Source: Nanobdellota archaeon
Lineage (GTDB): Archaea > Nanobdellota > Nanobdellia > Woesearchaeales > JAGWAF01
Reading direction: 5' to 3'
Length of the DNA stretch: 64,000 nucleotides
Assembly (NCBI GenBank): GCA_038046365.1
Contig: JBBSWF010000020.1
Coordinates: forward strand, 14,201-78,200
Both the position numbers and the translations under genes were made by a program. Positions 1 to 64,000 of this stretch are shown here, piece by piece (the stretch's first letter is position 1; each line of letters opens with the position of its first letter). The notes under the pieces were generated by a model that saw only the letters and a list, made by a program, of their open reading frames with translations, was not told where the DNA came from and made no database searches.

Positions 1-1137
1 GCGAGGACCATAAAAGGGAAAGGAGTAGGCTTTGTGGAGGGAAGGAAAGACTGGCACGGAAGGGCATTGACACAACAAGAGCTGGCGCTGGCACTACGAG
101 AACTGGGGCCGATGCCGACGGTCGCTTCCAAGAAGCTGGTCAAGACCGCGCCGAAGATGACGGCAGAGAAGGTTTCGTTCAAAGGAAAGTTGATACCTGA
201 CCATTATATTAAACATGCAGCCACACGCGATGGATACGGTCACGCGCTCGTCAAACTTGGTGGGATGAACGAGTCGATCGTGGCTGTGGACGCTGAAGTG
301 CGAAATTCTACTAGGGCGGAATGGTTCTTCAAAGAGCACCCGGATCGCGGGTTTGATTGTTATATCGCGGAGTCGGCGATGGCTGGCGTGGCTATGGGGA
401 TGGCTGCAAAAGGGTTTATACCTTTCGCGGCGACGTTTTCCGCGTTCTTGAGCAGAGCGCATGATTTCGTACGTATGGCCGGGTTGTCGGGATTGAACGT
501 GAAATTCTGCGGGTCCCACAGCGGAGTGTCTGTCGGAGAAGATGGACCATCACAGATGGGGCTTGAGGATATCGCTATGTTCAGGGCTGTGCCTGGATGT
601 ATCGTGCTGTATCCGAGCGACGCTGTGTCGGCGGAGAAGTGCACAGAACTTCTCGCGCGGGCGAGGGGGATCGGGTATCTACGGACCGCGCGGATGGCGA
701 CGCCGATATTGTATGATGCTAACGAGAAGTTCGCTGTCGGAGGAGCGAAAGTGTTACGTAAGAGCGGGAAGGACAAGGTGAGCGTCATCGCTGCGGGAGT
801 GACAGTGCATGAGGCGCTGGCTGCCTATGAAGAACTGAAGAAAAAAGGGTTGTTGATCAGGGTCATCGATGCTTATTCAGTACAGCCGCTAGATGTGAAA
901 ACATTGAGAGAGGCGGCGAAGGCGAGCAAAGGAAAAGTTATCGTAGTGGAGGACCATTATGAAGCGGGCGGGCTCGGAGAGGCTGTGGCAACAGCGCTTT
1001 CTGGACTGGCTACGGTGACGCACCTGTGCGTTCGCGAATATCCGAGGTCGGGGAAGGCTGAGGAATTGATAGAGAAGTATGAGATAGGGAAGAATTCGAT
1101 CGTTGCGGCAGTAAGAAACATATTGGGAATCAAATAA
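1..1137 (+). CDS. tkt: Transketolase, 5'-truncated by the window edge. Frame 1 is open from nt 1 and continues into the pyrimidine-binding and C-terminal domains.
   Basis: The translation shows a GKGV..WHG-type end of the N-terminal (TPP) region. It continues into ATRDGYGHALVKLG and FIPFAATFSAFLSRAHDFVRMAGLSGLNVKF-type Pyr/C-terminal motifs with no stop from nt 1. Confidence 0.8.
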   Translation, partial: ARTIKGKGVGFVEGRKDWHGRALTQQELALALRELGPMPTVASKKLVKTAPKMTAEKVSFKGKLIPDHYIKHAATRDGYGHALVKLGGMNESIVAVDAEVRNSTRAEWFFKEHPDRGFDCYIAESAMAGVAMGMAAKGFIPFAATFSAFLSRAHDFVRMAGLSGLNVKFCGSHSGVSVGEDGPSQMGLEDIAMFRAVPGCIVLYPSDAVSAEKCTELLARARGIGYLRTARMATPILYDANEKFAVGGAKVLRKSGKDKVSVIAAGVTVHEALAAYEELKKKGLLIRVIDAYSVQPLDVKTLREAAKASKGKVIVVEDHYEAGGLGEAVATALSGLATVTHLCVREYPRSGKAEELIEKYEIGKNSIVAAVRNILGIK

Positions 1138-1183
1138 CACCTATAATTTTAGGAATATACACAGAAAAAGATATTAACAGATC

Positions 1184-2836
1184 ATGATTCCAAACCGCCA
1201 GAGGGAGAACATGGAAAAAATAATCGAGATGAAGATCATTCTCGACGGGATAAAACCGGCCATCTGGAGAGAGATCCGAGTAGAGAGCGATATATCCGTT
1301 GAAGAGCTGCACGAAACCATCCAAAAAGCGATGGGATGGGAGGATTATCACCCATATGAATTCCAGATCGGCGATAAGACTATCACGCCGGAAGAAGATG
1401 GATTCAATATGGCTGAGATCGCGATGCACCATCTGCACAAATCGCCGGAATTCATCGCGATGGTCGAGCAGCAGGCATTGGGAAAAGGTTCACATAGACA
1501 GAATCTCGACAGGATGAACAAGCTCTTAGAGAACGCACGCCAGAAAAGCTCCGATAATCAGATCAACCCTAATGCCCGGATCGACAAGCTGATCGACGCT
1601 GTCGGACAACGATTTACATATCTCTACGACTTCGGAGACCGCTGGCAACATACAATAACCGTCAAAAATATCAAGGACAAAGAAGAAGGGAATGTGTATC
1701 CCTCATGCACCGCAGGGGAGCGGGCCTGCCCTCCGGAAGACTGCGGTGGACCGCACGGTTATGAGGAACTCATGGAGATCAGAAAGAACAAGAAGCATCC
1801 GGATTATAATGAAAGGGTACGCGACTGGCTTGGAGATGGTTATGACCCGGAAAGATTCGATCTTGAACAGACCGATGACTTACTCCAACAAAGAGACTGG
1901 CCCCCAGGATCGCTGGACGATGAAATAGAGGATGACTTCATCCCGTTATCTGAACTGACACAGCCCGACAACGACAAGGTCAAAATAAAGTCTCTGTACA
2001 AACGTGAAGAAGAATATGCCGACTACCTAGCCGCGATCGAGTTCACTATCGCCAATCACTTCATTGAGAATCGTGGACTAAAGGACGCAGACGTTATATC
2101 CGCGATCAATAACATCAAAGAACACCTCATGGAAGATCTCGACTTCTTTGATACAGACCTCGAAACAGGCATCCTATTAAACTTAAGCTCAGCTTTACAG
2201 AACAAACCAATCACACGCCATGAACTCATGCTTGTACTTGGACACGTATTATGGGCGATCGATAACCGCTCCTGGCTAAAAGACAAGAGCGCATATGTGT
2301 CGTGGCTTGCCAACTTTTTCAAACTATACAACCAGAAAGAAGCGCAAGAATACACTGCACAGTTTACAAAAAAAGCTAAAAAGCTAGGAGTACCACCCGA
2401 TAAGATAAAAGCGATGATTAATCCAGAAGAAGACGCCGAGATAGACAAGTTCGAAGACGAGTTAAGCGAGGCAGATAGCATACTATTCTCAGTTCCAGAA
2501 GAAAAAAGATTCGACTATGTTGTCGGACATGGACTTGAAGAGCCCGGTTTACTGATAAATTATGCCAACTACCTGGAAAGAAAAGAAGATTACGTGACCA
2601 TAGAGAAGGTATACCTTAAGATGATGGAGCAGAGCAACGATTTCCCAACAATGGAATTCATGCTGGCCCTAAATTATTCCAACATGGGCAACATTCAATT
2701 GGCTAAAACCCATATTAGGAGTGCACTAGAGAAATTTGATAGTCTCCCAAAAGAATCCATACCAGAAGACCAGAAAGCAGAGCTGGTAAGAGAGATGAAG
2801 AGAGAGCTAAAACGGCTGGAAAAGAAGATGAGCTAA
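1184..2836 (+). CDS. pRiA4b ORF-3-like family protein (PF07929-like N-terminal domain) with a helical, TPR-like C-terminal region.
   Basis: The N-terminus IKPAIWREIRVESDISVEELHETIQKAMGWEDYHPYEF...YLYDFGDRWQHTITV matches the hallmark of the pRiA4b ORF-3/IS1096 TnpR-like family. Confidence 0.65.
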   Translation: MIPNRQRENMEKIIEMKIILDGIKPAIWREIRVESDISVEELHETIQKAMGWEDYHPYEFQIGDKTITPEEDGFNMAEIAMHHLHKSPEFIAMVEQQALGKGSHRQNLDRMNKLLENARQKSSDNQINPNARIDKLIDAVGQRFTYLYDFGDRWQHTITVKNIKDKEEGNVYPSCTAGERACPPEDCGGPHGYEELMEIRKNKKHPDYNERVRDWLGDGYDPERFDLEQTDDLLQQRDWPPGSLDDEIEDDFIPLSELTQPDNDKVKIKSLYKREEEYADYLAAIEFTIANHFIENRGLKDADVISAINNIKEHLMEDLDFFDTDLETGILLNLSSALQNKPITRHELMLVLGHVLWAIDNRSWLKDKSAYVSWLANFFKLYNQKEAQEYTAQFTKKAKKLGVPPDKIKAMINPEEDAEIDKFEDELSEADSILFSVPEEKRFDYVVGHGLEEPGLLINYANYLERKEDYVTIEKVYLKMMEQSNDFPTMEFMLALNYSNMGNIQLAKTHIRSALEKFDSLPKESIPEDQKAELVREMKRELKRLEKKMS

Positions 2837-2842
2837 CCGGAA

Positions 2843-3451
2843 ATGAACACCCCCCAGAATCAGATTGGACTACGGATCTTAAAACTGATCCATGGATTAA
2901 AGACCAATTATGGAAGATATAATCTAGCCAAGATGATCGGACGCGAAACAAGAGAGGTCTCCATCCCGCAGGCAAAAGCGTTATTGTCACAACTTATCGA
3001 GAAAGGATATCTCAAGGAAATGAACATTGGCATCGGCTTCCCGATGATAGTCCTCACATTGACTGAGAAAGGGAGAGAATCGATAGAAAAAGAGGAAGCG
3101 CCACTCCTTGACCTCCCGAGAGACCACCCCGCGACATTCTCAAAGGCATCTGACATCGGAATAATAGACAGGATCACGCTGGAAGAGTTCTATAATGTGA
3201 AAAAAGAGCTTATACAGCTGGAAAAGAGGGAAGCGGAACTAAAAGACACCATCAAGAAGACAATGATCGAGAAGAACGCCTCTGAGATCAACTCGGACCT
3301 GATAGATATATACTGCCGAACAATAGAGCGCATCACTTACCCGAAAGAGAAGATAGAACGATTTGTGCCGCAGGAAATCATTGAAAAGATAAAGACACTG
3401 AATAAGAGCGTCATATTAACAACTAGATTCAAGGACACGCCCAGCGCTTAA
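2843..3451 (+). CDS. Hypothetical protein with a putative N-terminal winged HTH and a coiled-coil C-terminus.
   Basis: Clean ORF that follows the upstream gene's stop by 6 nt. The N-terminal HTH-like segment is GRYNLAKMIGRETREVSIPQAKALLSQLIEKGYL. Confidence 0.45.
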   Translation: MNTPQNQIGLRILKLIHGLKTNYGRYNLAKMIGRETREVSIPQAKALLSQLIEKGYLKEMNIGIGFPMIVLTLTEKGRESIEKEEAPLLDLPRDHPATFSKASDIGIIDRITLEEFYNVKKELIQLEKREAELKDTIKKTMIEKNASEINSDLIDIYCRTIERITYPKEKIERFVPQEIIEKIKTLNKSVILTTRFKDTPSA

Positions 3452-3481
3452 GCAAAACAGGTAATATAGGGAAGAACCAAA

Positions 3482-3967
3482 ATGTTTAAGTCCCGAATGG
3501 ATATTATACGTTTTATGGACAACTGCATATTCTGCAAGATAGCCGACGGAACGATACCATCGACAAAGATATGGGAAGACCAAGACTTCCTCGCGATACT
3601 CGACATCATGCCAAACACGCGCGGGATGACGCTCGTGCTGACAAAGAAGCACTATGACTCCTACGCATTCGACATGTCTGATGAGGAGTATGCGCGGTTC
3701 ATGGGTGCGGCGAAGACCGTGGCTCGGATACTCGAGAAAGGGCTGAATGTACACCGCGTCGCGCTTGTCATGGAAGGCATGGGGATAAACCATGCTCACC
3801 TGAAACTCTATCCGTTGCACGGCGTCGACTCGAAGTTCAAGGAGATGTGGGCTGCTGAGAAGAAGTTCTTCGATCGGTATGAAGGATACATCTCGACACA
3901 GACAGGACCGAAGCTCGAGGCAGCTGAACTGCAGAAAGTCGCGGATGAGATACTCAGCAAGCAGTGA
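3482..3967 (+). CDS. HIT (histidine triad) family hydrolase.
   Basis: It carries CIFCKIADGTIPSTKIWEDQDFLAILDIMPNTRGMTLV and a histidine-triad-like HAHLKLYP motif. Confidence 0.7.
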   Translation: MFKSRMDIIRFMDNCIFCKIADGTIPSTKIWEDQDFLAILDIMPNTRGMTLVLTKKHYDSYAFDMSDEEYARFMGAAKTVARILEKGLNVHRVALVMEGMGINHAHLKLYPLHGVDSKFKEMWAAEKKFFDRYEGYISTQTGPKLEAAELQKVADEILSKQ

Positions 3968-3976
3968 GCGATTTGA

Positions 3977-4594
3977 ATGGCAAAAAAGGAAGACGTCAGA
4001 GGATCAAACGGGGTGACCCGGCTGATATTCGTCCGGCACGGCGAGACCGAGGAGAACAAAGCCAAGATAAGCCAAGGGCAACAACCAGGGAAGCTCTCAG
4101 AGGAGGGGATCGCCCAGGCAAAGAAGGTCGCGGCGAGATTAAAGGATGAGAAGATAGACTTCATCTACTCAAGCGATCTTGACAGATGCCGGCATACCAC
4201 CCAAGAGGTAATCAAATATCACAAGGCTCCGGTGGAATACACGACCGAGGCGCGGGAGCGGTCGATAGGAGTGTTTGAAGGCAGGCCAAAAGGACAATTC
4301 CAAGAAGCAGAGATGAGACTCCCTGATTACAAGCCGGAAAAAGGCGAGAGCCTCAACGAACTGCATGAACGGGCAAGGAAGTTCATCGAAGGCATACTAA
4401 AAAAGCATCGCGGCAAGACGATCCTCATCTCAAGCCATGGCGGACTGGTAAGGATGGCGATGGCCAACCTGCTCGGAATGACCATAAACGACGCGATGGA
4501 CATAAAGCTTGGGAACACAGCAGTGAGCGTCATCGAAGTCTCATCTGACGGACGCGCCAAGGCAGTATGCCTGAATTGCATGAAGCATCTGTGA
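3977..4594 (+). CDS. Histidine phosphatase (phosphoglycerate mutase-like) family protein.
   Basis: The catalytic RHG motif is present (LIFVRHGETEENK), with a SSHGG-like second motif. Confidence 0.7.
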   Translation: MAKKEDVRGSNGVTRLIFVRHGETEENKAKISQGQQPGKLSEEGIAQAKKVAARLKDEKIDFIYSSDLDRCRHTTQEVIKYHKAPVEYTTEARERSIGVFEGRPKGQFQEAEMRLPDYKPEKGESLNELHERARKFIEGILKKHRGKTILISSHGGLVRMAMANLLGMTINDAMDIKLGNTAVSVIEVSSDGRAKAVCLNCMKHL

Positions 4595-4634
4595 CCTGGC
4601 AGGACCGGTCCATTCCTCGGGATAGAATGGCTCA

Positions 4635-6182
4635 TCACAGAAAAGGCATCTTCGGATACTTGCAGGACAATATCGACTTGATCCGGATCAGCTGAGCCAC
4701 CAGGTAGAACATATATCCAGAACAGACTGATCCTCCGCTCACAAGGATGCCCTTGCCGACCATGTCGATTATAGTCGGAGTGTCCTTGACGTCAAATGAT
4801 TCCATCGAGTCACCCTTGCTGTGCTCTATAAGATTGTAAGCGAGCGTGTCAGCCACAAGCTGCGCGTTCTGAGCGCGCTTCCAGCCAGGGATGTTCAAGT
4901 CGTCAGGAACGAAACAGAGGGAGTCACCTGCGACAAAGACGTGAGGGTCGTCGACAGACTGGAGGAAGGATGACGTCTTGAGCCCGGCACGTTGATCGTG
5001 ATGAAGACCCATCGTGGCAAGCACAGGGCTCGAAGACCATCCTCCACAGAATACGACAGCATCGTTCTTCTGATGAGAACCATCCTCAAGGAGGATCGTG
5101 CTATCAGCGGCACCCTTCACCCGAGAGTTCAAGCGCACAGTGACGCCCTGACGGATCAGAGTCTCATGAGCGATACGCCTTGCTTTCTTAGGAAGGCCTG
5201 ACAGAAGATCAGGCCCGCTGCTGAACAAAGTTATGATGGCTTTGCCACGCCTTGGATAATCATGATCGAGATACCTCTGCAGGCCATCCTTCATCCAGGA
5301 AGCAAGCTGCACGCCTGTCGGACCGCCTCCGATGATGCCCACTTTGACATCGAACCTGCGCGTGCCTGCCTTGTGTGCCAGATTAGACGCTGTCTTGATC
5401 AGCCGATCCCAGATTGCATGGGCATCGCAGACATTTCTCAACGCAAGGGTCTTTGCATCAAATGACTGCGGGAGAGGGGTTGATGACGCGCCGAGCGCGA
5501 CAACACAATAATCATAGGCGATCTCATGCGAAACGGTATGAACCTTGCGGGACTTAGTGTCGATCGAAACTATCCTGTCCTGGACGAACTCGATGCCGAC
5601 CTCGTGCGCCCAGGGCTTTAGCGGTACGCTGATGTCCTCATAATTGAGATGGCCTGACGCCATGGCCATCAGAGCAGGAATATAGACGAATCGGTCCGAC
5701 ATGTCGATGCCGATCACCTTGCCCTTGCCGCCAAGACTGCCAACAAGAGACTTTGCCGCGGCCATGCCAGCGAAGCCAAGGCCGCAGACGACTATCGTCG
5801 GATAAGGACCGTGAGAGCTCCTTGGAGGAGGACCTGCGACATGCTCTTCTTTCTTAGAACCGTGATCGCCATTTAGGAGGACATGAGGATCCTTGTGGAC
5901 ACCGCGGATCTGAGTGCGCTCATTGAGGCGCTTGACTTCTAGCTCGCGCTTGACCTTGGGCCTGACATTGCCGCCGAGATGGGTCACCCTGACCGACTTC
6001 ATCTCGCCGACAAAGAAAGGCTTGTCTGTCCGAAAACCCAGATGGACAAGAGGATGCCTGCCGCCGGACGACTTACGAGATGAAGACTTACGCAAGATCG
6101 AGGACTTCTTTTTAGGATTACGGGCGACACGCCTAGCAGGCTTGCGACTGCGAGCCGCTGGCCTACCACCTCTTTTCACCAT
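4635..6182 (-). CDS. Type II NADH dehydrogenase (NDH-2) / FAD-dependent pyridine nucleotide-disulfide oxidoreductase with a roughly 125-aa highly basic N-terminal extension.
   Basis: Two Rossmann GxGxxG motifs are present (IVVCGLGFAGMAAAKSL and VGIIGGGPTGVQLA). I place the start at the ATG at 6182 on the minus strand because a TATA-like box (6204–6215) lies about 27 nt upstream. The tabulated ORF used a TTG 21 nt further upstream. Confidence 0.7.
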   Translation of the reverse strand: MVKRGGRPAARSRKPARRVARNPKKKSSILRKSSSRKSSGGRHPLVHLGFRTDKPFFVGEMKSVRVTHLGGNVRPKVKRELEVKRLNERTQIRGVHKDPHVLLNGDHGSKKEEHVAGPPPRSSHGPYPTIVVCGLGFAGMAAAKSLVGSLGGKGKVIGIDMSDRFVYIPALMAMASGHLNYEDISVPLKPWAHEVGIEFVQDRIVSIDTKSRKVHTVSHEIAYDYCVVALGASSTPLPQSFDAKTLALRNVCDAHAIWDRLIKTASNLAHKAGTRRFDVKVGIIGGGPTGVQLASWMKDGLQRYLDHDYPRRGKAIITLFSSGPDLLSGLPKKARRIAHETLIRQGVTVRLNSRVKGAADSTILLEDGSHQKNDAVVFCGGWSSSPVLATMGLHHDQRAGLKTSSFLQSVDDPHVFVAGDSLCFVPDDLNIPGWKRAQNAQLVADTLAYNLIEHSKGDSMESFDVKDTPTIIDMVGKGILVSGGSVCSGYMFYLVAQLIRIKSILSCKYPKMPFL

Positions 6183-6203
6183 AATAGGATTCCTGAAAAA
6201 CAA

Positions 6204-6215
6204 GGTATAAAAGCG
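6204..6215 (-). promoter_or_regulatory. TATA-like box (cgcTTTTATAcc on the minus strand) about 27 nt upstream of the NDH-2 ATG. This suggests a leaderless transcript.
   Basis: Read directly from the sequence. The spacing matches the archaeal TATA-to-TSS distance. Confidence 0.4.
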
Positions 6216-6252
6216 TTATGGAACCGAAAACAGTGCAACCGAGCAGGCAATG

Positions 6253-7071
6253 TCAAAGCGAAGAACAATAGTCCATCACAGCCTCCATCAAGACCACATC
6301 AAGTTCCACACGCCGCGGAAGCGCAGTTATCTGAGGGGTCTCTGTGCATACGATATACTTGCAGCCCTCATTTAGCATCCTGCGCTCGAAAGTGCCAAGG
6401 ATCCGAGGGACTGGATTGAAGAGGATTACACCGTTGTCCGCCTTCTCTTTCTCTATGACGTCCGCGCGATGGATAGGATAATATCTTGATGCGACATCGA
6501 CTAGGGTGCGGCAGAATGGAAGGGAATCAGGGCTGTCACAGTAGACATAGAAACACTCCATGCCTTCCTCATAATCCTCGTGGATCGAATGCATGAACGA
6601 GATATCCTTTCCATTGAGGCAGCCCAACAACAAGGCACATTCTCGCTCAAGAGGATCGCTATCGAACGAGCGGTTCAAGTCTACACCACGAAGATTGTAA
6701 CGATGGATACCCCTATCGAAACCTGACGGATTAGCGATCGGGAACATCAAGACGCGAAGGTCTGGCCATCGGGAGGGATCATACTCTTCAAGGAACCGCA
6801 GCGACGCCCACGGGCCAGCGATCTCAGTGCCATGCACGCCAGCGTTGAAGAGGACAGTCCTTGAGACGTGAGGGCGATCGTTTAGAATGACCGAGACGAC
6901 AGGATACTTCAGAGTATCATCGGCGTAACCGAGTATATCCAATCCTATGGCCTTGCTATGACATACAGAGTGCAGACGGTGCAGATAGGGTTCCAGCCGG
7001 CCTCCAACTTCATCAGCCCTGGTGAAACAGGACCAGGTCAAGTCGTCCAGACCAGCGTATGGCTTTTCCAT
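6253..7071 (-). CDS. Succinylglutamate desuccinylase/aspartoacylase (M14-like zinc peptidase) family protein.
   Basis: Zinc-binding HxxE is present (GVHGTEIAGPWA). The length and architecture fit the AstE/AspA family. Confidence 0.6.
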   Translation of the reverse strand: MEKPYAGLDDLTWSCFTRADEVGGRLEPYLHRLHSVCHSKAIGLDILGYADDTLKYPVVSVILNDRPHVSRTVLFNAGVHGTEIAGPWASLRFLEEYDPSRWPDLRVLMFPIANPSGFDRGIHRYNLRGVDLNRSFDSDPLERECALLLGCLNGKDISFMHSIHEDYEEGMECFYVYCDSPDSLPFCRTLVDVASRYYPIHRADVIEKEKADNGVILFNPVPRILGTFERRMLNEGCKYIVCTETPQITALPRRVELDVVLMEAVMDYCSSL

Positions 7072-7148
7072 GACCTGGCGGATGGGCTCTTGAAATAAAA
7101 GGGATATGGAAAAAGGCGGAAAGGATACGGACGCCTAGAAAGGTTTAA

Positions 7149-7173
7149 ATATATGACTCAATAAGTCATATAT
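7149..7173. promoter_or_regulatory. 10-bp perfect inverted repeat (atatatgact / agtcatatat, 5-nt spacer) in the divergent intergenic region next to a TTTAAATATAT box.
   Basis: Read directly from the sequence. It lies between divergent genes 6253..7071(-) and 7300..7662(+) and is a candidate operator. Confidence 0.4.
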
Positions 7174-7299
7174 TAGCGGTGAGCCAATGAAAACGCTGAT
7201 CGATGGCCTGACCGAGTTTTACGGCGAGAACGTAAAATAAGGGCAGCCATATCCACATCCGTGGGAGGGACAAAACTGACCGAGTGGAGATGAGTTGAA

Positions 7300-7662
7300 A
7301 TGAACTGCGAAATCAAAGTCGTGGAGTCGATAAGCAAGTACAACAAAGAGCTTAATGAGAAGATACTGAAAGGCACTTTGACCCGGCCTGAAAAAGGAAT
7401 AGTCATGACCCCCGAGACTTTCAGCAAGGTTTTCAGCCCTGAACGGATAAAGCTTTTACAAAGGATTTACAGGAATAATGTCCGAAGTATTTACCAACTT
7501 GCAAAAGATTTGGACAAACCTTACGAAGTAGTATTTAGGAACATCAAGTATCTGGAAGGCGTAGGTTTGATTGAGATCGTCAAAAAAGACAACAAAAGAA
7601 TCCCGCATCTAGCCTGCAAGCTTTCGATTGATATGTTCACGAGCCAGGGAATAAAAGCGTGA
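7300..7662 (+). CDS. Small HTH-type transcriptional regulator (winged-helix).
   Basis: Motif IKLLQRIYRNNVRSIYQLAKDLDKPYEVVFRNIKYLEGVGLIEIVKK resembles ArsR/TrmB-type wHTH. Confidence 0.5.
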   Translation: MNCEIKVVESISKYNKELNEKILKGTLTRPEKGIVMTPETFSKVFSPERIKLLQRIYRNNVRSIYQLAKDLDKPYEVVFRNIKYLEGVGLIEIVKKDNKRIPHLACKLSIDMFTSQGIKA

Positions 7663-7720
7663 GGTCTGGTAGAGGATAGGATGGAGCTAATAGCGGATCG
7701 CAGTATCTATAGTTCAATAA

Positions 7721-8356
7721 TCAATGCGTAAAGTCATAAGATTCGATCGAGTAAATAATCCGATCTTCTGAGACTCCCGGATCCAAAGGCAGCGCGCATA
7801 TCACCGCTGTGTGATCAGGACAGCGCTTGTCCTTGTACCATTCGAGAGGCAGGCCGAAGACCTTCCTTGAGAGAGAATCGCAATCTACACCAGTAGCCTC
7901 GAGGCTGAAGCGCATCTTGTCAGGATGCTTGCAGGGCTTTGCGAGCTTCTTCTGACAGGGCTTGCAGAGACGACAGGCGCCAGTGGCCAGATACCTGCCG
8001 CCGAACTCGGACTCCAAAGACCTCATCAGGCGCTCAAGGCGCGGCTTGATGACCGCATTGCCGAGGCGCAGGCGATGATGATCCAGATACCCCGCGCGGT
8101 CTAGCTGACGGAGATCGAGGCGGAGCATAACGACTAGCAGCCTACCGAGCTTGCCCTGCATCTTTCGGAAATCCGGCGAGCAAGGAGGACAGGAGAACTT
8201 CTTGCTGAAGTTCGGGCAGCCATCGCGGCACATCGCGAAGAAAACATCGTGATTTGTCACAAGATCAGACGCATCGCAGAACCCGAACAAAAGCTCCGCA
8301 GCAAGACTATGCGTTGGAGTATGTATCAACAACCCCTTCTTTGAGTGCGATTGCAT
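7721..8356 (-). CDS. Cysteine-rich putative metal-binding (Fe-S or Zn) protein. The family is uncertain.
   Basis: Cys clusters CPNFSKKFSCPPCSP and CRLCKPCQKKLAKPC plus a C-terminal CPDH..C. No confident family assignment was possible from the sequence alone. Confidence 0.4.
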   Translation of the reverse strand: MQSHSKKGLLIHTPTHSLAAELLFGFCDASDLVTNHDVFFAMCRDGCPNFSKKFSCPPCSPDFRKMQGKLGRLLVVMLRLDLRQLDRAGYLDHHRLRLGNAVIKPRLERLMRSLESEFGGRYLATGACRLCKPCQKKLAKPCKHPDKMRFSLEATGVDCDSLSRKVFGLPLEWYKDKRCPDHTAVICALPLDPGVSEDRIIYSIESYDFTH

Positions 8357-8518
8357 GATGGATCCAACCCAGTCAACAGGCCGAGTGTATCATGATTATA
8401 TAATCTTTGTAATCCAACAGCCAAGCCAGATGACATGAAGATCACGATCTGCGGAAGCATGACGTTCGCGCACGTCTTTGGCAAGAAGATACTCTGACAT
8501 AATCGCTGTACATCGGCA

Positions 8519-9457
8519 TCAGTCAGGCAGCCCCGCTTCAGGATATTTAAGCAGGACAGTGTTGGGCTGGGATATCAACCAGGTCATCTTCGCGAGGCTG
8601 ATCGAATGGAAGACCACAATAGATTCCTTCTTATTGCATCTGACAGAAAGAGAATGCCCGCTCCTGAAATAGGCCTCTTCCCAAATGTCGTTGATCTTAT
8701 GGAAGCCAGAGGTGTCCTTGATGGTGAACATCTTCTCAAATAAGACAAACATCGAAGACGCGCGCTCATAGAACCTGATGACCCTATCAGATATCCTTGA
8801 ACGGTCAGTCTCACGCGACAGCTTCTCATACATGAAATAATGATCATAGGCAGTTATGACCAGCCTCTCTAATAGAAGATCCCAAAGAGATTCATCAGTG
8901 CGCGAGACCACACTCTGGGAGTGCAATACCCTCCTGCAAAAGAGTGAATACCGCCGAGTGTCGTCCTCCAACCGGGTTATCTCACTGAGGTTAGAGAACT
9001 GTTGCGCACGCAGATCCCGCAATATGAGATCCCGCGCATAATCGATCACGTTGAGCAAGCGACGCAGTATAGCCCTGAACTCCTGAGGCGTCGGCATGGC
9101 AGTCTGCCCTACCCTGCAAGTCCCTTTACCCTCATCAAGGATCTCAAATCCGATAAGATTGGACACAGTCTCCCTGATCACCCTCATCGCTTCCGGCTGA
9201 TCGTACCGGATCATGATCTCTGACGTCCCGCGTAGATATTCGTTCTCGATCAAGATCCTGTAATAATGAGGTATTCCCTTCTTCAGGTCCAGCACGGATT
9301 TGGTCTGGGCCTGGCGCTTCTTTGCGAGGATGAGCAGGCCTACATCTTCTTCGACGAGGTCCAGCTCGCCAGCCTTCTCGAGATGGTTCTCCCTGACCCA
9401 CCGGATAGGCAGAGTGATCGTGTACGCGCTCTTCTGTTTGATTATCTTCCGTCGCAT
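8519..9457 (-). CDS. AbrB/MazE/SpoVT-type DNA-binding domain fused to a PhoU-like domain (archaeal phosphate-uptake-regulator-like). The start was reassigned to an internal ATG.
   Basis: A swapped-hairpin motif YTITLPIRWVRENHLEKAGE follows MRRKIIKQKS. A PhoU-like helical C-terminus follows that. The ATG at 9457 is preceded by TTTATATATAT (9478–9493), whereas the 440-aa tabulated ORF extends through that promoter. Confidence 0.6.
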   Translation of the reverse strand: MRRKIIKQKSAYTITLPIRWVRENHLEKAGELDLVEEDVGLLILAKKRQAQTKSVLDLKKGIPHYYRILIENEYLRGTSEIMIRYDQPEAMRVIRETVSNLIGFEILDEGKGTCRVGQTAMPTPQEFRAILRRLLNVIDYARDLILRDLRAQQFSNLSEITRLEDDTRRYSLFCRRVLHSQSVVSRTDESLWDLLLERLVITAYDHYFMYEKLSRETDRSRISDRVIRFYERASSMFVLFEKMFTIKDTSGFHKINDIWEEAYFRSGHSLSVRCNKKESIVVFHSISLAKMTWLISQPNTVLLKYPEAGLPD

Positions 9458-9477
9458 GGATATTGGTATAGGACCGA

Positions 9478-9493
9478 CATTTATATATATTTC
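9478..9493. promoter_or_regulatory. AT-rich TATA-box region in the divergent intergenic region (9458–9574). It serves 8519..9457(-) and possibly 9575..10018(+).
   Basis: The sequence is catttatatatatttc, 21–36 nt upstream of the minus-strand ATG. Confidence 0.4.
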
Positions 9494-9574
9494 TAATGAT
9501 TCGTATGAATCATATAAATAAGCATCTGACACATACTCCATCGGATGGAACTGAACATCAAATAAGGAAAACTT

Positions 9575-10018
9575 GTGCGGATCATCGAGAAAGGGTATGC
9601 CCCATACAAGGACATATGGGCAAGCCCTGTCGGAGTAAGCCACTACAGATCTGACCTGTCTGACAAAAAAGACCATCGGCCAGCAGGCCTGCAATACACT
9701 CTGTTCGAATTGATCGAGAAAGAGACCACGGAACCACGGTGCGAGGTCTTTCCGATGCATCTTGACCTGGATATAGAAGGTACTCATGTGCGATTCGCTG
9801 ACATGAAAAAAAGCTTCATGGATGGACGCACCGAATATCAATTAAGGATAGTGCAGGAAGATAAAAATGGCAGACTATACATCACCGACCCACGGGTACC
9901 AGAGTATAGTGAGAATGCATTGCGGGAATACGCGATGGAACACGCTAACCGCAAGAGGAGATCACCTGAGAACTCCATAGACCAAACTGACAGGATCCCG
10001 GCTCCGGACAAACATTAA
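9575..10018 (+). CDS. Hypothetical protein.
   Basis: Clean 147-aa ORF with average composition and no recognisable motif. Confidence 0.4.
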   Translation: MRIIEKGYAPYKDIWASPVGVSHYRSDLSDKKDHRPAGLQYTLFELIEKETTEPRCEVFPMHLDLDIEGTHVRFADMKKSFMDGRTEYQLRIVQEDKNGRLYITDPRVPEYSENALREYAMEHANRKRRSPENSIDQTDRIPAPDKH

Positions 10019-10555
10019 TATACCCCCTCTTCCGGTGACGTAACCGTTTGCGGTACGGTCAGATGACACAATAGTCTACTGACTGAAAAACGATCAGCCA
10101 ACGACGGACTAGTCCTTCGTCGGGCGCGGTGTGGTAACTGCGCGGGCGTGATTGAACGGGGGTAGACCTGTGAAGGGTGGTAGAACAAAGTCCAAACTGT
10201 CTAGCTCTGCCAGCTATTGCGCTAGTAGCTCTTGCGTGAAAGCGAGCGAAGCGAGATTGAGCGATCTGAGTAGAATTCAGTATGGTCGCTCTGAACCGGA
10301 TGACTCGATTAGTATCGAGTATATTCAGGGGTTTGGAAACCAGGATAGCTTAGTTTTATCTGTGGCGGATATGGACTCTTTGTCAAGCATAGATACTTCT
10401 CTTAATCTAACCAGAGGATCGGGGTCCTTTGATGAAAAAGGCGCGATCACCAACAGCCCTCATAATCATATCTCACTATCAAACGCGGAGACTGAAACGA
10501 ATTCTTCGGACCGCAAACAACCAAGGACAGTCTCCTCAACGAAAAAGAAGGATAG

Positions 10556-13500
10556 ATGGAAAGCCAAGACAGCTTCCAAGCCCGACAAGTAGACGAAAAC
10601 CTGGCAGAATGGGCAAGAAGCCAGGATGGAGGTAGCGAAAGCTATGCATTTACACCACCTTCTGCCCCGATCGCCTGGAGATCCCACCATAGGGAACACC
10701 TCGCAGAGGTCTTAGGCGCACAGCCAAAGGATCCGAGCAAGCTGCAGCTGGCCATCGGCGTGGTCGTGCCGCTGATGTTCATCATCGCGACAATAATGAC
10801 CCTCGCGGACCCGAGCATAACAGGACTTGTCGCTTATTCAGAGCGATCCATAATCGAACTGAACGCGACGATAACAAGCTCGAGGAATATCACGATCGGG
10901 CTAAATGACATACCAATGAGAGTGAGAGTAAGCGGAATGGCGACAGGAAACGTGTCCATCATCCATAGACCCAGCGGCAGGAAAATGTTCGAGACAGCAA
11001 GCCCAGGGATTGTGGCTCTGACAGAAGAATGCGGACAAGCCTGCGCAAGACGCGACTATTCTAGCTCGGCGGACCCGCCAAGATACAACCTCACACTCGA
11101 GGTCTCTATCGGAGAAGGAGCTGAACTGAACATAACAACTATCGGATACACTTTCACACCCGCGAACAGACAGCCATTGTTCAACAGGAAACTCGCCAAC
11201 CTCACAGCCACTGCCAAGACAACTACGAAAATAGACCTAGCAGGATACGCGAAAGACCCGGACAACGACTCCATCACTTTCATCGCCACGAACTCGATGC
11301 TGGCAGACATCGAGGTGCATGGAAGCATCCTCCAGATAATCCCCAAGAAAAATGCGACAGGCCCCACAAGGTTCGTCGTATACGCATCTGACACGAAATC
11401 GATATCAAGAGTGACAGTCAACCTCGATATCAGACAAGACATTGGCACGGACGAGGCCGCAGCGATAAACGCGCCTTTTGAAATAGAACCCGACCTAGTA
11501 GAACAAACACAACTGGAAGACGGGACGCCAGTCATAATCGAGCTTGAGGAGCCGCAAGAAGCTCTCGGAGAACTGATCAAGGCCGCAAAGATAAAAGAAG
11601 AACAGACCCTGCTTGACACAAAAACAAGCGATGAGAGAGTGAACGTGAAGAGAAGATACAAGAACATCCCGGCAGTATCCGCAGTCATGACACAGGAAGG
11701 CCTGCAAGACCTGCTGTCGAACCCGAACATCAAAGCAATCAGAGCAGACGAAGAGTTCTCAATTAGCATCACAGACGAGCTCAAACAGGTCCACGCAGAG
11801 CCGCAAGCAAGGATCATGCCCGACGGGACGCGGCTAGATGGCGAAGGCAAGACAGTATGCCTCATCGACACAGGAGTCCAGACCACCCATCCAGACCTAT
11901 TAGGAAAGGTGATCGGAGGATACAACTCAATAGACAGCCCCGAATATAGCTCGACAGACATATCTGATGACAACGGACACGGGACAGCAGTGGCAGGAAT
12001 AATCGCCGCGCCAGACGGTATCGCGCCGATGGCAATGATATTCCCAGTGAAGGCGTGCGGCAAGACCGGTTCCTGCAAAGCAAGCGCGATATTATCCGCG
12101 ATAGATGCATGCATCGGGGCAAGATCGACTCATAACATAACAGTCATCTCAGGAAGCTTCGGCGATGGATTAGCTCATACTGCAGGCGACTGCCCTGACA
12201 CGCTTGGAGCCGCGATTACCGCTGCGCACGACGCCGGGATGACCATGACATTTGCAGCTGGAAACAACGGTTACCTCGACGGAGTGAACTACCCTGCCTG
12301 CGACGGGCGAGCGATATCAGTAGGATCATCCACGCAATACGACACACCGACTAGCTTCACCAACAAAGGATCAAAGACAGACCTTCTCGCACCAGGACAG
12401 AATGTCACAACCACCATGATAGGCGGAGGATGGGGAGAAGCAAGCGGGACAAGCATCAGCACGCCATTTGCGGCAGGAGCGGCCATGATAATCGCCCAGG
12501 GGCTAGAGCTCACAGGACGGGGTGCCACCCCAGAGGACGTGAAGAACCTGCTGATGAACTACAGCGCCAAAGCGATGGGAATGCCAATGCTCGACCTGTC
12601 GGCAGCGATAGCCGCAGCGACAGGGAAGAGCGAGACACCGATTCCCATCAATGGGACACCGACAAGCCCGGCTGGAAACGAAACACAGACAATCGCAGCG
12701 GAACAACACGCAGGATCCATCCAAAAACCACCGGAGAACCAGCGGAGACTAACAGGCGGCGCCAAACCAACACCATCTTTCACACCAGCCTTGGGGAAAA
12801 CAAGCGCGCTAGTCACGAGACAGATCGAGACAGAAGGAAAAGCCGACGTCATAATCGAACTTGAACTGCCTAACATCACAATGAAAGATGGATTCGGCGT
12901 GATGTCACTCAACCAGGGCAGAGCGATGACAAAAGATGGACTTAAGGACGCAGTCGGCAGGGCACAGAGATCATCGCTAGAAGGGATGAAGACTGCCTTG
13001 AACGGAACATTCGGGACGTTATCATCTGATGAAGACATATCGATCACCGACCAGCCAGAATACTTGCCATTCATCACAGGGACCGTGAGCGCGAGCGGGC
13101 TTGAGAAACTGAAATCAACCCGATCCGTGAAAGCGATACACCCCAACCTCATCAGAGAACTGCTGCCCACAATAATAGACCCAGAGCCAAAGGCTTCATT
13201 TGACATCAGCCTCCCGACTATAGGGGCATTATACGCAAGAGATACACTAAACTACACCGGACTTGGCGTGAAAGTAGCGATAATCGACTCAGGAGTGGAT
13301 TACACGCATCCAGACCTTGGAGGATGCACACGCGACCAATTCCTCGCAGGAACATGCGCGAAAGTTCCGACTGGATACGCTTTTTGCAATGCCACCAACT
13401 GCGGAAGAGACCCCGACCCAATAGACCAATTCGGACACGGAAGCCACATCGCAGGGATCATCGGAGGCACTGGAGTAGGCGGATTAAAAGGCATAGCGCC

Positions 13501-16500
13501 GAACGCGACATTCATCGCCATCAAATCATGCAATGCGACAGGAAGCTGCCCCGACGCATCGGTCATCGCAGGCATCGACTACGCAATCTCGCATGGAGCT
13601 GACGTGATAACCATGTCGCTTGGCTCAGTGCCGATACCAAACGACGGGTTGGACGTGATCGGGCAAGCAGCATCGTCAGCAGCCATGATGTACTCAATAA
13701 CAGTGGTCGCTGCCGCAGGGAACTCCGGGCCAGGGACAGGATCTATCGCGACACCTGCCGCAGGGCAAGGCGTGCTGTCTGTTACTGCATCAAATGACGC
13801 CGGAACGGCCGCGGTGAGTGACGACACGATCGCGTCTTTCTCGGATCGAGGACCGTTAGCGTTCGGACGGTTCGGCCCAGACATCAGCGCGCCAGGAGTC
13901 AGCATAAACTCCACAGTCCCACAGACCAGTCAATGCCCGTATTCAACCGTACTGTGCTCGAATACAGGATACAAAGTCAGCTCAGGGACCTCATTTGCAA
14001 CACCACACGTCACGGGAGCCGTCGCGTTGCTGCGCGAGCAAGACAAGAACCTAACGCCCGCTGAGATAAGATCCATCCTGATGAGCAGCGCAGCGAGCAT
14101 AAGCGGGCACCCGTTCGACAAAGGAGCAGGACTCATCAACGCCACAGGCGCGCTGACTCGCGCGACAAGGATGCTAATAGACGGCGCCGAGAAAGGAAAT
14201 CTAGAATCGATAGCAGGGGAATACGCAGAGTTCAACATCACAATAGTGAACAAGGACTCCGTGTCAAGGACCATCACACTGACAGCCGAGAACATCAGCG
14301 AGCCTGATGGCAACAACTCCATAGCAGCATCGTGGGACCTGCCACTGCCATTCACAGCGCCAGGAAACAACAACACCACAGTCAGATTGAGAATGAAGAC
14401 CAACAGCGGCGCGACGCCTTCGGTATACGGGGGGACGATTATTGCCACAAGCGATCTTAGCGAGACGATGAGAACGCCATTTACGCTGACAGTCCCGCTC
14501 TATGGAGACGGAACCATCTCGATGAGGACATCAGACAGCTCCACATCGTCAAAGACCGGAGACATATTCTACTTCAAACTTATATCGCCAAACGCGAGCG
14601 GATTCACCACTTACTTATCATGGCCGGACCCGCAATACGACATGGACATGTACCTATTCTCAGAAGGCGGCCTGCTGCTGACGTACAGCGCAGGGCTTGA
14701 CGACCCTGAATGGGTTGGCGCAAGCAACATCTATGAGAAGAATTACTGGGTCGCGGCAAACTCGTATTATGTGCCATCATCAGGAATGAGCTTTGAGGTG
14801 GCGACAGCGTACAGCAGCAACCTGACTATCATACCCAACACCATCCAGGCCAGCGCGGTCGCAGGCCAGACAAAACAGATGACGTTTGCGATCAGGAACG
14901 GCCTTGGACCAAAGAACATGACCATCGCGCTGACACGCCTGCAAGACAGCGAGAGCGTCGACACGACAAGGACAGCCCCTGCAGGGGGCAATGACTACTA
15001 TTCATTCACAAGGAACGGACTTAATATATCTGGAATGAAGACCTGCGACGTAATAATCAACTGGACAGGCGGCGCTGACCTAGACCTGTCATACTACACC
15101 TCCAATGACGGCGGCTCGACAAACACGACACGCCTTCCTTCGAGCGCACATGACAACGGAGCGCTTAACCAGACACGCGAAGCATTGATCGCGCACGATG
15201 TCGGATTCATGGCCGGTTATTACAGCGAATGGGGCGTAAGGACATACAACAAGAACAATTCTGCGACACAATACAACCTCACAGTAAGATGCAAGAGCAA
15301 CAAGCCCGCTTCAGAGGCCAGCGTGTCACCATCATACATACAGACAATGAACAACAGCCAGGAAATCAACATTACAGTGAATGTAGACACAACCGATCTA
15401 GCGCCAAATTCATCCATCGCCTATATGCTCGTAGCAAGATACAATGACACACGCGAATGGGCCCATTCAGCAGTGACCCTCACAGTCGCAGCAGCCCCCG
15501 GCGTCCACGCCGCCAATGGAGAATATGACGGAGGCACGATCAACCTTAGCAACGTGGCAGACATCACGAACATACCAGATATGACACTTGAAAAGACAAC
15601 CATTGGCAGGATCAGATGGAACGGGCCAATCGACGCGCGCGACGCCAACTTCACCAGATACACCACTATAAGCGCAGGCCTGATAGCAGTGAACGCGTCT
15701 GTCCTCCACCGCAGCATAAACAGCAGCGCCAACATCACTTTCTATGGAGCATCATGCGCAGGATATAAACTGCTGACTTCCCGAGGATATATCCCAGACA
15801 AAGAGGAAGCGACAGAATCCGGAGACATATGCAACGCGACTAGCGACCCGGCCTGCAGCAGCATCGCATGCAGTGGCAACACCCTGACGTTCCAGGCAGA
15901 CCATCCCACCACATTCGCGCTGCTAAACGGAATCACCAACTCTATTATCACCACGTCAAGAATAGGAGAATCAAACCTCACCGACGCCAACATCACAGAT
16001 TCCAGGGTCAATTCATCGGACATCACACTGTCTAGCATCAAGAACGCAAGCCTAACCAGAAGCATCGTGAACCGAACGACAATCGACAACTCCACATTCA
16101 TCAAATCGAACGCGACTGGCTCCAACATAAACATCAGCAGCGTGAACAACTCTGACGTGCTCAACTCCACGCTGATCGAAGTCAACATGAAGGACTCGGT
16201 CGCGGCATGGTCATACATAGACCCGTCCAACATAACAAACTCCACAGTCAACAACAGCTTCGTTGAAGACTCTGAGATAGACAACAGCTCGATATATGAC
16301 TCAAACGCAACTAACTCCACAGTGAATGCATCGTTACTGTCTCAAGCAGACGTGCGCAACTCCACAATAAAGGGGTCGACAATACACAACACCAGCATCA
16401 ACAACTCCAGAATCGAGAACTCCACAATATCAAACGGAATCAACATCAGCTGCGGGCAGACACTCACCGAAAACATAAACCTAAGCTTCAACGTGGTCGG

Positions 16501-19500
16501 GCACACCCCATGCTACAATGCCGGCGCAGACTCAATCACAATCAACTGCAATGGATACACAGTGACAGGCACAGGCAGCGCGCCAGTCATCAATATCACA
16601 GGACGGGCAGGGGTAAATGTACTCAACTGCAACTTATTTGGAAACAACGCAATCGCGATCACAAGGTCTAACAGCAGCAGCATAACTAACGTCAGCGCAG
16701 GATGGGGAACCATCACTATCTCAGGGGCATCATCGAACAACACCCTACAGAGAGCCTCAAACATCAGCGCCCTCACCATTGGAGACGACGCGTCATACAA
16801 CCGCATGAACAACATCAGCCTATCCACACTGACAGTGAGCGGAAACTGGAACAACATCACCAACAGCAGCGTGAACCTGACCGCAACGGTCTCCGGAGCC
16901 AACAACACCATAACCGGCAGCTCAATGCAATCCGGCGGAAACATCATCACGATCAGTGGATCCGGCCACCTCATAGCCAACAACACAATAAGCGGAAACA
17001 TCGCCGCAGGACTCCTCTCATCCACCAGGATCAGCGACAACAATATGACAAACGCATGCGTGGGATCAATTGCGGCCGTGCCAAGAAATGACATCACCAT
17101 CAGCGGCAACAGGCTGCTCGCCTGCACGGGAGGCGCGGTAGCAATCAACTTCGAACCGATCCAAAACACAAACTTCACCGTCGCCAACAACCAGATACTA
17201 TCATCTGACAACCCCTTGAACCTAGTGGGCGGAAACGACTGGAAAATACTTGGCAACACATTCAACTATTCCGGCCCGATAACCCTGACAAGCTCAAATG
17301 GCACTCTATTTGCGAACAACACAGTCAACAGCCCGGTCAACGCGATAGCGATAGACATCTCCAACCTGACAGGTTCAAGCATCAGGGAGTCGACTATAGC
17401 TAACGGCAGCGAAGGAAGCATTGGGATAAGGCTGAGATCATCGATCGAGAACGGCACGATGGAGAACCTGGGGATAGACAACAACACAATCGAAGGGTTC
17501 ACCAAGTGCGTGAGCACTTCGACCGGAGAGGACTACCCCGAGAGGCTCAACGGTACAAGCATATACGGCAACAAATTCCACTCCTGCGGAATCGCGATAG
17601 AACTAGAGGCCAATGCCACAGGAGCCAGCGCAGGCGGAATGAGAATCCTACACAACCGGGTCACGTCGACTAGCACGGCGTTGAAGCTTCGGTCTGCTAG
17701 CGGAGCAAGGATCGAGAACAACGCATTCAACGCAACAGGCAACACAAGCATCCTATTGATAGACAACCTGAATGCCACTATGATAAACACAACAATCACA
17801 GGCACCCTCAATGGAATCTCGATCATAAACACCAGCGGAATTATCACCAGATACCTCCAGATATACAACGCCACCTCATGCGCAGTGCTACTAAACCGCA
17901 GCAATGGAGGAATACTAACAAACCTCACTATCAACACCACATCATCTAGCATACATATCACCGGAGGAATGAACCACACGATAAACGAGACGAACGCGCC
18001 GCACCCAGTCATCCTTGAGAACGCGTCATACAGCATCATAAACTTCACAGCGCAGGTCAACTTCACGGCCCAATCCCCAATATCGTCTATTGTGAACCTA
18101 TCAGACAACTATATCACAATAAACTCTACTCTCGCGCCGCAGTTCAACATAAGCGCCATCCTAACCGCATACGTCTCATTCAACGAAGCCGTCCCAGGAA
18201 TAGACCAAGAAGACGACGGAACATTGAGCACCTGCCCGCTGACGCGATGCACCACGATAAGCCAGACAGGGTCGATATTCGTGTTCAACGTGACCGGATT
18301 CACAAGCTATGGAGGAATATCGCCAACCCCCGGATCAGTAATCGTGAACTCCACCATAAACGGAAGCATCGTATCGAACAGCACAGTGAATAACGCGACA
18401 GTCACAAACTCGACAATCAACAGGAGCGTGATAACAAACAGCACAGTCCACAACAGCACAGCATCCAACTCCAGCATCATCAACTCCATACTTGGCAACT
18501 CCACCCTGACCAACTCCACGCTCACAGGGTCATACGCGAACGCATCGCAGATGCCGATCGCACAGATCCTAAACAGCACAATAATATCCGCTCTTGTCAA
18601 CAGAACAAACGCCGAGAATAGCTCGATTCGATTCTCCAACACCACATCATCGATAATAAATGCCTCGTCGGTCGATAACTCATCAAGTACCACAAGCAAC
18701 CTGACCACCAGTATAGTGAACCTATCCACAGTCTCAGGATCGATAATATCCAACAGCAGCGCATACTCATCTAACATCAGCGGATCAATATCGGATAATT
18801 CCACAATACACAACTCAAACCTGTCTCTATCGAACGCCAATACAAGCAATATAGACCTGTCCGGACTCTCAAATACCACCGCCTACGCTAGCAGGGTAAA
18901 CACCAGCTCGACTGCCAACGCCACCTTGATTCGAACCAACCTCACACTCGCCAACATCAGCCTGGCAACCCTCGAGAACAGCTCAGTCCAGAACAGCACC
19001 ATACTCCACGGCAGAATCACGTCATCCACCCTACTGAACTCTACTGCGAGCAACAGCACAATCACCGTGTCCAGGATAGTGACATCGATAACAGACAATT
19101 CCACGCAATTATCGACGAACCTGACGCGGAGCCTGATGAATGCCTCGGTGAGCGAGAACTCCAGGATGACAAACACAACATCAATGGCAAGCAATATCAA
19201 TTCGACAACAGCAGACAACACCACGACCGCAGACAGCCGTCTTGAACAGAGCACAACCAACACCACACGGTTGTATGGCAGCACCCTTGGCAACTCAAGC
19301 GCGATCCGGTGCATAATCAACTTGAGCCAGGCATATAACTCCACACTAGCAAACAGCACGATCCTACTAGCCACAGTAAACCTGAGCGCACTTGATAACT
19401 CGAGCGCATGGCAGTCCAACATAACGGAGAGCACAGTCAACAAATCGCTGTCAGACACGAGCTCGATCTACATGAGCGTTATAGCGAACGCACAGCTCAA

Positions 19501-22500
19501 TAACACGGTAAGCGACAACAGCACCGCGTCCAACATCAGCTCGACCAACTCGACGATAAACTCCAGCATCGCAGTTAACCTAACGTTGATCGAGTCCACG
19601 CTCATGTCTGCTAACGTCAACAGGACATACGCGCACAACATAACCGCGACCAACTCCACAATAAAGACCAGCACGATCAACAACTCCAGAGCAGAGAACA
19701 GCACGATCATAGGAAGCAACCAGACCTGGTCGGATGTCAACAACAGCGACGTGCGCAACTCGACAATCTACAGAGCGAATGTCACCGCATCTGTCGTGGC
19801 AGGAAGCACGGCCGTGAACTCCTCCATAAACCAATCCGATGTGGTGAACTGCAACCTCACAAACGTCACTGTGCACAACTCCACACTCTTTGGCGAGACG
19901 ATCATCAATGACATCGTAATCAACAGCAGGAGCCTGGCCGCATGCGGGAAGGTGATAGGGAGAGACGCTATAATGAACCAGAACATCACGTGCGACGGAG
20001 CAGCCCTCATATTCAACAGATCGAACAATAGAGTATCATGCCAGGGATTCCTGATCCAAGGAAACGGGACATCTACAGCCATAGAGATCAGATCAAAACC
20101 CAACTCAAGCGCAGACGCATGCATAATAACAAACTACTCCATCGCCATATCTGTAAATGATACAAATGACACCACCCTAACAAATATGAAGATAGACCAA
20201 AGCAGGATAGGGCTGCTAATATCCAATTCATCTAACGTCACGATCGGCAACATGACAGTGACAATGAGCACACTGGTCGGCGCGCTAATAGACCCCTCAG
20301 ACAACATAACCATAGAAAACAGCACTTTCGCCGGAGGCGTGAACCCGATCATCTTGCTAGACACCAACAACTCCAGAATAGCATTCAACCTCATAGAGAA
20401 CTCCACAGGAGGCCTGAACCTGACAAACAGCTTCAACAACCGCATCCACAACAACACCATCCGCAACAACTCAGTCAACATCAGGCTAACAAGCGGCACG
20501 GGCAACATCATATACGACAACTTCCTTAGCGACGCAAAATCATTGCACATCTTCGCCGGAGCAGGCAACAACTTCAACACCAGCGGAGCATCTGGAGGAC
20601 ATGGAAACCGGTTCGACAACACCATCGCGCTTAGGATCTACGACCAGAACGGAGACGGCTATGGGGAGAGAGGATGGGACTGGCCATACAACTCAACGAA
20701 CAATGGAACAGTCAACATAAACGTGAGTGACTTAGGTCCCATCACAAGCAGACAAGACCAGGCACCGGTGCAAGTCGGAGCGTTCAATATAGTAGAGATG
20801 ATCTCCGGCGGGACCTACAATCAGATCGACCTTGACGGAGTATTTAGCGATCCTGACGGCGATCCACTCAACTACACGGTAAGCGGAAACAACAGCCTGG
20901 GAGTCACAGTCGATGCAGTGACACACGTCGTATACATATCGGCACCAGGCAATTTCACCGGAACTCAAATAGTCACATTCATCGCCAATGACAGCATATT
21001 GGCAGTGTCCGCAGGCCTGACCATCAACGTCGCCGCAAGCGCCCCACCGCCATCCACGCCGCAAGGATCACAAGGACAAGGACTAGCCGGACCAAGCGCG
21101 GAAGATACAGCAGGAGCAGACGCGGCAGCGGCGGCAGCAGCAGCGGCTGCGGCAGCAGTGACAGCAGCGGCCCCAGCAGTGACAGCCGCAGCAGCGGCCC
21201 CAGCAGCAGCGGCCGCACCATCGCCACCCTCATCAGTATTCGCCCCGACAGTCACAGCTGAATCATTCCGAAACATGATCGAGGGCATCAAGAAGACCGA
21301 AGACACCCCTGTAGCATGCGGATACAGGACAAAAAAGACTATCGAGAAAGAGGTCGTGCCCACCAAGACCAATCTCACGCAAGTGAAGCTGCCAGAAGGA
21401 TACAAAATGGCCACCGACCCGTTCACGTTAAGCTGCGACGGCGACTCGCTAGACCTCACACTGAACGTGCCTGCCGGATTCACAGATCTCAAAGCGCTCA
21501 GGTGCAAGAAAGACGGCTGCACCAACATCATTGAGAAAGAGGTAACCACAAAAGAGCTTGTATGCGGAGGCAAAACAGTCACCCAGATCAGACAAGAGGA
21601 GATCACGCAGCGCAAAGAGTCGCTGGCGCTAGAAGACCTCGGAGTGATAATCGAAGAAGGAACGACAATCACAAATGCAAAGAGAGCGATCCAGAGCGGC
21701 AAGAACAGGCTCGAGTTCACAAGAGAGATTCGCGTGCCATTCCAAGCGAAGATATCATCTCCAAAAAGCTCCGTTCCTTTGCCGAAGAACCCGAGCGCGG
21801 CGATAATCGGAACGCCGCTGGAGGTGACACTGCGCAATGCGCAAGGGCCGCTCGCGGCAAGGATCACACTGCCATACATCAAACCCGAGAACTACGACCA
21901 GGACAGCTTCGCAATATTCGCCCTAACAGATGGAGAATGGGAATACATTGAGAGCAGCACACGCGATGAGAACAACCAGAAGATCAGCGCGGAGACAAAC
22001 GACCTCCTCAAATACGTCCGAAACGGAGTCGCGCAATTCGCAGTCATCGGAACAGGATGCGCGGCATGCCAACAATCCAAACTAGCACACACATACTCGC
22101 ATGAAGGCGCGCGCGCAGCCATAATACTGCTACATGGATTCGCATCAAGCCCAAAGACATGGCAATTCCTAATAGACGAAATAGCGCTTACAAACCAGCC
22201 ATACCAAGTATACACATTCGAGTTTAGCGCATCAAGGCCGATGATGACAACAACCCGCGAATTCATGGACCTGATGGAGCTTGAGAGCGGACAATTCGAC
22301 ACAGCATACATCGTCGCCCACAGCCTTGGAGGGTTGATCACACAAGAAGCCCTCCACCAGTCAGAACTCGCAGGCACCAAATACACATGGCTTCCAAAAG
22401 TCAAGAAAGTCGTGCTCATAGGAACGCCTAATGACGGCACCCCTGGAGTTGACGTGTTCCAAAACCTGTTCCAGAGCCTTGTGAATGAGAAGAGCGTCTT

Positions 22501-24367
22501 TAACCTGTTCAATCTCAACAGCCAGGTGATGGGAGAACTGTCAAAAGGGATGCAAGTCCAAAGGACCCCCGGCATCAGATACTACGCGATAGCCGGGACA
22601 AAGCCATACGAATTCAACCTTGGAGCGTTCACAGTCTCTACCAAGGAACTCTTCAAGCTCGTGCTGCCAAACGATGGGATCACTACAACAGCATCAGCGC
22701 AGCATGTCGGAGGGCAATACATAAACGACAGCTGCAAGAACTACTACCAGATAAACCTCACGCACACAGACCTTGTCGACAACCCATTATCCAGAAGAGT
22801 CATAGAGAGAATAGTCGGAGAAGACCAGTACAAACAGACCGGGACGGCGCTAGGATACAACCAATACCTGAGGCTACAGATCGAGAAATGCGACCCGCAA
22901 GAACAGATAGTAATCATCGGAAAACCGATCAAGCCAGCGGAAGAACCTGCCCCGCTTGGATGCAACTGCGGAAACGGAGTGTGCGGAGTAGACGAGACGC
23001 CCGAGACCTGCCCCCAAGACTGCTCCGCGAAGATAGAAAGGCCCGCTCAAGAGATCGCGACAGAGGTTGCGGTCTATCTTGTAAGCACGCTGGTGTTGAT
23101 ATTCATACTATACCGAGCATTCAGGATACTCAAGAGGCGCGAGACCAAGAAGTTCTACACAAAGGAAGAACCGTACATCAAGACAGAAGAACGCGTGCAG
23201 ATAATCGGCGCAGCAGGCATAGAAAACATGGCTGCGCCGCCAATTCGGCCGAAACCATATGGATACGAAACCCTCCCCGCGAACGAGAAGCTGAGAATAG
23301 ACCTCGCCGACCTTGAAGAGGACCTCGACCGCGTGCTAGACGGGAAACCCAAACGACCAGTCTTCTACCCGCTTGAACTCAAAGAAGAGATAGATTCCAT
23401 CAAAAATAAACTTGAGATCAAGATCCCTGAGAAGAGAGGCGAAAGAAAGAAAGAAGCGCCTGTCCCTCCCCTGATAGAGACTTCTGAGATACGGAAGAGA
23501 ATCGAAGAGCTAAGGAACCAATATCCGCTCGCGGGCGGAAAGAAGCTTGAAGCGGCTGCCAGCTCAACTGAAGGCGCCACGCAACTTGGCAACGCGATCA
23601 AACGCGGATTGGCATCGATTCGAGAGGAGATATCAAGGATGCTAAGCGGAAGGCCTCCCCCAGCAGCCGAAGACGAGAAAGCCGAAGAAATCCATACAGA
23701 CAATACTGAAACGCCCGCGCCAAGACCGAAGAAAAGACGCATTGAGCCAAAACCACCTGAAGAACCCGCCTCAAAGAAGCTCGGATGGAAAGACGATGAG
23801 AGAGAAAAACTGCTGCAGCTGCTAGAAGAGGCGAGGAACCAGACCAGGAGAGTGTCTTTGGCGAAACAATCCCGAAGGAATGAGGAACTCGCGCGCAAAG
23901 AGCCGCCAAAGATCAGCGCGATGATCAAAGGCGAGCTCGACGACCTCTTTGAAGACACCAAACGGCTAATAGACGGCGCGATACTGCGGACCAAAGATAA
24001 GAGAGAAGAGAAGAAGAAAGAATGGAAGAAAGAGATCAAACTCAACGAAGCCAAAACAGAAAAAACACCCAGGCGAGAGAAGATAGACCTGAAAACGGAA
24101 CTGAAACCGGTTCCAAAGACTGAGAAAACCATTCCCGCGAAGCCTGCGCCAAAGCCGATCAGCAGACCGGCAATCCACCCAAGACCCGCGCCTGCTAAAA
24201 GTATCATGCCGGCGAAATCACCGCCGAAGAAGAGAGAAAGCAGCGTCTTTGGCGCTGAACTCTCCGGACTCGCAGACGAAGCAGAGCGACTCCTAGGACT
24301 CACTGACAAGATCAGCCGCAAGGCTGAGGAATCACAGAAGGCCAAGCGCAAGATGGAGAAGAAGTGA
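10556..24367 (+). CDS. Giant (4,603-aa) multidomain cell-surface protein. In order it contains an N-terminal signal-anchor TM, two subtilisin-like (S8) peptidase domains, beta-sandwich domains, a very long N-x-S/T-rich right-handed parallel beta-helix (PbH1-type) region, an Ig-like D-x-D-G-D module, a poly-Ala/Pro linker, an alpha/beta-hydrolase (GHSLGG lipase-like) domain, a Cys-rich module, a second TM helix and a K/E/P-rich cytoplasmic tail.
   Basis: Uninterrupted 13.8-kb ORF. The first S8 triad is DTGV(Q) (about nt 11865), HGT (about 11980) and GTSISTP (about 12450). The second is IIDSGV (about 13285), GHGSHIAG (about 13440) and SGTSFATPHV (about 13990). PbH1-like repeats include NNSRIAFNLIENSTGGLNLTNSFNNRIHNNTIRNNSVN. 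The lipase-like domain has LLHGFASSP plus AHSLGG (22130–22335). TM helices lie at about 10745–10810 and 23065–23125. Confidence 0.85.
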   Translation: MESQDSFQARQVDENLAEWARSQDGGSESYAFTPPSAPIAWRSHHREHLAEVLGAQPKDPSKLQLAIGVVVPLMFIIATIMTLADPSITGLVAYSERSIIELNATITSSRNITIGLNDIPMRVRVSGMATGNVSIIHRPSGRKMFETASPGIVALTEECGQACARRDYSSSADPPRYNLTLEVSIGEGAELNITTIGYTFTPANRQPLFNRKLANLTATAKTTTKIDLAGYAKDPDNDSITFIATNSMLADIEVHGSILQIIPKKNATGPTRFVVYASDTKSISRVTVNLDIRQDIGTDEAAAINAPFEIEPDLVEQTQLEDGTPVIIELEEPQEALGELIKAAKIKEEQTLLDTKTSDERVNVKRRYKNIPAVSAVMTQEGLQDLLSNPNIKAIRADEEFSISITDELKQVHAEPQARIMPDGTRLDGEGKTVCLIDTGVQTTHPDLLGKVIGGYNSIDSPEYSSTDISDDNGHGTAVAGIIAAPDGIAPMAMIFPVKACGKTGSCKASAILSAIDACIGARSTHNITVISGSFGDGLAHTAGDCPDTLGAAITAAHDAGMTMTFAAGNNGYLDGVNYPACDGRAISVGSSTQYDTPTSFTNKGSKTDLLAPGQNVTTTMIGGGWGEASGTSISTPFAAGAAMIIAQGLELTGRGATPEDVKNLLMNYSAKAMGMPMLDLSAAIAAATGKSETPIPINGTPTSPAGNETQTIAAEQHAGSIQKPPENQRRLTGGAKPTPSFTPALGKTSALVTRQIETEGKADVIIELELPNITMKDGFGVMSLNQGRAMTKDGLKDAVGRAQRSSLEGMKTALNGTFGTLSSDEDISITDQPEYLPFITGTVSASGLEKLKSTRSVKAIHPNLIRELLPTIIDPEPKASFDISLPTIGALYARDTLNYTGLGVKVAIIDSGVDYTHPDLGGCTRDQFLAGTCAKVPTGYAFCNATNCGRDPDPIDQFGHGSHIAGIIGGTGVGGLKGIAPNATFIAIKSCNATGSCPDASVIAGIDYAISHGADVITMSLGSVPIPNDGLDVIGQAASSAAMMYSITVVAAAGNSGPGTGSIATPAAGQGVLSVTASNDAGTAAVSDDTIASFSDRGPLAFGRFGPDISAPGVSINSTVPQTSQCPYSTVLCSNTGYKVSSGTSFATPHVTGAVALLREQDKNLTPAEIRSILMSSAASISGHPFDKGAGLINATGALTRATRMLIDGAEKGNLESIAGEYAEFNITIVNKDSVSRTITLTAENISEPDGNNSIAASWDLPLPFTAPGNNNTTVRLRMKTNSGATPSVYGGTIIATSDLSETMRTPFTLTVPLYGDGTISMRTSDSSTSSKTGDIFYFKLISPNASGFTTYLSWPDPQYDMDMYLFSEGGLLLTYSAGLDDPEWVGASNIYEKNYWVAANSYYVPSSGMSFEVATAYSSNLTIIPNTIQASAVAGQTKQMTFAIRNGLGPKNMTIALTRLQDSESVDTTRTAPAGGNDYYSFTRNGLNISGMKTCDVIINWTGGADLDLSYYTSNDGGSTNTTRLPSSAHDNGALNQTREALIAHDVGFMAGYYSEWGVRTYNKNNSATQYNLTVRCKSNKPASEASVSPSYIQTMNNSQEINITVNVDTTDLAPNSSIAYMLVARYNDTREWAHSAVTLTVAAAPGVHAANGEYDGGTINLSNVADITNIPDMTLEKTTIGRIRWNGPIDARDANFTRYTTISAGLIAVNASVLHRSINSSANITFYGASCAGYKLLTSRGYIPDKEEATESGDICNATSDPACSSIACSGNTLTFQADHPTTFALLNGITNSIITTSRIGESNLTDANITDSRVNSSDITLSSIKNASLTRSIVNRTTIDNSTFIKSNATGSNINISSVNNSDVLNSTLIEVNMKDSVAAWSYIDPSNITNSTVNNSFVEDSEIDNSSIYDSNATNSTVNASLLSQADVRNSTIKGSTIHNTSINNSRIENSTISNGINISCGQTLTENINLSFNVVGHTPCYNAGADSITINCNGYTVTGTGSAPVINITGRAGVNVLNCNLFGNNAIAITRSNSSSITNVSAGWGTITISGASSNNTLQRASNISALTIGDDASYNRMNNISLSTLTVSGNWNNITNSSVNLTATVSGANNTITGSSMQSGGNIITISGSGHLIANNTISGNIAAGLLSSTRISDNNMTNACVGSIAAVPRNDITISGNRLLACTGGAVAINFEPIQNTNFTVANNQILSSDNPLNLVGGNDWKILGNTFNYSGPITLTSSNGTLFANNTVNSPVNAIAIDISNLTGSSIRESTIANGSEGSIGIRLRSSIENGTMENLGIDNNTIEGFTKCVSTSTGEDYPERLNGTSIYGNKFHSCGIAIELEANATGASAGGMRILHNRVTSTSTALKLRSASGARIENNAFNATGNTSILLIDNLNATMINTTITGTLNGISIINTSGIITRYLQIYNATSCAVLLNRSNGGILTNLTINTTSSSIHITGGMNHTINETNAPHPVILENASYSIINFTAQVNFTAQSPISSIVNLSDNYITINSTLAPQFNISAILTAYVSFNEAVPGIDQEDDGTLSTCPLTRCTTISQTGSIFVFNVTGFTSYGGISPTPGSVIVNSTINGSIVSNSTVNNATVTNSTINRSVITNSTVHNSTASNSSIINSILGNSTLTNSTLTGSYANASQMPIAQILNSTIISALVNRTNAENSSIRFSNTTSSIINASSVDNSSSTTSNLTTSIVNLSTVSGSIISNSSAYSSNISGSISDNSTIHNSNLSLSNANTSNIDLSGLSNTTAYASRVNTSSTANATLIRTNLTLANISLATLENSSVQNSTILHGRITSSTLLNSTASNSTITVSRIVTSITDNSTQLSTNLTRSLMNASVSENSRMTNTTSMASNINSTTADNTTTADSRLEQSTTNTTRLYGSTLGNSSAIRCIINLSQAYNSTLANSTILLATVNLSALDNSSAWQSNITESTVNKSLSDTSSIYMSVIANAQLNNTVSDNSTASNISSTNSTINSSIAVNLTLIESTLMSANVNRTYAHNITATNSTIKTSTINNSRAENSTIIGSNQTWSDVNNSDVRNSTIYRANVTASVVAGSTAVNSSINQSDVVNCNLTNVTVHNSTLFGETIINDIVINSRSLAACGKVIGRDAIMNQNITCDGAALIFNRSNNRVSCQGFLIQGNGTSTAIEIRSKPNSSADACIITNYSIAISVNDTNDTTLTNMKIDQSRIGLLISNSSNVTIGNMTVTMSTLVGALIDPSDNITIENSTFAGGVNPIILLDTNNSRIAFNLIENSTGGLNLTNSFNNRIHNNTIRNNSVNIRLTSGTGNIIYDNFLSDAKSLHIFAGAGNNFNTSGASGGHGNRFDNTIALRIYDQNGDGYGERGWDWPYNSTNNGTVNINVSDLGPITSRQDQAPVQVGAFNIVEMISGGTYNQIDLDGVFSDPDGDPLNYTVSGNNSLGVTVDAVTHVVYISAPGNFTGTQIVTFIANDSILAVSAGLTINVAASAPPPSTPQGSQGQGLAGPSAEDTAGADAAAAAAAAAAAAVTAAAPAVTAAAAAPAAAAAPSPPSSVFAPTVTAESFRNMIEGIKKTEDTPVACGYRTKKTIEKEVVPTKTNLTQVKLPEGYKMATDPFTLSCDGDSLDLTLNVPAGFTDLKALRCKKDGCTNIIEKEVTTKELVCGGKTVTQIRQEEITQRKESLALEDLGVIIEEGTTITNAKRAIQSGKNRLEFTREIRVPFQAKISSPKSSVPLPKNPSAAIIGTPLEVTLRNAQGPLAARITLPYIKPENYDQDSFAIFALTDGEWEYIESSTRDENNQKISAETNDLLKYVRNGVAQFAVIGTGCAACQQSKLAHTYSHEGARAAIILLHGFASSPKTWQFLIDEIALTNQPYQVYTFEFSASRPMMTTTREFMDLMELESGQFDTAYIVAHSLGGLITQEALHQSELAGTKYTWLPKVKKVVLIGTPNDGTPGVDVFQNLFQSLVNEKSVFNLFNLNSQVMGELSKGMQVQRTPGIRYYAIAGTKPYEFNLGAFTVSTKELFKLVLPNDGITTTASAQHVGGQYINDSCKNYYQINLTHTDLVDNPLSRRVIERIVGEDQYKQTGTALGYNQYLRLQIEKCDPQEQIVIIGKPIKPAEEPAPLGCNCGNGVCGVDETPETCPQDCSAKIERPAQEIATEVAVYLVSTLVLIFILYRAFRILKRRETKKFYTKEEPYIKTEERVQIIGAAGIENMAAPPIRPKPYGYETLPANEKLRIDLADLEEDLDRVLDGKPKRPVFYPLELKEEIDSIKNKLEIKIPEKRGERKKEAPVPPLIETSEIRKRIEELRNQYPLAGGKKLEAAASSTEGATQLGNAIKRGLASIREEISRMLSGRPPPAAEDEKAEEIHTDNTETPAPRPKKRRIEPKPPEEPASKKLGWKDDEREKLLQLLEEARNQTRRVSLAKQSRRNEELARKEPPKISAMIKGELDDLFEDTKRLIDGAILRTKDKREEKKKEWKKEIKLNEAKTEKTPRREKIDLKTELKPVPKTEKTIPAKPAPKPISRPAIHPRPAPAKSIMPAKSPPKKRESSVFGAELSGLADEAERLLGLTDKISRKAEESQKAKRKMEKK

Positions 24368-24470
24368 AACGACGATGACGATCATGAGAATCACTGGAAT
24401 GGAACCAACAACCGAGATGAAAACAAGACCGGTGTCCAAGTCAGAGAAAGAAAAATGGATGCCGCATACC

Positions 24471-24518
24471 GGGAATTTCGCAAAAAATGAGGCCAAGCCG
24501 AATTTTTGCGAAATTCCC
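24471..24518 (+). terminator. Perfect 16-bp stem hairpin (gggaatttcgcaaaaa / tttttgcgaaattccc, 16-nt loop) downstream of the giant gene.
   Basis: Exact reverse-complement arms, read from the sequence. Confidence 0.45.
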
Positions 24519-24541
24519 AATCACACTCCCAGAAGTGGGGG

Positions 24542-24614
24542 GTGGAAAGCCATCAGGACTACCCCAGGTACCGCAAACAACACCCGGGAAAGATGGCTTT
24601 CCACTTTCTTTTTC
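24542..24614 (+). terminator. Perfect 13-bp stem (gtggaaagccatc / gatggctttccac) followed by the T-tract tttctttttc. It resembles an intrinsic terminator.
   Basis: Exact reverse-complement arms plus a downstream oligo-T run. Confidence 0.45.
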
Positions 24615-24667
24615 AGCACAGAAGTCACCAATCGTCCCGAACAGAGAAATATATAGATGCATTAAAT

Positions 24668-24828
24668 CCGCCGCGGCATGAGGCGGCACGACGGCCGTGC
24701 CGCTACCGCGTCACGGCCTAGCCACCACCCCGGAGGGGGCCATCTGGAAATCGCTTGCGATTTCCAGGGGTTTGCTTCGCCCTGCTCGCAAACCAACCCC
24801 CGGACCATCGCGCGCCATGCCGCGGCGG
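24668..24828. ncRNA. Candidate structured non-coding RNA of about 161 nt. It is closed by a 13-bp terminal helix and has at least three internal perfect hairpins. Class and strand are undetermined.
   Basis: The ends pair as ccgccgcggcatg and catgccgcggcgg. Internal stems are gcggcacg/cgtgccgc, ctggaaatcg-CUUG-cgatttccag (a CUUG tetraloop) and ggtttgc/gcaaacc. The element is about 64% GC in a roughly 50% GC genome and contains no credible ORF. Confidence 0.45.
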
Positions 24829-24849
24829 GTTGATAGACGAATTGAGAGG

Positions 24850-26646
24850 CTATCTTTTTCCGGGATCCTCATAGATCCCTTTTGAGGCGGCGATGAGCCA
24901 CTCTGGAGGGAAGTGGTATCTCATCAGATGTACAGCGACATCTCTTAACGGTTCTGGAACAGTGATCCTGATGGCCCAGTGATTATAGAGAAGCTCATCG
25001 ATCGACCATCTCTGGCTGGGCCGGAGGTCGTAGAGATTCTTGACACCATCCTTTGTGAGGATCGGAGCATATTCCGGCTTTTTCTTGTGGAGATTGATAG
25101 GTATCACGATCGCGATGTCGTCGGCGGTGAGGTCACGCCTGGCCTCGCAATCTTCGCAGAATGCGCTTGGAGCAAGAGACTGTGCCGCGACGTACCCTGC
25201 CATACCTTCTTCGGTCTTGACAGACTCGTCCAGATCTTTCTTGTCCACCAGCCGATTGTTATGGCAATAATCGCAGGGAGACTGGCTTATCTCCCGGTTC
25301 AGGAACCACGCTATGCCCTCTTCCGCCTTGAGGAGCGCGTCGTGGGACTTGAGCGCGTCGCAGACAGTCATTGCTTTATCACGCTCGATGCCGCGGATGT
25401 ACTCATCATTGATGCGGCCGCGAGTCCTGAAGAAATTGTTACCTGCGCTCTCCGCAAACTCCGGCGGCTCACCTGGAGGCTCCCTATAGAACACTGTGCC
25501 CATGCGCGTGTAGATCTTCATAGCGAGAGACGTCATCGTGATCCTGCCTAGATCAAGGCGGCGATGATACATCTCTGCCACCCGCTCATCGTGATGATGT
25601 GTCAGGAGATCCTCAAGTTGTGGATCATCAAGGCCTGGCAGCATCCCGGAGGACGCAAGACCTGAAGCCTCAAGCACCTTGTGAGCGAAGCGCTGGATTA
25701 TCTGCACGTTAGGATTATGATATATCTTGTTGTAAGCGATGGCGCGCAAGCGAAGGAAGTCAGCGGCGAGGTCGATAGCGTCGCTCTTTATCGCCAGAAC
25801 AGTCTGCCCATCCTGCTTGGCGAGGACCATGTTAGAGATGAGTTGTCCTGGATCGAGGCGGAATAGAGAGTAAGGCTCCTTCTCTAGGGTGCGCGTGAGT
25901 TCCAGGTCACGCAAGAGGTAAGCGATGCGGTCAGAACCGAAAGCGCCTGAGACCACCTGAGCCAGAGGATGATCCCCCCGAAACATTGCCAAGATGTCTT
26001 CAAGACGGACGTGAGCCTCGATGTGCCTCGCAAGCTCCTGCTCGCAGATGCGCATCCCCTCTTTCTCATGGTCGAAACCGTCTTTTCTCAACAGGTTCTC
26101 AGCGCAGTGGCCCCAAGGAGGATGGCCAATATCGTGGAGCAGGCCATCGACCTCAACCAATCGCTTTTCATAATCGCCGAGACCGAGCGCGTCCGCAATC
26201 TTCCCTGCGAAATATGAAGCCATCATAGAATGCTCACCGCGAGTGTGGTTGGCGCCATTGAACGCGTGCTGGACATGGGTGAGCTGGGCGATGCGCAGGA
26301 TGCGCTTGAACTGAGGAGACCTTATGAGATTGTGATAGCGATGGAAGCTGACACGAGTCATCTTGTACTCATACGGGTTGAGCGAGAGGAATGGGCGCAG
26401 TTCGAGGTCGGAGTGAAAGTTGAGTCCGTAACAGTAAGGAGGCCGGTTGAGTATACCCTTGAAACGCTCGCTCATATCCCGCAGGTCCTTTCTGTCCGAC
26501 GAGATGATCCTTGACAATCTATCATCATCCACCTGCTCTGGATCAGGCTCCGGAACCGGAGGATCGCCTATTGGAGCATCAGCGTAATCCTCGCAGGCTT
26601 TCTTGTACTCCGCGACCAAAGATTCCAGCGTCGGCTTGGCTTCCAT
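24850..26646 (-). CDS. HD-domain dNTP triphosphohydrolase-like protein (dGTPase/SAMHD1-type).
   Basis: HD motifs HVQHAFNGANHTRGEHS and LLHDIGHPPWGH are present. The roughly 600-aa length fits dGTPase-like enzymes. Confidence 0.7.
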   Translation of the reverse strand: MEAKPTLESLVAEYKKACEDYADAPIGDPPVPEPDPEQVDDDRLSRIISSDRKDLRDMSERFKGILNRPPYCYGLNFHSDLELRPFLSLNPYEYKMTRVSFHRYHNLIRSPQFKRILRIAQLTHVQHAFNGANHTRGEHSMMASYFAGKIADALGLGDYEKRLVEVDGLLHDIGHPPWGHCAENLLRKDGFDHEKEGMRICEQELARHIEAHVRLEDILAMFRGDHPLAQVVSGAFGSDRIAYLLRDLELTRTLEKEPYSLFRLDPGQLISNMVLAKQDGQTVLAIKSDAIDLAADFLRLRAIAYNKIYHNPNVQIIQRFAHKVLEASGLASSGMLPGLDDPQLEDLLTHHHDERVAEMYHRRLDLGRITMTSLAMKIYTRMGTVFYREPPGEPPEFAESAGNNFFRTRGRINDEYIRGIERDKAMTVCDALKSHDALLKAEEGIAWFLNREISQSPCDYCHNNRLVDKKDLDESVKTEEGMAGYVAAQSLAPSAFCEDCEARRDLTADDIAIVIPINLHKKKPEYAPILTKDGVKNLYDLRPSQRWSIDELLYNHWAIRITVPEPLRDVAVHLMRYHFPPEWLIAASKGIYEDPGKR

Positions 26647-26731
26647 CGACGGCGGGATTGGAGGGGATTATAAAAGGGTGAGGGGAATGGAGGCGCGGAG
26701 AGCCTGAGTAGAAACCATTTTATCCTACCCA

Positions 26732-27421
26732 GTGAGTTCCAGTGAAATGATAATCGACGTCCCGCTGATACGACAGCCCAAAGATTCAGTCGATTGCGGA
26801 ATCGCAGGAATAACAATGATTTTGGCGCACCATGGAATCAACAGACCGTTTGATGATGTCAAGAAAGATATAATGACGGACCATACCGGAACATACGCGC
26901 CTCAACTAGGAACCTACCTGATCAAGCAGGGTTTCGATGTCGAGATCGTGACAATGCACCCAGGATTATTCACAAAGAAACATCTGCCTAAGGACAGCAA
27001 TGACTCAAAGGCACATTTCCAAGGATTGATGCCAAAGACGAGCAAGGAACAAGACCGGAAGGTGATAGGCCATTTCATCGAATTCTTATCAGCGGGCGGA
27101 CTGGTGCGCGCGAAAAGGCCGACTGAAAAGGATCTCCTCTCAGAGATCGGCCAAGGAAGGCCTGTCGGCGCTCTACTGACCACCAACTTCCTGTCTGAAG
27201 AAGAACCAAAGTTCAATTTCCACTTCAACGTGATCACCGGAATCGATGTCAAGAAAGTATATGTGAACGACCCAATGTGGGACAAGAGAGGCGGGAAGAA
27301 GACCTATTTGATAGAAGACTTCTTTTTCGGATTATACGCGAGCTCATACGGCGATCTTGATAATGGGTGCCTGATAATGGTGCGGCCGAAGGGGGGCATG
27401 GCGATACACAATCAGGGTTGA
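26732..27421 (+). CDS. Peptidase C39-like (papain-fold cysteine peptidase) domain protein.
   Basis: N-terminal IRQPKDSVDCGIAGITMIL has a Gln before the catalytic Cys, typical of C39-like domains. Confidence 0.5.
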   Translation: MSSSEMIIDVPLIRQPKDSVDCGIAGITMILAHHGINRPFDDVKKDIMTDHTGTYAPQLGTYLIKQGFDVEIVTMHPGLFTKKHLPKDSNDSKAHFQGLMPKTSKEQDRKVIGHFIEFLSAGGLVRAKRPTEKDLLSEIGQGRPVGALLTTNFLSEEEPKFNFHFNVITGIDVKKVYVNDPMWDKRGGKKTYLIEDFFFGLYASSYGDLDNGCLIMVRPKGGMAIHNQG

Positions 27422-27475
27422 CGAAAAACTGGGACTTATCTGGGAGGGATAGAGAGTTCTAATACCCCCGATTCA

Positions 27476-28408
27476 TCACTTGCACTGCTTGACTATCTTA
27501 TACAAGAATCTCGGACTCAGATCAAGTCTAGGAAACTCCAGAGGCCTCCTTCTTAGCTCTTGCTCCATCTCTACTGGTGAAAGAGCGCAATGAGTGTCAT
27601 GATAGAAAGCGCCCATCGTCTTTGAGACTTCCTCATATCTGCCTTGTGCCACTATAGCCCTCATCAGGTTCAAGCGGTCCGACGCCAGACTCCCATGAGA
27701 CATATCCAAGGCCCGTTTGAAATGTCGCTCCGAAGGGACATACTCCTCAACATTATAATAAGCCACTCCGAGCACCACATTCGCGGCATAGGAACTCGAT
27801 GTGATAGACTCCAATCTCTCATGGACTGCCGGATGGGTATGACCATCCCGGATATCAATCTCAGAGAGAGCGATCTTCGCTACGGGATCATCCCCCACCA
27901 ATCGAAGGAAACTTCGGGCCGCTTTATGATCCCCGGACTTCAGATTGAGCAAACCCAGGACTAACTTTTCACCGTCTGAGAGCCGCTCGAACATATTATA
28001 GCAAACCATAGCAGACCGATTATCCCCTACAAATAACGCCGCTGCGGCGTATTCACTGAGGAGATCTGAGTTGGATAGATCGATGACCTCCTGTCTATAC
28101 TCATCGACCGCTTTTTTCATATAATCATGTCCTTGATTCTCAGGATCACTAAATGTCCTGCGAAGGGCGTCCACCCGGATATCTTTCACTGTCCGACGAA
28201 CAGATGCGCTTTTAGAAGAGTGTCTAAACCTGCTTGTATAATCATCAGGCCGCCCAAATGACCAATCCAGCCCTCCAAGTTGAGACCAATCCAGCCCCCC
28301 AAGTGGAACAAAACAATCCGGACCGATTCCCTCACCAAACCATCCAAACCCGTGATGGATAGGCCTATCAGGTCTTCTCGCCCCCTCTCCACTATCTTTC
28401 TTCGCCAT
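27476..28408 (-). CDS. TPR-like repeat protein.
   Basis: Helical repeat composition with W/Y/A periodicity (for example AYYNVEEYVPSERHFKRALDM). Confidence 0.45.
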   Translation of the reverse strand: MAKKDSGEGARRPDRPIHHGFGWFGEGIGPDCFVPLGGLDWSQLGGLDWSFGRPDDYTSRFRHSSKSASVRRTVKDIRVDALRRTFSDPENQGHDYMKKAVDEYRQEVIDLSNSDLLSEYAAAALFVGDNRSAMVCYNMFERLSDGEKLVLGLLNLKSGDHKAARSFLRLVGDDPVAKIALSEIDIRDGHTHPAVHERLESITSSSYAANVVLGVAYYNVEEYVPSERHFKRALDMSHGSLASDRLNLMRAIVAQGRYEEVSKTMGAFYHDTHCALSPVEMEQELRRRPLEFPRLDLSPRFLYKIVKQCK

Positions 28409-28493
28409 GATACCAAATAGCGCCAGAACCTTTTATAGTTCACTCCCCCCCTAATGGGGAACATTTTAATAGTCCGGCGAGTTAGAGGCGCTG

Positions 28494-29231
28494 ATGCTGA
28501 AAGAGAAGCTGTCAAAGATCGGCCTGACTGACGGAGAGGCAGAAGTCTACGAGTTACTCATCGAGAGAGGCGAGAGCAAAGCAGGCGAGCTAATCAAGAG
28601 CGCAAGCCTGGCCAGCTCAAAGGTTTATGAAGTGCTGCAGCGATTGGTGAACAAAGGACTTGCCAGCTTCTCAGTCAAGGACGGGATAAAAAGGTATCAA
28701 GCGACGCCTCCAGAGCGGCTCGTGGACTTTCTCGAAGACAAGAAGTCACAGATCGACCAGGCCAAGGAAGAGGTGCTGAAGATAATCCCCGCGATAAAAC
28801 AGAAGAATGAATCGCGGCAGTCGACAAACAACATCAGGATGTATATCGGGCGGGACGGACCGAAGATCGCCATCAAGGAGCTGGCAGAGGCAAGCATGAA
28901 AGACAAATGCAATTATGGGTATGGAACTCAAGACAACCCTTTTGCAGAGCGCTATCCCAAAGAGCTCAAAGAATGGTTCGAGACAGAGAAAAGATATGGG
29001 CTCAAGACAAAGATAATTTTCGCTGAAGGCCACAAGCAGAGGCAACCCAGCGCGCAGATAAGATACCTCCCTCCCGGATTCCTTTCACCGGTGCGGACGA
29101 TGATCGCAGGCCACAAAGTATTTCTTGTGGACTTCACCGAGCCGTTCACCACGATAATAATCGAGAACAAGGCCATCGCCCAAAGCTACAAAGATCATTT
29201 CTTGATGCTCTGGAAAACCGCGAAGGCCTGA
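28494..29231 (+). CDS. TrmB-family transcriptional regulator.
   Basis: N-terminal LTDGEAEVYELLIERGESKAGELIKSASLASSKVYEVLQRLVNKGL is a classic TrmB wHTH. Confidence 0.7.
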   Translation: MLKEKLSKIGLTDGEAEVYELLIERGESKAGELIKSASLASSKVYEVLQRLVNKGLASFSVKDGIKRYQATPPERLVDFLEDKKSQIDQAKEEVLKIIPAIKQKNESRQSTNNIRMYIGRDGPKIAIKELAEASMKDKCNYGYGTQDNPFAERYPKELKEWFETEKRYGLKTKIIFAEGHKQRQPSAQIRYLPPGFLSPVRTMIAGHKVFLVDFTEPFTTIIIENKAIAQSYKDHFLMLWKTAKA

Positions 29232-29349
29232 TATAGACAACTGCGCAGTTATCGATATCTTGGGATTTGCCCCTCGACGACCCAAACAGGCCATCGAAAG
29301 GGTTAAATAGTGGGTTGATGGGAGATTGGGACATATTGGGGGTGCATAG

Positions 29350-29709
29350 ATGGAATTCGATTACTTCACAGAGGAATCTGCCTCTGCAGGACAGAAGGCG
29401 CAGCACTACTTGCTTAGCAAATCAGAGAACATAGTGATACAGGCCACAAAAGAGGGATTCTGCCTGCGGACGGAGCTATGGCTTAGGAGCTATCTTGACA
29501 CGGTGCTGGCAGGGAATGCACTGCCCGGATTCTCGCACCACGGAAAAGTGGATGTCGATGAAGCGACGATAAGGCCAATGATCGACGGACTGTCATATAA
29601 GGCATACATGGAACAGAAGCTGACGCGCATAAACAAGGCGCTTGCCATGCAAGGCCAGCGAGTGATGTCATCCATACCATTTGAAGAAAAGGACCGCATC
29701 AACGCGTGA
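29350..29709 (+). CDS. Hypothetical protein.
   Basis: Clean 119-aa ORF. Confidence 0.35.
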   Translation: MEFDYFTEESASAGQKAQHYLLSKSENIVIQATKEGFCLRTELWLRSYLDTVLAGNALPGFSHHGKVDVDEATIRPMIDGLSYKAYMEQKLTRINKALAMQGQRVMSSIPFEEKDRINA

Positions 29710-29752
29710 ACAACAAGCACATAGGTTTTTTATTCTTGGAGTTCTTATTTTG

Positions 29753-29785
29753 GTTTAGCATCTTAGAAACAGAAGGATGCTAAAC
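29753..29785 (+). promoter_or_regulatory. 10-bp perfect hairpin (gtttagcatc / gatgctaaac, 13-nt loop) overlapping the first in-frame ATG of the downstream HD gene.
   Basis: Read from the sequence. A second ATG (29801, MATSIKS) lies just downstream. Confidence 0.35.
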
Positions 29786-30472
29786 AAAAATCACACAAAA
29801 ATGGCGACCTCGATAAAAAGCGTTGTGATGTATAGAATCAGGAAAAACGCTATTGAAACAAGGCTGATACTGCGCGCGTACTACCTCGCCAAGAAGAGGC
29901 ACAGAAATCAGTTCCGCAAGTCAGGAGCGCCATACATCTACCATCTGACACAAGTCGCATACTATCTGGCGAAATGGAGCAGAGGACATGAAGTGGTGAT
30001 AGCGGGATTATTGCACGACACCATCGAAGACACAGGATACACCAAATCAGAAATCAGACGGCAGTTCGGACGCCGGGTAGCGGACCTAGTGGATGGGTCT
30101 AGCTGGATCGGGAAGAAGGACGGACCGCGCGACTGGCCCGCCACATACAAGAAGTTCTCGTACTACGCGCAAGCAGACCCCGAGCTTGTGATACTAAAAG
30201 CCGCGGACTATCTGAGCAACCTGCAATCCTACAAAGATCCGCGGCGGAAGCTGTACGTGAGCGAGAAGGCAGCGCCAAGGAACAAGACATTCTGGATACC
30301 GTTCTTTCGCGACGCGGGACTGCGCAAGTTCGCACGAATGCTCGAGACCGACACAAACAATGCATCTAAGAAGAAAGTCCCGGTGACACTATACAAATAC
30401 ATCACACGCAATGAGATGGCTAAACTAAGAGCTGCTGTCCTTGAGATGAATGGGATAGAGGAATTGGTGTGA
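29777..30472 (+). CDS. HD-domain hydrolase of the RelA/SpoT (ppGpp hydrolase-like) type. The start may be the ATG at 29801.
   Basis: Motifs RHRNQFRKSGAPYIYHLTQVAYYL and VVIAGLLHDTIEDTGYT (HD...HDxxED) are present. Confidence 0.65.
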   Translation: MLNKNHTKMATSIKSVVMYRIRKNAIETRLILRAYYLAKKRHRNQFRKSGAPYIYHLTQVAYYLAKWSRGHEVVIAGLLHDTIEDTGYTKSEIRRQFGRRVADLVDGSSWIGKKDGPRDWPATYKKFSYYAQADPELVILKAADYLSNLQSYKDPRRKLYVSEKAAPRNKTFWIPFFRDAGLRKFARMLETDTNNASKKKVPVTLYKYITRNEMAKLRAAVLEMNGIEELV

Positions 30473-30589
30473 GAAAGCAGCCGGGCCCCTATAGTAAAGG
30501 ACACAAATAAGTGATAAAAATAGTTGTGTCCTTTAGATATAGTGGCGGAGACTGAGTGTTCAATTATTCATGTCCGCCACTATAGAACC

Positions 30590-30800
30590 GGCTATGCGGG
30601 ATGGCGCGAATAATGGCGCGATTAGAAGCCTGTTTTCTCGTCCATAAAATAATAATCGCGCCAAAACTATGGCGCGAATATGGCGTGATTGTGGCGCGAA
30701 TAATCGGCGTTTCTCGTCTATAAAAAAACCTAATCGCGCCATCGGCATGGCGCGAATATGGCGCGATAGTGGCGTGATAATGGCGCGATAAATTCAATAT
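30590..30800. repeat. Intergenic array of about ten roughly 11-nt direct repeats (core TGGCGCGAATA / ATGGCGCGA). They are organised as two larger units of about 90 bp, each with an inverted repeat ggcgcga(t/a)ta ... taatcgcgcc around an A/T-rich spacer.
   Basis: Read from the sequence. The spacing is irregular and there are no unique spacers of uniform length, so it is not CRISPR-like. Confidence 0.6.
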
Positions 30801-30931
30801 TGGTGGAGTGCGATAAAAAAATTTAAATAAGCTGCCCTGTATAAAGGCTATATCCTTCCCCTTGCGACGTAGGGTGAAAGGATGGGCACGAGGTCCGCTC
30901 ATTATCTGAAACGAGGACTGCCAATGCGTCG

Positions 30932-31339
30932 TTGAGGCAGCTAATGAATCAAACCGCGATATATACTCAAAAACAAAGTCTTGAACCACTTTCGGAACCG
31001 AAATCCTTTTATCTGCCATACCCACGGAAAAATTACAACATGGACATGACAGGAGTGTTGATCAGCGCCTTAGCAGGAGGGGCTGCGGCGGTCTTAAGGA
31101 AGGAGCCAAGCAACCGTAAGGTCATACCGGACTACGCCGACGCCCTGATTGGTGCCGCCGGAGGCATGACGCTGGCCTACTACTTGCCGGTATACTATCC
31201 AGGGTTCACTCTAATATCATATATCTGCTTCACGCTGCTGTGCGCCATGAGCGGGTACGCGCTCGATGACCTGGCCAGCTCGGTCGCGTATCTGGCGACA
31301 CTGCCGGGAAAGAAATCAGCGAGGCGGAGACGCAGATGA
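30932..31339 (+). CDS. Small membrane protein. The start is possibly the internal ATG at about 31037.
   Basis: Hydrophobic segments GVLISALAGGAAAVL and GFTLISYICFTLLCAMSGYAL with a basic C-terminus. Confidence 0.4.
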   Translation: MRQLMNQTAIYTQKQSLEPLSEPKSFYLPYPRKNYNMDMTGVLISALAGGAAAVLRKEPSNRKVIPDYADALIGAAGGMTLAYYLPVYYPGFTLISYICFTLLCAMSGYALDDLASSVAYLATLPGKKSARRRRR

Positions 31340-31860
31340 ACGAGGCGCTGCAGATGGCGGTCGGCTCGGGCGGAGGAGCGCTCATCCGGGCAGTGATAGG
31401 GATAATCAAAGCATTGGGAGACAGGACGTTTGAATATATAGATTGGAGAAAGCTCATCGCGAACACGGCAGTCGGGTCGATATGCGGTCTGATCGTCATG
31501 ATAGCCCTAGAAGCGATTCCCTTCTTAAAAGTCAACTGGGAATACAGGGCGTACATCGCGATCATCGTAGGATTCGCCGGGAGCGACTTCTTCGACAAGC
31601 ACTTCAAGAGCTTCGGGCTCACATCAAGCTCCCTTGGCGCCCCGATGATCGGCCAGCCTCAAGAATCAAGCTCGATCAGCCCACGCCAGCAGAAGGCGCT
31701 AGACTATATCAGATCCAGTGGGTCGATAAACAACGACCAATACAAAGAACTCAACAAAGTATCCGACCGCACAGCTGTGCGAGACATGCAAGACCTCAAA
31801 GACAAAGGGAAGGTCAAGACGCAGGGCAAGGGAAGGAATGTGAAGTATGTGCTGCCATAA
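31336..31860 (+). CDS. Membrane protein with a C-terminal winged-HTH (DeoR/Fic-associated type).
   Basis: TM segments IRAVIGIIKAL, VGSICGLIVMIALEAIPFL and AYIAIIVGFAG. The C-terminal QQKALDYIRSSGSINNDQYKELNKVSDRTAVRDMQDLKDKGKV is wHTH-like. Confidence 0.5.
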   Translation: MNEALQMAVGSGGGALIRAVIGIIKALGDRTFEYIDWRKLIANTAVGSICGLIVMIALEAIPFLKVNWEYRAYIAIIVGFAGSDFFDKHFKSFGLTSSSLGAPMIGQPQESSSISPRQQKALDYIRSSGSINNDQYKELNKVSDRTAVRDMQDLKDKGKVKTQGKGRNVKYVLP

Positions 31861-31922
31861 GACCCCTAACTATCCCGACCATACACTCTTTTATACCGTA
31901 CCGGAATCCCCCCGCTCAGGTG

Positions 31923-32447
31923 ATGAACATGGGATTACTACACAGCGTGCAACCAAAAGACCTCGAATTCCTGACAACCCTCGACAAGAAGATGAGGACG
32001 TGGCATCCCTTGGCCCAGAGCCGAGTGTACAGCGAAGGAGGGGATTACGATTTCAATGAAGTGAAGATCACAGAGGAAGAACTCCGAGGGGTGCTCGACG
32101 CGTGCAAGAGAAACGACCTCGTTTTCTATCCTAAAAATACCAACACGGGATTCTCGCTGGGATATTTCGTCGCAAAGACACTGATGCTGCCAAGCGACAG
32201 GCAGAAAAGCCTGCTTGACCGGATCAAACGGAACACCTGCCCGGACATAAATCTCGGCGTGTTTACAGACCTCCTGACGTGGAACGAGACCCTGTTCGGG
32301 ATGATAGAGCGCCAGATGCCTGCAGGATACGACGGGGCTGAAGGGTTCAAGAGATTATCAGACCACTTCATGACAGAAAAGAACCTGAAATTGGCGAAGG
32401 CCGCAGGTATCACGATCATAAACGATTACACCAGGCATCAATATTGA
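31923..32447 (+). CDS. Hypothetical protein. I place the start at the internal ATG because the tabulated 334-aa ORF overlaps the upstream gene in another frame.
   Basis: MNMGLLHSVQ begins at 31923 after an AGGTGA motif. The upstream 480 nt of the tabulated ORF is an Arg-rich shadow of gene 31336..31860. Confidence 0.4.
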   Translation: MNMGLLHSVQPKDLEFLTTLDKKMRTWHPLAQSRVYSEGGDYDFNEVKITEEELRGVLDACKRNDLVFYPKNTNTGFSLGYFVAKTLMLPSDRQKSLLDRIKRNTCPDINLGVFTDLLTWNETLFGMIERQMPAGYDGAEGFKRLSDHFMTEKNLKLAKAAGITIINDYTRHQY

Positions 32448-32476
32448 GGACCTAACAGGAGCAGAGAGGAGGGGAC

Positions 32477-32560
32477 TCAAAACCCCTTCAGCAACCGCAA
32501 CAACTCCACCGCCTTCTTCGGGCTTCCACGACCGACAGATCCGTGACCGATGCCCAGCCC
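32477..32560 (-). pseudogene. Duplicated 3'-terminal fragment of the UDG-like gene (it encodes ...GRGSPKKAVELLRLLKGF). It is a remnant created by the direct duplication that flanks the HEPN/MNT cassette.
   Basis: A 41-nt exact match (32498–32538 equals 33764–33794 plus flanks) to the end of gene 33727..34425. Confidence 0.5.
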
Positions 32561-32618
32561 ATCGACGGGAGTGTATAAAATATAACAGAAAATTGTTGAT
32601 AGTATAACATAATCAGAG

Positions 32619-33074
32619 GTGTTACATTTAATAGAAAAGTATTTAAATGATAACACACCATCAGGATTGATGACCACGATCGATAACCACAAGGCCATCC
32701 TGCGCGAGCTCCTCGAGGATATCGATGAGAAGATCAGGAAAGACATCATCCTTGAGAGGCAGAAGATCCTCGGTTTCGCCCTCTCTGAGGCGTCATCCCA
32801 CATGCTAGCCGTGCTCCTCCTCAAGAACAAGCTTGTAAGCTCCGGATTCACAATCAACCACCGCTACTTCTGCTCTGAACAGAGAGCGAGAGAGAGGCTG
32901 AAAATGGACTTCCCTGGAAAGGATGAGATTATCCCGCTCCTCGTGAAACAGGAACAGGCCAGGGACAGGCTATGCTACGGCAGGGACAAGAGCAGAAAAG
33001 AGGTGGAAGAGGCAATAGCCAACATCAGCAGGCTAAAGACGATAATAGAAGATAAACTGGGTGAACCATTATGA
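32619..33074 (+). CDS. HEPN-like / nucleotidyltransferase-partner protein (putative TA component).
   Basis: Small helical protein immediately upstream of, and overlapping by 4 nt, the MNT gene. The family assignment is tentative. Confidence 0.4.
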   Translation: MLHLIEKYLNDNTPSGLMTTIDNHKAILRELLEDIDEKIRKDIILERQKILGFALSEASSHMLAVLLLKNKLVSSGFTINHRYFCSEQRARERLKMDFPGKDEIIPLLVKQEQARDRLCYGRDKSRKEVEEAIANISRLKTIIEDKLGEPL

Positions 33075-33685
33075 GACAACAAGACCTCATCTCACTGGCA
33101 TATGACTACCTATCCCTGCTCACAGCCAGAGTAGGGACCGCGAAGATAAGGAGAGTGGTGCTCTTCGGTTCCGCCGCGCGCGACGAAGCAGACAAGGAAA
33201 GCGATATAGATATATTCATCGACACGACAGACAAGATAGACCATGAAGTGGAGAGAGCCACAAAATCGTTCGATGTAATACGTGAAAGCCGATGGGACAT
33301 AAGGGGAGTGCGCAATCCATTAAGGCCTATATGCGGAGACCTAGAGACAAAGAGATGGGCTGAGCTACGCGAAGAGATGGAAGACCACGGGATACTCCTA
33401 TATGGACGGATGGAGACCGGCGCGCTCAAAGAACAATACCTTGTCAGCTATGACCTGCAAGGGATGGCCCAAAACAAAAAGATGAAACTTATCAGGACGC
33501 TGCATGGATACTCCACCAGAAAAGACGGAAAGACCTATTCGCATAAAGGCCTTATAGAGAAGACAGGAGGCGCTCGCATCGGACAGAACGCGTTCCTCGC
33601 GCCGACTTGCTCGAAGAAGACAATCGAGGAGACCTTCGACAAGACAGGAGCCAAGTTCCAGATGAGAAAGATGATGAGCAGATGA
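33071..33685 (+). CDS. Minimal nucleotidyltransferase (MNT) domain protein with a C-terminal extension.
   Basis: The GS..D.D NTase motif is present (RRVVLFGSAARDEADKESDIDIFID). Confidence 0.65.
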   Translation: MRQQDLISLAYDYLSLLTARVGTAKIRRVVLFGSAARDEADKESDIDIFIDTTDKIDHEVERATKSFDVIRESRWDIRGVRNPLRPICGDLETKRWAELREEMEDHGILLYGRMETGALKEQYLVSYDLQGMAQNKKMKLIRTLHGYSTRKDGKTYSHKGLIEKTGGARIGQNAFLAPTCSKKTIEETFDKTGAKFQMRKMMSR

Positions 33686-33726
33686 ACGGCGCAATCGACC
33701 ATCGTCTCTATTTTCCCGACACGGCG

Positions 33727-34425
33727 TCAGCGAATACATTCCTTGAGCAACCTCAACAACTCCACCGCCTTCTTCGGGCTTCCACGACCGACAGGGAAGT
33801 AGCAAGGGATGACCTCGGAAGAGGCATATCTCGAGCGGTCGTTGTCTCCGAAGGAAACCTTGAACGTCCCCAACCTCTTCTTCGCCAGCGCTTGTGAATG
33901 ATAATCAGCGAGCTTGATCTTCCGCCCTGTCAAGCGCTCGAAAGGGATAAGACCCATCGCCACTAGGTATTTTGGCTTGACAATCTCCAGTTCACGCTGG
34001 AGAGCCGGGAGGAACAGATTGATCTTCGCCGAATCAGGCAAGGCAGCGTCAGCGCCGGTGGACTTGACGACATTCGAGATGTAGATGGAGTTGGAATCCA
34101 GGAAATCCCTCACCTTATCCGTGAAGCGGACAGACCATCGCGGGTTGGACTCGATATAAGAGAGCAATCCATCGTCGAAGAGCCCTGCCTTGTGGAAGAC
34201 CCTCCAGACCTGCTTGGTGCCGATGAACGGGAACCTCGGCCCAGTCCAGGAAGGATCAGAACTGATATTGCGGCGGGTCGGATTGATGAAGACGAACATA
34301 AACTCAGGATTCTGTTCACGACCTCCACCGTAGATCGGAGAGAGGCCGCTGCCCGGGAAGTTATCCTTGTCGATCTTGTCGACGTGACGCCAGAGGCTCT
34401 TCAGATCAGAGATATGATCGAGCAT
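33727..34425 (-). CDS. Uracil-DNA glycosylase superfamily protein (family 4-like).
   Basis: A motif-A-like segment is present (IYGGGREQNPEFMFVFINPTRRN). The C-terminal segment FPVGRGSPKKA matches the fold and length. The assignment is tentative. Confidence 0.45.
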   Translation of the reverse strand: MLDHISDLKSLWRHVDKIDKDNFPGSGLSPIYGGGREQNPEFMFVFINPTRRNISSDPSWTGPRFPFIGTKQVWRVFHKAGLFDDGLLSYIESNPRWSVRFTDKVRDFLDSNSIYISNVVKSTGADAALPDSAKINLFLPALQRELEIVKPKYLVAMGLIPFERLTGRKIKLADYHSQALAKKRLGTFKVSFGDNDRSRYASSEVIPCYFPVGRGSPKKAVELLRLLKECIR

Positions 34426-34527
34426 ATGGAAAGCAGCGCAAGCTGGTTAAAATAACTTTGTCAAACCGATCCTAGTGCGCGCAGAAACATTTATATATGT
34501 CTCTAAACCATAATACTATGGTCTAAC

Positions 34528-35094
34528 ATGGATAATGAACGCCTGAACATACTCAAGCTCCTGATAGAGAGCAAGGAAGAGACATTCAGCATCAGGCAGA
34601 TCTCGCTCCATAGGAAGATCAACTACAAATCAGCGTACATCAGCACCCATCAGCTAGCGAAAGAAGGGATAGTCGCAATGAAGAAACAGGGCAACACGAC
34701 AGTATGCTCATACAACAACACATTCAACAGCACAGTGTTCCAGGTCGAATACCAAAGACAGCAGGAACTGTTGAAACGCCCAGATTTCAAGGTCTTGCAC
34801 AACCGCCTGTCAAAGGTGAAAGAACAGTTCATACTCCTGCTCTTCGGCTCCTACGCCAAGGGAAAAGAGAAAAAAGGATCGGATATCGACCTATTGCTCA
34901 TCTCAGACGACCCAAAACCAGTCGAAGCACAGATCCGCCTCATCCCCTTGGACATCCATCTGACACACATAACCTATGACAGCTTCACAAAGATGTTAAA
35001 ATCAAAAGAGTTCACAGTAGTGTCAGAAGCGCAGAAGAATAACATCCTGCTCTTCGGAATAGAAGACTATTACCGGCTGATCAACAATGCTTGA
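34528..35094 (+). CDS. wHTH + minimal nucleotidyltransferase (MNT) protein.
   Basis: LLLFGSYAKGKEKKGSDIDLLLISDD NTase motif, preceded by a wHTH. Confidence 0.65.
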   Translation: MDNERLNILKLLIESKEETFSIRQISLHRKINYKSAYISTHQLAKEGIVAMKKQGNTTVCSYNNTFNSTVFQVEYQRQQELLKRPDFKVLHNRLSKVKEQFILLLFGSYAKGKEKKGSDIDLLLISDDPKPVEAQIRLIPLDIHLTHITYDSFTKMLKSKEFTVVSEAQKNNILLFGIEDYYRLINNA

Positions 35095-35617
35095 TGATAA
35101 TAGGATAAAGGAAGCGGAGAGGAACGTCAGAGAATACCTACAGTCAGGCATGCTCGAGAAGCATAAACCCGACAAAGACATCGAGAAAGTCCTCCTCGAC
35201 AACTCAAAGGACAGCATCGAGATAGCGGACTTCCTCGCAGAAAACAAGAGATCCGACCTGTGGATCATAGTCACCTCATATTATTCGATGTTCTACATGG
35301 CCAATGCGGTGCTCCTCAGAGCAGGATTCAAAGTCGGGGACAAGATCCCCCATAAGGTCACAGCCGACGCCCTCATCGTCTTTGTCAGAGACAAGCTGAA
35401 GAAGAGTATCATAGAAGAATATGAAGAAGCGCAAATCGAAGCTCTCCCTGGAATAAAAGCAGACGAGATAATCGACGAATTCGACAAGGAAAGAAGGAAG
35501 AGGGGCATACTCCAATACGAGACCACGCAAATAGAGAAACATTCGAAAGCGATTACTTCTTTAAACAGAGCCAAGAGCTTCCTCTTCGAGATGGAGAAGC
35601 TGATGGAGATCCCATGA
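35087..35617 (+). CDS. HEPN domain protein, partner of the upstream MNT.
   Basis: It overlaps the MNT stop by 8 nt. Helical protein with a YSMFYMANAVLLRAGF-type HEPN core. Confidence 0.55.
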   Translation: MLDDNRIKEAERNVREYLQSGMLEKHKPDKDIEKVLLDNSKDSIEIADFLAENKRSDLWIIVTSYYSMFYMANAVLLRAGFKVGDKIPHKVTADALIVFVRDKLKKSIIEEYEEAQIEALPGIKADEIIDEFDKERRKRGILQYETTQIEKHSKAITSLNRAKSFLFEMEKLMEIP

Positions 35618-35640
35618 TGACGAGTCTCCAGAATCCCAGC

Positions 35641-36270
35641 TCATCGCAATACACTAACAAAACCCAATCCGTCACCCACATGGACCTCCCTGTCGCTGAC
35701 AGTGTAGGGAGACAGCATCTCTTTCAGGCCCGACAAAGGGATATACCTCAGATGCGCAGGAGAATTCCCGAGGCTTGGCGGAACAAGAGTTATCAGCTTC
35801 CCGCCAGACCGCGTGACCCTCGCAGCCTCTTCTATCGTGAGAGCAGGATCAAAGACATGCTCAAGAGTGTGGGACAGGATCGCTGTGTCAAAAGAACCAT
35901 CGCGGAAAGGTAGTCCCTCTGAATATGATTTCACTACATGGAAAGGATACATCGAACCAGCCGCTTGCCAATAAGACAGGCGGCAGCAGCGATCGATAAG
36001 ATCCACGCCCACAACTTCCTTGCCTTGCCTGGCGATCTCCACAGCGAAGAATCCGTCGTAACAGCCGATATCGATCACTCGTCCGTCTGCCTCGCGCTTC
36101 AAGAAGTCGAGCCTCCGGACCACATCCTCGACGCCCTGTCGGGCCAGATCCCGCAATGGAACATACTTATTCTTGTATAAAGGCGCCAGGGATTCCATCC
36201 TGGAACGCAGCCGCTCTTTAGTGCCGGAGCTAGCCAGCCAGTACCTGACTACTCTACTTATCAGCCCCAT
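35641..36270 (-). CDS. Class I SAM-dependent methyltransferase.
   Basis: Motif I is VIDIGCYDGFFAVEIARQG. A motif II/III-like region follows. Confidence 0.65.
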   Translation of the reverse strand: MGLISRVVRYWLASSGTKERLRSRMESLAPLYKNKYVPLRDLARQGVEDVVRRLDFLKREADGRVIDIGCYDGFFAVEIARQGKEVVGVDLIDRCCRLSYWQAAGSMYPFHVVKSYSEGLPFRDGSFDTAILSHTLEHVFDPALTIEEAARVTRSGGKLITLVPPSLGNSPAHLRYIPLSGLKEMLSPYTVSDREVHVGDGLGFVSVLR

Positions 36271-36388
36271 GTGACAAGCGGTGAGCGGGGCGTTTAAAAA
36301 GATGGGCGGGGCTGCCGAGAGGCAAAGGACCGGAAACCTTATTAACCATATTCATATAAAGTGAATAATCATTCATTTTTATCGAAAA

Positions 36389-37072
36389 ATGATACCCAAG
36401 AACACCGCGAAGATAATCCGCCTGCTGCTGCGCAGGACAGACAGGATAGGCCTGAACATCAACCAGATCGCCAAGGCGTGCGAGATAAGCGTCGGCAGCG
36501 CTTTCAAGATACTGAAAAGCCTGGAGAATGACAGGCTGGCCTCCTGCCAGAAGATAGGGAACGGCTCTTTCTACTCACTCGACCTTGGCAACAAGGAAGC
36601 GGTGAAAATCTGCGAGCTTCTGCTCCTTGAAGAGAGGCGGAACCTCAAAGGGTACGCAAGGCTGTACGCAAAGGACATAGAGACATTTGGCAAGGCGAAG
36701 ATGATAGTCCTGTTCGGGTCGGTGCTGAGAGGCAACCGATTCAACGATGTCGACGCGCTGTTCGTGACAGAAAGAGCGAAGGAGGCAGCTGATTTCTGCG
36801 ACTCGCTAAGCGCAGCACGTACCAAAGTCATATCCCCCCTTATAATCCCCATATATGACCTTATACGAGAAATGAAAAAGGGCGGAGGCGTAGTCGGCTC
36901 CATAGTCAAGGAAGGAGTCATAATAAAAGGGGAAGACTCCTTTGTGGAGGCGATAAGAGATGGCAGGAAGGATCACTCGATTGGGATGGTGCCTGAAGAG
37001 GGGAAAAAGGCTGCGAAGGACCAAGCCAGACCCACTAGAGGCAGGAAGACACATCAAAAAAGCGGATCATAA
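36389..37072 (+). CDS. wHTH + minimal nucleotidyltransferase (MNT) protein.
   Basis: MIVLFGSVLRGNRFNDVDALFV NTase motif with an N-terminal wHTH (INQIAKACEISVGSAFKILKSLE). Confidence 0.65.
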   Translation: MIPKNTAKIIRLLLRRTDRIGLNINQIAKACEISVGSAFKILKSLENDRLASCQKIGNGSFYSLDLGNKEAVKICELLLLEERRNLKGYARLYAKDIETFGKAKMIVLFGSVLRGNRFNDVDALFVTERAKEAADFCDSLSAARTKVISPLIIPIYDLIREMKKGGGVVGSIVKEGVIIKGEDSFVEAIRDGRKDHSIGMVPEEGKKAAKDQARPTRGRKTHQKSGS

Positions 37073-37400
37073 CCTAAATGCAGCAAGATACAACATCCTC
37101 GGCGGCTTCTCGGATTGGGCAGTCTCTCAGGCATATTACGCGATGTACCATGGATTATTGGCGATCCTGGCAGCCAAAGGCTATGAATCCCGGAACCATG
37201 AATGCACATTGACAGCGGTCGAGCACCTCATCGGAGCGAAGGAGACCGAGCTGACTTTAGAAGAGCTGTACTTCATAAGGAACGCAGGCCAGAACACAGA
37301 CCTGGACGCGAAATCGTTACGAGAGACCTTCCAATATGGGACAAGAGTCACGGTCGAGAAAGAGCTCCTAGACCGGCTCCTTGGCAAGGCGAAGCGATAG
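36960..37400 (+). CDS. HEPN domain protein, partner of the upstream MNT. The start is uncertain. By analogy with the other pair, a near-cognate start close to the MNT stop (for example TTG 36981) is plausible.
   Basis: A HEPN-type R-x4-H motif is present (ESRNHECT), with the helical core WAVSQAYYAMYHGLLAILAAKGY. Confidence 0.55.
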   Translation: MAGRITRLGWCLKRGKRLRRTKPDPLEAGRHIKKADHNLNAARYNILGGFSDWAVSQAYYAMYHGLLAILAAKGYESRNHECTLTAVEHLIGAKETELTLEELYFIRNAGQNTDLDAKSLRETFQYGTRVTVEKELLDRLLGKAKR

Positions 37401-37494
37401 TCGAGAAGATCGAGGCCGGACTGCCGACAGCCTAGAGCGCCAGGCCAGTATAGGCGATCCCATCACACCTGAAATTGATAAAACCCAATCCCTA

Positions 37495-38388
37495 CTAGAC
37501 CAAACCCATCCACAAACTAGGTATGCTCCGCTCGTGCTTCTCCTTGAAGAAGAAACCCTTGCCGCCATCGGCTGTCGGGCGCTCCACCACATTGACTCGC
37601 GGGCGGTAATGGTCGATCATGTCGAAGTTTGCTGTGGTGATGTTGAAGTTCTTCGCGCCGAGATTCCGAGAGATGGAGAGAGCCTTGAGAAAGACCTCAG
37701 GCATCATGACCGCGCAGCCGACATTGAGGACCACGCCTCCAGAGCTTTGGTCTCCGCCGAGATGGCAGACTGTATCAGTGAACTTGAGGAAGTCGTTGTA
37801 TGTCGCGAGGCCTAGTCTTGCGCCATCGCAGGCAGGATGCTGATGGATGATATCCGCGCCGATACCGACGTGGACCGTGTAAGGGATGCTCTTCTTCAAG
37901 CACTTGTAGGAGACGCTGAGGTCCTTTAGAGGGAGGTTCCGGTCTTCGATCATCTTGCCGTGGGCATAACCGTAACCTTTCTCGGCGTCCTTGTTGATCG
38001 CCTCGTTTATCCAGCGGCCAGTCTCCTCAGCCATGCCAAAAGAGCCGTCCTTGATCCTTGCGGCGACGTCCTCGCTAGTCTCGCCGCCGAAAGCCATCTC
38101 GAAATCATGGATCGAAGCAGCGCCGTTGGTGGCGAGATGCGTGATGAAACCCTTGTCGATGAGATCGACGATGTATCTCGAGAGACCCTGCTTGATAGCG
38201 TGGCCGCCCATCATGAAGATTATGGGCTTATTAGCTTTCTTAGCAGCCTTGATCCGCGCGATGAGATCCCTGAAGTCCACACTATCTATAGGATCAGGGA
38301 TGCTGGCGAGCGGCTTGACATCTGACAAGGATACCTTCGACGGGCGAGACTTGAGAGGGTAGGTGCGGATGCGGGAACGGTCGAACAT
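37495..38388 (-). CDS. dys: Deoxyhypusine synthase. The start was reassigned to the internal ATG at 38388.
   Basis: Typical DHS sequence (IIFMMGGHAIKQGLSRYIVDLIDKGFITHLATNGAASIHD... GGDQSSGG...). The upstream 56 codons of the tabulated ORF overlap hsdR and the shared promoter. Confidence 0.75.
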   Translation of the reverse strand: MFDRSRIRTYPLKSRPSKVSLSDVKPLASIPDPIDSVDFRDLIARIKAAKKANKPIIFMMGGHAIKQGLSRYIVDLIDKGFITHLATNGAASIHDFEMAFGGETSEDVAARIKDGSFGMAEETGRWINEAINKDAEKGYGYAHGKMIEDRNLPLKDLSVSYKCLKKSIPYTVHVGIGADIIHQHPACDGARLGLATYNDFLKFTDTVCHLGGDQSSGGVVLNVGCAVMMPEVFLKALSISRNLGAKNFNITTANFDMIDHYRPRVNVVERPTADGGKGFFFKEKHERSIPSLWMGLV

Positions 38389-38407
38389 AAGAGACTGAAG
38401 GAGAACG

Positions 38408-38420
38408 TCATATTTAAATC
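38408..38420. promoter_or_regulatory. Palindromic TATA-like element (tcatatttaaatc) in the 46-bp divergent intergenic region between dys and hsdR.
   Basis: Read from the sequence. It is about 20–27 nt from both start codons. Confidence 0.35.
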
Positions 38421-38434
38421 CCAATATATTCCCA

Positions 38435-41266
38435 ATGAGTAATATGCCTAAAGCGATTATCCCTCCAGAACAGAACGAGACGGAATCGCAGACCCGGATC
38501 ACCAAAATCAATGTCTCCCTTGAAGAGGCTGGCTGGAAAGTTCGAAGCAAGGCCATGGTCTGGGAAGAGGCAGATACCTTACAGTCAGATTTCAGGAGCG
38601 GAAACTACCTCACCCATGATGACACTTATGAAAATGAACAACAAAGCCGTTACGCAGATTATCTCCTCCTTGACTCAAAAGGTAATCCGTTGGCGGTAAT
38701 AGAGGCAAAAAAGACGACCAAGGACCCAGTAACCGGGCAAAAACAGGCAGAGGGCTACGTTGACGATATCAAGAAACAGACCGGGAAAGACCTGTTTATC
38801 TTCTTCACAAACGGTTATGAAATCTGGTTCTGGAACAGGCCATATGAGAACCCGCGATTAGTGAAGGGATTCCATAGCCGAGAAGACCTTGAGAACATCC
38901 GATTCCAGAACGAATCAAAGAAGGAGCTGTCTGACATACCTATCAGGACTGAAATCGTCAACCGCCCTTATCAGATTGAAGCCGTGAAAAGAGTCCTTGG
39001 AGGAATACAAAAAGGCAAAAGAAAATTCCTGATAGTCCAAGCCACTGGAACCGGGAAGACAAGGGTCGCGATGGCCTTGATTGATATATTGAAACGCTCG
39101 CATCGCGCAGAGCGGATCCTATTTCTCGCAGATAGAAAAGCCCTGAGAGACCAGGCATTTGATGAAGGGTTCAAAGAATGGTTGCCTGAAGAATCCCGGT
39201 CAAAGATATTTGGAGGAAGCCTTGATAAAAACGCGAAACTCTACGCTTCTACAATCCAGACATTTATGGAATGTTACAAGGAGTTCTCTATCGGCGCTTT
39301 TGACCTGATAATCTCTGACGAAGCACATAGGTCGATCTATAACAAATGGAAGGAGGTGTTCACGTATTTTGACGCAATCCAGATCGGTTTGACCGCAACC
39401 CCCTCAGATCTTATCGAAAAAGACACGTTCAAGTTCTTCCAGTGTGATGGGCAGCAACCGACCTTCCTGTATACATACGACCAAGCGAAAAAAGAAGGGT
39501 GGCTATGCGACTTCAAGCGATGGGAAGCGCAGACACATTTCCAGATCGAAGGAGTCAAGCCATCAGACATCCCAGACTCGATAAAGGCAAGACTAGCAGA
39601 GCAGGGCCTTGACGAGGAGGATATGGCCTGGGATGGGTCCTCCATAGAAAAAGAAGTGGCGGTGGTCGGCACGAACGAGGCTATCGTCAAGGAATTCATG
39701 GAGAACTGCATCAGAGACGAGACTGAAACACCTGCAAAAACTATAATATTCGCTGTGTCAAAAAAACATGCGAAAAGGATCTGGGAAGCTTTCGAGCGTC
39801 TCCATCCAGAATATAAAGGCAGACTTGCCCGGATAATAACCTCGGATGACAGCAGCGCGCAAAAGTTGCTGAAAGATTTCAAGACCGAAACGTACCCGCG
39901 GATAGCCATCTCGGTAGATATGCTAGACACAGGCGTAGACATCCCAGAGGTATGCAATCTAGTATTCGCCAAACCGGTCTTCTCCAAGATAAAATTCTGG
40001 CAGATGATCGGACGTGGCACAAGGAATGACGAAGCATGCAAAAAGAAAGAATGGATGCCTGGAGGTAAAAAAGAGTATTTCCTGATATTCGATTTCTGGA
40101 ACAATTTCGAGTTCTTCCAGATGAAGCCAGCTGGAAGAGAAGAAAAACCGACTGAAGCGATCGCTACCCGAATATTCAGGACACGGATCGAACAATTGAA
40201 GGATTTCATAAGCCAGGGAGATAAGAAGAGAGCCGACGAGGTCAAGAAGAGAATAAATCAAGACATCACGAGCCTTCCGCTGAAATCCGCATCATTGAAA
40301 GAACATATGAACGATATCGAAACCGCACTATCAGACGACTTCTGGGATAACGTAGGGATCGAACCAGTTAAATTCCTATCAGAGAGGATCAGACCATTGA
40401 TGAGGTTCCAGACAGATATCAATCTCAACAAGGCATCGTTCATACTGAAATGCGAGAGGCTCGGACTGGCAAGCCTACGCTCAGAAGAGCAAGGCATGGA
40501 AGAGCTAAAGGAGGGTATTGTGGCAGACATAAACCTCCTGCCAAAAACTCTCGACAAGGTCAAGGACAAGAAAGAGATGATATCCCGGGCGGTCAGCAAA
40601 GAATTCTGGGAAAAAGTCTCATATGATAACGCACAAGAGTTGATACGAGAACTCGGACAGGTAATCACATACAAGAGGAAAGAGGTCAAGAAGACTATCG
40701 TGCTGGACATAGATGATGTCGTCAAGCAACGCCGACTCATCGAGTACGGCCTTGAACCAAAACAAGAGTATGTCGATACCTATATCGAGAAAGTCGAGAG
40801 CCATATCAAGGAATTGGCGAGATCTGACACCACGATCAAGAAGATAGAAGCCGGCGAGCCGCTCGATGAAGAAGACCTCACCAAACTCGAAAAAAAGCTC
40901 AACAGCCCAGAGCTTTTCATAACCGAAGAAGTCATGCAGAAAGCGTATGAAAAGAGCAAAGGGACGCTGGTGCAATTCATAAAAAAGATACTCGGCCTCT
41001 ATGAGTTCCCTGACCCCAAGAAGCGGATCGAAGAAGAATTCAAGACCTTCATGATCGCGAACAACCAGTCTTACAACGCGGACCAGATCAATTTCTTACG
41101 GGCCATACAGACAGTCTTCGCAAAGAAGAAGCACATAGAATACGCCGACCTGTTCGACCCGCCATTCACGAACTTCGGGACACAGGCACCGGTACCCCTA
41201 TTCTCCAAAGAACAGCTCATCGACATAATCAAGCTATGCGATGAACTGGAAAATGAAGTTTTTTAG
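38435..41266 (+). CDS. hsdR: Type I restriction enzyme R subunit (HsdR), superfamily-2 helicase/nuclease.
   Basis: N-terminal [19 protein letters not shown]. Motif I is [10 protein letters not shown] and motif II is a DEAH-like ISDEAHRS. The length is 943 aa. Confidence 0.85.
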
Positions 41267-41267
41267 A

Positions 41268-41304
41268 TATTTGTTTACAAATCTAGCTTATTTGTAAACA
41301 AATA
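41268..41304. promoter_or_regulatory. 15-bp perfect inverted repeat (tatttgtttacaaat-ctagctt-atttgtaaacaaata). It lies between the hsdR stop and a TATA-like box (41306–41318) upstream of the RHH gene. It is a candidate operator/C-box and/or the hsdR terminator.
   Basis: Exact reverse-complement arms at 41268–41282 and 41290–41304. Confidence 0.55.
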
Positions 41305-41336
41305 GATATTTATAATAGATTCACTAATCGGCCTAT

Positions 41337-41756
41337 ATGACTTCACAAGAGTGGACCACCATATCTGTAAAGGTGACCAAGCAACAGAAGCAACTCATCG
41401 AACGGATATGCGAAAAGAATGGCAAGTCGGTCAACAAGCTTCTGAGCGGAATGATAGAACGGGAACTCAAACCTATGAGTGACCCCTCGTGTTTCCCAGA
41501 AAACCAGGGGATACCCCTAATCGGCGAGAACCGATTCTCCTACCTGCCTGAGAAAGACCAGTTCATCTGGAAGATAGATCTTGGCGTCCACGGATCCTCA
41601 ATACTCAGCGAAGAAGTCACGCCCGCATACCTTAAGAGCCTGTCCTCTGCAGTAGCGGAAGGCATCAAGCAGAGAGAGGATTTCAACGATAAACTGAATA
41701 GGGGCGCGGTCGTCCCGAAGAAACTCATCAAACTTGGGGTGAAACGCCGATGTTAG
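41337..41756 (+). CDS. Ribbon-helix-helix (CopG/Arc-like) DNA-binding protein embedded in the R-M operon. It is a candidate controller.
   Basis: N-terminal TISVKVTKQQKQLIERICEKNGKSVNKLLSGMIEREL fits a strand-helix-helix pattern. It overlaps the hsdM start by 7 nt. Confidence 0.5.
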   Translation: MTSQEWTTISVKVTKQQKQLIERICEKNGKSVNKLLSGMIERELKPMSDPSCFPENQGIPLIGENRFSYLPEKDQFIWKIDLGVHGSSILSEEVTPAYLKSLSSAVAEGIKQREDFNDKLNRGAVVPKKLIKLGVKRRC

Positions 41757-43234
41757 CGCCTGAACTGAAATCAAGGATCAACAAACTCTGGGACAAATTC
41801 TGGGCAGGAGGACTGGCAAACCCGCTGACAGCGATAGAGCAGATATCATACCTCATCTTCCTCCGACGGCTCGAAGACCTGGACGACCAGGAAGCAAAGA
41901 GAGCCGAGGCCCTGAAACATATCCACGCGTCGGTCTTCAAAGGCCACGAAGACTGCCGATGGTCGCACTGGAAACACTACAACGCTGAAGATATGCTGGT
42001 CCACGTCAGAGATAAGGTGTTCCCATTCCTGAAGAACATACAGAAGGGAGAGGACGGCGAGTTCTCAAGGCAGATGCAGGACGCGATATTCCTGATACCC
42101 AAACCATCACTGTTACAAGAAGCGGTCAGTATAGTAGACGAGCTGAACATCACCGCACGGAACCAGGACACACAGGGAGACATCTACGAATACCTACTGT
42201 CTGAACTCAACCAGGCCGGAAAAGCCGGGCAATTCAGGACCCCTCGCCATATAATCAGGATGATGGTAGAGATCGTGAATCCACAGTTTGGAGAGAAAAT
42301 ATGCGATCCGGCGTGCGGAACAGCCGGCTTCCTGATAAACGCCTATCAGCACATCCTGAAGATCAACACATCGCCCGAGACTGTCAAGTATGATGCAGAA
42401 GGCGTGGCATACAATCTTGTCGGGGACAAGATAACCGACAAGAAACAGTGGGAGGCTCTGCGACGGAATACATTGTATGGGTTCGATTTCGACCCGACGA
42501 TGGTCAGGATCGCCTCCATGAATATGATACTGCACGGGATAGAACACCCCAACATCAAGCGGTTCGACACGCTATCCAAGGCATTTGAACACATAGCCAC
42601 ATATGACGTGATACTCGCCAACCCGCCATTCACGGGAAGCATCGACTCCTCTGACATAAGCGCGGAGTTCAAGCTGAACACCACAAAGACCGAACTGCTG
42701 TTCTTAGAGCTGTTCCATAACCTCCTGGAGATCGGCGGACGATGCGCGGTGATAGTCCCGAACGGAGTGCTGTTTGGATCATCCAAGGCACACGTCCAGA
42801 TAAGAAAACTGCTCCTTGAGAAGTGCCAGATGGAAGCGGTGATCTCCATGCCATCAGGGGTATTCAAGCCCTATTCCGGCGTAGGGACCGCAGTTATAGT
42901 GTTCACGAAAGGCGGACAGACCAAAGACGTCTGGTTCTACGACATGAAATCAGACGGGTTCTCCCTCGATGACAAGCGAGATCTCATAGACGGGAAAGGT
43001 GACATACCAGACATCGTCGAACGATTCAAGAACAAGCAGAGCGGAGAGAACAGCATAATCGTCTCATTCGAAGATATCAGGAGCAATGACTATAACCTGT
43101 CCATATCTCGGTATAAAGAAGTCAAACACGAAGAGGTCGTCTATGAAAAACCTGAGGCTATCATCGAACGGGTGATGAAGAGAGAAGAGGAGATCACTAA
43201 AGAGCTTGCCGAACTCAAACGGATTATAAAATGA
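41750..43234 (+). CDS. hsdM: Type I restriction-modification N6-adenine DNA methyltransferase (HsdM).
   Basis: N-terminal ISYLIFLRRLED, motif I DPACGTAGFL and catalytic NPPF (LANPPFTG). Confidence 0.85.
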   Translation: MLAPELKSRINKLWDKFWAGGLANPLTAIEQISYLIFLRRLEDLDDQEAKRAEALKHIHASVFKGHEDCRWSHWKHYNAEDMLVHVRDKVFPFLKNIQKGEDGEFSRQMQDAIFLIPKPSLLQEAVSIVDELNITARNQDTQGDIYEYLLSELNQAGKAGQFRTPRHIIRMMVEIVNPQFGEKICDPACGTAGFLINAYQHILKINTSPETVKYDAEGVAYNLVGDKITDKKQWEALRRNTLYGFDFDPTMVRIASMNMILHGIEHPNIKRFDTLSKAFEHIATYDVILANPPFTGSIDSSDISAEFKLNTTKTELLFLELFHNLLEIGGRCAVIVPNGVLFGSSKAHVQIRKLLLEKCQMEAVISMPSGVFKPYSGVGTAVIVFTKGGQTKDVWFYDMKSDGFSLDDKRDLIDGKGDIPDIVERFKNKQSGENSIIVSFEDIRSNDYNLSISRYKEVKHEEVVYEKPEAIIERVMKREEEITKELAELKRIIK

Positions 43235-44568
43235 CACTCAAAGAGACAGAAACACTGGAACTCAAAAAATCCACAGCAGAACTAAAAGACGGCATAATCT
43301 CAATAGTTGCCATTTTGAATAAACACAACAAAGGAATACTCTATTTTGGCGTAAAAAACAATGGCGAACCAATAGGGCAATCCATATCAGATGCTACACT
43401 CAGAGAGATCTCCCAAACAATATCCAGTAACATAGAACCAAAAATATACCCAGAAATCCATACCGAAAGCTTAAACGATAAAAAATGCATAAAATTGTCA
43501 TTCGAAGGCCATGACCAACCATACCTAGCATATGGTAGGGCCTACACTAGGGTCGCTGATGAAGACAAACAACTATCAGCCAAAGAACTAGAAAACCTGA
43601 TAATGCGCAAAAACAGCGAACACCTAAATTGGGATGGAGAACCATGCAAAACAGCAAAAATCACAGACGTAAACACCAACCGAATCAAAACATTCCTAAA
43701 AACAACAGGGAAGAAATACGACTCTGTACAAAACGTGCTAGAAAAACTCCACCTACTAAAAGGATCTTACCTGACCAACGCCGCAATAGCACTATTCGGC
43801 AAAGATCCAGACAAATACTTCATGAATGTCTATCTTAGATGCGCCACCTTCGCCACAGAAGACACCACAGTGCCACTTGACATGCAAGACTTCCATGGCG
43901 ATGTATTCAGCTTGATAGACAAAGCAGAATCGTACATACTCAAAAATATCCACATAGGTATGAGATTAGAAGGCTTACGAAGAGTTGATGTGCCTGAGAT
44001 CAACAGAGATGCTATCCGAGAAGCGATTTTGAATGCATTTTGCCATAGAGACTATAAAAGAATGGACTCGGTGGATGTCGCCGTGTTCAAAGACAAGGTA
44101 GAGATACGAAGCCCAGGACTATTAATAGACAATCTGACCATAGAAGAAATAAGATCGAAACAAGTATCTGTAAGAAGGAATCCACTGATCGCACGCATCT
44201 TCAAGGAAGGAAACCTAATCGAAAGCTGGGGAACAGGCATCAAGAAGATGATGACCCTAGAACCCACCCTGCAAATGGAGGAGTTAGGCTCTTACTTTAT
44301 CGTCAGATTTCTTAGACCGAGAGGGGCAGAACATTCAGGAAAGGTCCTAGAAAAGGTCCTAGAAAAGGTCCTAGAAAAGGTCACTAAAAACCAGAAGAGA
44401 ATCCTCGAAGAAATATCAAAAAACAACACCCTAACAAGCAGAGAGCTAGCCAAAATCGTAGGAATCTCCGAGAGAAAAATCAGGGTAAACATCGCCAAAC
44501 TCAAGACCAAAGGACTACTAAGAAGAATAGGACCTGACAAAGGCGGACACTGGGAGATCATCAAATGA
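43231..44568 (+). CDS. AlbA_2/Schlafen-like divergent AAA (putative DNA-binding) domain protein with a C-terminal wHTH. It is an R-M-associated accessory gene.
   Basis: N-terminal ETLELKKSTAELKDGIISIVAILNKHNKGILYFGVKNNGEPIGQ matches the AlbA_2/AAA-4 N-terminus. The C-terminal wHTH is TLTSRELAKIVGISERKIRVNIAKLKTKGLL. It is ATGA-coupled to hsdM. Confidence 0.6.
   Translation: MTLKETETLELKKSTAELKDGIISIVAILNKHNKGILYFGVKNNGEPIGQSISDATLREISQTISSNIEPKIYPEIHTESLNDKKCIKLSFEGHDQPYLAYGRAYTRVADEDKQLSAKELENLIMRKNSEHLNWDGEPCKTAKITDVNTNRIKTFLKTTGKKYDSVQNVLEKLHLLKGSYLTNAAIALFGKDPDKYFMNVYLRCATFATEDTTVPLDMQDFHGDVFSLIDKAESYILKNIHIGMRLEGLRRVDVPEINRDAIREAILNAFCHRDYKRMDSVDVAVFKDKVEIRSPGLLIDNLTIEEIRSKQVSVRRNPLIARIFKEGNLIESWGTGIKKMMTLEPTLQMEELGSYFIVRFLRPRGAEHSGKVLEKVLEKVLEKVTKNQKRILEEISKNNTLTSRELAKIVGISERKIRVNIAKLKTKGLLRRIGPDKGGHWEIIK
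44341..44382 (+). repeat. In-frame 12-nt tandem repeat (aaggtcctagaa, 3.5 copies) encoding (KVLE)n within the AlbA_2 gene.
   Basis: Read from the sequence. Confidence 0.7.
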
Positions 44569-44768
44569 AACAATCTGATCCGCATAAGGCAGTGTGTAGG
44601 GTATGCAACAAGAAGTCCAAGGAATCTCCTTGCGAGAACTGCGCATATCTGATAAAAAATGGCGCAAGCGAAGAAACCATCAAAAAGATGCTAGGAGACA
44701 AACGAGTCAACAAGATATGGGAAGAGAACAAAGAAACTACGGATTCAACACATTCTGCGAAGGCATAA
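44565..44768 (+). CDS. Small zinc-ribbon-like protein (CxxC..CxxC), translationally coupled (ATGA) to the AlbA_2 gene.
   Basis: CRVCNKKSKESPCENC motif with the start overlapping the upstream stop. Confidence 0.45.
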   Translation: MKQSDPHKAVCRVCNKKSKESPCENCAYLIKNGASEETIKKMLGDKRVNKIWEENKETTDSTHSAKA

Positions 44769-44770
44769 AC

Positions 44771-44887
44771 ATGACACTGGATATAATCATGCCGCTGCTG
44801 GACAAAGAATCACAAAAGAAAATCAAGGCAAAAATACTTATGATGATGGAATCGAGATACATGCGCAAGGAGAAGAAGAGAAAATGA
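44771..44887 (+). CDS. 38-aa micro-protein MTLDIIMPLLDKESQKKIKAKILMMMESRYMRKEKKRK. A diverged paralog exists at 54745..54861.
   Basis: Protein-level conservation with a second 38-aa ORF despite diverged DNA. It is ATGA-coupled to the downstream gene. Confidence 0.45.
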   Translation: MTLDIIMPLLDKESQKKIKAKILMMMESRYMRKEKKRK

Positions 44888-45522
44888 ATACTACCCCTAT
44901 TGCTCTAAGTAAGAATTTTTATGTTCTCACTAACGATCAGACTCATCAGGTATTTGACAAAAGAGATAAAAAATCTCACCCTCTTACAGAATTAGAGACC
45001 AAGATTATTATCTATGAAGATAGAGTTAAACATTGGTTTTTGCAGATAGCGGAGAATCTGAAGAATGATAATGAAGCTGGATTTGTAATTCTTTCCATAG
45101 CAATAGCTTACATAGAGGGAAACCAGCAGTTTAGGGATGGAAAGAGTAGTGCTCCTCAGTTTAAAAATGGAAAGCGTATTGCCGGGAAGTCAGAGAAGTT
45201 CTTTATTAAGGGGATGAGAAGAATTTTTGACAAAGAAGATGTACCAAAGCCCATACTTAAAAGTTATTATGGTCAAATACGATGCGGACTTTTTCATGAT
45301 GGGATGACTAAGAAAAATGTAGTTATTTCCTGTGAGTTCCCAAATCCGATCAGCTATACTGGAAGCCAAGATGGACAGAATGGTGTGATTATGATAAATC
45401 CGCATAAGTTTCTCGATAAGCTCACAGAAGATTTTGAGGGATATATTTCTGAACTGAAAGCCGGTTCTGATACTGAAATTATTAAGAATTTTGAAACAAG
45501 GTGGCAATTAGAAAATGCATAA
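44884..45522 (+). CDS. Hypothetical 212-aa protein encoded between the hsdM module and hsdS, in markedly AT-rich DNA.
   Basis: Clean ORF, ATGA-coupled upstream, overlapping the hsdS start by 8 nt. No recognisable motif. The local GC is far below the window average. Confidence 0.5.
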   Translation: MNTTPIALSKNFYVLTNDQTHQVFDKRDKKSHPLTELETKIIIYEDRVKHWFLQIAENLKNDNEAGFVILSIAIAYIEGNQQFRDGKSSAPQFKNGKRIAGKSEKFFIKGMRRIFDKEDVPKPILKSYYGQIRCGLFHDGMTKKNVVISCEFPNPISYTGSQDGQNGVIMINPHKFLDKLTEDFEGYISELKAGSDTEIIKNFETRWQLENA

Positions 45523-46705
45523 ATTACCTAAAAATTGGGAATGGAAAAAATTAGGGAATATCTGTACGAGTAAAGCCCAATATGGTTCTGGTGCTAAAAA
45601 GGCAGATTTTGATGGTAAAGTGAGGTATATAAGAATTACAGATATTGAGGATAATGGAAATTTAAAAAATGATGAATTTGTCTCTCCCTCTTTGACAGAG
45701 GAGGAGTGCTTTTTAGAAAAAGATGATTTACTTTTTGCACGTTCCGGTTCAGTTGGTAGAACTTATCTTCATTCCAAAAATGATCTAAAGTACCAATTTG
45801 CGGGTTATCTTATCAGGTTCAAAATAAACCCCAAGATTGCTGATGCGAAGTATGTTTTTTATATAACTAAGTCAAAATACTACTTAAGTTGGGTTGAATC
45901 TTTAAAACGAAATGTAACAATCTCAAACATAAATGCAAAAGAGTATTCTTCGTTAGAAATCCCCGTCCCCCCTCTACCCGTCCAAAAGGAGATAGTCGCA
46001 ATCCTCGAACGAGCAGAAGCACTCAAACAAAAAAGAGAACAAGCCAACAAAGACACCAACACAATAATCCAAAGCCGGTTCTACGAGATGTTTGGTGATC
46101 CGATAAAATCTGATAAATGTGAATCTTTACCAATTTCTGCGGTTACCAGCTTTGTTTCTTATGGGTTCACACGCCCTATGCCTCATTTGGACAAAGGAAT
46201 TCCCATTATAACCTCAAAAAATGTTTTTTCGGGGTTTATTAACTATGATCAAGTGGACTTTACTGATGAAAAATCCTTTTCGGAATTATCAAAAAAGGAT
46301 CGCCCGATAATGGGCGATATCTTATATACAAAGGATGGCAGAATTGGGGAAGCTGCATTAGTGAAGATAAACTCCCCTTTTTGTATAAGTCAGGCAGTGG
46401 CTATACTAAGACCTATCCCAAACAAGATCAACCCGCTTTTCTTTGAGTCCTTACTAAATTCCGACAAGTTCAAAAAAGTGGTTAACTCAATGGCTTATGG
46501 CGTTGCATTGAAACATATCTCAATAACAAAACTAGGGGCATTAAACATCGTTGTCCCCCCCATTGAGCGTCAAAATCTATTTGCTTCATTCGTTGAGATG
46601 GTATGTTCACTAAAACGAAAGCAGAATGATGTGAACTCGGAGATTAATGTACTTTTCGACGCGCTGATGCAGAAGGCGTTCAATGGGGAGTTGTCTTCGG
46701 GGTGA
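45515..46705 (+). CDS. hsdS: Type I R-M specificity subunit (HsdS) with two target-recognition domains.
   Basis: Central conserved LEIPVPPLPVQKEIVAILERAEALKQ and distal conserved LNIVVPPIERQNLFASFVEMV...NSEINVLFDALMQKAF repeats. Confidence 0.85.
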   Translation: MHKLPKNWEWKKLGNICTSKAQYGSGAKKADFDGKVRYIRITDIEDNGNLKNDEFVSPSLTEEECFLEKDDLLFARSGSVGRTYLHSKNDLKYQFAGYLIRFKINPKIADAKYVFYITKSKYYLSWVESLKRNVTISNINAKEYSSLEIPVPPLPVQKEIVAILERAEALKQKREQANKDTNTIIQSRFYEMFGDPIKSDKCESLPISAVTSFVSYGFTRPMPHLDKGIPIITSKNVFSGFINYDQVDFTDEKSFSELSKKDRPIMGDILYTKDGRIGEAALVKINSPFCISQAVAILRPIPNKINPLFFESLLNSDKFKKVVNSMAYGVALKHISITKLGALNIVVPPIERQNLFASFVEMVCSLKRKQNDVNSEINVLFDALMQKAFNGELSSG

Positions 46706-46713
46706 GCGAATAA

Positions 46714-47119
46714 ATGACGATCCTCTACATCGATACAAACATCCTCCTGAACGCCGCCTTAGAGGAAAAGAACCTGACCGGCAAAGACCTAGCGACCCCC
46801 GCCTCCCGCCTATTCCTCGAAGCGCTCACCTGCAAATACACACTCCTTATATCATCATGGACTATCAAAGAAATGATGAGAAAGATACCAATCGAACACA
46901 TCCGGTCAACGATGGCGATATTGAACCCAAAAATCAGACAATGCCCATATGACCAACAAGATGAAGCGTCAGCCCGCGCCAGATCAAAGGATAATTTTCC
47001 TGATGCATTACATATAATAATCGCCGAAAAAAAAGGCGGATTACATAATCACTCGAGATCTGCATGATTTTCTTAAGATTGGGACACGGATCCCGATAAG
47101 AACGCCGGAGTCACTTTAA
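46714..47119 (+). pseudogene. PIN-domain (VapC-like) gene interrupted by a +1 frameshift in an A8 homopolymer (47027–47034). The downstream frame restores the ...IITRDLHDF C-terminal PIN motif.
   Basis: N-terminal ILYIDTNILLNAAL (first acidic PIN residue). After the A-run the +1 frame reads DYIITRDLHDFLKIGTRIPIRTPESL and stops at 47117–47119. Confidence 0.55.
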
Positions 47120-48301
47120 TCCAACTTGCTCGAAGAGCCACTCTTGGAATCTCTTATGGCCCAGTTCCTTCTCTTTTCGAGTCAGTTCCGCTATTCCCGC
47201 TTTTTTCTCTTCAGGAGATAATTCTCTCGCAGAACCCTGCAAAACCTTAAGTTTCCGACCGATCTCATCGTCAGGGAGCTCATATTTAGGAAGGGCCTCA
47301 TATAATGAGTCCATAGATTCCAAACACGTCTCCTTCAACTCATTCAACCGTTCGAAGAAATAGTCTTTCAACAGTTCCTTGTCGAAAAAACGTGTCAGTG
47401 AATCATATAATTCATATGTCGCCACTAACTGCCAAACGTTGTTGAAATTCTCAATCACAATAGGCTTCGATTGGTTGATCTCATCAACTGAGCCATGCCT
47501 TAGAATCTGTAACACGCTTGAACAGAAATCATCCACCAAAGCGATTATCCATGAATTAAACTCCTTTCTCTCCAGATTGAATATGAAATTGTTTAGAGCC
47601 TCACGAATCTTGTTCTTATTCTTAGGATCATTATAATCGAAATAGGTCAAATAGTATGATAAATCCTCCTTTACCAGATAGAGAGGTTTCTTCTTCTTCT
47701 CATATTGATGTCTTCTAATCTTGTAGGAGGCATCACAGCACCCACAATATTCCTTGCATACCCCTCTAATGTATCCCACCTTCGGAGTCTCATCGATCGG
47801 AGGCCCATAATCCTGATCCGAATCAAATGGGAGCATAAGGATCTCTCCGTACAGATACCAGCCTCTAGGAACCTCAGGGTGAAGTTCTTCAATCACATCC
47901 ACTGCGATCTTCTGCATCAATGTCTTCGACAAAGGTTTGTCACAGATAGAAGGCCAGACTTTGAGTACTGTCGCATAAACCTTCTTGATACGCTCTTTGG
48001 ACTCCGCGCTTAACGGAATCGAAAACAGGGTGTCTGATTTGTAAGACCTCATCTTCTGATAGACTACTTTTCCGTTCTCCTCTAATCGCCGAAGCACATC
48101 TATCTTAACAAAAACTTCAACATGCCGCTTGACACTATCGTAACTGACACCTGCCTCTTTGGCGATGTCCTGTATGCTCATAGATCTACCTGCGTGCGAA
48201 GAAAGAACCTCCAAAATTTTCTGCGACACCTCACCTGCTGCGCGCTTGCCCATCGGTCTCGGATGATTTCGCAAGCGGTAGTATATATACCTTTTCATCA
48301 A
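47111..48301 (-). CDS. Hypothetical protein with an N-terminal HTH.
   Basis: HTH SIQDIAKEAGVSYDSVKRHVEVF, then a long helical C-terminal region. Confidence 0.5.
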   Translation of the reverse strand: MMKRYIYYRLRNHPRPMGKRAAGEVSQKILEVLSSHAGRSMSIQDIAKEAGVSYDSVKRHVEVFVKIDVLRRLEENGKVVYQKMRSYKSDTLFSIPLSAESKERIKKVYATVLKVWPSICDKPLSKTLMQKIAVDVIEELHPEVPRGWYLYGEILMLPFDSDQDYGPPIDETPKVGYIRGVCKEYCGCCDASYKIRRHQYEKKKKPLYLVKEDLSYYLTYFDYNDPKNKNKIREALNNFIFNLERKEFNSWIIALVDDFCSSVLQILRHGSVDEINQSKPIVIENFNNVWQLVATYELYDSLTRFFDKELLKDYFFERLNELKETCLESMDSLYEALPKYELPDDEIGRKLKVLQGSARELSPEEKKAGIAELTRKEKELGHKRFQEWLFEQVGLK

Positions 48302-48403
48302 TTATCTAAAAGTAGAGATTGGTTGTATGGATATAACGAAAAGATTAAATACTGACTCATATTTAACGAAGATGCGCATATACAACGCGCGGAGAAAACG
48401 AAG

Positions 48404-48595
48404 ATGCAAAAAATCATTTTGGGGGGCCTTGCAGGCTCAGGAATCGTTGCGACACTGATAATATCAGGAATCGGATTGTATGTGACTAACGTCACAAAGG
48501 AAATTGGTATGATCGCAATATCCGGCGGAGTGGGAATAGGAATCCTACTTGGAATCCTTGGAGTGATCGGTGTCCTGAAGCGGGTGGCAGGATAA
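48404..48595 (+). CDS. Small two-TM membrane protein.
   Basis: GGLAGSGIVATLIISGIGLYV and IGMIAISGGVGIGILLGILGVIGVL. Confidence 0.4.
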   Translation: MQKIILGGLAGSGIVATLIISGIGLYVTNVTKEIGMIAISGGVGIGILLGILGVIGVLKRVAG

Positions 48596-48891
48596 ACAAG
48601 AGAGGTCGCCATTAAAGAGAGGGGAGAATCATCCGGAATCGAGTTATCGACATTCTGTCGACAACTGAAATACCCTCAGCAGCGGTACCACAAAAAAGAC
48701 GAAAAAATAAAAAGCACCCCTCACGCTCCCGGATGGTTCAACGGCTTGTATATCAAAGGCCAACTCTTAAAAGCAGTAAGTCCTATTGCCACTCCAAGAT
48801 TTTCTAAAAAAGTGAGCGTGACAGGCAGCGTAAGATACCTCTTCAAGATAATTCTCCTTGTCCGAGGAGTTCGGACTACCAGAGTCGGCAC

Positions 48892-49233
48892 TTAAGGCGA
48901 TGGATCTCCATAACACACATGAAAATGAAGATGCTTTGAATCCTGATATTTTCCTAGGTTAGTAAGTATTCTACAGGATCCATGTTCATTGTTTACTTTC
49001 TTCGCGACCTGTTTGATTACTTCCAAGATCTCAATCACAAGGGGACTATCAGAAATAGTGAGAAGTGATTCGATATGTTCCTTTGGAACAACGACGATGT
49101 GAACAGGCCAGTGAGGCTTAGTATGGTAATATGCCAGAACATTGTCAGTCTCTAATATTTTATTAACCGGTGTTTTCCCACTGAACACTTCATCACAATA
49201 AAAATCATCAGTCATGGAATCCGTTATTCGCAT
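48892..49233 (-). CDS. HIT family hydrolase.
   Basis: Histidine triad HLHFHV, plus the HTKPHWPVHIVVVP segment. Confidence 0.65.
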   Translation of the reverse strand: MRITDSMTDDFYCDEVFSGKTPVNKILETDNVLAYYHTKPHWPVHIVVVPKEHIESLLTISDSPLVIEILEVIKQVAKKVNNEHGSCRILTNLGKYQDSKHLHFHVCYGDPSP

Positions 49234-49384
49234 TGATTTTTAAATATTGTGCAGGCCCATCTCCGTAGCCAGGAGAATTCTTTAAGTGAATCCCAGATGT
49301 GTTGAGAAGGATTTAGAGTTCGCCACAGAACAAACCCTCAAACAACTTATAAACAAGGATGCCCACCCCAATCACTGAAACGAC

Positions 49385-50218
49385 ATGGACCAGGAATCAG
49401 CTTTAGTGGTCTTCCAGGACAAGAGGATAAGGAGGACGTGGCAAGAAGGAGAATGGTGGTTCTCAATAGAAGATATAGTCTATGCGTTGACTGATTCTAA
49501 GGACCCAAAACAGTACATCCAGAAGATGAAGCAACGGGATGAGCCCCTATCCGAAGGGTGGGTACAGATTGTACATACCCTTCCTATGCAGACCGAAGGC
49601 GGCGTCCAACTGATGAACAGCGTAAATGTCAAAGGAGCGTTTAGGGTCATCCAGTCCATCCCATCTAGCAAAGCCGAACCATTCAAGATATGGCTTGCCA
49701 AAGTAGGATATGAGCGGGTCCAGGAGATCGAGAACCCGGAACTGGCACAGGAGAGGATGAAGGAACTCTACGAACAGAAAGGATACTCAAAAGAATGGAT
49801 CGAGAAGAGATTGAGAGGCATCGCAGTACGGCAGGAACTGACAGGCGAATGGAAACAGAGAGGAGCGGACGAGAACAAGGAGTATGCCATACTCACCAAT
49901 GAGATCAGCCAGGCGACCTTCGGAAAGACAGTCGATGAATACAAACAGCTCAAAGGCCTGAACAAAGAGAACCTGCGCGACCACATGGACGACCTTGAAC
50001 TGATATTCACGATGCTAGGGGAAAAGGTAACGACCGAGATCACAAAGAAAGACGACGCGCAAGGATTCCCTGAATGCAAAGACGCCGCGCACCGAGGCGG
50101 ACGGGTCGCAGGCAGCGCCAGAAAAGACGCCGAGAAAGAGATAGGCAGGGATATCTCGACACCAGAGAACTACCTCGACGCGCCAGAGAAAGAGAAAAGG
50201 AAGAGGATAGGGAAATAG
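49385..50218 (+). CDS. DinD / Bro-N-like (DNA-damage-inducible protein D family) protein.
   Basis: N-terminal FQDKRIRRTWQEGEWWFSIEDIVYALTD is a Bro-N-like pattern. The central region resembles E. coli DinD (for example GYSKEWIEKRLRGIAVRQELTGEWKQRGA). Confidence 0.5.
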   Translation: MDQESALVVFQDKRIRRTWQEGEWWFSIEDIVYALTDSKDPKQYIQKMKQRDEPLSEGWVQIVHTLPMQTEGGVQLMNSVNVKGAFRVIQSIPSSKAEPFKIWLAKVGYERVQEIENPELAQERMKELYEQKGYSKEWIEKRLRGIAVRQELTGEWKQRGADENKEYAILTNEISQATFGKTVDEYKQLKGLNKENLRDHMDDLELIFTMLGEKVTTEITKKDDAQGFPECKDAAHRGGRVAGSARKDAEKEIGRDISTPENYLDAPEKEKRKRIGK

Positions 50219-50448
50219 TGGATCCTACCCACAGATCATGGCGAGCATATCACAGAAAGTCATCTTCAATAATTAAGGGAAAGGATATTCTCATTCACGA
50301 GTTCTAGTGTTACAGGAGCCATATACACCTAGAAACCCCTATCTTTTAAATACCTTGCGCGGTAAAGCATCAAAAGACAATATGACTATCACCTAAGTGA
50401 TCACTTAATCGCTGAATAATAAGACCGAATAAATAGGAGGAAACCACA

Positions 50449-50610
50449 ATGGCAGCCACACCAAAAGACCAACAGAAGATACAACTAGACTATCGGATCG
50501 ACAGAGACGCATACAACCAGTTCGTCAAAGCATGCAGCGCCAAAGGATACGCCCCGCAAGTCGTAGTAGAGAGGTTGATGAAGAAGTATATAGAGACTGG
50601 GCAGATGTAG
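50449..50610 (+). CDS. 53-aa ribbon-helix-helix-like small protein preceded by a strong AGGAGG Shine-Dalgarno. It is not in the ORF track because it is under 60 aa.
   Basis: The translation MAATPKDQQKIQLDYRIDRDAYNQFVKACSAKGYAPQVVVERLMKKYIETGQM has a strand-helix-helix pattern. AGGAGG lies 9 nt upstream of the ATG. Confidence 0.4.
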   Translation: MAATPKDQQKIQLDYRIDRDAYNQFVKACSAKGYAPQVVVERLMKKYIETGQM

Positions 50611-50643
50611 TTTTACTCGAAAAGGGGACAATCGGGAGCCAAA

Positions 50644-50925
50644 ATGAAAATTGCAATCGACGGCAAGAGTTTGCACGATATCAAGATGAAGCTAAAGAGC
50701 AGCAATACCTCCACTACCCCCCTGATCTCCTACCCAGAAAATCGCATAAAAGCCAGCGTCAATAAGGAGATAGTGACACTGATGCTTCCTCCATTGCTGG
50801 CACTCGAATTATTCAGGTTAGGGGTTCTACAATCTAAAGAACTACGTTATATCAGTCAAACTCCAGGGAAAGGATTTGGGATCCTTCCGCTTCGAGGATT
50901 TAAGACATCCAGATCAGTTATATGA
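50644..50925 (+). CDS. Hypothetical 93-aa protein downstream of the RHH gene.
   Basis: Its ATG is 33 nt after the RHH stop and follows GGGAG. Confidence 0.3.
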   Translation: MKIAIDGKSLHDIKMKLKSSNTSTTPLISYPENRIKASVNKEIVTLMLPPLLALELFRLGVLQSKELRYISQTPGKGFGILPLRGFKTSRSVI

Positions 50926-51041
50926 CGACGGGCTTGTCGAGGTCATGCTCGCTAAGTACCAAAGGACATGAATGATGACCAAAATCAGGGCGGAGTGAGC
51001 GAACGAACATATTTATACATCCTAAACTGTCGGAGGGGCTA

Positions 51042-51794
51042 ATGGAATGCATACCAAAAGATAAGCTCAAAGAGATCGTGAATGAACAGGAATTATCTGA
51101 ACTGCTCCTATACCCCGCGATCTTCCCAAACGCTGAATTCATCCTCGAACATGAATTCCCGGAATATCGCGTGATTGACGCGTATTGCGTCAACCCTGAA
51201 TGCAAATGCGAAGAGGTAGCATTGTATTTCACGAAAAAGCAAGGCGATGAGCTTAAACACGAATTTTCCTTCGTGTTTGAATATATACATCATGACGTGC
51301 TCGCCTGTGACGATATCCCAGATCATGAAGCCGCCGAGATAATAAAAAAGATTCCCACTACAACAATTGACGATATCAAGAAGAGACGCGAGCAACTCAG
51401 ACTTGCTGTACTCGAAGAGATGTCGATCAAACTAGAGAGCCATAAAAACACAGCGAAAAGGAAATTAGGCCGTAATGAACTCTGCCATTGCGGCTCAGGC
51501 ATCAAGTACAAGAAATGCTGCCTGAAGATGGACATCGAGAAGAACGGCAAACCCATGATGATCCTGGACCCTGAATCAGGTGAGGAAGACAGCTTCTGGC
51601 AGAAAGGCTCGTTCGCCCAATCAGTCAGCAAGGAGGATATGGAGAGAAAAAACCGCACGATCCACATGAGCCATGATGAAGATATGGACTTCGACTGCAA
51701 GAAGTGCGACACTAAGATATCCGCGCACAACAAGGACTGGCATGACGGCATGTGCGACGAGTGCTTCGATAAAACCTACTTCAGGGACCGATAA
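51042..51794 (+). CDS. SEC-C motif (metal-binding) domain protein with a C-terminal zinc ribbon.
   Basis: NELCHCGSGIKYKKCC is the SEC-C motif. CKKCDTKISAHNKDWHDGMCDEC is the C-terminal zinc ribbon. Confidence 0.6.
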   Translation: MECIPKDKLKEIVNEQELSELLLYPAIFPNAEFILEHEFPEYRVIDAYCVNPECKCEEVALYFTKKQGDELKHEFSFVFEYIHHDVLACDDIPDHEAAEIIKKIPTTTIDDIKKRREQLRLAVLEEMSIKLESHKNTAKRKLGRNELCHCGSGIKYKKCCLKMDIEKNGKPMMILDPESGEEDSFWQKGSFAQSVSKEDMERKNRTIHMSHDEDMDFDCKKCDTKISAHNKDWHDGMCDECFDKTYFRDR

Positions 51795-51799
51795 ACAAG

Positions 51800-52213
51800 A
51801 TGGACATCCTGGAAAAAATCAGAAAAGTCGAGGCCTTGATCGAGCGCGCCGGGACAGAAGGCGAGAAGCAGTCAGCAATCCAGGCCCGAGAAAGGCTACT
51901 GAAGTCAAAAATTGATGAAGAGCTAGAATATACTATCCACATACAGGACATGTGGCATAAAAAGCTGTTTCTCGCAATCTGCCATAAGCACAATCTGAAA
52001 CCATATCGGTATCATAGACAGAAATACACCACTGCGATGGTGCGGATAAGCAAATCGTTTTTAGACACCATAGTCTGGCCTGAGTACCTTAGATTCGCTA
52101 AAATACTTGAAGAACTCGTCGATGAGATCACCGCAGAGGTCATCTCCAAAATCCACAAGGATGAAACCGAGACCGTGATAGATGGAGAACTGAGCGGGCC
52201 GGACAGCAACTAG
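51800..52213 (+). CDS. Hypothetical protein.
   Basis: Clean ORF 6 nt after the upstream stop. Confidence 0.35.
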   Translation: MDILEKIRKVEALIERAGTEGEKQSAIQARERLLKSKIDEELEYTIHIQDMWHKKLFLAICHKHNLKPYRYHRQKYTTAMVRISKSFLDTIVWPEYLRFAKILEELVDEITAEVISKIHKDETETVIDGELSGPDSN

Positions 52214-52223
52214 AGGGGACTCC

Positions 52224-53234
52224 ATGAACAAAGAAGAAGCATATGATTATGCATACCGCCTTTATGAAGATGGAAATAATTCTGAGGCGATTACCGTATT
52301 AGAAGGGCTTTGCCGCGAACATCCAGAATTTCTTGACGCATTGAATCTATACGCAGGCTGCCTTATCAATATCTCTCATTTCATAGACGCAACGAGAATA
52401 CTGATGAATGCTGAAAAAATAGACCCCGAAAGTCCGGAGATAAAATATAATCTGGGCTATGCCTTGCTATGCGCAGGCCGTGTCTCAGATGCGATGAGAT
52501 ACTTTGAAGAGTCGTTAAAGATGAACCCCCAGACAGAGGCCAAAAAGATGGCGGAACGCATGCTCAAGGAACGGCAAGACTTTGAAAAGAATATTGAGAA
52601 CAATTACCCAATCTCTTTGGAAGAAGAGTTTGAATGCTATGATAATTTCCTCAAGGCCCAGAGATTCCTATATTCAAAGAAAGAGGAAAAGGCCATTGAG
52701 ATCTACATGAAAATCCTAGAAAAGAAGCCGGATCATCCTGAAACGATCCATAATATCGGCACAGCTTACTTTAATCTGAGCCAGTATGAGAAGGCGCTTG
52801 AATTCTTTGAAAAATTGGGAAAGAAGGATTCATTAGCGCTCGCTAATCTCGCGATCACCTATTCGAAACTCGGCAATACAAGAAAAAAAGAAGAATGCCT
52901 AGAGATTCTCAGAAGAGAAAAAGACGATCCGTCAGTGAGGGATGCAGTAAGAATCATCACAGCCTTAATTGAGATTGGTGAACAATCCATCGCTAAGGAT
53001 ATCCTGAACAGACTCAGAAAAAAGACACAACATCCCCAACTTGAATTCTTGCATGCAGTGATACTGGCGAAAGAAGGCGATTGGAAGAACGCAAAGAATC
53101 TGTTTCGGAAGTTAAGCGATCTTTCAGATAGATGCATCGAATACTACGAAGCCACAGACCAGCTAAGCCAAGGCAAGATAACAGAATACGATTTTAAACC
53201 AGGTCTCATCTTTTGTGATATCCAATCAATCTAA
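52224..53234 (+). CDS. TPR repeat protein.
   Basis: Multiple 34-residue helical repeats (AxxxYxxxG...A patterns, for example NIGTAYFNLSQYEKALEFFEK). Confidence 0.6.
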   Translation: MNKEEAYDYAYRLYEDGNNSEAITVLEGLCREHPEFLDALNLYAGCLINISHFIDATRILMNAEKIDPESPEIKYNLGYALLCAGRVSDAMRYFEESLKMNPQTEAKKMAERMLKERQDFEKNIENNYPISLEEEFECYDNFLKAQRFLYSKKEEKAIEIYMKILEKKPDHPETIHNIGTAYFNLSQYEKALEFFEKLGKKDSLALANLAITYSKLGNTRKKEECLEILRREKDDPSVRDAVRIITALIEIGEQSIAKDILNRLRKKTQHPQLEFLHAVILAKEGDWKNAKNLFRKLSDLSDRCIEYYEATDQLSQGKITEYDFKPGLIFCDIQSI

Positions 53235-53246
53235 ACAGGTGGAACC

Positions 53247-54686
53247 ATGAAAATCGACGAGGTATACAGCGAGAGAGTCATCGAACGCGGCGAAGACTAC
53301 ATAGGCAATGTGAAATCATGCATCAAAGCGAACGGATCACTCTTCGCCGAAGTGCATGGAAGCCGCTTATACAAGACCAAAGTCAACCTGGCAAGCCTTG
53401 AAGGGGAATGCTCATGCCCCTACCAGCATAACTGCAAACACGCAGTCGCAGCATACATCTACCACAAGAAAGGGCACAGCGTCAACGCTGATGATTTCCT
53501 CAAAAACCTTGAAAAGCTCGACAAGAAAGAACTCATCCGGATCATCACGAACGTCCTGCCGGGCAATCCGGAATTGGCCACCGACTACGTCTTTAGGAAA
53601 AAGACCAGCTTTGAGTCATTAGTCGATGATCTAATCGAAAAATTCACAATAAGAAAGATGGATCAGATAGAGAAGAACCTCGACCGCCTCAATTTCGAAC
53701 AGCTCTATAATATACTGGAATTCATTGAGAAAGAGGCGGACACGATATTCGAAAACGCCTCCGATGAATTCGAAGGATACAACGGGTACGGATATGACGA
53801 TGAAGGCCAGTTCCTTGACGAATTCACCGAAAAAGTGACAGAAGAAGCCATGAAAAGAATAGACTCAAAAGAAAAGCTAAATGCCGCGATACACCAAAGA
53901 CTCCTCCGCGCGGAAATGATCAATCATGCCGAGCAATTCTACCACCGCAGAGACCAGATCAAGAGCCAGATCTCCCGGCAAGAATACTGCGATTTCCTGC
54001 TAAACTGCAAGAATCCTGACGTCAAAGAGCTCAAGGAGAGCATTGTACCTGAATCAATCGACCGCCTCCCGCGCCTACCACTGAAAAACCTCCATCTGGC
54101 AGAAAAGCTGGCCCCTCTCCTTAAGAATGATGATATCTATTTCATGATATCATACCAGAAAGAAGATCTCTTCGGGATGATCCGGCGTATAGACCGATTA
54201 GACCCACTCATAAGAAAATACCTGCCTATACGCGCATCCAAGATAGTTGATATGATGAAAAGAAAAAAGACTGCTGACAAGAAAACCATCCGTATCTTAT
54301 TCAATAGGAGACATCTTGAGGGCTACACTCCAAAACAGATAGAATACTTAGCCAAACAGGTAGAGAACACCACGATACTCCGGGATACTCTAGATATGAG
54401 CCGGAAGTTCTCAAATGCAATCCCGATAATCAACAGGTTGGCCCATCTCGGGATCGACATTAAAAAGATATTCCAAAAGGAAGACCTCCTGGAAACAAAG
54501 CATTGGACAGAGATCATTGAGATCATAAGATACATCAAGGACAATCTCGGAAAGGATTATCTCGCTAATTTCATCAAGACGCACAAAAGAAGCTTCGCTA
54601 CCTCATCAACACTCAAACACAACCTAAAAAAAGAAGGGATATGCATACAAGACAGAAAAGGAAAATTCGAGGTAGATATGACATGA
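53247..54686 (+). CDS. SWIM zinc-finger domain protein.
   Basis: CSCPYQHNCKHAVAAYIYH is the CxC...CxH SWIM signature. Confidence 0.6.
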   Translation: MKIDEVYSERVIERGEDYIGNVKSCIKANGSLFAEVHGSRLYKTKVNLASLEGECSCPYQHNCKHAVAAYIYHKKGHSVNADDFLKNLEKLDKKELIRIITNVLPGNPELATDYVFRKKTSFESLVDDLIEKFTIRKMDQIEKNLDRLNFEQLYNILEFIEKEADTIFENASDEFEGYNGYGYDDEGQFLDEFTEKVTEEAMKRIDSKEKLNAAIHQRLLRAEMINHAEQFYHRRDQIKSQISRQEYCDFLLNCKNPDVKELKESIVPESIDRLPRLPLKNLHLAEKLAPLLKNDDIYFMISYQKEDLFGMIRRIDRLDPLIRKYLPIRASKIVDMMKRKKTADKKTIRILFNRRHLEGYTPKQIEYLAKQVENTTILRDTLDMSRKFSNAIPIINRLAHLGIDIKKIFQKEDLLETKHWTEIIEIIRYIKDNLGKDYLANFIKTHKRSFATSSTLKHNLKKEGICIQDRKGKFEVDMT

Positions 54687-54793
54687 TAACCAACAACAGC
54701 CCAAACTGCCGCATCTGCGGAGGAAAGGACGCTGAAAAAGACCTATGCCTATTATCATGCCTCTGCTCGATAAGACAACCAAGGCCAGAATGA
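54683..54793 (+). CDS. 36-aa Cys-containing micro-ORF (MITNNSPNCRICGG...), ATGA-coupled to the SWIM gene. It appears to be a degenerate counterpart of the 44565 zinc-ribbon ORF.
   Basis: A shared CR(V/I)C motif and the same coupled position as 44565. Confidence 0.3.
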   Translation: MITNNSPNCRICGGKDAEKDLCLLSCLCSIRQPRPE

Positions 54794-54861
54794 AGCACCG
54801 GATCGACAGGATGATAGAACTGAGAATAATGCATAAAGAGAGCAATAACAAATCACATTGA
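54745..54861 (+). CDS. 38-aa micro-protein MPIIMPLLDKTTKARMKHRIDRMIELRIMHKESNNKSH, a paralog of 44771..44887.
   Basis: The IIMPLLDK core and basic C-terminus are shared with the 44771 ORF. The length is identical (117 nt). Confidence 0.4.
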   Translation: MPIIMPLLDKTTKARMKHRIDRMIELRIMHKESNNKSH

Positions 54862-54912
54862 TTATTGAACTACAGATAATGCAATCCGCTATAACATGAA
54901 AAACGGAAGAAA

Positions 54913-55281
54913 ATGACAGCCTCCCCGTTAATGGACGTGCTAGAAACCCTCCTTGCCAAGGAAAAAAAGACCAAGGAATTCAGAAAGCGCCTGCGATTGA
55001 GAGGAAAAGTCACGGCGAAAGCAATGACCAAGAGTAACAACATCAGCCTGACTGTCGAAAAAGACAAAGAGGAATACAAGTTTACGATACTGAGATCCCA
55101 CAAGGAGCGCTATTCGCTCGCTGAGAAAATACGCACAGGACAGAGCGTATCGATAGACGGCATCCCAAAGTTCAAATGGATCATATGCACACGCCTCAAG
55201 ATCCTCGAGAAGGGGATCGCGGAAGGAAGACAGGAGAAGCTAGCGGGATTCTTAAACCAAGAACAAACACAATCCCTCTGA
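54913..55281 (+). CDS. Hypothetical protein.
   Basis: Clean 122-aa ORF ending 8 nt before the next gene. Confidence 0.35.
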   Translation: MTASPLMDVLETLLAKEKKTKEFRKRLRLRGKVTAKAMTKSNNISLTVEKDKEEYKFTILRSHKERYSLAEKIRTGQSVSIDGIPKFKWIICTRLKILEKGIAEGRQEKLAGFLNQEQTQSL

Positions 55282-55289
55282 GGGAAAAA

Positions 55290-56555
55290 ATGGATAAAAA
55301 CCAACAACCCAAATTCAGACCCATGCGAAACTGGCTGCCGATCATGATAGCACTGATCGTGTGCTCTTCAGCTGTGATTACCTCCTGCGCGAAAGAGCCG
55401 CAGACAAGGATACTCTCTGAATCAGAAGTGAAAGCGCTAGGAGTGGAACCCATCGCCGACACGGAGCCCGCTGCGCCGAAGGCGACCGCCAAAGAGAAGA
55501 ACCAAACAAAACAACCAGAAATCACTGACCAAAGCGGACAGGAGATCCCCTCCGAAGAAACCCAAGCGGCTCCATCAAGCGAGAAGAACAAGACATCCTC
55601 TGACGAGAACAACTCGACATCGGAAACCTATCCTGCCGAGCCGGCGCAAAAGCAGAGGGAACTCACGCACAGGCCCAAAAGAAAAGATGGAGCAGAACTC
55701 CTTTACAAGCCCACATCCCCCGCCAGCGCCCAGAACCCTGCCTTCTCTCCAGACGGCAAGGAGATACTGTTCACCTTGTTCCACAACGGATACAACGAAG
55801 GCCCAGCAGGACTGTATAAGATAGACATAGAGACAGGGGAAGTAACCAAGATATTCGAGGAACCGAACCAAGACGCAGTGAACCTGCCTGGATCGAGCTG
55901 GAACAAGAACGGAAGGATTGCGTTCTCATCAGACAGGCAGGGAAGAGAATCGATATGGACTGTAGGCGCAGACGGAAAAGACCCTCTGCGGGCAAGCTCG
56001 CCGCCATCCGGGAAATACCACATCGAACCAAGCATGTCACCAGACGGGAAATGGGTGGTGTATGAAGAGAACAACGACACCGAAGAGATAGGCAAACGAG
56101 GCATGATATACAAAGAACTCATCGGGGGCGGCGAGAGAAAGAACCTCACAGACGGGCCAGGCAAAGGATACGACGACAGACAGCCAAACTGGTCGCCAAA
56201 AGGAGACAGGATAGCGTACCAGCGAAGAGTCGGAAACAGCGATGAGTGGAACATATATACCGTGGATACCGAAGGCGGAGATGAGAAAACAGTAACTACC
56301 TACGGAGAAGACACAGACGCGAGCTGGTCAAGCGATGGTGAGCGGATAGTGTATTCATCCACTGACGGCGGCCTTGATTCACCTAGCATATTCACCATAC
56401 CTGCGGATGGCGGAAGCCCGACCCGCGTGACTGAACAGAAAGGAGACTCTGACTCGGCACCGTCATACTCACCTGATAACCGGCGGATAGCCTTCGAGTC
56501 ACACAGGGCGGATAACGAAGAATCACCTGCATCGATATGGATAATAGAGGCGTGA
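55290..56555 (+). CDS. TolB-like (PD40/WD40-like beta-propeller repeat) protein with a lipoprotein-type signal. The start was reassigned to the internal ATG.
   Basis: Signal MRNWLPIMIALIVCSSAVITSC. PD40 repeats include SPDGKEILFT, SPDGKWVVYE, SPKGDRIAYQ, SSDGERIVYS and SPDNRRIAFE. The ATG at 55290 follows GAGGGAAAAAA. Confidence 0.65.
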   Translation: MDKNQQPKFRPMRNWLPIMIALIVCSSAVITSCAKEPQTRILSESEVKALGVEPIADTEPAAPKATAKEKNQTKQPEITDQSGQEIPSEETQAAPSSEKNKTSSDENNSTSETYPAEPAQKQRELTHRPKRKDGAELLYKPTSPASAQNPAFSPDGKEILFTLFHNGYNEGPAGLYKIDIETGEVTKIFEEPNQDAVNLPGSSWNKNGRIAFSSDRQGRESIWTVGADGKDPLRASSPPSGKYHIEPSMSPDGKWVVYEENNDTEEIGKRGMIYKELIGGGERKNLTDGPGKGYDDRQPNWSPKGDRIAYQRRVGNSDEWNIYTVDTEGGDEKTVTTYGEDTDASWSSDGERIVYSSTDGGLDSPSIFTIPADGGSPTRVTEQKGDSDSAPSYSPDNRRIAFESHRADNEESPASIWIIEA

Positions 56556-56576
56556 GCATAGAAGCGACTGGCGCCA

Positions 56577-56831
56577 TCACCTTTCATGACAATATTCCAT
56601 CCAGACTTTCTTGAAAAATGGAAGGCTCAACGTAGAAATTATGAAACCTACAGCCGGAACAATCGCGTTAAACCACGGAGATGGAGCATCGATCGACCAA
56701 AGGAAGACGACCACCACCGCATAAGTCATCAACGCGATGAGCGACCGCCTCGTTACGCTCGTCTCCCAGGCCTTATCCGCTTCGACCCGCTTATTCCTCT
56801 CTTTGATCCGTTCGAGGTCTTCTCTCATCAC
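56577..56831 (-). CDS. Small membrane protein.
   Basis: Two hydrophobic helices (LIALMTYAVVVVFLW and AIVPAVGFIISTLSL). It lies downstream of the Cys-rich secreted protein on the same strand. Confidence 0.35.
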   Translation of the reverse strand: MMREDLERIKERNKRVEADKAWETSVTRRSLIALMTYAVVVVFLWSIDAPSPWFNAIVPAVGFIISTLSLPFFKKVWMEYCHER

Positions 56832-56888
56832 CGATCAAAGGAGCGTCGGGCCTTAAATGCTTTGCCCTGGCTGAATCGCCATCAGGAT

Positions 56889-58727
56889 TCACCTTATCTT
56901 TGAAGTCATATCCCTCCAATAATCCCTAAGAGGAGCGCCTGAGCCTCCAGACGCCGGCGTCCTCGCAATAGCGACCATGCGCATCCGACCGTTAGATGGA
57001 TCATACACACAGTCATATCCTTTGAGGTTCGAAGGATCGAGACGATAGGCAAACAAGTCACACATGGTCTTTTGCGTGGCTGGATCGACGACAGCCACCC
57101 CATCGTAGGCCAGGGCAGTGACATCGATGAAACCATCGAAGAACACGTCTCTCTCAAGGACCCCGAAATAGTAACGGTTAGGACCGTGGAGGATGAACAA
57201 GCCGCTGAACTGGCTGATATTCGCAAGCGGATCCTGGAACTGCTTCCTTGAAGCAGTGTCCACAAAAGAGCGCAGATTAGCCATCGGCTGGGTGATCTGA
57301 GTCTCTGCTGACATCTTCAAGACAGGCTTTGACACAGGAGACGACAACGCCGCCGCGCCACTGGGCGTTGAAGAATAGGATGTCGATGAGATGATCGATT
57401 GCAGGCCATGATTGTACGCGAGCGCCTGACTCGGGCCCGGATTGGAGACAAAGAGGCCCAAGATGCTCTGCCACAGCGTAGCGTACCAAGCCTGCGAAGA
57501 GCAATCATGGAACCGGCCGTCATCGATCGCGGCAGAGTTGCATGTGGTCTCTTCGAGGCCCAAAGCCTTCAGGAAACTACGATCAGGATCATCAACAGGG
57601 ATATTGAGCGAAGTCCCGAAACCAGTCTTAACCCCGCCGATCCGGATCACACAGAAGTTATTGACGCAAGGGATGACCGCCCCGTCACGCACACAGCCGG
57701 CCTCGATAAAACTCTTCAGAGATCCGGCGCCAAGAGTCAGAGGATCGTAATCGACGAAGTTGAGAGCGTCTTTGTAATCACCACAGAACAGAGCATAATC
57801 ATTGGGAGACTGGATCTGGGCAGAGTCTATCATCTCAAGAGCCAGAGCCTTGGACCGGCTAGTCCAACTGCCTTCTATACACAAGTAATCCATGATATAC
57901 TGGCCGTCAGCCAAGCAGACAGGCTGACCAAGGGGATTGTCCTTTGAGGAGAAATACCGGCCTGGCAGGTAGTTGCTGGCCTCAGAACCTCTGGGGTTCC
58001 ACAAGCAATCAGTAGCGCGCGGACAGAATCCACGCCCGAAACGATCAGGAGTGTACTTGAGCGAAGTGGCCTGGCAGCATATCTTGTTACGGAAACTCGA
58101 GCCGCAGGCAGCGATGTGCGAGTCGACCGTGTCAGCCACAGCGCCCAAACAGACCTCACTCGAGCCGCACTGAGACCCGACCATCTCCACCCTGCATGTC
58201 AGTATCGAATTCTTTGATGAAAGACAAAGAGGGGACGGGTTGGGGATCGTCGCCGCCAAGCCAGGCAATAGCACATGATCGTCGTCAGTAGAGTAGGCAA
58301 GCAAGAACGGCTGCGCGAGATTCGACCCCCCGCATTGAGTGCTCAGCTCGCCTGAACCCGAGGCACAGCACATGGAGTAAGGATTGGCCTGCTTCAGATC
58401 CGTCTTGAAGATGTGAGATTCCGATGGATCGGACAACGCGTAGACAAATGTCTCTCCTGGGACGCAGCCGCCCTGGCGGAGAGCGCACGACAAGTCAGGC
58501 GCGGGATCACTCACGGCAAAACCCATGATGGCACTTGAGAAGGATCGACCGCTGATGGTAAATGGACGCGACGGGCCTGGATAGAATGAATCATCGATAC
58601 CTCCCCCTAGGACAGAGAGCACCGCGGAGATCGAGACGATGACCAGTATAGATACCATGAATAAGGTCAATCCAGAGATCTCTATATGTTCAGTCTTTGA
58701 ACACCCCTTGCTTCCTAGAGTAGCCAT
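56889..58727 (-). CDS. Cysteine-rich secreted/extracellular protein with an N-terminal signal anchor.
   Basis: N-terminal TM LTLFMVSILVIVSISAVLSVL and more than 25 Cys spread through a 612-aa sequence. No known motif. Confidence 0.5.
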   Translation of the reverse strand: MATLGSKGCSKTEHIEISGLTLFMVSILVIVSISAVLSVLGGGIDDSFYPGPSRPFTISGRSFSSAIMGFAVSDPAPDLSCALRQGGCVPGETFVYALSDPSESHIFKTDLKQANPYSMCCASGSGELSTQCGGSNLAQPFLLAYSTDDDHVLLPGLAATIPNPSPLCLSSKNSILTCRVEMVGSQCGSSEVCLGAVADTVDSHIAACGSSFRNKICCQATSLKYTPDRFGRGFCPRATDCLWNPRGSEASNYLPGRYFSSKDNPLGQPVCLADGQYIMDYLCIEGSWTSRSKALALEMIDSAQIQSPNDYALFCGDYKDALNFVDYDPLTLGAGSLKSFIEAGCVRDGAVIPCVNNFCVIRIGGVKTGFGTSLNIPVDDPDRSFLKALGLEETTCNSAAIDDGRFHDCSSQAWYATLWQSILGLFVSNPGPSQALAYNHGLQSIISSTSYSSTPSGAAALSSPVSKPVLKMSAETQITQPMANLRSFVDTASRKQFQDPLANISQFSGLFILHGPNRYYFGVLERDVFFDGFIDVTALAYDGVAVVDPATQKTMCDLFAYRLDPSNLKGYDCVYDPSNGRMRMVAIARTPASGGSGAPLRDYWRDMTSKIR

Positions 58728-59098
58728 TGGAATCGCCTATGTCTGATTCTCCAATTCACGGTATAATAAGGTTTCCGGAATCCATGACTCCGGACCGCCC
58801 AGAGAAAGATCAGCAACCTCCATTGGCTGGAGAAATGAAAACTCACAAAGTTATGTTTCTTCTCCAATTTTGGGATGAAAATTGCCCAGTTTCTATAATT
58901 ATTTATCGACGATAAAAGCCACTAGACCTCCAATTTTGGAATCTGTCCCACCACAGAAATATCAGCATTGGTAGTTTATAGGTTCGGAGCGGAAGGCCCC
59001 GAAGCGGGCCGGAGCGAAGGACCTGCCCCCGCAGGGCTTTATCTGGGCGCGACAAAGAGGTCATATCAAAATCTGCCTAAAATGGGAGAAGAGCTAAA

Positions 59099-59112
59099 GT
59101 TATATATATATT
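59099..59112 (+). promoter_or_regulatory. TATA box (ttatatatatattg) about 25–30 nt upstream of the GTG start of the first tail-fibre-like gene. Analogous boxes lie at about 60380–60400 and 62342–62355.
   Basis: Read from the sequence. Confidence 0.45.
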
Positions 59113-59133
59113 GAGCGTACGGAAAGATAATAC

Positions 59134-60294
59134 GTGAAAATAGTCATCAACTTAGACAAATGGCACGCATACGCCATAACCCTCCTCCTGACCATAATCG
59201 CAGGAGCATTCCTCGCAGCAGGAGCAGCCCCAGCAGGCGTATCGACACACCAGACACTATTCACAGACACGATAAAAGGGAAAAGCGGAGATAATGTAGC
59301 AGTGATGGGCAATGTGGGGATCGGGACCACCATGCCCCGGGCTAAACTCCATTTATACGCTCCGTCCTCCAATTCATTCATGGACATCGAGACCGCGGGA
59401 CCATACGCATCAGGATTACTTATAGGCGCCGCGACCAGCAACTCAATGAAAGAGGGCCAGATACAATACACAGACATCTTCAGGATAATCAATCGGCGCT
59501 TCCTGACAGACAACACAGACGGCGGCCGTGACATCATGACGTTCCAGCCTGAGGGCAATGTAGGGATCGGAACGACCAATCCATTGACAAGATTGCATAC
59601 TGAAGGACAACAGATATCGACATTCACCGGGACCGCGCGAGGATTACTCACTTTAAGCGCGCCATACAATGTAGGATATTACACGCCGCTGGATTTTCTA
59701 TACACCCCAGGAGCGTATCCCACAGCAAGAATCGCCGCTTATCATGACGGCGGCGGTTCAAAACTCGTATTCGGGACTTCATACAATTATGCCGCGGGCA
59801 TAACCACCACCGCCATGACAATAGATCAATACGGCAAAGTCGGCATCCTCCAGACAAATCCGCAGCGGACACTACAAGTAGGCGGCGACATATTGACAGA
59901 GGGGGATTTCTACGACGGAGGGATGCCTGCGGTGAACGGGGGATGGGACGTGTGGATGGAAACAGGCACAGGCAGATTCGGAACAGCTCCAGCTAGCAGC
60001 AGAAGATACAAAGAAAATATCGAAAATTCTACACTTGGGCTGAATGATGTCATGAGGTTAAGACCGGTGCTTTTCAACTACAAAAAGAGCTATGTGAATG
60101 ACAGCACAAGACACGCAGGCCTGATCGCGGAAGAAGTCAGCGAGGTCAGCCCGATGCTTGTGCAACTAAAAGACGGGCGGGTAGAGGACGTGAAATACAA
60201 AGAGATCACTCCTTTGCTAGTCAAAGCGATCCAAGAGCAGCAAGCGCAGATAAAGTCGCTGCAGAACAGGCTGGAAGAACTCGAGAAGAGATAG
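59134..60294 (+). CDS. Tail-fibre-like surface protein. It has an N-terminal hydrophobic signal/anchor, GNVGIGTTxP..KLH repeats and a C-terminal peptidase S74 / intramolecular chaperone (endosialidase-chaperone) domain.
   Basis: The C-terminus SSRRYKENIENSTLGLNDVMRLRPVLFNYKK...GLIAEEVSEVSPMLV...ITPLLVKAIQEQQAQIKSLQNRLEELE matches the S74 auto-cleaving chaperone signature (S-x-R-x-x-K-E-N-I ... LRPV.F.YK). Confidence 0.7.
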   Translation: MKIVINLDKWHAYAITLLLTIIAGAFLAAGAAPAGVSTHQTLFTDTIKGKSGDNVAVMGNVGIGTTMPRAKLHLYAPSSNSFMDIETAGPYASGLLIGAATSNSMKEGQIQYTDIFRIINRRFLTDNTDGGRDIMTFQPEGNVGIGTTNPLTRLHTEGQQISTFTGTARGLLTLSAPYNVGYYTPLDFLYTPGAYPTARIAAYHDGGGSKLVFGTSYNYAAGITTTAMTIDQYGKVGILQTNPQRTLQVGGDILTEGDFYDGGMPAVNGGWDVWMETGTGRFGTAPASSRRYKENIENSTLGLNDVMRLRPVLFNYKKSYVNDSTRHAGLIAEEVSEVSPMLVQLKDGRVEDVKYKEITPLLVKAIQEQQAQIKSLQNRLEELEKR

Positions 60295-60414
60295 CGACGA
60301 CAAAAAAAGGGATGCAAGACCAGATTTGACCGGGTAGAACCAGATTTGAGACTATCCTCACCGACCAAGAGGACACTCGCAAAGTTATTATAGTGATAAT
60401 CCGGAAGAAAACAT

Positions 60415-62286
60415 GTGAAAATAGTCATCAACTTAGACAAATGGCACGCATACGCCATAACCCTCCTCCTGACCATAATCGCAGGAGCATTCCTCGCAGC
60501 AGGAGCAGCCCCAGCAGGCGTATCGACACACCAGACACTATTCACAGACCTGATAAAAGGGAAAAGCGGCTCTTCAGTTGCTATGATGGACAAGGTAGGC
60601 ATCGGGACGACGAACCCCACAACACCCCTCGATGTCGCAGGATCCGCAAAAGCGACCCGGCTCATATCCCAAGGCAACACTGGCGCGGATCTTATCGTGA
60701 TTAGACCCGGCGATGACCTCAACCCGGCGTATCCAGCGATAACATTAGGAAACGCGGCATGGACCGCCTGGCCATTCCAAGTCCTGAAGAACGGAAACAT
60801 CATCACTGCCGGCAAGATGGGGATCGGAACGACAACCCCCGAATCCCAATTGGATGTCAGAACAATCACATCACAACCGATGGCATACTTCGAAGGAAAA
60901 GACCTGCGAGCCCAAGCGCAATACCCGACCAATCCAGACCCAAGTTCCTACATATTCCTAAAAGACCTGGACAGCACAGCGTTGTGGGGACTCCGAGTCG
61001 GCAACACAGGAGACTTCGCCATACACCAAGCGAGCGTGGCCGACCGGATGACCATATTGAACAATGGAAATGTCGGCATAGGCACGACCAGCCCGACCGC
61101 AAAACTGGATGTCGCAGGAACGGCAATACTCGATTACCTAGCAGTCGACCCACAGGACACAAACATCGAAGGCGGAGAGATCCAGCTTCGAGGCGCCGGG
61201 AGCAATGGAGGATTCCAGATAGACAATTACGCAGGCAACGCAAGGATACACACACTCGCATCAGGAAAAACATTCCAAGTGCTAGGCGGAGGGATCTACG
61301 CAGAAGGGCCCATACAATCCACCAGCGGAGGGATCAAATTCCCAGACGGGACAGTACAGAACACCGCAGCAGCAGGCGGATTCTCGCTGCCACCTGGCGT
61401 CACGATACAAGGCACAGCAGGAAGGAACTATTTCCGCGACACTGAAAACGCCGGAGACCTCCGAGTCGGCGCCGCATGGGGAATGCCAGGAATATACGCA
61501 GAGACCGGAGCGGGGGTTTTGGGAGGAGCAGGAGGCGCGAGCCTGCAGAACAACGCACTAGTCGTGAAAACCGACGGCAAAGTAGGCATCGGAACGACAA
61601 CCCCTGCGTACAAACTCGACGTGAACGGTGACATGATCAACGGCTGGTTCAGATCAAGAGGACAAACAGGATGGTACAGCCAGGATTACGGCGGCGGATG
61701 GTACATGATCGACCCATGGTGGATCCGCTCAGTCGGCTCAAAAAACGTCTGGGTAGACCAAGTGATAGGATCAAACGCAGGACTCACAGTAGGATACGGC
61801 GGGCAAGGACCTCCGAGCACAGGAGCTATAATCGCGGGAAATGTGGGGATAGGGACATCTGGACCATTGTCTAAACTTCATGTCTACAGCACAGGCAATA
61901 CCATCTCGGGAGTGCAAGGAGGGGTCCAGTCATTATGGGGCATGGAAGCATTGTCTAACACCAACGCGATGCAGATAGGCAACCTCAATGGCGCGGATCT
62001 GAATCCATCTATCTTTCTAAATAGTGGAGGGAATGTCGGAATCGGCACGACAGCACCCACACAAAAGCTCGACGTAGCCGGAAATGTCAAGACAAACGGC
62101 ATCGTATTCTCTGACGGCACGACACAGACCACTAAAGCGATAACCGGCATCTGGATAACCCCCGAAGGCACACACGTCCCCGGCGGAACCGGATGCCCTT
62201 CAGGATATACCCAAATAGCAAGCTTCGCCGACTGCGGACAGGCTAATTGTTACGGCAACCAACTGGTGTGCGTGAAATACGGATAG
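60415..62286 (+). CDS. Tail-fibre-like surface protein paralog with six GNVGIGTTxP-x-KLDV repeats and a Cys-containing C-terminal domain.
   Basis: The first 136 nt are identical to gene 59134. Repeats include KVGIGTTNPTTPLDV and GNVGIGTTSPTAKLDV. Confidence 0.65.
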   Translation: MKIVINLDKWHAYAITLLLTIIAGAFLAAGAAPAGVSTHQTLFTDLIKGKSGSSVAMMDKVGIGTTNPTTPLDVAGSAKATRLISQGNTGADLIVIRPGDDLNPAYPAITLGNAAWTAWPFQVLKNGNIITAGKMGIGTTTPESQLDVRTITSQPMAYFEGKDLRAQAQYPTNPDPSSYIFLKDLDSTALWGLRVGNTGDFAIHQASVADRMTILNNGNVGIGTTSPTAKLDVAGTAILDYLAVDPQDTNIEGGEIQLRGAGSNGGFQIDNYAGNARIHTLASGKTFQVLGGGIYAEGPIQSTSGGIKFPDGTVQNTAAAGGFSLPPGVTIQGTAGRNYFRDTENAGDLRVGAAWGMPGIYAETGAGVLGGAGGASLQNNALVVKTDGKVGIGTTTPAYKLDVNGDMINGWFRSRGQTGWYSQDYGGGWYMIDPWWIRSVGSKNVWVDQVIGSNAGLTVGYGGQGPPSTGAIIAGNVGIGTSGPLSKLHVYSTGNTISGVQGGVQSLWGMEALSNTNAMQIGNLNGADLNPSIFLNSGGNVGIGTTAPTQKLDVAGNVKTNGIVFSDGTTQTTKAITGIWITPEGTHVPGGTGCPSGYTQIASFADCGQANCYGNQLVCVKYG

Positions 62287-62374
62287 ATAACTGAAATCAC
62301 TGCGAGATCGAGATGATTCCACGATCTCCAAAATCTAAGAAGATTTTTATAGTCACTACCCGGGAAAATGCGCC

Positions 62375-63463
62375 ATGAAGATCCTAATAAATCTAGAGAA
62401 ATACCACGTCTACGTGATAGTCCTGGCACTCGTGCTTCTCGTAGGCGCATTCCTCGCAGCCGGAGCCGCACCCGCTGGGATATCGACACACCAGACGCTA
62501 TTCACTGACACGATTAAGAGCAAAAGCGGATCTTCCATCGCGATGATGGACAAGGTAGGCGTCTGGACCGCCACGCCACAGTATCCATTAGATGTGAACG
62601 GGGCATTCGCCGCCAGGGACAACGTAGAGATAGGCCATATTCCCGGCGTATCAGGAGGGATATTCATAACAAAGAGCTCCACTTACGGCAAGCCCGCGGT
62701 CCAAGCAGTGACACCAGCGTTTGGATTCGATCAACTCGCATTGAACCCAGGAGGAGGCAACGTAGGAATCGGGACAGCTTCTCCAACAGAGAAGCTTGAT
62801 GTGGCCGGAAATATCAAAGCCACTGGATTCTGCATAGACACCAACTGCAAGACAAGCTTTTCAGGCGGAGGCGGCCTGCTGGCGATCCGATCATATGCCT
62901 CAAGCGCCACCTGGACAAAACCATCAGGACTCGCATATATAATAGTCGATGTCTGGGGAGCAGGCGGAGGAGGAGGCGGAAGCAATCCAGGCAGTGCTGA
63001 TGGAGGAGCAGGCACATCATCATTATTTGGTCCTTATGTATCAGCAAGTGGCGGCGAAGGCGGAAGTGCCGTCGGAGGATATGGCGGCGGTCGCGGCGGT
63101 GTAGGCACTAATGGAGATATCAATCTCATAGGCCAATCTGGTCAGTTAGCCTGGGCTGGCGGCGGAGGCATGGGAGGATCTTCACCCAATGGCGGCGCTG
63201 GCGGCCAAAGTCGATGGTGTTCATACTGCAATTCACAGGATATGGGTATAGTTCCAGGCGGTGGAGGAGCCGGAGACTCCAATATGGGTTCCCAAGGCGC
63301 TCCGGGCGGCGGCGCAGGAGGATATTCAAAGAAAAGAATAGACGCTAACGCACTGACTGCAACTGTGCCAATCACAATAGGTGATGGCGGCGCAGGAGGC
63401 AGCGGCCACGATGTCGGTGGCATAGGCGCCAATGGAATGGTTGTTGTCTATGAGTATGGTTGA
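62375..63463 (+). CDS. Tail-fibre-like surface protein paralog with a Gly-rich C-terminal domain.
   Basis: The N-terminal protein sequence is conserved with the two upstream paralogs (different codons). It has one GNVGIGTASPTEKLDV repeat. The C-terminus is about 45% Gly. Confidence 0.6.
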   Translation: MKILINLEKYHVYVIVLALVLLVGAFLAAGAAPAGISTHQTLFTDTIKSKSGSSIAMMDKVGVWTATPQYPLDVNGAFAARDNVEIGHIPGVSGGIFITKSSTYGKPAVQAVTPAFGFDQLALNPGGGNVGIGTASPTEKLDVAGNIKATGFCIDTNCKTSFSGGGGLLAIRSYASSATWTKPSGLAYIIVDVWGAGGGGGGSNPGSADGGAGTSSLFGPYVSASGGEGGSAVGGYGGGRGGVGTNGDINLIGQSGQLAWAGGGGMGGSSPNGGAGGQSRWCSYCNSQDMGIVPGGGGAGDSNMGSQGAPGGGAGGYSKKRIDANALTATVPITIGDGGAGGSGHDVGGIGANGMVVVYEYG

Positions 63464-63601
63464 ACAGGCAAACACGATGATCTGAAACTCGTAAAATTAT
63501 CATAGATAGGAAACTTTGCGGATTTTCTCACGGTATGACTCGTTGTTGCATATACAATATATCCCCAAATGATATCTTCTCAACAGGCAGTATGATGAAG
63601 T

Positions 63602-64000
63602 ATGAACCTCAAGAAAACACTCGTGACAATTGTTGCCACAGCGATGCTGTACGCCGGAGCGCCAGGAATGGCAGAGGCGTACAGACCCGTTAGGGGGAGG
63701 ACACTAGAGACATACGTTGAGACCAAAGACAAGACCGACACACCAGCCAAGATATGGGCATTCTTCAAGACCAGCATCAAGTACGCAAGCGACAAAGAAG
63801 GGAAGTTCAAGAACCACAAAGGAGAGGAAAGGACGCTTGGCAATGACTACATGCAAGACCCGATCGACACATACCTTCGAGGCAAAGGCGACTGCGATGA
63901 CTACGCTGCGCTGGCGCACGACTGGCTCAAAGAAGCAGGATATGAAACAAAGATGATCTCATACTTTGCCAAGGGAAAGAAGACCGGGCACGCGATATGC
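63602..64000 (+). CDS. Secreted transglutaminase-like cysteine peptidase domain protein, 3'-truncated by the window end.
   Basis: Signal MNLKKTLVTIVATAMLYAGAPGMAEA and a GKGDCDDYAALAHDWL catalytic-Cys motif. The ORF has no stop before nt 64000. Confidence 0.5.
   Translation, partial: MNLKKTLVTIVATAMLYAGAPGMAEAYRPVRGRTLETYVETKDKTDTPAKIWAFFKTSIKYASDKEGKFKNHKGEERTLGNDYMQDPIDTYLRGKGDCDDYAALAHDWLKEAGYETKMISYFAKGKKTGHAIC

Follow-up and report, generated by a model that had tools for sequence, protein, structure and literature searches.

The window analysed here, a stretch of 64,000 nucleotides from contig JBBSWF010000020.1, harbors on its forward strand (positions 10556-24367) one intact gene of 13.8 kb, whose product of 4,603 amino acids (aa) is rather likely to be a giant, heavily N-glycosylated and membrane-tethered multi-hydrolase of a DPANN archaeon (GTDB Nanoarchaeota/Woesearchaeota-like) from anoxic groundwater. 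DPANN archaea and CPR bacteria, both numerous in groundwater, rely on other cells. How they attach to hosts and take up peptides and lipids is for the most part not understood; the foremost candidates for these tasks are giant surface proteins, among which SPEARE alone has experimental support. The protein reported here represents a verified complete example, assembled independently from short and long-looking reads and with three intact enzyme sites, and it ends in a conserved C-terminal hydrolase cassette that is common to hundreds of otherwise dissimilar proteins.

The features of the gene are given below by position in the window, strand and nature, with the basis of each assignment in brackets.

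10556..24367, +, open reading frame (ORF) of the giant protein (13.8 kb, 4,603 aa)
10556..10747, +, N-terminal segment, predicted cytoplasmic, residues 1-64 (no sequons; start with Shine-Dalgarno-like run)
10748..10828, +, transmembrane (TM) helix 1/signal anchor, residues ~65-87, followed by ITGL at 88-91 (hydropathy, motif)
11168..11422, +, Big_9 Ig-like domain 1 with DPDND, residues 205-289 (PF17963, E = 1e-4)
11483..11800, +, predicted I9-type propeptide 1, residues 310-415 (homologous pro-region profile, i-E = 3.9e-21)
11840..12571, +, subtilase S8 domain 1, residues 429-672 (PF00082, E = 4e-39)
12812..13141, +, predicted I9-type propeptide 2, residues 753-862 (homologous pro-region profile, i-E = 1.1e-5)
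13265..14107, +, subtilase S8 domain 2, residues 904-1184 (PF00082, E = 2e-52)
14243..15925, +, β-rich region, residues 1230-1790 (Fn3-like/PPC-like at ~1240-1440, transitive; rest orphan)
15938..16435, +, predicted pentapeptide-repeat solenoid 1, residues 1795-1960, ~33 repeats (period-5 autocorrelation)
16448..18175, +, PbH1-type right-handed β-helix A, residues 1965-2540 (PF13229 Beta_helix, E = 1.5e-11, three stretches)
18341..19930, +, predicted pentapeptide-repeat solenoid 2, residues 2596-3125, ~106 repeats, 69 sequons (register display, period 5/20)
19931..20755, +, PbH1/NosD-type β-helix B, residues 3126-3400 (NosD, E = 4e-15; Beta_helix, E = 3e-13)
20759..21004, +, Big_9 Ig-like domain 2 with DPDGD, residues 3402-3483 (PF17963, E = 7e-5)
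21038..21250, +, poly-Ala/Pro/Gly linker, residues 3495-3565 (read from the translation)
21374..23026, +, conserved C-terminal cassette, residues 3607-4157 (two β-sandwiches, α/β hydrolase, 5-Cys motif)
23054..23122, +, TM helix 2, residues ~4167-4189, followed by the basic stretch YRAFRILKRRETKK (hydropathy)
23123..24367, +, K/E/P-rich predicted cytoplasmic tail of 414 aa, residues 4190-4603 plus stop codon (composition)

Integrity and surroundings of the gene

The ATG of the ORF lies directly 3' of an in-frame TAG and is the only start codon preceded by a Shine-Dalgarno-like run (GAAGGA), the remaining in-frame starts falling within TM helix 1. An identical 4,603-aa protein was found on at least six contigs from ENA and Logan assembly sources, and the contigs encoding the giant protein stem from Hainich groundwater (well H52, 0.2 µm fraction). 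The 189-kb ENA contig_3284 is collinear with positions 11409-34200 of the window at 99.89% identity, the two differing by 4 mismatches and by 18 indel events that almost always fall in homopolymers, and the start back-calculated from the first gene fragment on this contig is position 10556. In its appearance, this contig resembles a long-read assembly.

An ORF of this size could be an artefact, in which mis-assembly, or a sequencing error that erased stop codons, would have joined adjacent genes for a protease, a β-helix protein and a 930-aa hydrolase. One assembly indeed splits the region into genes of 1,080, 1,522 and 930 aa, among others, and homologs of the C-terminal cassette occur alone, in proteins of 575-1,030 aa that have an N-terminal helix of their own. 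However, the splitting assembly is collinear with the window, its gene breaks coincide with the positions of homopolymer indels, and similar indels also break the flanking HD and TrmB genes, whereas the product is uninterrupted on the six or more other contigs. Moreover, no long near-identical DNA repeats that might have collapsed were found within the giant gene, and other members of the family join the cassette to long N-terminal parts, S8 domains included. Mis-assembly is excluded because the long-read-like contig is collinear and differs almost only by homopolymer indels, and the artefact, to which we grant a minute probability, is effectively refuted. The preliminary description of this DNA had read the region as a single ORF, which holds given the recurrence of the protein and the collinear contig; the long-read-like data reveal no series of mis-assembled genes.

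The genes neighbouring the ORF (NCBI MEK69597xx-698xx) are deposited as 'Nanoarchaeota archaeon' (DPANN), in agreement with the small-genome lineage proposed earlier, and those relatives of the protein that bear taxon names are Woesearchaeota. No species-level relative was found among GTDB representatives, since the whole-protein contig scan yielded just unrelated bacterial S8 proteins. The loci of four relatives share no conserved gene neighbourhood with this one, and no pathway is indicated. Two candidate neighbours were rejected, namely a C39-like peptidase (26732-27421) encoded two genes downstream of the giant gene, on the basis of the four relatives' loci, and a 140-aa ORF overlapping the start of the giant gene, which beside relative P0192 reached only E = 1.6. 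Scanning the window for Rfam families and for tRNA genes gave no hits, and no oligosaccharyltransferase gene was seen among its scanned ORFs.

Modules between the two membrane helices

Two hydropathy maxima (Kyte-Doolittle peaks of 2.57 for TM helix 1 and 2.36 for TM helix 2) delimit about 4,080 residues that contain 206 of the 207 N-x-S/T sequons, i.e., 2.2 times the number expected from local-composition shuffling (z = 15), as anticipated for a sequon-rich ectodomain bounded by two TM helices. A motif of the type [ILV]TG[FLMYIV] was present in 25 of 83 N-termini of the family, compared with a background rate of 0.012 per 30 aa, and the conserved [ILV]-T-G-[FLM] directly following TM helix 1 may mark a processing site. 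The protein was previously considered as double-anchored; both TM helices were indeed recovered, but double anchoring may be transient because each S8 domain is preceded by a predicted I9-type propeptide, a kind of prodomain usually removed by auto-cleavage, and the ITG motif points in the same direction for the N-terminal anchor.

Both S8 domains largely exceed the PF00082 cut-off of 21.8 bits (135 and 178.5 bits, respectively) and align with solved subtilisins over the DTG, HGT and GTSxAxP motifs, domain 1 with intracellular subtilisin, thermitase and proteinase K, and domain 2 with 8jmw, Tk-SP (3afg, E = 4e-33) and subtilisins. Their catalytic sets are D438, H475, N570 and S633 in domain 1 and D911, H961, N1056 and S1146 in domain 2, so that, judged on sequence, both are predicted members of peptidase family S8 with the complete triad order and the oxyanion Asn, and the two complete triads claimed at the outset are confirmed. 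When segments were compared with each other, the two S8 domains were 30% identical and the two propeptides displayed a weak similarity. Propeptide 1 matched the Pfam family Inhibitor_I9 (PF05922) with E = 0.0023 and 19 bits, under the cut-off of 21.2; the profile that recovered both propeptides was built from 9 homologous pro-regions, and 8 of 11 aligned pro-regions matched I9 at E ≤ 0.1 (best, 1.6e-5). I9 prodomains of subtilases are known to be cleaved autocatalytically.

The Ig-like module with a D-x-D-G-D motif was recovered as Big_9 domain 2, which scores 24.1 bits against a PF17963 cut-off of 23.6, domain 1 being marginally under it with 23.5 bits. The β-sandwich domains assigned to residues 1230-1790 stand only for residues ~1240-1440, which are Fn3-like/PPC-like by transitive evidence, as P0016, P0023 and P0025 align to the β-rich region through their fn3_5/PPC regions; the rest is without homolog, and residues 1230-1790 used as a separate query gave no homolog, no Pfam match and no PDB sequence match. 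The poly-Ala/Pro linker was read in the translation as described, and its DNA is a GCN tandem repeat that is collinear in the long-read-like contig.

One third of the protein, about 1,600 aa with 153 sequons, forms a composite β-solenoid in which pentapeptide repeats, PbH1 repeats, pentapeptide repeats and again PbH1 repeats succeed each other. Matches to Beta_helix (PF13229; 44.6 bits at residues 2114-2640 and 50.2 bits at 3197-3339) and NosD (PF05048; 56.1 bits at 3184-3350) were all above cut-off, and β-helix B has a period of 22, but these Pfam matches span only about 850 of the ~1,600 residues. The solenoid had been described as entirely of PbH1 type; a long β-solenoid is present and is partly PbH1, whereas about 700 residues are period-5 pentapeptide repeats with an N-S-T sequon in register. 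Both pentapeptide arrays, which are 31-36% identical to each other, follow a strict period of 5/20 with I/V/L at position i and Ser at i-2, and carry Thr/Ser at i-1 in contrast to the canonical Asp/Asn; in solenoid 2 the Asn of the sequon is in the i+2 register. The Pentapeptide_4 match on solenoid 1 (E = 4e-8, 33.5 bits) is under the cut-off of 38. An AF2 model of the repeat, obtained from an alignment of non-overlapping repeat slices, exhibited a strict EEE-- pattern with an overall pLDDT of 59, confident in the first 70 residues only, and the top 40 Foldseek hits in the PDB were almost all pentapeptide-repeat proteins or designed β-solenoids, including AlbG, HetL, MfpA and QnrB1. Sequence and model together predict that residues 1795-1960 and 2596-3125 form a pentapeptide repeat (Rfr-type quadrilateral β-helix). 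We estimate the length of the fully extended solenoid at roughly 30 nm, and a pentapeptide solenoid with one sequon per repeat face would be an unusual design for a rigid, glycan-coated spacer.

The C-terminal cassette and its family

The cassette contains an enzyme identified as a lipase/esterase-like α/β hydrolase by its nucleophile elbow, the order of acid and His, the HG oxyanion motif and the fold (HG at residues 3860-61, S3923 in AHSLGG, D4040 and H4070), and this triad is retained by at least 150 of the 154 cassette sequences in the alignment. The Ser-Asp-His hydrolase announced in the preliminary description is thus present, but its elbow reads AHSLGG and not GHSLGG. The Cys-rich module noticed near the C-terminal TM helix corresponds to a 5-Cys motif at residues 4136-4156, and the second TM helix and the K/E/P-rich cytoplasmic tail of about 410 aa were likewise found, the tail bearing one sequon only and no Pfam match at E ≤ 1 over residues 4190-4603.

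With 29-41% identity to 9 homologs over the entire cassette and all invariant columns present, the giant protein is assigned on sequence to a family of at least 237 cluster representatives (family profile, E ≤ 1e-30). Its members measure 415-7,646 aa, with at least 3,000 aa in 16 of the 153 examined, and the cassette is usually C-terminal. Part of the cassette is matched by Pfam DUF7379, the family Cys motif reads C-x-C-G-N-G-x-C...C-P-x-D-C, and a TM helix lies within 80 aa after this motif in 136 of 142 members. The family consists of DPANN/CPR-like surface proteins and is distributed among DPANN archaea and at least one bacterium, in which the neighbouring ribosomal-protein genes are bacterial, and its members are named 'alpha/beta hydrolase', 'parallel beta-helix repeat protein' (for three relatives, by JGI), 'S8 family serine peptidase' or 'hypothetical protein' in databases.

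The architecture, initially regarded as unusual, is on the contrary standard in this family, where the same plan of an N-terminal helix (often with ITG[FL]), dense sequons, cassette, TM helix and charged tail recurs. Cassette, TM helix and charged tail form the common base of a modular family, onto which N-terminal modules are shuffled. As for the domain order in metagenomic relatives, the succession of S8, β-helix and cassette is kept in at least two of them, P0164 (1,685 aa) and P0192 (5,074 aa), the latter also carrying Laminin_G_3. The tails share no family-wide motif, only sub-family motifs and basic C-termini. The giant protein differs from its family by two long pentapeptide arrays with an in-register N-S-T sequon, and it is the only one with two tandem pro-S8 units among the top 150 representatives (BLAST against the giant protein). 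Its closest relatives exhibit just 28-42% identity over the shared modules, and no relative covering the full 4,603-aa length was found. The cassette provides a handle for searches in metagenomes, as well as a small expressible domain for function tests.

Proposed function and known systems

In the multi-hydrolase reading that we favor, the N-terminal helix of the giant protein would direct it into the Sec pathway for export, and an archaeal oligosaccharyltransferase would N-glycosylate the outward-facing Asn of the solenoid. The I9 propeptides would be auto-cleaved and the mature molecule held mainly by the C-terminal TM helix, the proteases being carried at or close to the far tip of a stalk that is rigid, coated with glycans and resistant to proteolysis. 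The hydrolases could attack proteins of the host S-layer or of the environment, together with ester substrates, and feed an auxotrophic episymbiont, and/or they could help in the attachment to, and opening of, the host surface. Degradation of host or prey surfaces and scavenging of nutrients or lipids may thus be its function. The cassette hydrolase adjoins the cell's own membrane, opposite to the distal end, and therefore fits poorly with a direct attack on host membranes. A further point against the favored reading is that archaeal ether lipids are no substrates for esterases.

The giant protein could also be a polyprotein precursor and not itself the working molecule. Once exported, it would be cut by its own subtilases, at the I9 junctions and possibly elsewhere, to give individual enzymes that are secreted or stay loosely attached, and the membrane would retain only the cassette and tail. 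We regard this as possible but on balance unlikely; it modifies the main explanation more than it competes with it. Two predicted I9-type propeptides, whose like are auto-cleaved, precede the two S8 domains, a flexible poly-Ala/Pro linker stands directly ahead of a module that is found alone elsewhere, and the ectodomain and TM/cytoplasmic parts of SPEARE migrate in separate size fractions on gels (PMC6642349). However, many widely diverged relatives keep all modules in a single chain, which speaks for a benefit of the covalent linkage, and no cleavage sites were identified in the giant protein.

The weight of the solenoid in the protein and its sequons, the two Big_9 modules, the position of the hydrolase beside the cell's own membrane and the name given by JGI to three relatives would all suit a structural or adhesive component of the envelope, such as an S-layer substitute or a glycocalyx fibre, in which the enzymes serve maturation or remodelling and not host attack or feeding. 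This is nevertheless improbable. The three enzymes all retain complete catalytic sites, and the triad of the cassette hardly varies among the aligned sequences, which implies selection on catalysis. An S-layer protein is expected to be shorter and lattice-forming, and no S-layer domain was detected in whole-protein domain scans. Were the function purely structural, the protein would be well documented, yet nothing out of the ordinary within a large family. A bolder proposal, quite improbable when taken as a whole, is that the conserved and catalytically intact juxtamembrane cassette is the working base of surface fibres, modular and often giant, that make up a cross-domain family not described before. 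The outer modules, which in the giant protein are the two subtilases carried by a pentapeptide/PbH1 solenoid shielded with glycans, would then breach or bind the host envelope, the membrane-proximal lipase-, LCAT- or PGAP1-like hydrolase or acyltransferase would capture or remodel host-derived lipids for cells unable to make their own, and the cytoplasmic tail, which varies between members, would connect this apparatus with the cell interior.

The favored multi-hydrolase reading can be compared with several known systems. Subtilases of the cell envelope comprise the PrtP/lactocepin CEPs, pyrolysin, Tk-SP and the STABLE protease on the stalk of Staphylothermus tetrabrachion, and they have a nutritional role in auxotrophs. 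Similarly to these, the giant protein presents a tethered pro-S8 unit followed by β-sandwich (Fn3/PPC-like) domains and a long spacer leading away from the cell. However, envelope subtilases possess one protease, measure 1,400-2,000 aa and are attached by LPXTG, by the S-layer or by a coiled-coil stalk, and they are not known to have a β-solenoid with hundreds of sequons, a second hydrolase class or a long cytoplasmic tail, all three of which are found in the giant protein. No LPXTG was seen at its C-terminus on reading the translation, its anchor consisting of the TM helix and the 414-aa tail, and its Pfam scans returned no PA domain.

The giants of Omnitrophota ('archaeovorins', dockerin-type) are bacterial proteins of more than 10,000 aa (bioRxiv 10.1101/2023.11.21.568195). 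Like the protein described here, they are multi-enzyme proteins of great length that lie mostly outside cells which are ultra-small and host-dependent, and some of them contain S8 and C39 peptidase domains, but the numerous TM regions and the SecA-DEAD domains found in most of them are not present in the giant protein. The SPEARE proteins of Nanohaloarchaeota, giant surface proteins of DPANN archaea for which expression and processing have been observed, have been proposed to act in host interaction (Hamm et al., 2019; PMC6642349). The resemblance lies in a giant, mostly extracytoplasmic DPANN protein that has a serine protease at its N-terminal end, crosses the membrane close to the C-terminus and ends in the cytoplasm. 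Conservation among SPEARE proteins is highest in a cytoplasmic, C-terminal type III restriction-enzyme domain (PMC6642349), which is absent from the tail of the giant protein according to Pfam scans of the tail and of the whole protein. By Pfam, the giant protein is also devoid of Laminin_G and of a BC-toxin-like domain, its Ig-like modules being of the Big_9 type only, and it has a lipase-like cassette and β-solenoids instead. By analogy with SPEARE and other giant proteins, it may nonetheless play a role in the interaction with the host.

Integrity of the reading frame and source lineage

The giant surface protein is encoded by a single unbroken ORF of 4,603 codons (10556-24367, forward strand), whose ATG at 10556 lies immediately 3' of an in-frame TAG and 4-9 nt downstream of a GAAGGA run; every other in-frame start codon among the first 95 codons falls within the first hydrophobic helix. 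The identical 4,603-aa product was found on at least six contigs from ENA and Logan assembly sources, including an 85-kb contig from the 0.2 µm fraction of Hainich aquifer well H52. The homology search with the C-terminal cassette also returned a 100% identical 930-aa protein on a separate 189-kb contig (contig_3284), where the giant-gene region is broken into genes of 1,080, 1,522 and 930 aa, among others, and could be read as separate genes. This contig is fully collinear with the window over 11409-34200, at 99.89% identity; the two differ by 4 mismatches and 18 indel events, nearly all in homopolymer runs. Indels likewise disrupt the flanking HD and TrmB genes, and the start of the 1,080-aa fragment back-calculates to 10556 as well. 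Differences of this kind are typical errors of a long-read assembly left uncorrected, and Nanopore metagenomes, which may include this ENA record, have been reported for the Hainich site (PMC12960796). Collinearity and homopolymer-indel breaks argue against the reading as separate genes. Long near-identical DNA repeats are absent from the giant gene, whose only repetitive features are a GCN tract and a degenerate periodicity of 15 nt. The mis-assembly of several genes into one, the danger named in the preliminary description, was checked and fails because of the collinear contig, the type of breaks, the shared start and the lack of such repeats; the single giant ORF stands, also on its exact copies, and an assembly or annotation artefact is very improbable.

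No rRNA or tRNA gene was found in a scan of the whole window. Neighbouring proteins have exact copies at NCBI (MEK6959786-MEK6959816, "MAG: Nanoarchaeota archaeon"), the flanking genes (TrmB, DUF2284, HVO_A0114) are archaeal in character and named relatives of the giant protein, for either end, belong to Candidatus Woesearchaeota, which makes the source a DPANN archaeon, in agreement with the small-genome episymbiotic lineages invoked earlier. GTDB representatives yielded no species-level relative.

Other genes observed in the window
1184-2836 (+): 550-aa protein strongly matching the plasmid pRiA4b ORF-3-like domain (PF07929, E = 2e-57); its start differs by gene caller/assembly (541 or 550 aa)
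10170-10592 (+): small 140-aa ORF, Ser/Thr-rich with a basic N-terminus (VKGGRTKSKLSSS...), overlapping the giant-gene start by 37 nt
26732-27421 (+): stand-alone C39-like cysteine peptidase (Peptidase_C39 / C39_2, 229 aa), 2.4 kb downstream of the giant gene
38435-46705: type I restriction-modification locus (HsdR 38435-41266, HsdM 41750-43234, HsdS 45515-46705), interrupted by a Schlafen/AlbA_2-HATPase_c_4-wHTH gene (43231-44568)
44-48 kb: GC content down to 0.38-0.42
49385-63463: virus-like/tail-fibre-like gene run with Bro-N (49385-50218), a SEC-C motif protein, a SWIM protein, Peptidase_S74 "chaperone of endosialidase" (59134-60294), a Shufflon_N-like 623-aa protein (60415-62286) and Gly_rich_2 (62375-63463), possibly a viral element, integrated or degraded

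The C39-like peptidase has no ABC-transporter domain and is not kept beside the relatives examined. The start of the homolog P0192 is likewise overlapped by a small ORF (5688-6014 of its locus, L006) beginning MQGRGRSKKKNSSS; similarity between the two small ORFs is insignificant (E = 1.6), with no family match for either.

Modular architecture and topology

Modules of the giant protein (residues)
205-289: Big_9 Ig-like module 1, borderline Pfam score
310-415: I9-type propeptide 1, sub-threshold Pfam I9 match and pro-region profile match
429-672: S8 domain 1 (D438, H475, N570, S633)
753-862: I9-type propeptide 2, profile i-E 1.1e-5
904-1184: S8 domain 2 (D911, H961, N1056, S1146)
1230-1790: region without direct family match
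1795-3400: beta-solenoid
3402-3483: Big_9 module 2, containing DPDGD
3495-3565: poly-Ala/Pro/Gly linker
3607-4157: conserved cassette (two beta-sandwiches, lipase-like hydrolase, five-Cys motif)
about 4167-4189: TM helix 2 (hydropathy)
4190-4603: K/E/P-rich tail, no detectable domain

Two complete S8 catalytic sites, the Ig-like D-x-D-G-D module and the poly-Ala/Pro linker, all proposed from the sequence at the outset, were thus recovered. The two S8 domains share just 30% identity and therefore derive from an old duplication; among the top 150 cassette-family representatives, compared with the giant protein by BLAST, two S8 units were seen in the giant protein only. Residues about 1240-1440 align with Fn3-like/PPC regions of the homologs P0016, P0023 and P0025, and no homolog was found for the remainder of 1230-1790. 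For the N-terminal part, the top relative is P0011, a 2,719-aa Woesearchaeota "S8 family serine peptidase" that presents a helix, propeptide, S8 domain, sequon-rich beta-helix, C-terminal TM and basic tail without the cassette.

The solenoid, initially described as about 1,600 aa of PbH1-type helix, is only partly of that kind. Genuine Beta_helix/NosD matches in Pfam lie in stretches inside 2114-2640 and 3184-3350, whereas 1795-1960 (about 33 repeats) and 2596-3125 (about 106 repeats) follow a strict 5-residue period, giving the order pentapeptide, PbH1, pentapeptide, PbH1. Pentapeptide_4 matches to these arrays are all sub-threshold. Modelled with AlphaFold, residues 1795-1964 give an EEE-- pattern along their full length (pLDDT 71-86 over the first 70 residues, 59 overall). 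Pentapeptide-repeat proteins and designed beta-solenoids, with AlbG, HetL, MfpA and QnrB1 among them, make up nearly all of the model's top 40 Foldseek PDB matches, and PbH1 enzymes enter only at rank 41 onward. Each repeat centres on I/V/L (position i), with Ser (i-2), Thr/Ser (i-1) and Asn (i+2) around it, so that successive repeats carry an N-S-T sequon in register. In known pentapeptide-repeat structures the i and i-2 side chains point inward, so that the sequon Asn (i+2) and Thr (i-1) would face outward. At 4.8 Å per coil, the fully extended solenoid is estimated at about 30 nm.

Ahead of each pentapeptide array we also observed a Cys-containing module of about 90 aa ending "...F.V..F(S/T).Y" (residues 1690-1790 and 2541-2595, window about 15624-15925 and 18176-18340), which has no Pfam family. 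It is present in P0011 at about 660-770 and 1330-1440, and by BLAST residues 2472-2600 match P0189, P0204, P0217, P0228 and other homologs.

Strong hydropathy peaks mark two TM-like helices (about 65-87 and about 4167-4189), the latter followed by YRAFRILKRRETKK. Of the 207 sequons (N-x-S/T), 206 lie between the helices and the remaining one in the tail, so that residues 1-64 are free of them; the count is 2.2 times that of local-composition shuffles (94 ± 7.6, z = 15), and the density is 4.5 per 100 aa vs 0-1.5 in other window proteins. This concentration between the helices supports an N-in, large-ectodomain, C-in topology. A motif [ILV]-T-G-[FLMYIV] occurs 5-25 residues past the N-terminal helix in 25/83 cassette-family members, an enrichment of about 25-fold over a background of 0.012 per 30 aa. 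It is ITGL in the giant protein (residues 88-91, window 10817-10828) and is shared by the N-termini of P0003, P0005, P0131, P0138, P0151, P0170, P0181, P0189, P0214 and others; PTGF, PTGM and ITSL variants are likewise common in the family. By its shape, this motif, of which we know no earlier description, may be a signal-peptidase or other processing/recognition site. The helices and sequons agree with the earlier claim that both termini are cytoplasmic, which may nevertheless hold for the precursor only, given the expected auto-cleavage of the I9 prodomains and the ITGL motif, and permanent double anchoring is doubtful.

The cassette family

Nine homologs of 575-1,030 aa cover the whole cassette at 29-41% identity, and the complete ones carry their own N-terminal helix and C-terminal TM. 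The profile search of 1.84 billion representatives retrieved 237 proteins at E <= 1e-30, rising to 427 with a cut-off of E <= 1e-10; the best 150 range from 415 to 7,646 aa, with the cassette mostly C-terminal. In an alignment of the giant protein with 153 members, the hydrolase triad is conserved (Ser 150, Asp 154 and His 152 of 154), as are the HG oxyanion residues (144-152) and each of the five Cys (148-151). The hydrolase announced earlier is confirmed, although its elbow reads A-H-S-L-G-G rather than GHSLGG, which we take to be an Ala-type elbow like that of Bacillus lipases. The Cys motif is found in 142/153 members, with a TM at most 80 aa downstream in 136 of these 142, and the cytoplasmic tails have a median length of 142 aa (maximum 1,020 aa). 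At least 3,000 aa are reached by 16/153 members, and most giant ones examined combine 167-370 sequons with an N-terminal helix and a C-terminus rich in K/R/E. The architecture first judged unusual is thus real but typical of a large family.

Three members match the giant protein beyond the cassette with the order preserved.

Members matching beyond the cassette
P0164, 1,685 aa: Big_9, S8, Beta_helix/NosD, cassette, TM
P0192 (archaeal MAG), 5,074 aa: helix and S8, then laminin-G between two beta-helix stretches, then the cassette and several hydrophobic segments that are probably TM helices; the chain runs on for about 720 aa past the Cys motif
P0204, 7,646 aa: S8 ... cassette

The full cassette protein P0009 (1,030 aa; 6001-9093 of its locus, L009, GCA_030690415.1) adjoins bacterial genes for ribosomal proteins L36, S13, S11, S4 and L17 and rpoA; the family therefore crosses domains, a bacterium included, suggesting a spread among small-celled organisms. 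No gene neighbourhood is conserved among the relatives' loci examined. Members carry generic annotations only, and no paper describing the family was found, which is weak evidence given limited literature coverage. The tails form sub-families with their own short motifs, e.g., "KLLKSGWSEDIVDEAF" and "A..Y..F..EY......K..F......L..EV.R" (examples are P0003, P0005, P0006, P0116, P0188; P0143, P0148, P0151, P0156, P0158), which hints at differing cytoplasmic partners; the tail of the giant protein matches neither motif.

Proposed organization and comparison with known systems

The cassette, TM and charged tail are a conserved base on top of which N-terminal modules vary, and all three catalytic sites (two S8, one hydrolase) are intact. 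Since I9 prodomains serve as intramolecular chaperones and undergo auto-cleavage, the mature chain has probably lost the N-terminal helix, first Big_9 module and first propeptide, and S8 domain 1 may also be detached from S8 domain 2. The mature molecule would then be a type I membrane protein presenting, from inside, the cytoplasmic tail, TM helix, juxtamembrane lipase-like hydrolase, flexible Ala/Pro hinge, a predicted rigid, glycan-coated solenoid and the proteases. It would likely serve, in a cell with few biosynthetic pathways, to break down external or host-surface proteins and esters and/or to attach.

We favor this membrane-tethered, glycosylated multi-hydrolase with some confidence, its structural part being much more secure than its physiological part. 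The position of the hydrolase next to the cell's own membrane counts against it, and ether lipids, which are not substrates of esterases, are a weak point. A polyprotein precursor, a variant of the same picture in keeping with prodomain cleavage, is less probable. That the protein is mainly a structural glycocalyx fibre, as its sequon-rich solenoid might suggest, appears unlikely next to its intact catalytic sites.

SPEARE proteins of Nanohaloarchaeota, whose defining features are laminin-G domains and, on the cytoplasmic side, a type III restriction-enzyme domain (PMC6642349), share size class, topology and an N-terminal serine protease with the giant protein. Both defining domain types are absent from it in Pfam scans, and it is therefore not a SPEARE member. 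For the protease end, the closest functional analogues are cell-envelope subtilases (PrtP-type CEPs, pyrolysin, Tk-SP, the tetrabrachion-bound STABLE protease), which are much smaller and anchored by other means. The giant proteins of Omnitrophota are bacterial, exceed 10,000 aa and are mostly TM- and SecA-DEAD-rich (bioRxiv 10.1101/2023.11.21.568195). The family to which the protein truly belongs is the unnamed cassette family; more broadly, it falls among the giant surface proteins with several enzyme domains in episymbiotic nano-organisms, a kind already known. Its catalytically intact conserved cassette and its pentapeptide solenoid with in-register sequons offer useful, testable leads.

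Follow-up and report, generated by a model that had tools for sequence, protein, structure and literature searches.

The window, by which we mean the whole 64,000-nt stretch of DNA analysed here, contains two convergent genes separated by a spacer of 482 nt. The plus-strand gene encodes a 4603-aa surface protein, and the minus-strand gene encodes an HD-domain protein. A first-pass annotation of this DNA had pointed out a G+C-rich segment in the spacer, closed by a long terminal helix, and had rightly placed it between converging genes. The sequence which it wrote for 24668-24828 matches the window exactly. Its remark that the segment holds no credible open reading frame also stands: open reading frames across the element reach at most 62 aa, and gene callers found none in the source contigs. 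In the window, and likewise in the homologous locus L006 described below, the element shares the strand of the HD-domain gene and starts 21–22 nt past its stop codon; in the window we could assign it neither a confident archaeal promoter nor a confident oligo-T terminator. The HD-domain protein occurs on groundwater contigs of the Hainich site (well H52, 0.2 µm fraction), and a search of GTDB genomes with this protein gave no match. The genes nearby (TrmB, a C39 peptidase, HD_4 and a type I restriction-modification system) are in keeping with a DPANN archaeon.

With 71% G+C, the element stands out from its 2-kb flanks (52.5%) and from the rest of the spacer (46%). The annotation had recognised the enrichment, with a figure of 64% that was too low. 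At the ends of the element, CCGCCGCGGCATG and CATGCCGCGGCGG are inverted repeats that pair perfectly over 13 bp, exactly the terminal helix that had been described. Other matches to this 13-mer in the 64 kb all carry two mismatches, and shuffled sequences give a similar number. Perfect hairpin-type inverted repeats of at least 13 bp number five in the 64 kb, and three of these lie within the ~482-nt spacer of the element.

The minimum free energy (MFE) was −89.7 kcal/mol for the plus strand (z = −5.3) and −104.6 kcal/mol for the minus strand (z = −6.5), with none of 200 dinucleotide shuffles as stable in either case; the element folds well above chance on both strands. Three inner hairpins had been reported as perfect. 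Two of them are, and the third (24693-24718) contains one mismatch. One was said to be a 10-bp stem capped by a CUUG tetraloop, and this hairpin is present on the plus strand, at 24744-24767, as an 11-bp perfect palindrome. The tetraloop is correct for the plus strand; the RNA, which is likely made from the minus strand, would read CAAG.

Architecture and strand

The window and two homologues, L006 and L010, have in common a rod, a three-way junction, three hairpins and the invariant motifs CCGGGGGUUGG (motif A), GAGCnnnGCGA (the consensus of the H1 loop) and CCUCCGGGGUGG (motif B). In the predicted fold, the rod, composed of the closing helix P1, an invariant 4-bp GGCG:CGCC helix and P2, would join the 5′ and 3′ ends and open into the three-way junction. 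One arm of the junction would be a helix, AB, that bears H1 with its conserved loop and H2 with its free sequence; the other arm would be H3. The features are listed in Table 1.

Table 1. Genes flanking the element, and the helices and motifs assigned within it (window coordinates)
Feature	Position	Strand	Description or basis
Surface protein gene, 4603 aa	ends 24367	(+)	
HD-domain protein gene, 598 aa	ends 24850	(-)	
Whole element	24668..24828	(-)	161 nt, 71% G+C; rod, three-way junction and three hairpins
P1 5′ strand (closing helix), CCGCCGCGGCAUG	24816..24828	(-)	Perfect 13-bp inverted repeat
Inner rod 5′ strand, GGCG then P2 CGCGAU	24807..24815	(-)	Alignment helix 2; RNAalifold
Motif A, CCGGGGGUUGG	24793..24803	(-)	Invariant in 3/3 homologues
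Hairpin H1, GGUUUGC/GCAAACC, 7 bp perfect, 12-nt loop GAGCAGGGCGAA	24769..24794	(-)	Helix 4; conserved loop
Hairpin H2, CUGGAAAUCGC-AA-GCGAUUUCCAG	24744..24767	(-)	11-bp perfect palindrome; helix 5
Motif B, CCUCCGGGGUGG	24725..24736	(-)	Invariant in 3/3 homologues
Hairpin H3, GGCCGUGACGC-GGUA-GCGGCACGGCC, 11 bp, one A.G mismatch	24693..24718	(-)	Helix 6
Inner rod 3′ strand, P2 GUCGUG, bulged C and invariant CGCC	24681..24692	(-)	Alignment; RNAalifold
P1 3′ strand, CAUGCCGCGGCGG	24668..24680	(-)	Perfect 13-bp inverted repeat and alignment

Within the inner rod, the first G of GGCG (24816) is common to P1, and the partner of GGCG is the invariant CGCC; the longer string CCGCC is kept in the window, L006, L010 and a further homologous locus, L003. 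Across this helix (helix 2), 96% of cells are paired, and the window copy includes two G.U pairs. On its 3′ strand, the GGCG:CGCC helix has irregular flanks in the window and in L010, consisting of a 2–4-nt loop and a 1-nt bulge as read from the alignment described below (A3), and in L006 there is additionally a 3×4-nt internal loop. An archaeal bulge-helix-bulge intron or processing stem was rejected, as two 3-nt bulges, one on each strand around a 4-bp helix, were not found.

Helix AB (7 bp) is formed by CCGGGGG of motif A and CCUCCGG of motif B, and it is invariant, including a conserved G.U pair. The GGUGG of motif B is the start of the long single-stranded part of the junction, an 11–12-nt strand via which H3 is joined. 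In the H1 loop, RNAalifold adds a 2-bp GC/GC mini-stem, and this could set G-A opposite G-A as tandem sheared pairs. The pairs of the hairpins are nearly all Watson-Crick, and C-GAA-G, a very stable mini-hairpin loop in DNA that in RNA is a plausible GNA triloop, caps five of the nine hairpins; this leaves some probability to a role as single-stranded DNA or as a selfish palindrome.

The RNA strand is likely the minus strand of the window. Read in this sense, alignment A3 contains nine G.U cells against one A.C cell, and read as the plus strand it contains nine mismatches; leaving out P2, which holds two of the G.U pairs and was found while the minus strand was being examined, the count is about 5 to 0. 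G.T pairs are tolerated also in single-stranded DNA hairpins. The strand preferred by folding energy is inconsistent across the three homologues: the minus sense is favoured in the window, by the energies given above, and in L010 (MFE −83.8 vs −78.0), and the opposite strand in L006 (−104.1 vs −97.8).

Homologues and compensatory change

Synteny of the HD-domain and giant genes is common to three relatives, L003, L004 and L006. L006 (JGI Ga0074195_1011099), which was located via an adjacent 85-nt conserved block, carries a longer version of the element at the same site and with the same closing helix. It retains the motifs CCGGGGGTTGG and CCTCCGGGGTGG as well as the loop GAGCnnnGCGAA, and its hairpins occupy the three positions seen in the window. 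The stems of all three hairpins differ from those in the window: GTTTGC/GCAAAC is replaced by GTTGCC/GGCAAT, CTGGAAATCGC by AGAAGGCC, and GGCCGTGACGC by GGGCATTTGCC. Beyond this, the L006 version includes an extra hairpin of 29 nt and carries the 5′ rod strand twice.

Coding DNA is ~83% identical between the window and L006, and the flanking spacer only ~50–68%, which is near the level of unrelated sequence. Against this background, no difference is seen in motifs A and B, in the L1 loop or in GGCG/CGCC, and the helices remain paired. Stems that have drifted at about the neutral rate yet stay paired, around junction motifs that are unchanged, are what selection on the fold is expected to leave.

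To quantify pairing, the window, L006 and L010 were fitted by hand to the structure, with the 29-nt L006 insertion removed and with N padding so that MAFFT kept the alignment gap-free (alignment A3). Over the 56 pairs of the six helices, pairing holds in 98.0% of the 153 cells, and 19 of the 56 pairs have changed on both sides; these covariation figures are optimistic, coming as they do from three sequences and an alignment fitted to the structure. Two of the double changes fall in P1, where pairing is retained in L006 and L010 and a third pair has gone from G-C to G.U. The inner rod has two and AB has none. The remainder lie in the hairpins: four of the seven pairs of H1, five pairs of H2 (100% paired) and six of H3. 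None of 500 column shuffles of A3 reached any of five measures, and when the 3′ partners were slid by 1–3 columns, pairing fell to 39–54%, with 0–3 double changes. RNAalifold, run without a supplied structure, returned the same six helices. Covariation in homologues, to which the first-pass annotation had looked for support of its RNA candidate, is thus present in these three hand-aligned sequences.

In the two other relatives with this synteny, the element is deleted or decayed at the orthologous site. L003, whose HD-domain protein is 72% identical, keeps only the rod, a decayed one of 20 bp, and the hairpin is decayed as well; the covariance model aligns to it with 19.6 bits and with 135 core positions deleted, compared with 125.7 bits for the window element (model R1). 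L004, whose HD-domain protein is 79% identical, has only CCGCTGCGGCGG, a 4-bp G+C hairpin and then TGTTTTCTTTT, with the U-tract-like tail UGUUUUCUUUU after the hairpin.

A scan of 185,579 GTDB species with the pattern CCGGGGGTTGG-N40-70-CCTCCGGGGTGG gave a single archaeal match, L010, and three bacterial matches that we attribute to chance. Two of these (L007 and L008) lie in high-G+C DNA, and the third (L009) reads as an ABC-ATPase gene (LSGG...PTSGV). L010 is from the MAG Woesearchaeota archaeon CG10_big_fil_rev_8_21_14_0_10_44_13 (PCXZ01000023.1). There the element stands out as an island of 72% G+C amid AT-rich DNA, between SerRS and a divergent orc1/cdc6 gene and ~40 nt downstream of a TTTATATA (TATA) box, and it carries a ~90-nt G+C-rich 5′ extension. 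Its polarity, read from the G.U pairs, is antisense to the genes on either side. The nearest cdc6 relative, L021 (83% identical), shares the 5′ extension, within which its contig ends; there too the element lies ~40 nt past a TATA box, and a hairpin of the extension is compensated, CAAAUC/GAUUUG having become CACAC/GUGUG. The element is absent from six other Woesearchaeota cdc6 loci (65–79% identity), where ~40–100 nt separate the promoter from the next gene, or an unrelated insert takes the place (L018). L006 and L010 both carry partial duplications of the end strands, and the third strand offers alternative rod pairings. In L010, the extra 5′ strand (3057-3072) may compete with the 3′ strand (3271-3287) for CGCCACCGCGGC.

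Both clades thus show a patchy distribution of the element. Its deletion or decay at the orthologous position in L003 and L004, whose genomes may still contain a copy elsewhere, and its rarity in the GTDB motif scan mark it as accessory and not a housekeeping RNA; at the same locus, several close relatives have lost it or never had it. Its presence at two unrelated loci means that the gene was transferred or relocated, so that mobility in a wider sense is required.

Known families and alternative explanations

At the gathering thresholds, the 4227 covariance models of Rfam 15 gave 0 matches in the 64-kb window, L003, L004, L006 and L010. With the threshold relaxed to E≤10, the spacer, the element alone and L010 gave nothing beyond chance matches, none above 15 bits, to models of miRNAs and bacterial sRNAs. 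The first-pass annotation could match no known family by eye, and the model searches bear it out. Its suggestion of an SRP-like or RNase-P-like fragment has to be given up, as no SRP or RNase P model, and likewise neither RF00001 (5S) nor a tRNA model, matched at E≤10 when the element alone was searched, from the window or from L010. By-eye threading, of value as a lead only, onto the structures of tRNA, permuted tRNA, HDV-like and H/ACA RNAs, and onto those of C/D, K-turn, SRP helix 8, RNase P P4 and SECIS, gave no consistent fit. In the literature on structured RNAs of DPANN archaea and Woesearchaeota we found papers on group I and group II introns and on retroelements, and the motif is not described there. 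The element is a member of no described RNA family or repeat class.

The closest kind, we take it, are the Hgc RNAs of Methanocaldococcus (HgcC, HgcE, HgcF and HgcG in Rfam), which are orphan G+C-rich archaeal non-coding RNAs. Like them, the element is a 71–72% G+C island in DNA of lower G+C, is compact and multi-helical, and was found by composition and structure. Unlike them, it is patchy and lives in mesophilic DPANN archaea of groundwater with 44–50% G+C, and it matches none of the Hgc models of Rfam in sequence or structure.

The element might instead be a cis-acting 3′-end structure, a terminator or a cluster of mRNA-stabilising hairpins that shields the HD or the giant-gene transcript from 3′ exonucleases or halts read-through, and has no function of its own. 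Its place between convergent genes, 21–22 nt past the HD stop codon, suits this explanation, as does the fact that some hairpin is found at the site in all four relatives, including the 4-bp hairpin with its UGUUUUCUUUU tail in L004 and the decayed rod in L003. Hairpin-plus-U-tract 3′ ends also lie just past a stop codon, and the relatives retain a simple hairpin and U-tract there. An insulator would be plausible in L010, where a small gene ends on one side of the element and the cdc6 promoter lies on the other. However, archaeal termination relies on oligo-T tracts rather than on hairpins, and in none of the window, L006 and L010 does the element lead directly into an oligo-T run. A consensus scan for intrinsic-terminator-like hairpins with a U-tract called none at the ends of the element on either strand; its sole call inside the element was H2 on the plus strand, with the weak tail GGTTTGCTTC. 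The element is also unlike such 3′ ends in having 56 bp in six helices and conserved non-helical motifs, and in L010 its polarity is antisense to both neighbours. Unpaired or invariant motifs of 11–12 nt, for which a generic terminator has no need, are identical across genomes of 44% and 50% G+C and at unrelated loci. The annotation's own fallback, a mere terminator cluster, does not account for junction motifs that are invariant across genomes and loci, and we regard a purely cis-acting role as unlikely.

A selfish or mobile palindromic DNA, such as a MITE, a REP sequence or the remnant of a hairpin-ended single-strand transposon, is in our estimate just as unlikely; its hairpins would be recognised as DNA, and it would insert into G+C palindromes between genes. 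It would explain why presence and absence vary at orthologous loci in both clades, and why stems are near-perfectly Watson-Crick with C-GAA-G loops. It would also explain the partial duplications of the end strands in L006 and L010. The palindrome CCGCGG lies within the inverted-repeat ends of the element, and the short sites, CCGCCGCGGCGG in L003 and CCGCUGCGGCGG in L004, look 'empty'. Yet they need not be empty insertion sites, because CCGCGG is contained in both P1 strands, and a deletion between these direct repeats yields the same short sites equally well. REP/BIME and MITE sequences resemble the element in being G+C palindromes at convergent gene ends that vary between strains and are able to stabilise transcripts.

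Against this, the element is single-copy in the DNA searched. No second copy was found by blastn against the window and the homologous loci, by fuzzy motifs over 236 kb, or by the covariance model in 137 kb of archaeal DNA (including the 64-kb window) and 294 kb of other loci; the 64-kb window represents ~6% of a genome assumed to be ~1 Mb. Despite the inverted ends, no target-site duplication is present at the ends of the element in the window (ATCAAC|...|ATTTAA), L006 (ATCAAC|...|TCCCGA) or L010 (AATAGT|...|TTATCA). The window contains no gene for a transposase, reverse transcriptase, TnpB, IscB or IS110 protein, and on the lack of the last four we also rejected a retroelement RNA and an OMEGA-type guide RNA. 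Phage and plasmid collections gave no match. IMG/VR gave no internal 24-mer match; the rest were chance matches in high-G+C phage DNA, and the later IMG/VR motif matches were rejected by the covariance model. The best-conserved parts of the element are its internal unpaired motifs and not its termini, and this core is conserved across distant genomes. Finally, and with the most weight, the window and L006 orthologues have diverged about neutrally and every helix is still paired. Such compensatory evolution implies selection on this copy, which is not expected of a dead insertion.

It is quite improbable, to our minds, that the element is a novel small RNA with catalytic activity or mobility, such as a self-cleaving ribozyme. 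An invariant junction framed by freely varying helices, together with a sporadic distribution, is what the small ribozymes display (hammerhead, twister, twister-sister, hatchet, pistol and HDV-like), and the third strands of L010 and L006 would provide alternative pairings. However, no Rfam ribozyme model matches, the best score being 14.9 bits for Hammerhead_II, in L010 only, against a gathering score of 37. The window element lacks the CUGAUGA hammerhead core and any recognisable catalytic core, no cleavage site can be inferred, and there is no association with repeats or retroelements.

Still less probable is a universal RNA so divergent that the standard models pass it over, such as 5S rRNA carrying an insert, SRP or RNase P RNA in reduced form, or a tRNA that is permuted or interrupted by an intron. 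As in 5S rRNA, the ends are joined by a G+C helix that leads to a three-way junction, and a G-rich helix opens the first arm; to the eye, the strings GGGGUUG and UCCGGGG resemble some in haloarchaeal 5S rRNA. No 5S, SRP, RNase P or tRNA gene was detected in the 64-kb window. Against a universal RNA stand the negative model searches described above, and ARAGORN, to whose model archaeal non-canonical introns are foreign, detected no tRNA gene, neither in the window nor in eight loci; no UUCRANY T-loop was seen by eye in the element. In contrast to 5S rRNA, the element (140–190 nt) has a first arm branched into H1 and H2, has no loop C or loop E consensus, and is dispensable, being deleted in close relatives and rare across GTDB. 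Least probable of all is an origin-associated DNA structure, suggested by the place of the element immediately upstream of orc1/cdc6 in L010 and L021. The element is missing from the six other Woesearchaeota cdc6 loci, the window has no orc1/cdc6, and the element contains no repeated motifs resembling origin recognition boxes.

A candidate accessory RNA of DPANN archaea

We consider it somewhat better than an even bet (a probability of about 0.55) that 24668-24828 encodes a stable accessory RNA, a member of a small, previously undescribed structured-RNA family of Woesearchaeales-type DPANN archaea. Among the options named in the first-pass annotation, a novel class of structured RNA is the best supported, through the covariation and the lack of a match to a known family. 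'New' is meant narrowly here, in the sense that the element fits into none of the RNA families or repeat classes described so far; it rests on three sequences, with a mechanism that is putative.

Under the structured-RNA reading, the RNA of the window and L006 would be made as the 3′ end of the HD mRNA or cut from it, or alternatively it might start at a weak A-rich box inside the end of the HD gene. In L010 and L021 it would need a start of its own, next to the cdc6 TATA box, because the element is antisense to both neighbours there. The G+C helices and the rod that seals the ends would contribute only shape, stability and resistance to nucleases. The invariant nucleotides of the junction and loop would form the functional site, a surface for binding a protein or another nucleic acid. 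This candidate surface would comprise CCGGGGG:CCUCCGG with its G.U pair, the UUGG and GGUGG strands, the GAGCnnnGCGA loop and the bulged GGCG:CGCC. The RNA probably acts through this junction core as a protein-binding RNA, a proposal in which we place much lower confidence than in the existence of the family. A more radical version, in which the element is an autonomous RNA of a new class, either self-cleaving or otherwise catalytic, or a mobile RNA gene travelling from one intergenic site to another, with the junction core as active site and the competing third strand of L006 and L010 as a conformational switch, seems to us improbable.

To our knowledge, almost nothing has been established about non-coding RNA in DPANN archaea beyond rRNA, tRNA and a few introns. 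An invariant core within variable helices, found at patchy loci, is the sort of signature that has led in the past to new ribozymes, protein-sponging RNAs and the guide RNAs of mobile elements. The seed alignment and covariance model that come out of this work can be applied to archaeal genomes and to groundwater metatranscriptomes. Since the genomes of DPANN archaea are tiny, a G+C-rich RNA of 160–230 nt under structural selection is unlikely to be idle.

A near-identical block and a hairpin beside the element

The spacer DNA adjoining the structured, G+C-rich element contains a block of ~85 nt that is 100% identical between the window and two relatives sharing the synteny of the HD-domain gene and the giant gene (L004 and L006, the latter JGI Ga0074195_1011099), and that carries one change in a third (L003). 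For comparison, identity is ~55% in the spacer DNA around the block and ~83% in coding DNA. The block folds into a 13-bp stem, GTGGAAAGCCATC/GATGGCTTTCCAC, enclosing an inner stem CCCGGGU/ACCUGGG, which has one G.U when read on the minus strand. It had no match in Rfam, and a 27-nt probe taken from it and searched against JGI metagenomes matched L006 only. The block is a candidate for either a second RNA or a protein-binding site, under very strong constraint.

The same spacer holds a perfect 16-bp hairpin. At the matching site L004 has a hairpin with several compensatory changes in its stem (GCGATTTTGGAAAAA/TTTTTCCAAAATCGC), and L006 has an unrelated hairpin followed by TTGTTTTC. Read on the minus strand, the window hairpin looks like a terminator for any transcript crossing the spacer.

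Coordinates of the features described in this part.
Feature	Window	Relatives	Remarks
Giant ORF	10556-24367		single, 4603 aa
16-bp perfect hairpin	24471-24518		arms GGGAATTTCGCAAAAA / TTTTTGCGAAATTCCC
~85-nt conserved block	24528-24612	L003 2417-2512; L004 5321-5461; L006 ~3255-3340	adjoins element
TGGCG[C/T]GA repeat array	30600-30790	L004 1231-1410	spacer downstream of HD_4 gene
Type I restriction-modification system	38435-46705		complete (HsdR, HsdM, HsdS)
5' extension and repeated strands of element homologues		L010 3057-3145 and 3271-3287; L006 3549-3591	

Possible competing strands in element homologues

The element homologue beside orc1/cdc6 in a Woesearchaeota MAG (L010, PCXZ01000023.1) has a G+C-rich 5' extension of ~90 nt, whose first strand, GCCGCGGGTGGCGGTT, nearly matches the element's 3' strand, GCCGCAGTGGTGGCGTT, in direct orientation; each is able to pair with the middle strand, CGCCACCGCGGC. 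In L006, the 5' strand of the rod (the G+C-rich helix joining the element's ends) is present in two copies, with one 3' strand as shared partner. These arrangements suggest possible alternative conformations of the element.

At a cdc6 locus of a Woesearchaeota relative without the element (L018 2790-2960; the same as L019), a different insert of ~170 nt, containing a ~17-bp hairpin (AACCAGATTTTTCTCCC...GGGGGGAAGAAAATCTGGTT), lies between the cdc6 TATA box and the next gene. The covariance model built from the element alignment found no similarity between this insert and the element.

Neighbouring genes and a repeat array

A Trp codon at ~25006 in the window's HD-domain gene corresponds to TGA in the L004 gene, at 5036-5041 (…PSQR*SINELL… in L004 versus …PSQRWSIDELL…), and the next 50 codons of L004 remain in frame and near-identical to the window. 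Possible explanations are a nonsense mutation that arose very recently, an error in sequencing, or decoding of UGA as Trp.

By eye, the translated giant ORF has apparent subtilase-type protease regions, long repeats rich in Asn/Ser/Thr and a tail rich in Lys/Glu. The cumulative GC-skew minimum near 23-29 kb follows from the composition of this ORF alone and so cannot be taken as a sign of an origin. In the type I restriction-modification system, a Schlafen/AlbA_2-HATPase_c_4 gene is interposed between hsdM and hsdS.

The array contains 11 copies of TGGCG[C/T]GA, nine direct, in runs phased at 11 nt, and two inverted, with AT-rich stretches between copies. The window yielded no orc1/cdc6 gene. 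Kept in L004, the array looks like iterons, or like a protein-binding array of operator or origin type.

Follow-up and report, generated by a model that had tools for sequence, protein, structure and literature searches.

The 3' end of a UDG-superfamily gene in the 64-kb stretch of DNA analysed here (the window) has almost certainly received a two-gene cassette, together with a duplication that restored the open reading frame and left the ancestral gene end behind as the left repeat copy. A sequence-only reading of the same DNA had proposed a direct duplication on both sides of a HEPN/MNT gene pair, and this was borne out by a repeat search and by the count of the exact core. The direct repeat is 54 nt long and lies at 32485–32538 and 33741–33794; 52 of the 54 positions are identical (96%) and the spacing is 1256. 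Its 41-nt exact core has only two occurrences in the window, at 32498–32538 and 33754–33794, with 0 expected (100 shuffles). The coordinates first given for this core were correct for the first copy and for the end of the second (33794), but the second copy starts at 33754 and not at 33764. Both mismatches between the 54-nt copies are synonymous in the UDG frame (CGG/AGG for Arg and CTG/CTC for Leu).

Organization of the locus

The target of the insertion is a gene of 232 aa at 33727–34425 on the minus strand (Pfam UDG match, 2.7e-8). Its reading frame runs through the right repeat copy (33741–33794, minus strand), which is the current functional coding 3' end, and the product terminates with GRGSPKKAVELLRLLKECIR; the proposal that the second copy is the real C-terminus of UDG is thereby confirmed. 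The last codons and the stop (…E-C-I-R-stop; 33727–33740, minus strand) form a new tail that arrived with the cassette. The left copy (32485–32538, minus strand) is the displaced ancestral 3' end of UDG, an orphan that encodes GRGSPKKAVELLRLLK. Beside it lies the ancestral spacer with the old UDG tail and stop (32448–32484, minus strand; stop at 32477–32479 after the codons …K-G-F), and the minus-strand ORF of the left copy ends in GRGSPKKAVELLRLLKGF.

Exactly two genes in the same orientation are found between the copies, so that the earlier count of one gene pair in about 1.2 kb was confirmed by ORF reading. The gene of a HEPN-fold protein (134 aa, putative toxin) is at 32670–33074 on the plus strand and the gene of an MNT-type nucleotidyltransferase (204 aa, putative antitoxin) at 33071–33685 on the same strand; a 4-nt stop/start overlap (ATGA, 33071–33074) joins them. 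The 5' non-coding region of the cassette (32539–32669, plus strand) is an A+T-rich, promoter-like segment. It has a TATA-like tatttaaa at 32640–32647, 23–30 nt ahead of the ATG of the HEPN-fold gene, and three ATAACA motifs, and distant homologous modules carry TGTTA-N4-TAACA palindromes at the equivalent position. We infer that this region is a putative promoter. A spacer without assigned strand (33686–33726) separates the convergent MNT and UDG stops. Two conventional MNT/HEPN pairs are located a few kb from the cassette; around the neighbouring one (34466–35635) no similar flanking duplication was found.

Empty and occupied sites in relatives

According to the sequence-only reading, genomes without the insertion should have the 3' end of UDG next to the upstream gene. 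Such relatives exist. In L015, which has about 88% nucleotide identity to the window, the site is empty and UDG abuts the same upstream gene. Positions 32236–32536 and 33738–34466 of the window are each collinear with L015, and a single segment of L015 (8634–8688) matches both repeat copies. The sequence at 32448–32484 is likewise collinear with L015, where it ends an intact UDG of 230 aa. Since the L015 protein terminates with exactly the orphan peptide of the window (GRGSPKKAVELLRLLKGF, KGF-stop tail included), it is the left copy that preserves the ancestral end, and the right copy provides the functional end anew. The orphan nature of the first copy, claimed before, thus follows from the minus-strand ORF and from the peptide identity with L015. 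In further empty sites UDG abuts the upstream gene directly (L014) or via a Fic gene (L013, L021 and L022). Taken together, the empty-site alignments support the earlier view of an insertion footprint with target duplication or recombination. Relative to a genome that is about 88% identical, the window has gained three MNT/HEPN pairs within 5 kb.

Four independent assemblies and several short contigs show this arrangement too, with identical repeats, and it is also present in the L011/L012 lineage, which is about 86% identical. Its occurrence in independent assemblies and in a diverged lineage shows that it is no assembly artefact. L011 carries this cassette with an identical junction, but its left flank differs by having the Fic gene. 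In L011 the orphan borders on Fic in precisely the way in which the genuine UDG end borders on it in L013, a relative with an empty site. Note that the L011 orphan has a 13-nt deletion in the repeat; this copy is decaying.

UDG has 331 homologues at E <= 1e-10, and those with a source name are all from Woesearchaeota/Nanoarchaeota. The C-terminal motif GRGxPKxAVExL is conserved across the homologues. Since the core of the 54-nt repeat codes for this conserved stretch (GRGxPKxAVExLxLL), an insertion would be expected to survive only if it restored the ORF. The IR-stop tail is, among 122 UDG homologues, limited to cassette-bearing lineages; the new tail of the window (KECIR-stop) is homologous to RAGIR-stop of L011. 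A scan of genome contigs with UDG gave no homologue above 58% identity. In seven of seven of these other genomes examined, the 3' end is not duplicated at either the nucleotide or the peptide level, so the UDG end is not a general hot spot.

The cassette encodes a predicted MNT/HEPN-type module

The 204-aa protein matches Pfam NTP_transf_2 (1.2e-8) and Polbeta (1.6e-8), both above cut-off, and NCBIfam MntA below cut-off. The nucleotidyltransferase motif G[SG]-x9-13-Dx[DE] is present as FGSAARDEADKESDIDIF (GS-x10-DxD). The AF2 model has a pLDDT of 93.4, and its best PDB matches found by Foldseek are antitoxins from HEPN-MNT complexes (8xeh_E, 8xeo and 7bxo). At its C-terminus the model adds a further domain of roughly 90 aa that has a ferredoxin-like alpha/beta fold and no Pfam match.

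The 134-aa partner has no Pfam, NCBIfam or PADLOC match and no HEPN sequence model detects it. Its AF2 model (pLDDT 96.6) gives PDB matches that are all HEPN proteins at ranks 1–9 (2hsb, 2q00, 1wol, 8yuf, 8xeh, 8xdj and 4nqf); the probabilities are 0.89–1.00 and the TM scores 0.49–0.68, but the E-values are only 0.09–0.6. The model points to a HEPN fold for this protein. It has the motif R98-x4-Y103, and H7, H64, E95 and Y103 are invariant in the family alignment. The conserved motif of the family reads E95..R98-x4-Y103-G104 and contains no His, so it departs from the canonical Rx4-6H. The label "HEPN-like" given from sequence is therefore supported at the level of the fold by the PDB matches, but not by sequence profiles, which give no match, nor by the motif, which is Rx4Y instead of Rx4-6H. 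Two HEPN proteins in the window that are recognised by Pfam or PADLOC likewise read RETFQY and RGILQY. The family is rare, with 69 clusters at 50% identity among 1.84 billion. In L016 and L019, whose contexts are unrelated, a 134-aa gene is likewise paired with one of about 208 aa. Judged from the fold, the nucleotidyltransferase motif and the gene coupling, the module most likely acts in the manner of an MNT/HEPN (type VII-like) toxin-antitoxin or defence pair.

Search for mobility machinery and for other copies

No integrase or transposase was found by Pfam among the 41 ORFs scanned in the 64-kb window, and these ORFs included no integron integrase or cassette array either. An inverted-repeat search revealed no terminal inverted repeats pairing the cassette ends and no attC-like palindrome in 32539–32600 or 33686–33740. 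Rfam gave nothing relevant, with no tRNA-like target at the insertion. Neither the cassette nor the core was found in viral contigs, plasmids or phages, and a metagenome scan with the MNT protein gave no relatives. With the degenerate 26-nt core, the metagenome scan returned only L013-like empty sites (L021 and L022) and L020, a high-GC bacterial contig where the match is due to chance. The repeat thus occurs twice in the window and, in metagenome contigs, only at UDG 3' ends of the clade, plus this one chance match, which refutes the alternative of a widespread intergenic motif. Among 5.8 billion protein clusters, cassette relatives of >40% identity are found only at the UDG locus. The search for the same cassette with similar flanks elsewhere, which the sequence-only reading had proposed as a check, found none in the protein clusters or in the viral, plasmid and phage collections. 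No flanking repeats were found around the distant homologous modules. A donor arrangement, i.e. the cassette beside an IR-stop-tailed UDG without an orphan, or on a plasmid or virus, was not found in the metagenome, viral, plasmid and phage collections.

Divergence of the cassette and its surroundings

Between the window and L011, synonymous differences amount to 45.5 per 220 sites in the cassette (0.21) and 64.5 per 159.5 in UDG (0.40; Fisher p=5e-5), and dS of the left flank genes is 0.8–1.0. The 5' non-coding region of the cassette is identical at 116 of 131 positions (88.5%). All four combinations of cassette and Fic exist: +/− in the window, +/+ in L011, −/+ in L013 and −/− in L015 and L014. 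Informative sites in UDG conflict, with 16, 14 and 5 for the three groupings. The four combinations and the conflicting sites indicate that recombination, or repeated gain and loss, has taken place at the repeat or beside it. Together with the half-as-large synonymous divergence of the cassette, the four combinations indicate that recombination at the repeat has exchanged, removed or re-inserted the cassette. Compared to L015, four substitutions are common to both repeat copies of the window and each copy has one private substitution. The common substitutions indicate that the copies were created or homogenised well after the divergence of the window and L011 cassettes.

Other observations count against this view. 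The right spacer with the new tail is identical to L011 at only 35 of 54 positions (about 65%), with 17 gapped positions; it is far more diverged than the cassette genes, which is hard to square with a recent transfer of the complete unit. Sites shared by the window and L011 are not in excess at the UDG 3' end and the sliding-window identity was likewise negative, so the data give no sign that UDG sequence moved along with the cassette. Part of the low cassette dS could be due to selection or to alleles exchanged later within an old insertion. As to the earlier claim that the module is mobile, the four-gamete pattern and the lower cassette dS give it indirect support; no mobilising enzyme was found and no second insertion site is known.

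How did the cassette get in?

We infer that the event was driven by recombination rather than catalysed by an enzyme encoded by the element. The full statement, namely insertion by recombination and not by transposition, through 3'-end displacement or a single crossover on the 54 nt, has in our judgement somewhat better than an even chance of being right. A self-contained module of about 1.2 kb (promoter-like region, HEPN-fold gene and MNT gene) entered UDG 18 codons before its old end. Behind the inserted DNA come a second copy of these 18 codons and a new tail of four codons, so that the conserved C-terminal motif of UDG is preserved, and the 54 nt originally in place have remained, together with their tail and stop, as a non-coding orphan beside the upstream gene. 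In one possible route, the 3' end was displaced by DNA that was anchored through homology in UDG and joined illegitimately between …GACCGACAG and ATCCGTGACC. In the other, the chromosome and a DNA circle that share only the 54 nt underwent a single (Campbell-type) crossover; we know of no documented case of homologous recombination on only 54 nt in DPANN archaea. The two copies would then be a recombination substrate. Precise loss would regenerate an intact UDG with the old tail, and the repeats would also permit gene conversion and transfer of the cassette into relatives whose UDG end is conserved by protein-level selection. An excised circle would have the junction …GCGAATACATT, 54-nt core, ATCCGTGACCG, and a precise empty site would read 172-aa gene, …TCAAAACC, core, GGAAGTAGCA. 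It is a doubtful further step to regard the cassette as a recombinase-less mobile unit that carries a mimic of the UDG 3' end, excises as a 1,256-bp circle and re-enters related genomes at the UDG end by host recombination or with an unlinked integrase using the core as att, always restoring the gene.

Identical junctions in two flank backgrounds, each with its empty-site counterpart, are also expected from a site-specific recombinase acting in trans. The core would in that case be an att site, and a small non-autonomous circle with its own copy of the UDG end (attP, with the IR-stop tail) would be integrated and excised by an integrase from another part of the genome or from a helper element. 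A length of 54 nt is within the range of archaeal att sites at gene 3' ends, where element DNA also typically replaces the tail of the gene; a cassette dS below that of the host gene would fit as well. However, there is no integrase in the cassette or in the scanned ORFs of the window, the L011 orphan is without 13 nt of the core, and close cassette relatives are confined to the UDG locus. Moreover, flanking repeats are missing around the distant modules, the seven other genomes have a single UDG 3' end, and the viral, plasmid and phage collections yielded nothing, which makes site-specific integration quite unlikely. A transposon- or MITE-like insertion with a 54-bp target-site duplication made by staggered cleavage is very improbable: the direct duplication flanks the insert exactly and lineage-specific substitutions are common to both copies within a genome, but terminal inverted repeats, a transposase and other copies (in the metagenome, protein-cluster and viral/plasmid/phage searches) are all missing. 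To our knowledge, 54 bp is far longer than any prokaryotic target duplication.

It is also conceivable, but unlikely, that a single ancient insertion was inherited vertically, with precise deletions in L015 and L013, repeats kept alike by gene conversion and a low cassette dS resulting from selection or exchange within the cassette. Such a history agrees with the divergence of the right spacer and tail, which is close to the neutral level of the host (UDG pS 0.40), with the two junctions common to the window and L011, and with the tails at the empty sites, which are exactly those that precise deletion would give. It requires, though, two independent precise losses and a gain or loss of Fic that conflicts with any single tree, and the non-coding and synonymous sites of the cassette are clearly less diverged than the synonymous sites of UDG. 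Short-read contigs do break at the 41-nt repeat (L008–L010), as they would in an assembly artefact; the chance of an artefact, or of a remnant of a tandem UDG duplication, is nevertheless negligible, considering that the four assemblies include contigs of 63–189 kb and that the diverged lineage has the structure too. The orphan boundary is sharp at 54 nt and the empty-site alignment is that of an insertion, not of a decayed paralogue.

Implications

Toxin-antitoxin and small defence modules are commonly called mobile, and the movement of a two-gene cassette without a recombinase is rarely visible. The present locus preserves a whole insertion footprint at nucleotide resolution, with occupied and matching empty sites in two flank backgrounds, a surviving ancestral gene end (the orphan) and a frame-restoring duplication. 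It suggests that insertions persist or vanish according to selection on the host gene, and that the resulting repeats ease loss, conversion or transfer of the cassette by ordinary recombination. The locus also points to a rare HEPN-fold family without sequence models and documents rapid turnover of MNT/HEPN pairs in a DPANN (Nanoarchaeota/Woesearchaeota-type) genome from Hainich groundwater (samples ERZ1292621 and related). As it stands, it is a well-documented but fairly ordinary example of a cassette coming and going. If the cassette were a mobile unit, it would reveal a general way for toxin-antitoxin or defence pairs to spread among DPANN archaea that has not been described before, and the HEPN-fold partner with Rx4Y and the MNT protein with an extra domain would make a distinct MNT/HEPN variant. 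If the mechanism is ordinary illegitimate recombination, the locus is a clean textbook example and not a discovery.

Comparison with known systems

The cassette resembles MNT/HEPN (MntA-HepT, type VII) systems in having two small, translationally coupled genes, a nucleotidyltransferase with the expected motif, NTP_transf_2/Polbeta assignment and MNT antitoxins as best structural matches, and a partner whose predicted fold is closest to HEPN proteins, HepT toxins included. It differs in that this partner belongs to a rare family (the 69 clusters given above), is missed by HEPN sequence models and has Rx4Y for Rx4-6H, that the HEPN-like gene comes first, and that the MNT protein bears the additional C-terminal domain of no assigned family. 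Integron gene cassettes, which often carry toxin-antitoxin pairs, are similarly small units of usually one or two genes without a recombinase and show presence/absence polymorphism; here, in contrast, neither end has an attC-like imperfect palindrome, there is no integron integrase or array, and the flanking repeat is host coding sequence. From transposons, IS elements and MITEs the locus is set apart by the lack of terminal inverted repeats and by a duplication that is 54 nt and not short.

With integrative elements and genomic islands that use gene 3' ends, the locus shares att-like direct repeats at both ends, the 3' end of a conserved gene as target, an ORF whose end is rebuilt with a new tail, and empty sites with one copy of the repeat. 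However, the insert measures just 1.2 kb and has no integrase or other element genes, and no linked recombinase is found in the 64 kb. In Rhs/CDI/T6SS effector loci, C-terminal displacement leaves orphan 3' fragments and has been proposed to occur by homology-facilitated illegitimate recombination (PMC5361080). As in those loci, a conserved gene body has acquired a new 3' end along with the genes attached to it, and the old end is orphaned downstream: the orphan lies downstream of UDG, and the new 3' end is continuous with the conserved UDG body. The displaced and incoming ends of the cassette locus, unlike the alternative toxin domains of those effectors, both code for one conserved peptide of a housekeeping-type enzyme; the passenger here is a toxin-antitoxin-like pair and the host is a DPANN archaeon.

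Results

The cassette is enclosed by a duplicated UDG 3' end

The only long direct repeat found in this region by a repeat search of the window is 54 nt long and 52/54 identical, and its two mismatches are both synonymous. The right copy (33741-33794, minus strand) provides the final 18 codons of a UDG-superfamily gene of 232 aa (33727-34425, minus strand; Pfam UDG, 2.7e-8), whereas the left copy (32485-32538, minus strand) is an orphan fragment that encodes the same UDG C-terminal peptide. The tails differ, …KECIR* on the right and …KGF* on the left. The sequence-only reading had likewise taken the right copy for the real UDG C-terminus and the left one for an orphan. It had also given a 41-nt exact core, which we find at 32498-32538 and 33754-33794: the core itself, its left coordinates and its right end stand, but the right start of 33764 was a typing error. 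Two occurrences of this core in 64 kb compare with zero expected in shuffled sequence.

Exactly one gene pair lies between the copies, as had been claimed. An A+T-rich leader of 131 nt is followed by a 134-aa ORF (32670-33074) and a 204-aa ORF (33071-33685), the stop of the former overlapping the start of the latter in ATGA. In the leader (32575-32660), ATAACA occurs three times and ATAACAGAAAA has one exact match. Distant homologous modules have TGTTA-N4-TAACA palindromes upstream of the HEPN-like gene, two on contig L016 (1940-2010) and one on contig L019 (3655-3700). These leader motifs are a candidate operator for autoregulation. An 85-kb contig of a Hainich groundwater metagenome is identical to the window, whose UDG protein NCBI lists under a Nanoarchaeota archaeon MAG. 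The repeat/cassette structure is seen in four independent assemblies; it is therefore no artefact of assembly.

Proteins of the cassette

The 204-aa protein has the NTase motif GS-x10-DxD, matches Pfam NTP_transf_2 and Polbeta, and gives a confident model (pLDDT 93.4). In structure search its N-terminal half best matches the MNT antitoxins of solved HEPN-MNT complexes. The C-terminal ~90 residues (~115-204) form an extra domain with a predicted ferredoxin-like beta-alpha-beta...alpha-beta fold, which has no Pfam match, weakly resembles GhoS (Foldseek 2llz, E 0.05) and is conserved across a family of ~27 members. For the 134-aa protein, as for 27 of its relatives, Pfam, NCBIfam and PADLOC gave no match, and an hhalign comparison with the HEPN protein of the window itself established no link. 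Its model is a helical bundle (pLDDT 96.6), and in the PDB the nine top-ranking structures all belong to HEPN proteins (TM <=0.68, E 0.09-0.6). The family is small (69 clusters at 50% identity) and conserves H7, H64, E95 and R-x4-Y-G in place of Rx4-6H; R-x4-Y is also found in two conventional HEPN proteins nearby. Gene order in the cassette is HEPN-like first, opposite to that of two neighbouring pairs. Judging from fold, NTase motif and gene coupling, the cassette probably works as an MNT/HEPN-like toxin-antitoxin or defence pair.

Empty and occupied sites in related lineages

A homologue search returned only a handful of close relatives of the UDG protein. One of them, P0219 on contig L015 (~88% nucleotide identity to the window), marks a clean empty site. 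Two window segments, 32236-32536, which runs from the end of the 172-aa gene upstream across the spacer into the orphan, and 33738-34466 (right copy and UDG), are both collinear with L015 and overlap on it at 8634-8688. The L015 UDG has 230 aa and its C-terminus, GRGSPKKAVELLRLLKGF*, is exactly the orphan's reading. In L014 (76% in UDG) the gene abuts a homologue of the 172-aa gene too. Thus L015 and L014 directly provide the insertion-free arrangement expected from sequence alone, and matched empty sites support an insertion with a duplicated UDG end. They show that the left copy, its tail and the spacer are the ancestral UDG 3' end kept in place; the right copy and new tail arrived with the insertion or were produced by it.

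The same cassette with the same left junction (…GACCGACAG on one side, ATCCGTGACC on the other) is present in L011 and L012 (~86%), where the orphan adjoins a Fic gene and has the tail GRL*. In L013, L021 and L022 this Fic arrangement is found without the cassette, and UDG is intact, with the ending RRL*. The L011 orphan has a 13-nt deletion bounded by CGC microhomologies, which fits a remnant that has lost its function.

In some lineages (L011 3638-5347; L013 3289-4992; also L021) UDG is separated from the 172-aa-gene homologue by the Fic block, a Fic-domain gene (449 aa) and a 68-aa gene; the window, L015 and L014 lack this block. It is a second indel, immediately beside the repeat but itself without flanking repeats; only the ~54-nt core and the old tail keep the two indels apart. 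Upstream of the orphan are genes at 30932-31339, 31336-31860 and 31929-32447, one with weak holin-like and DeoR-HTH matches; the 172-aa protein is assigned to no family. Compared to L011 these genes (63-64% aa identity, dS 0.8-1.0) are far more diverged than UDG or the cassette, yet at their 3' end identity to L013 reaches 85%. The left flank is thus of mosaic ancestry. At 30560-30800 both strands have short ORFs that overlap and repeat a peptide motif (MARI(M/W)...), which suggests an intergenic tandem DNA repeat upstream of 30932.

Genomic surroundings

Three pairs of MNT/HEPN type, the cassette included, lie within 5 kb of the window and were gained relative to L015. The other two, at 34466-35635 (genes 34528-35094/35087-35617) and ~36301-37505 (36389-37072/36960-37400), consist of wHTH-MNT and HEPN and match the PADLOC candidate system PDC-M05 A/B. 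Both are absent from L015 and the former also from L013; its junctions have no flanking duplication. Downstream is a type I restriction-modification operon (38435-46705; HsdR 38435-41266, HsdM 41750-43234, HsdS 45515-46705), in which a Schlafen/AlbA_2-HATPase_c_4-wHTH gene (43231-44568) and two unassigned ORFs split HsdM from HsdS. Thus, the region is a fast-turnover island of defence and toxin-antitoxin genes. Elsewhere in the window, 10556-24367 (plus strand) is one 4,603-aa ORF of 13.8 kb; DPANN and CPR genomes typically encode such giant proteins.

Discussion

History of the locus

All four combinations of cassette and Fic block occur: cassette only in the window, both in L011, Fic only in L013 and neither in L015 and L014. 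Informative sites in UDG conflict as well, 16, 14 and 5 supporting the three groupings of four lineages. One tree cannot account for this pattern unless recombination or repeated gain and loss is allowed. Between the window and L011 the cassette genes are 93-94% identical (synonymous differences at 45.5/220 sites) as compared to 86% in UDG (64.5/159.5), a significantly lower synonymous divergence (Fisher p=5e-5). The cassette 5' leader is 88.5% identical, and the MNT-UDG spacer with the new tail ~65%, with indels. Sliding identity and informative sites reveal no surplus window and L011 similarity at the UDG 3' end. Relative to L015, the window's repeat copies have four substitutions in common and one private each; therefore the cassettes of the window and L011 had long separated by the time the copies arose or were homogenised. 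Taken together, the five lineages compared show that the repeat has been recombinationally active, by conversion, by excision and re-entry, or by transfer.

Mechanism of insertion

The duplicated core encodes GRGxPKxAVExLxLL, conserved family-wide, with variation only in the residues after the motif. A cassette entering here would inactivate UDG if the gene end were not restored; selection therefore explains the ORF-restoring form of the surviving insertion. We favour a recombination-driven origin. The UDG 3' end could have been displaced through a homologous anchor in UDG and an illegitimate joint, or a single crossover could have occurred with a circle having only the 54 nt in common; homologous recombination between the repeats would follow either route. 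A serious rival is an integrase acting in trans with the core as att, but none of 41 ORFs scanned across the window matches an integrase. Transposition is unlikely: an inverted-repeat search found no terminal inverted repeats of the cassette, and transposase matches are likewise missing from these 41 ORFs. We also found no tRNA or Rfam target and no attC-like structure, and hence no signature of an enzyme.

Among 5.8 billion clusters the cassette is known at the UDG locus only, the next MNT relatives having <=40% identity, and searches of metagenome, viral, plasmid and phage collections turned up no further copies. The distant homologous modules lie in unrelated contexts without flanking repeats, and seven further genomes, archaeal or CPR, lack the UDG end duplication. 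An exact 26-nt core match on L020 (176-201), a high-GC bacterial contig, falls inside an unrelated ORF (...RSPKKAVELF...); we judged it to be a match by chance.

Comparison with known systems

We infer both the insertion mechanism and the function of the cassette. The novelty is modest: for a DPANN archaeon, the footprint of a toxin-antitoxin-like cassette that lacks a recombinase is now seen at nucleotide resolution. New are the unusually long ORF-restoring duplication with matched empty sites and the unmodelled family of the HEPN-fold partner. The proposed displacement of the UDG end resembles the route put forward for orphan 3' ends at Rhs and T6SS loci (PMC5361080). The cassette is like known MNT/HEPN modules in fold and architecture, and to this extent the pair had been correctly recognised; the 134-aa protein differs from them in missing one defining sequence feature, the Rx4-6H motif.
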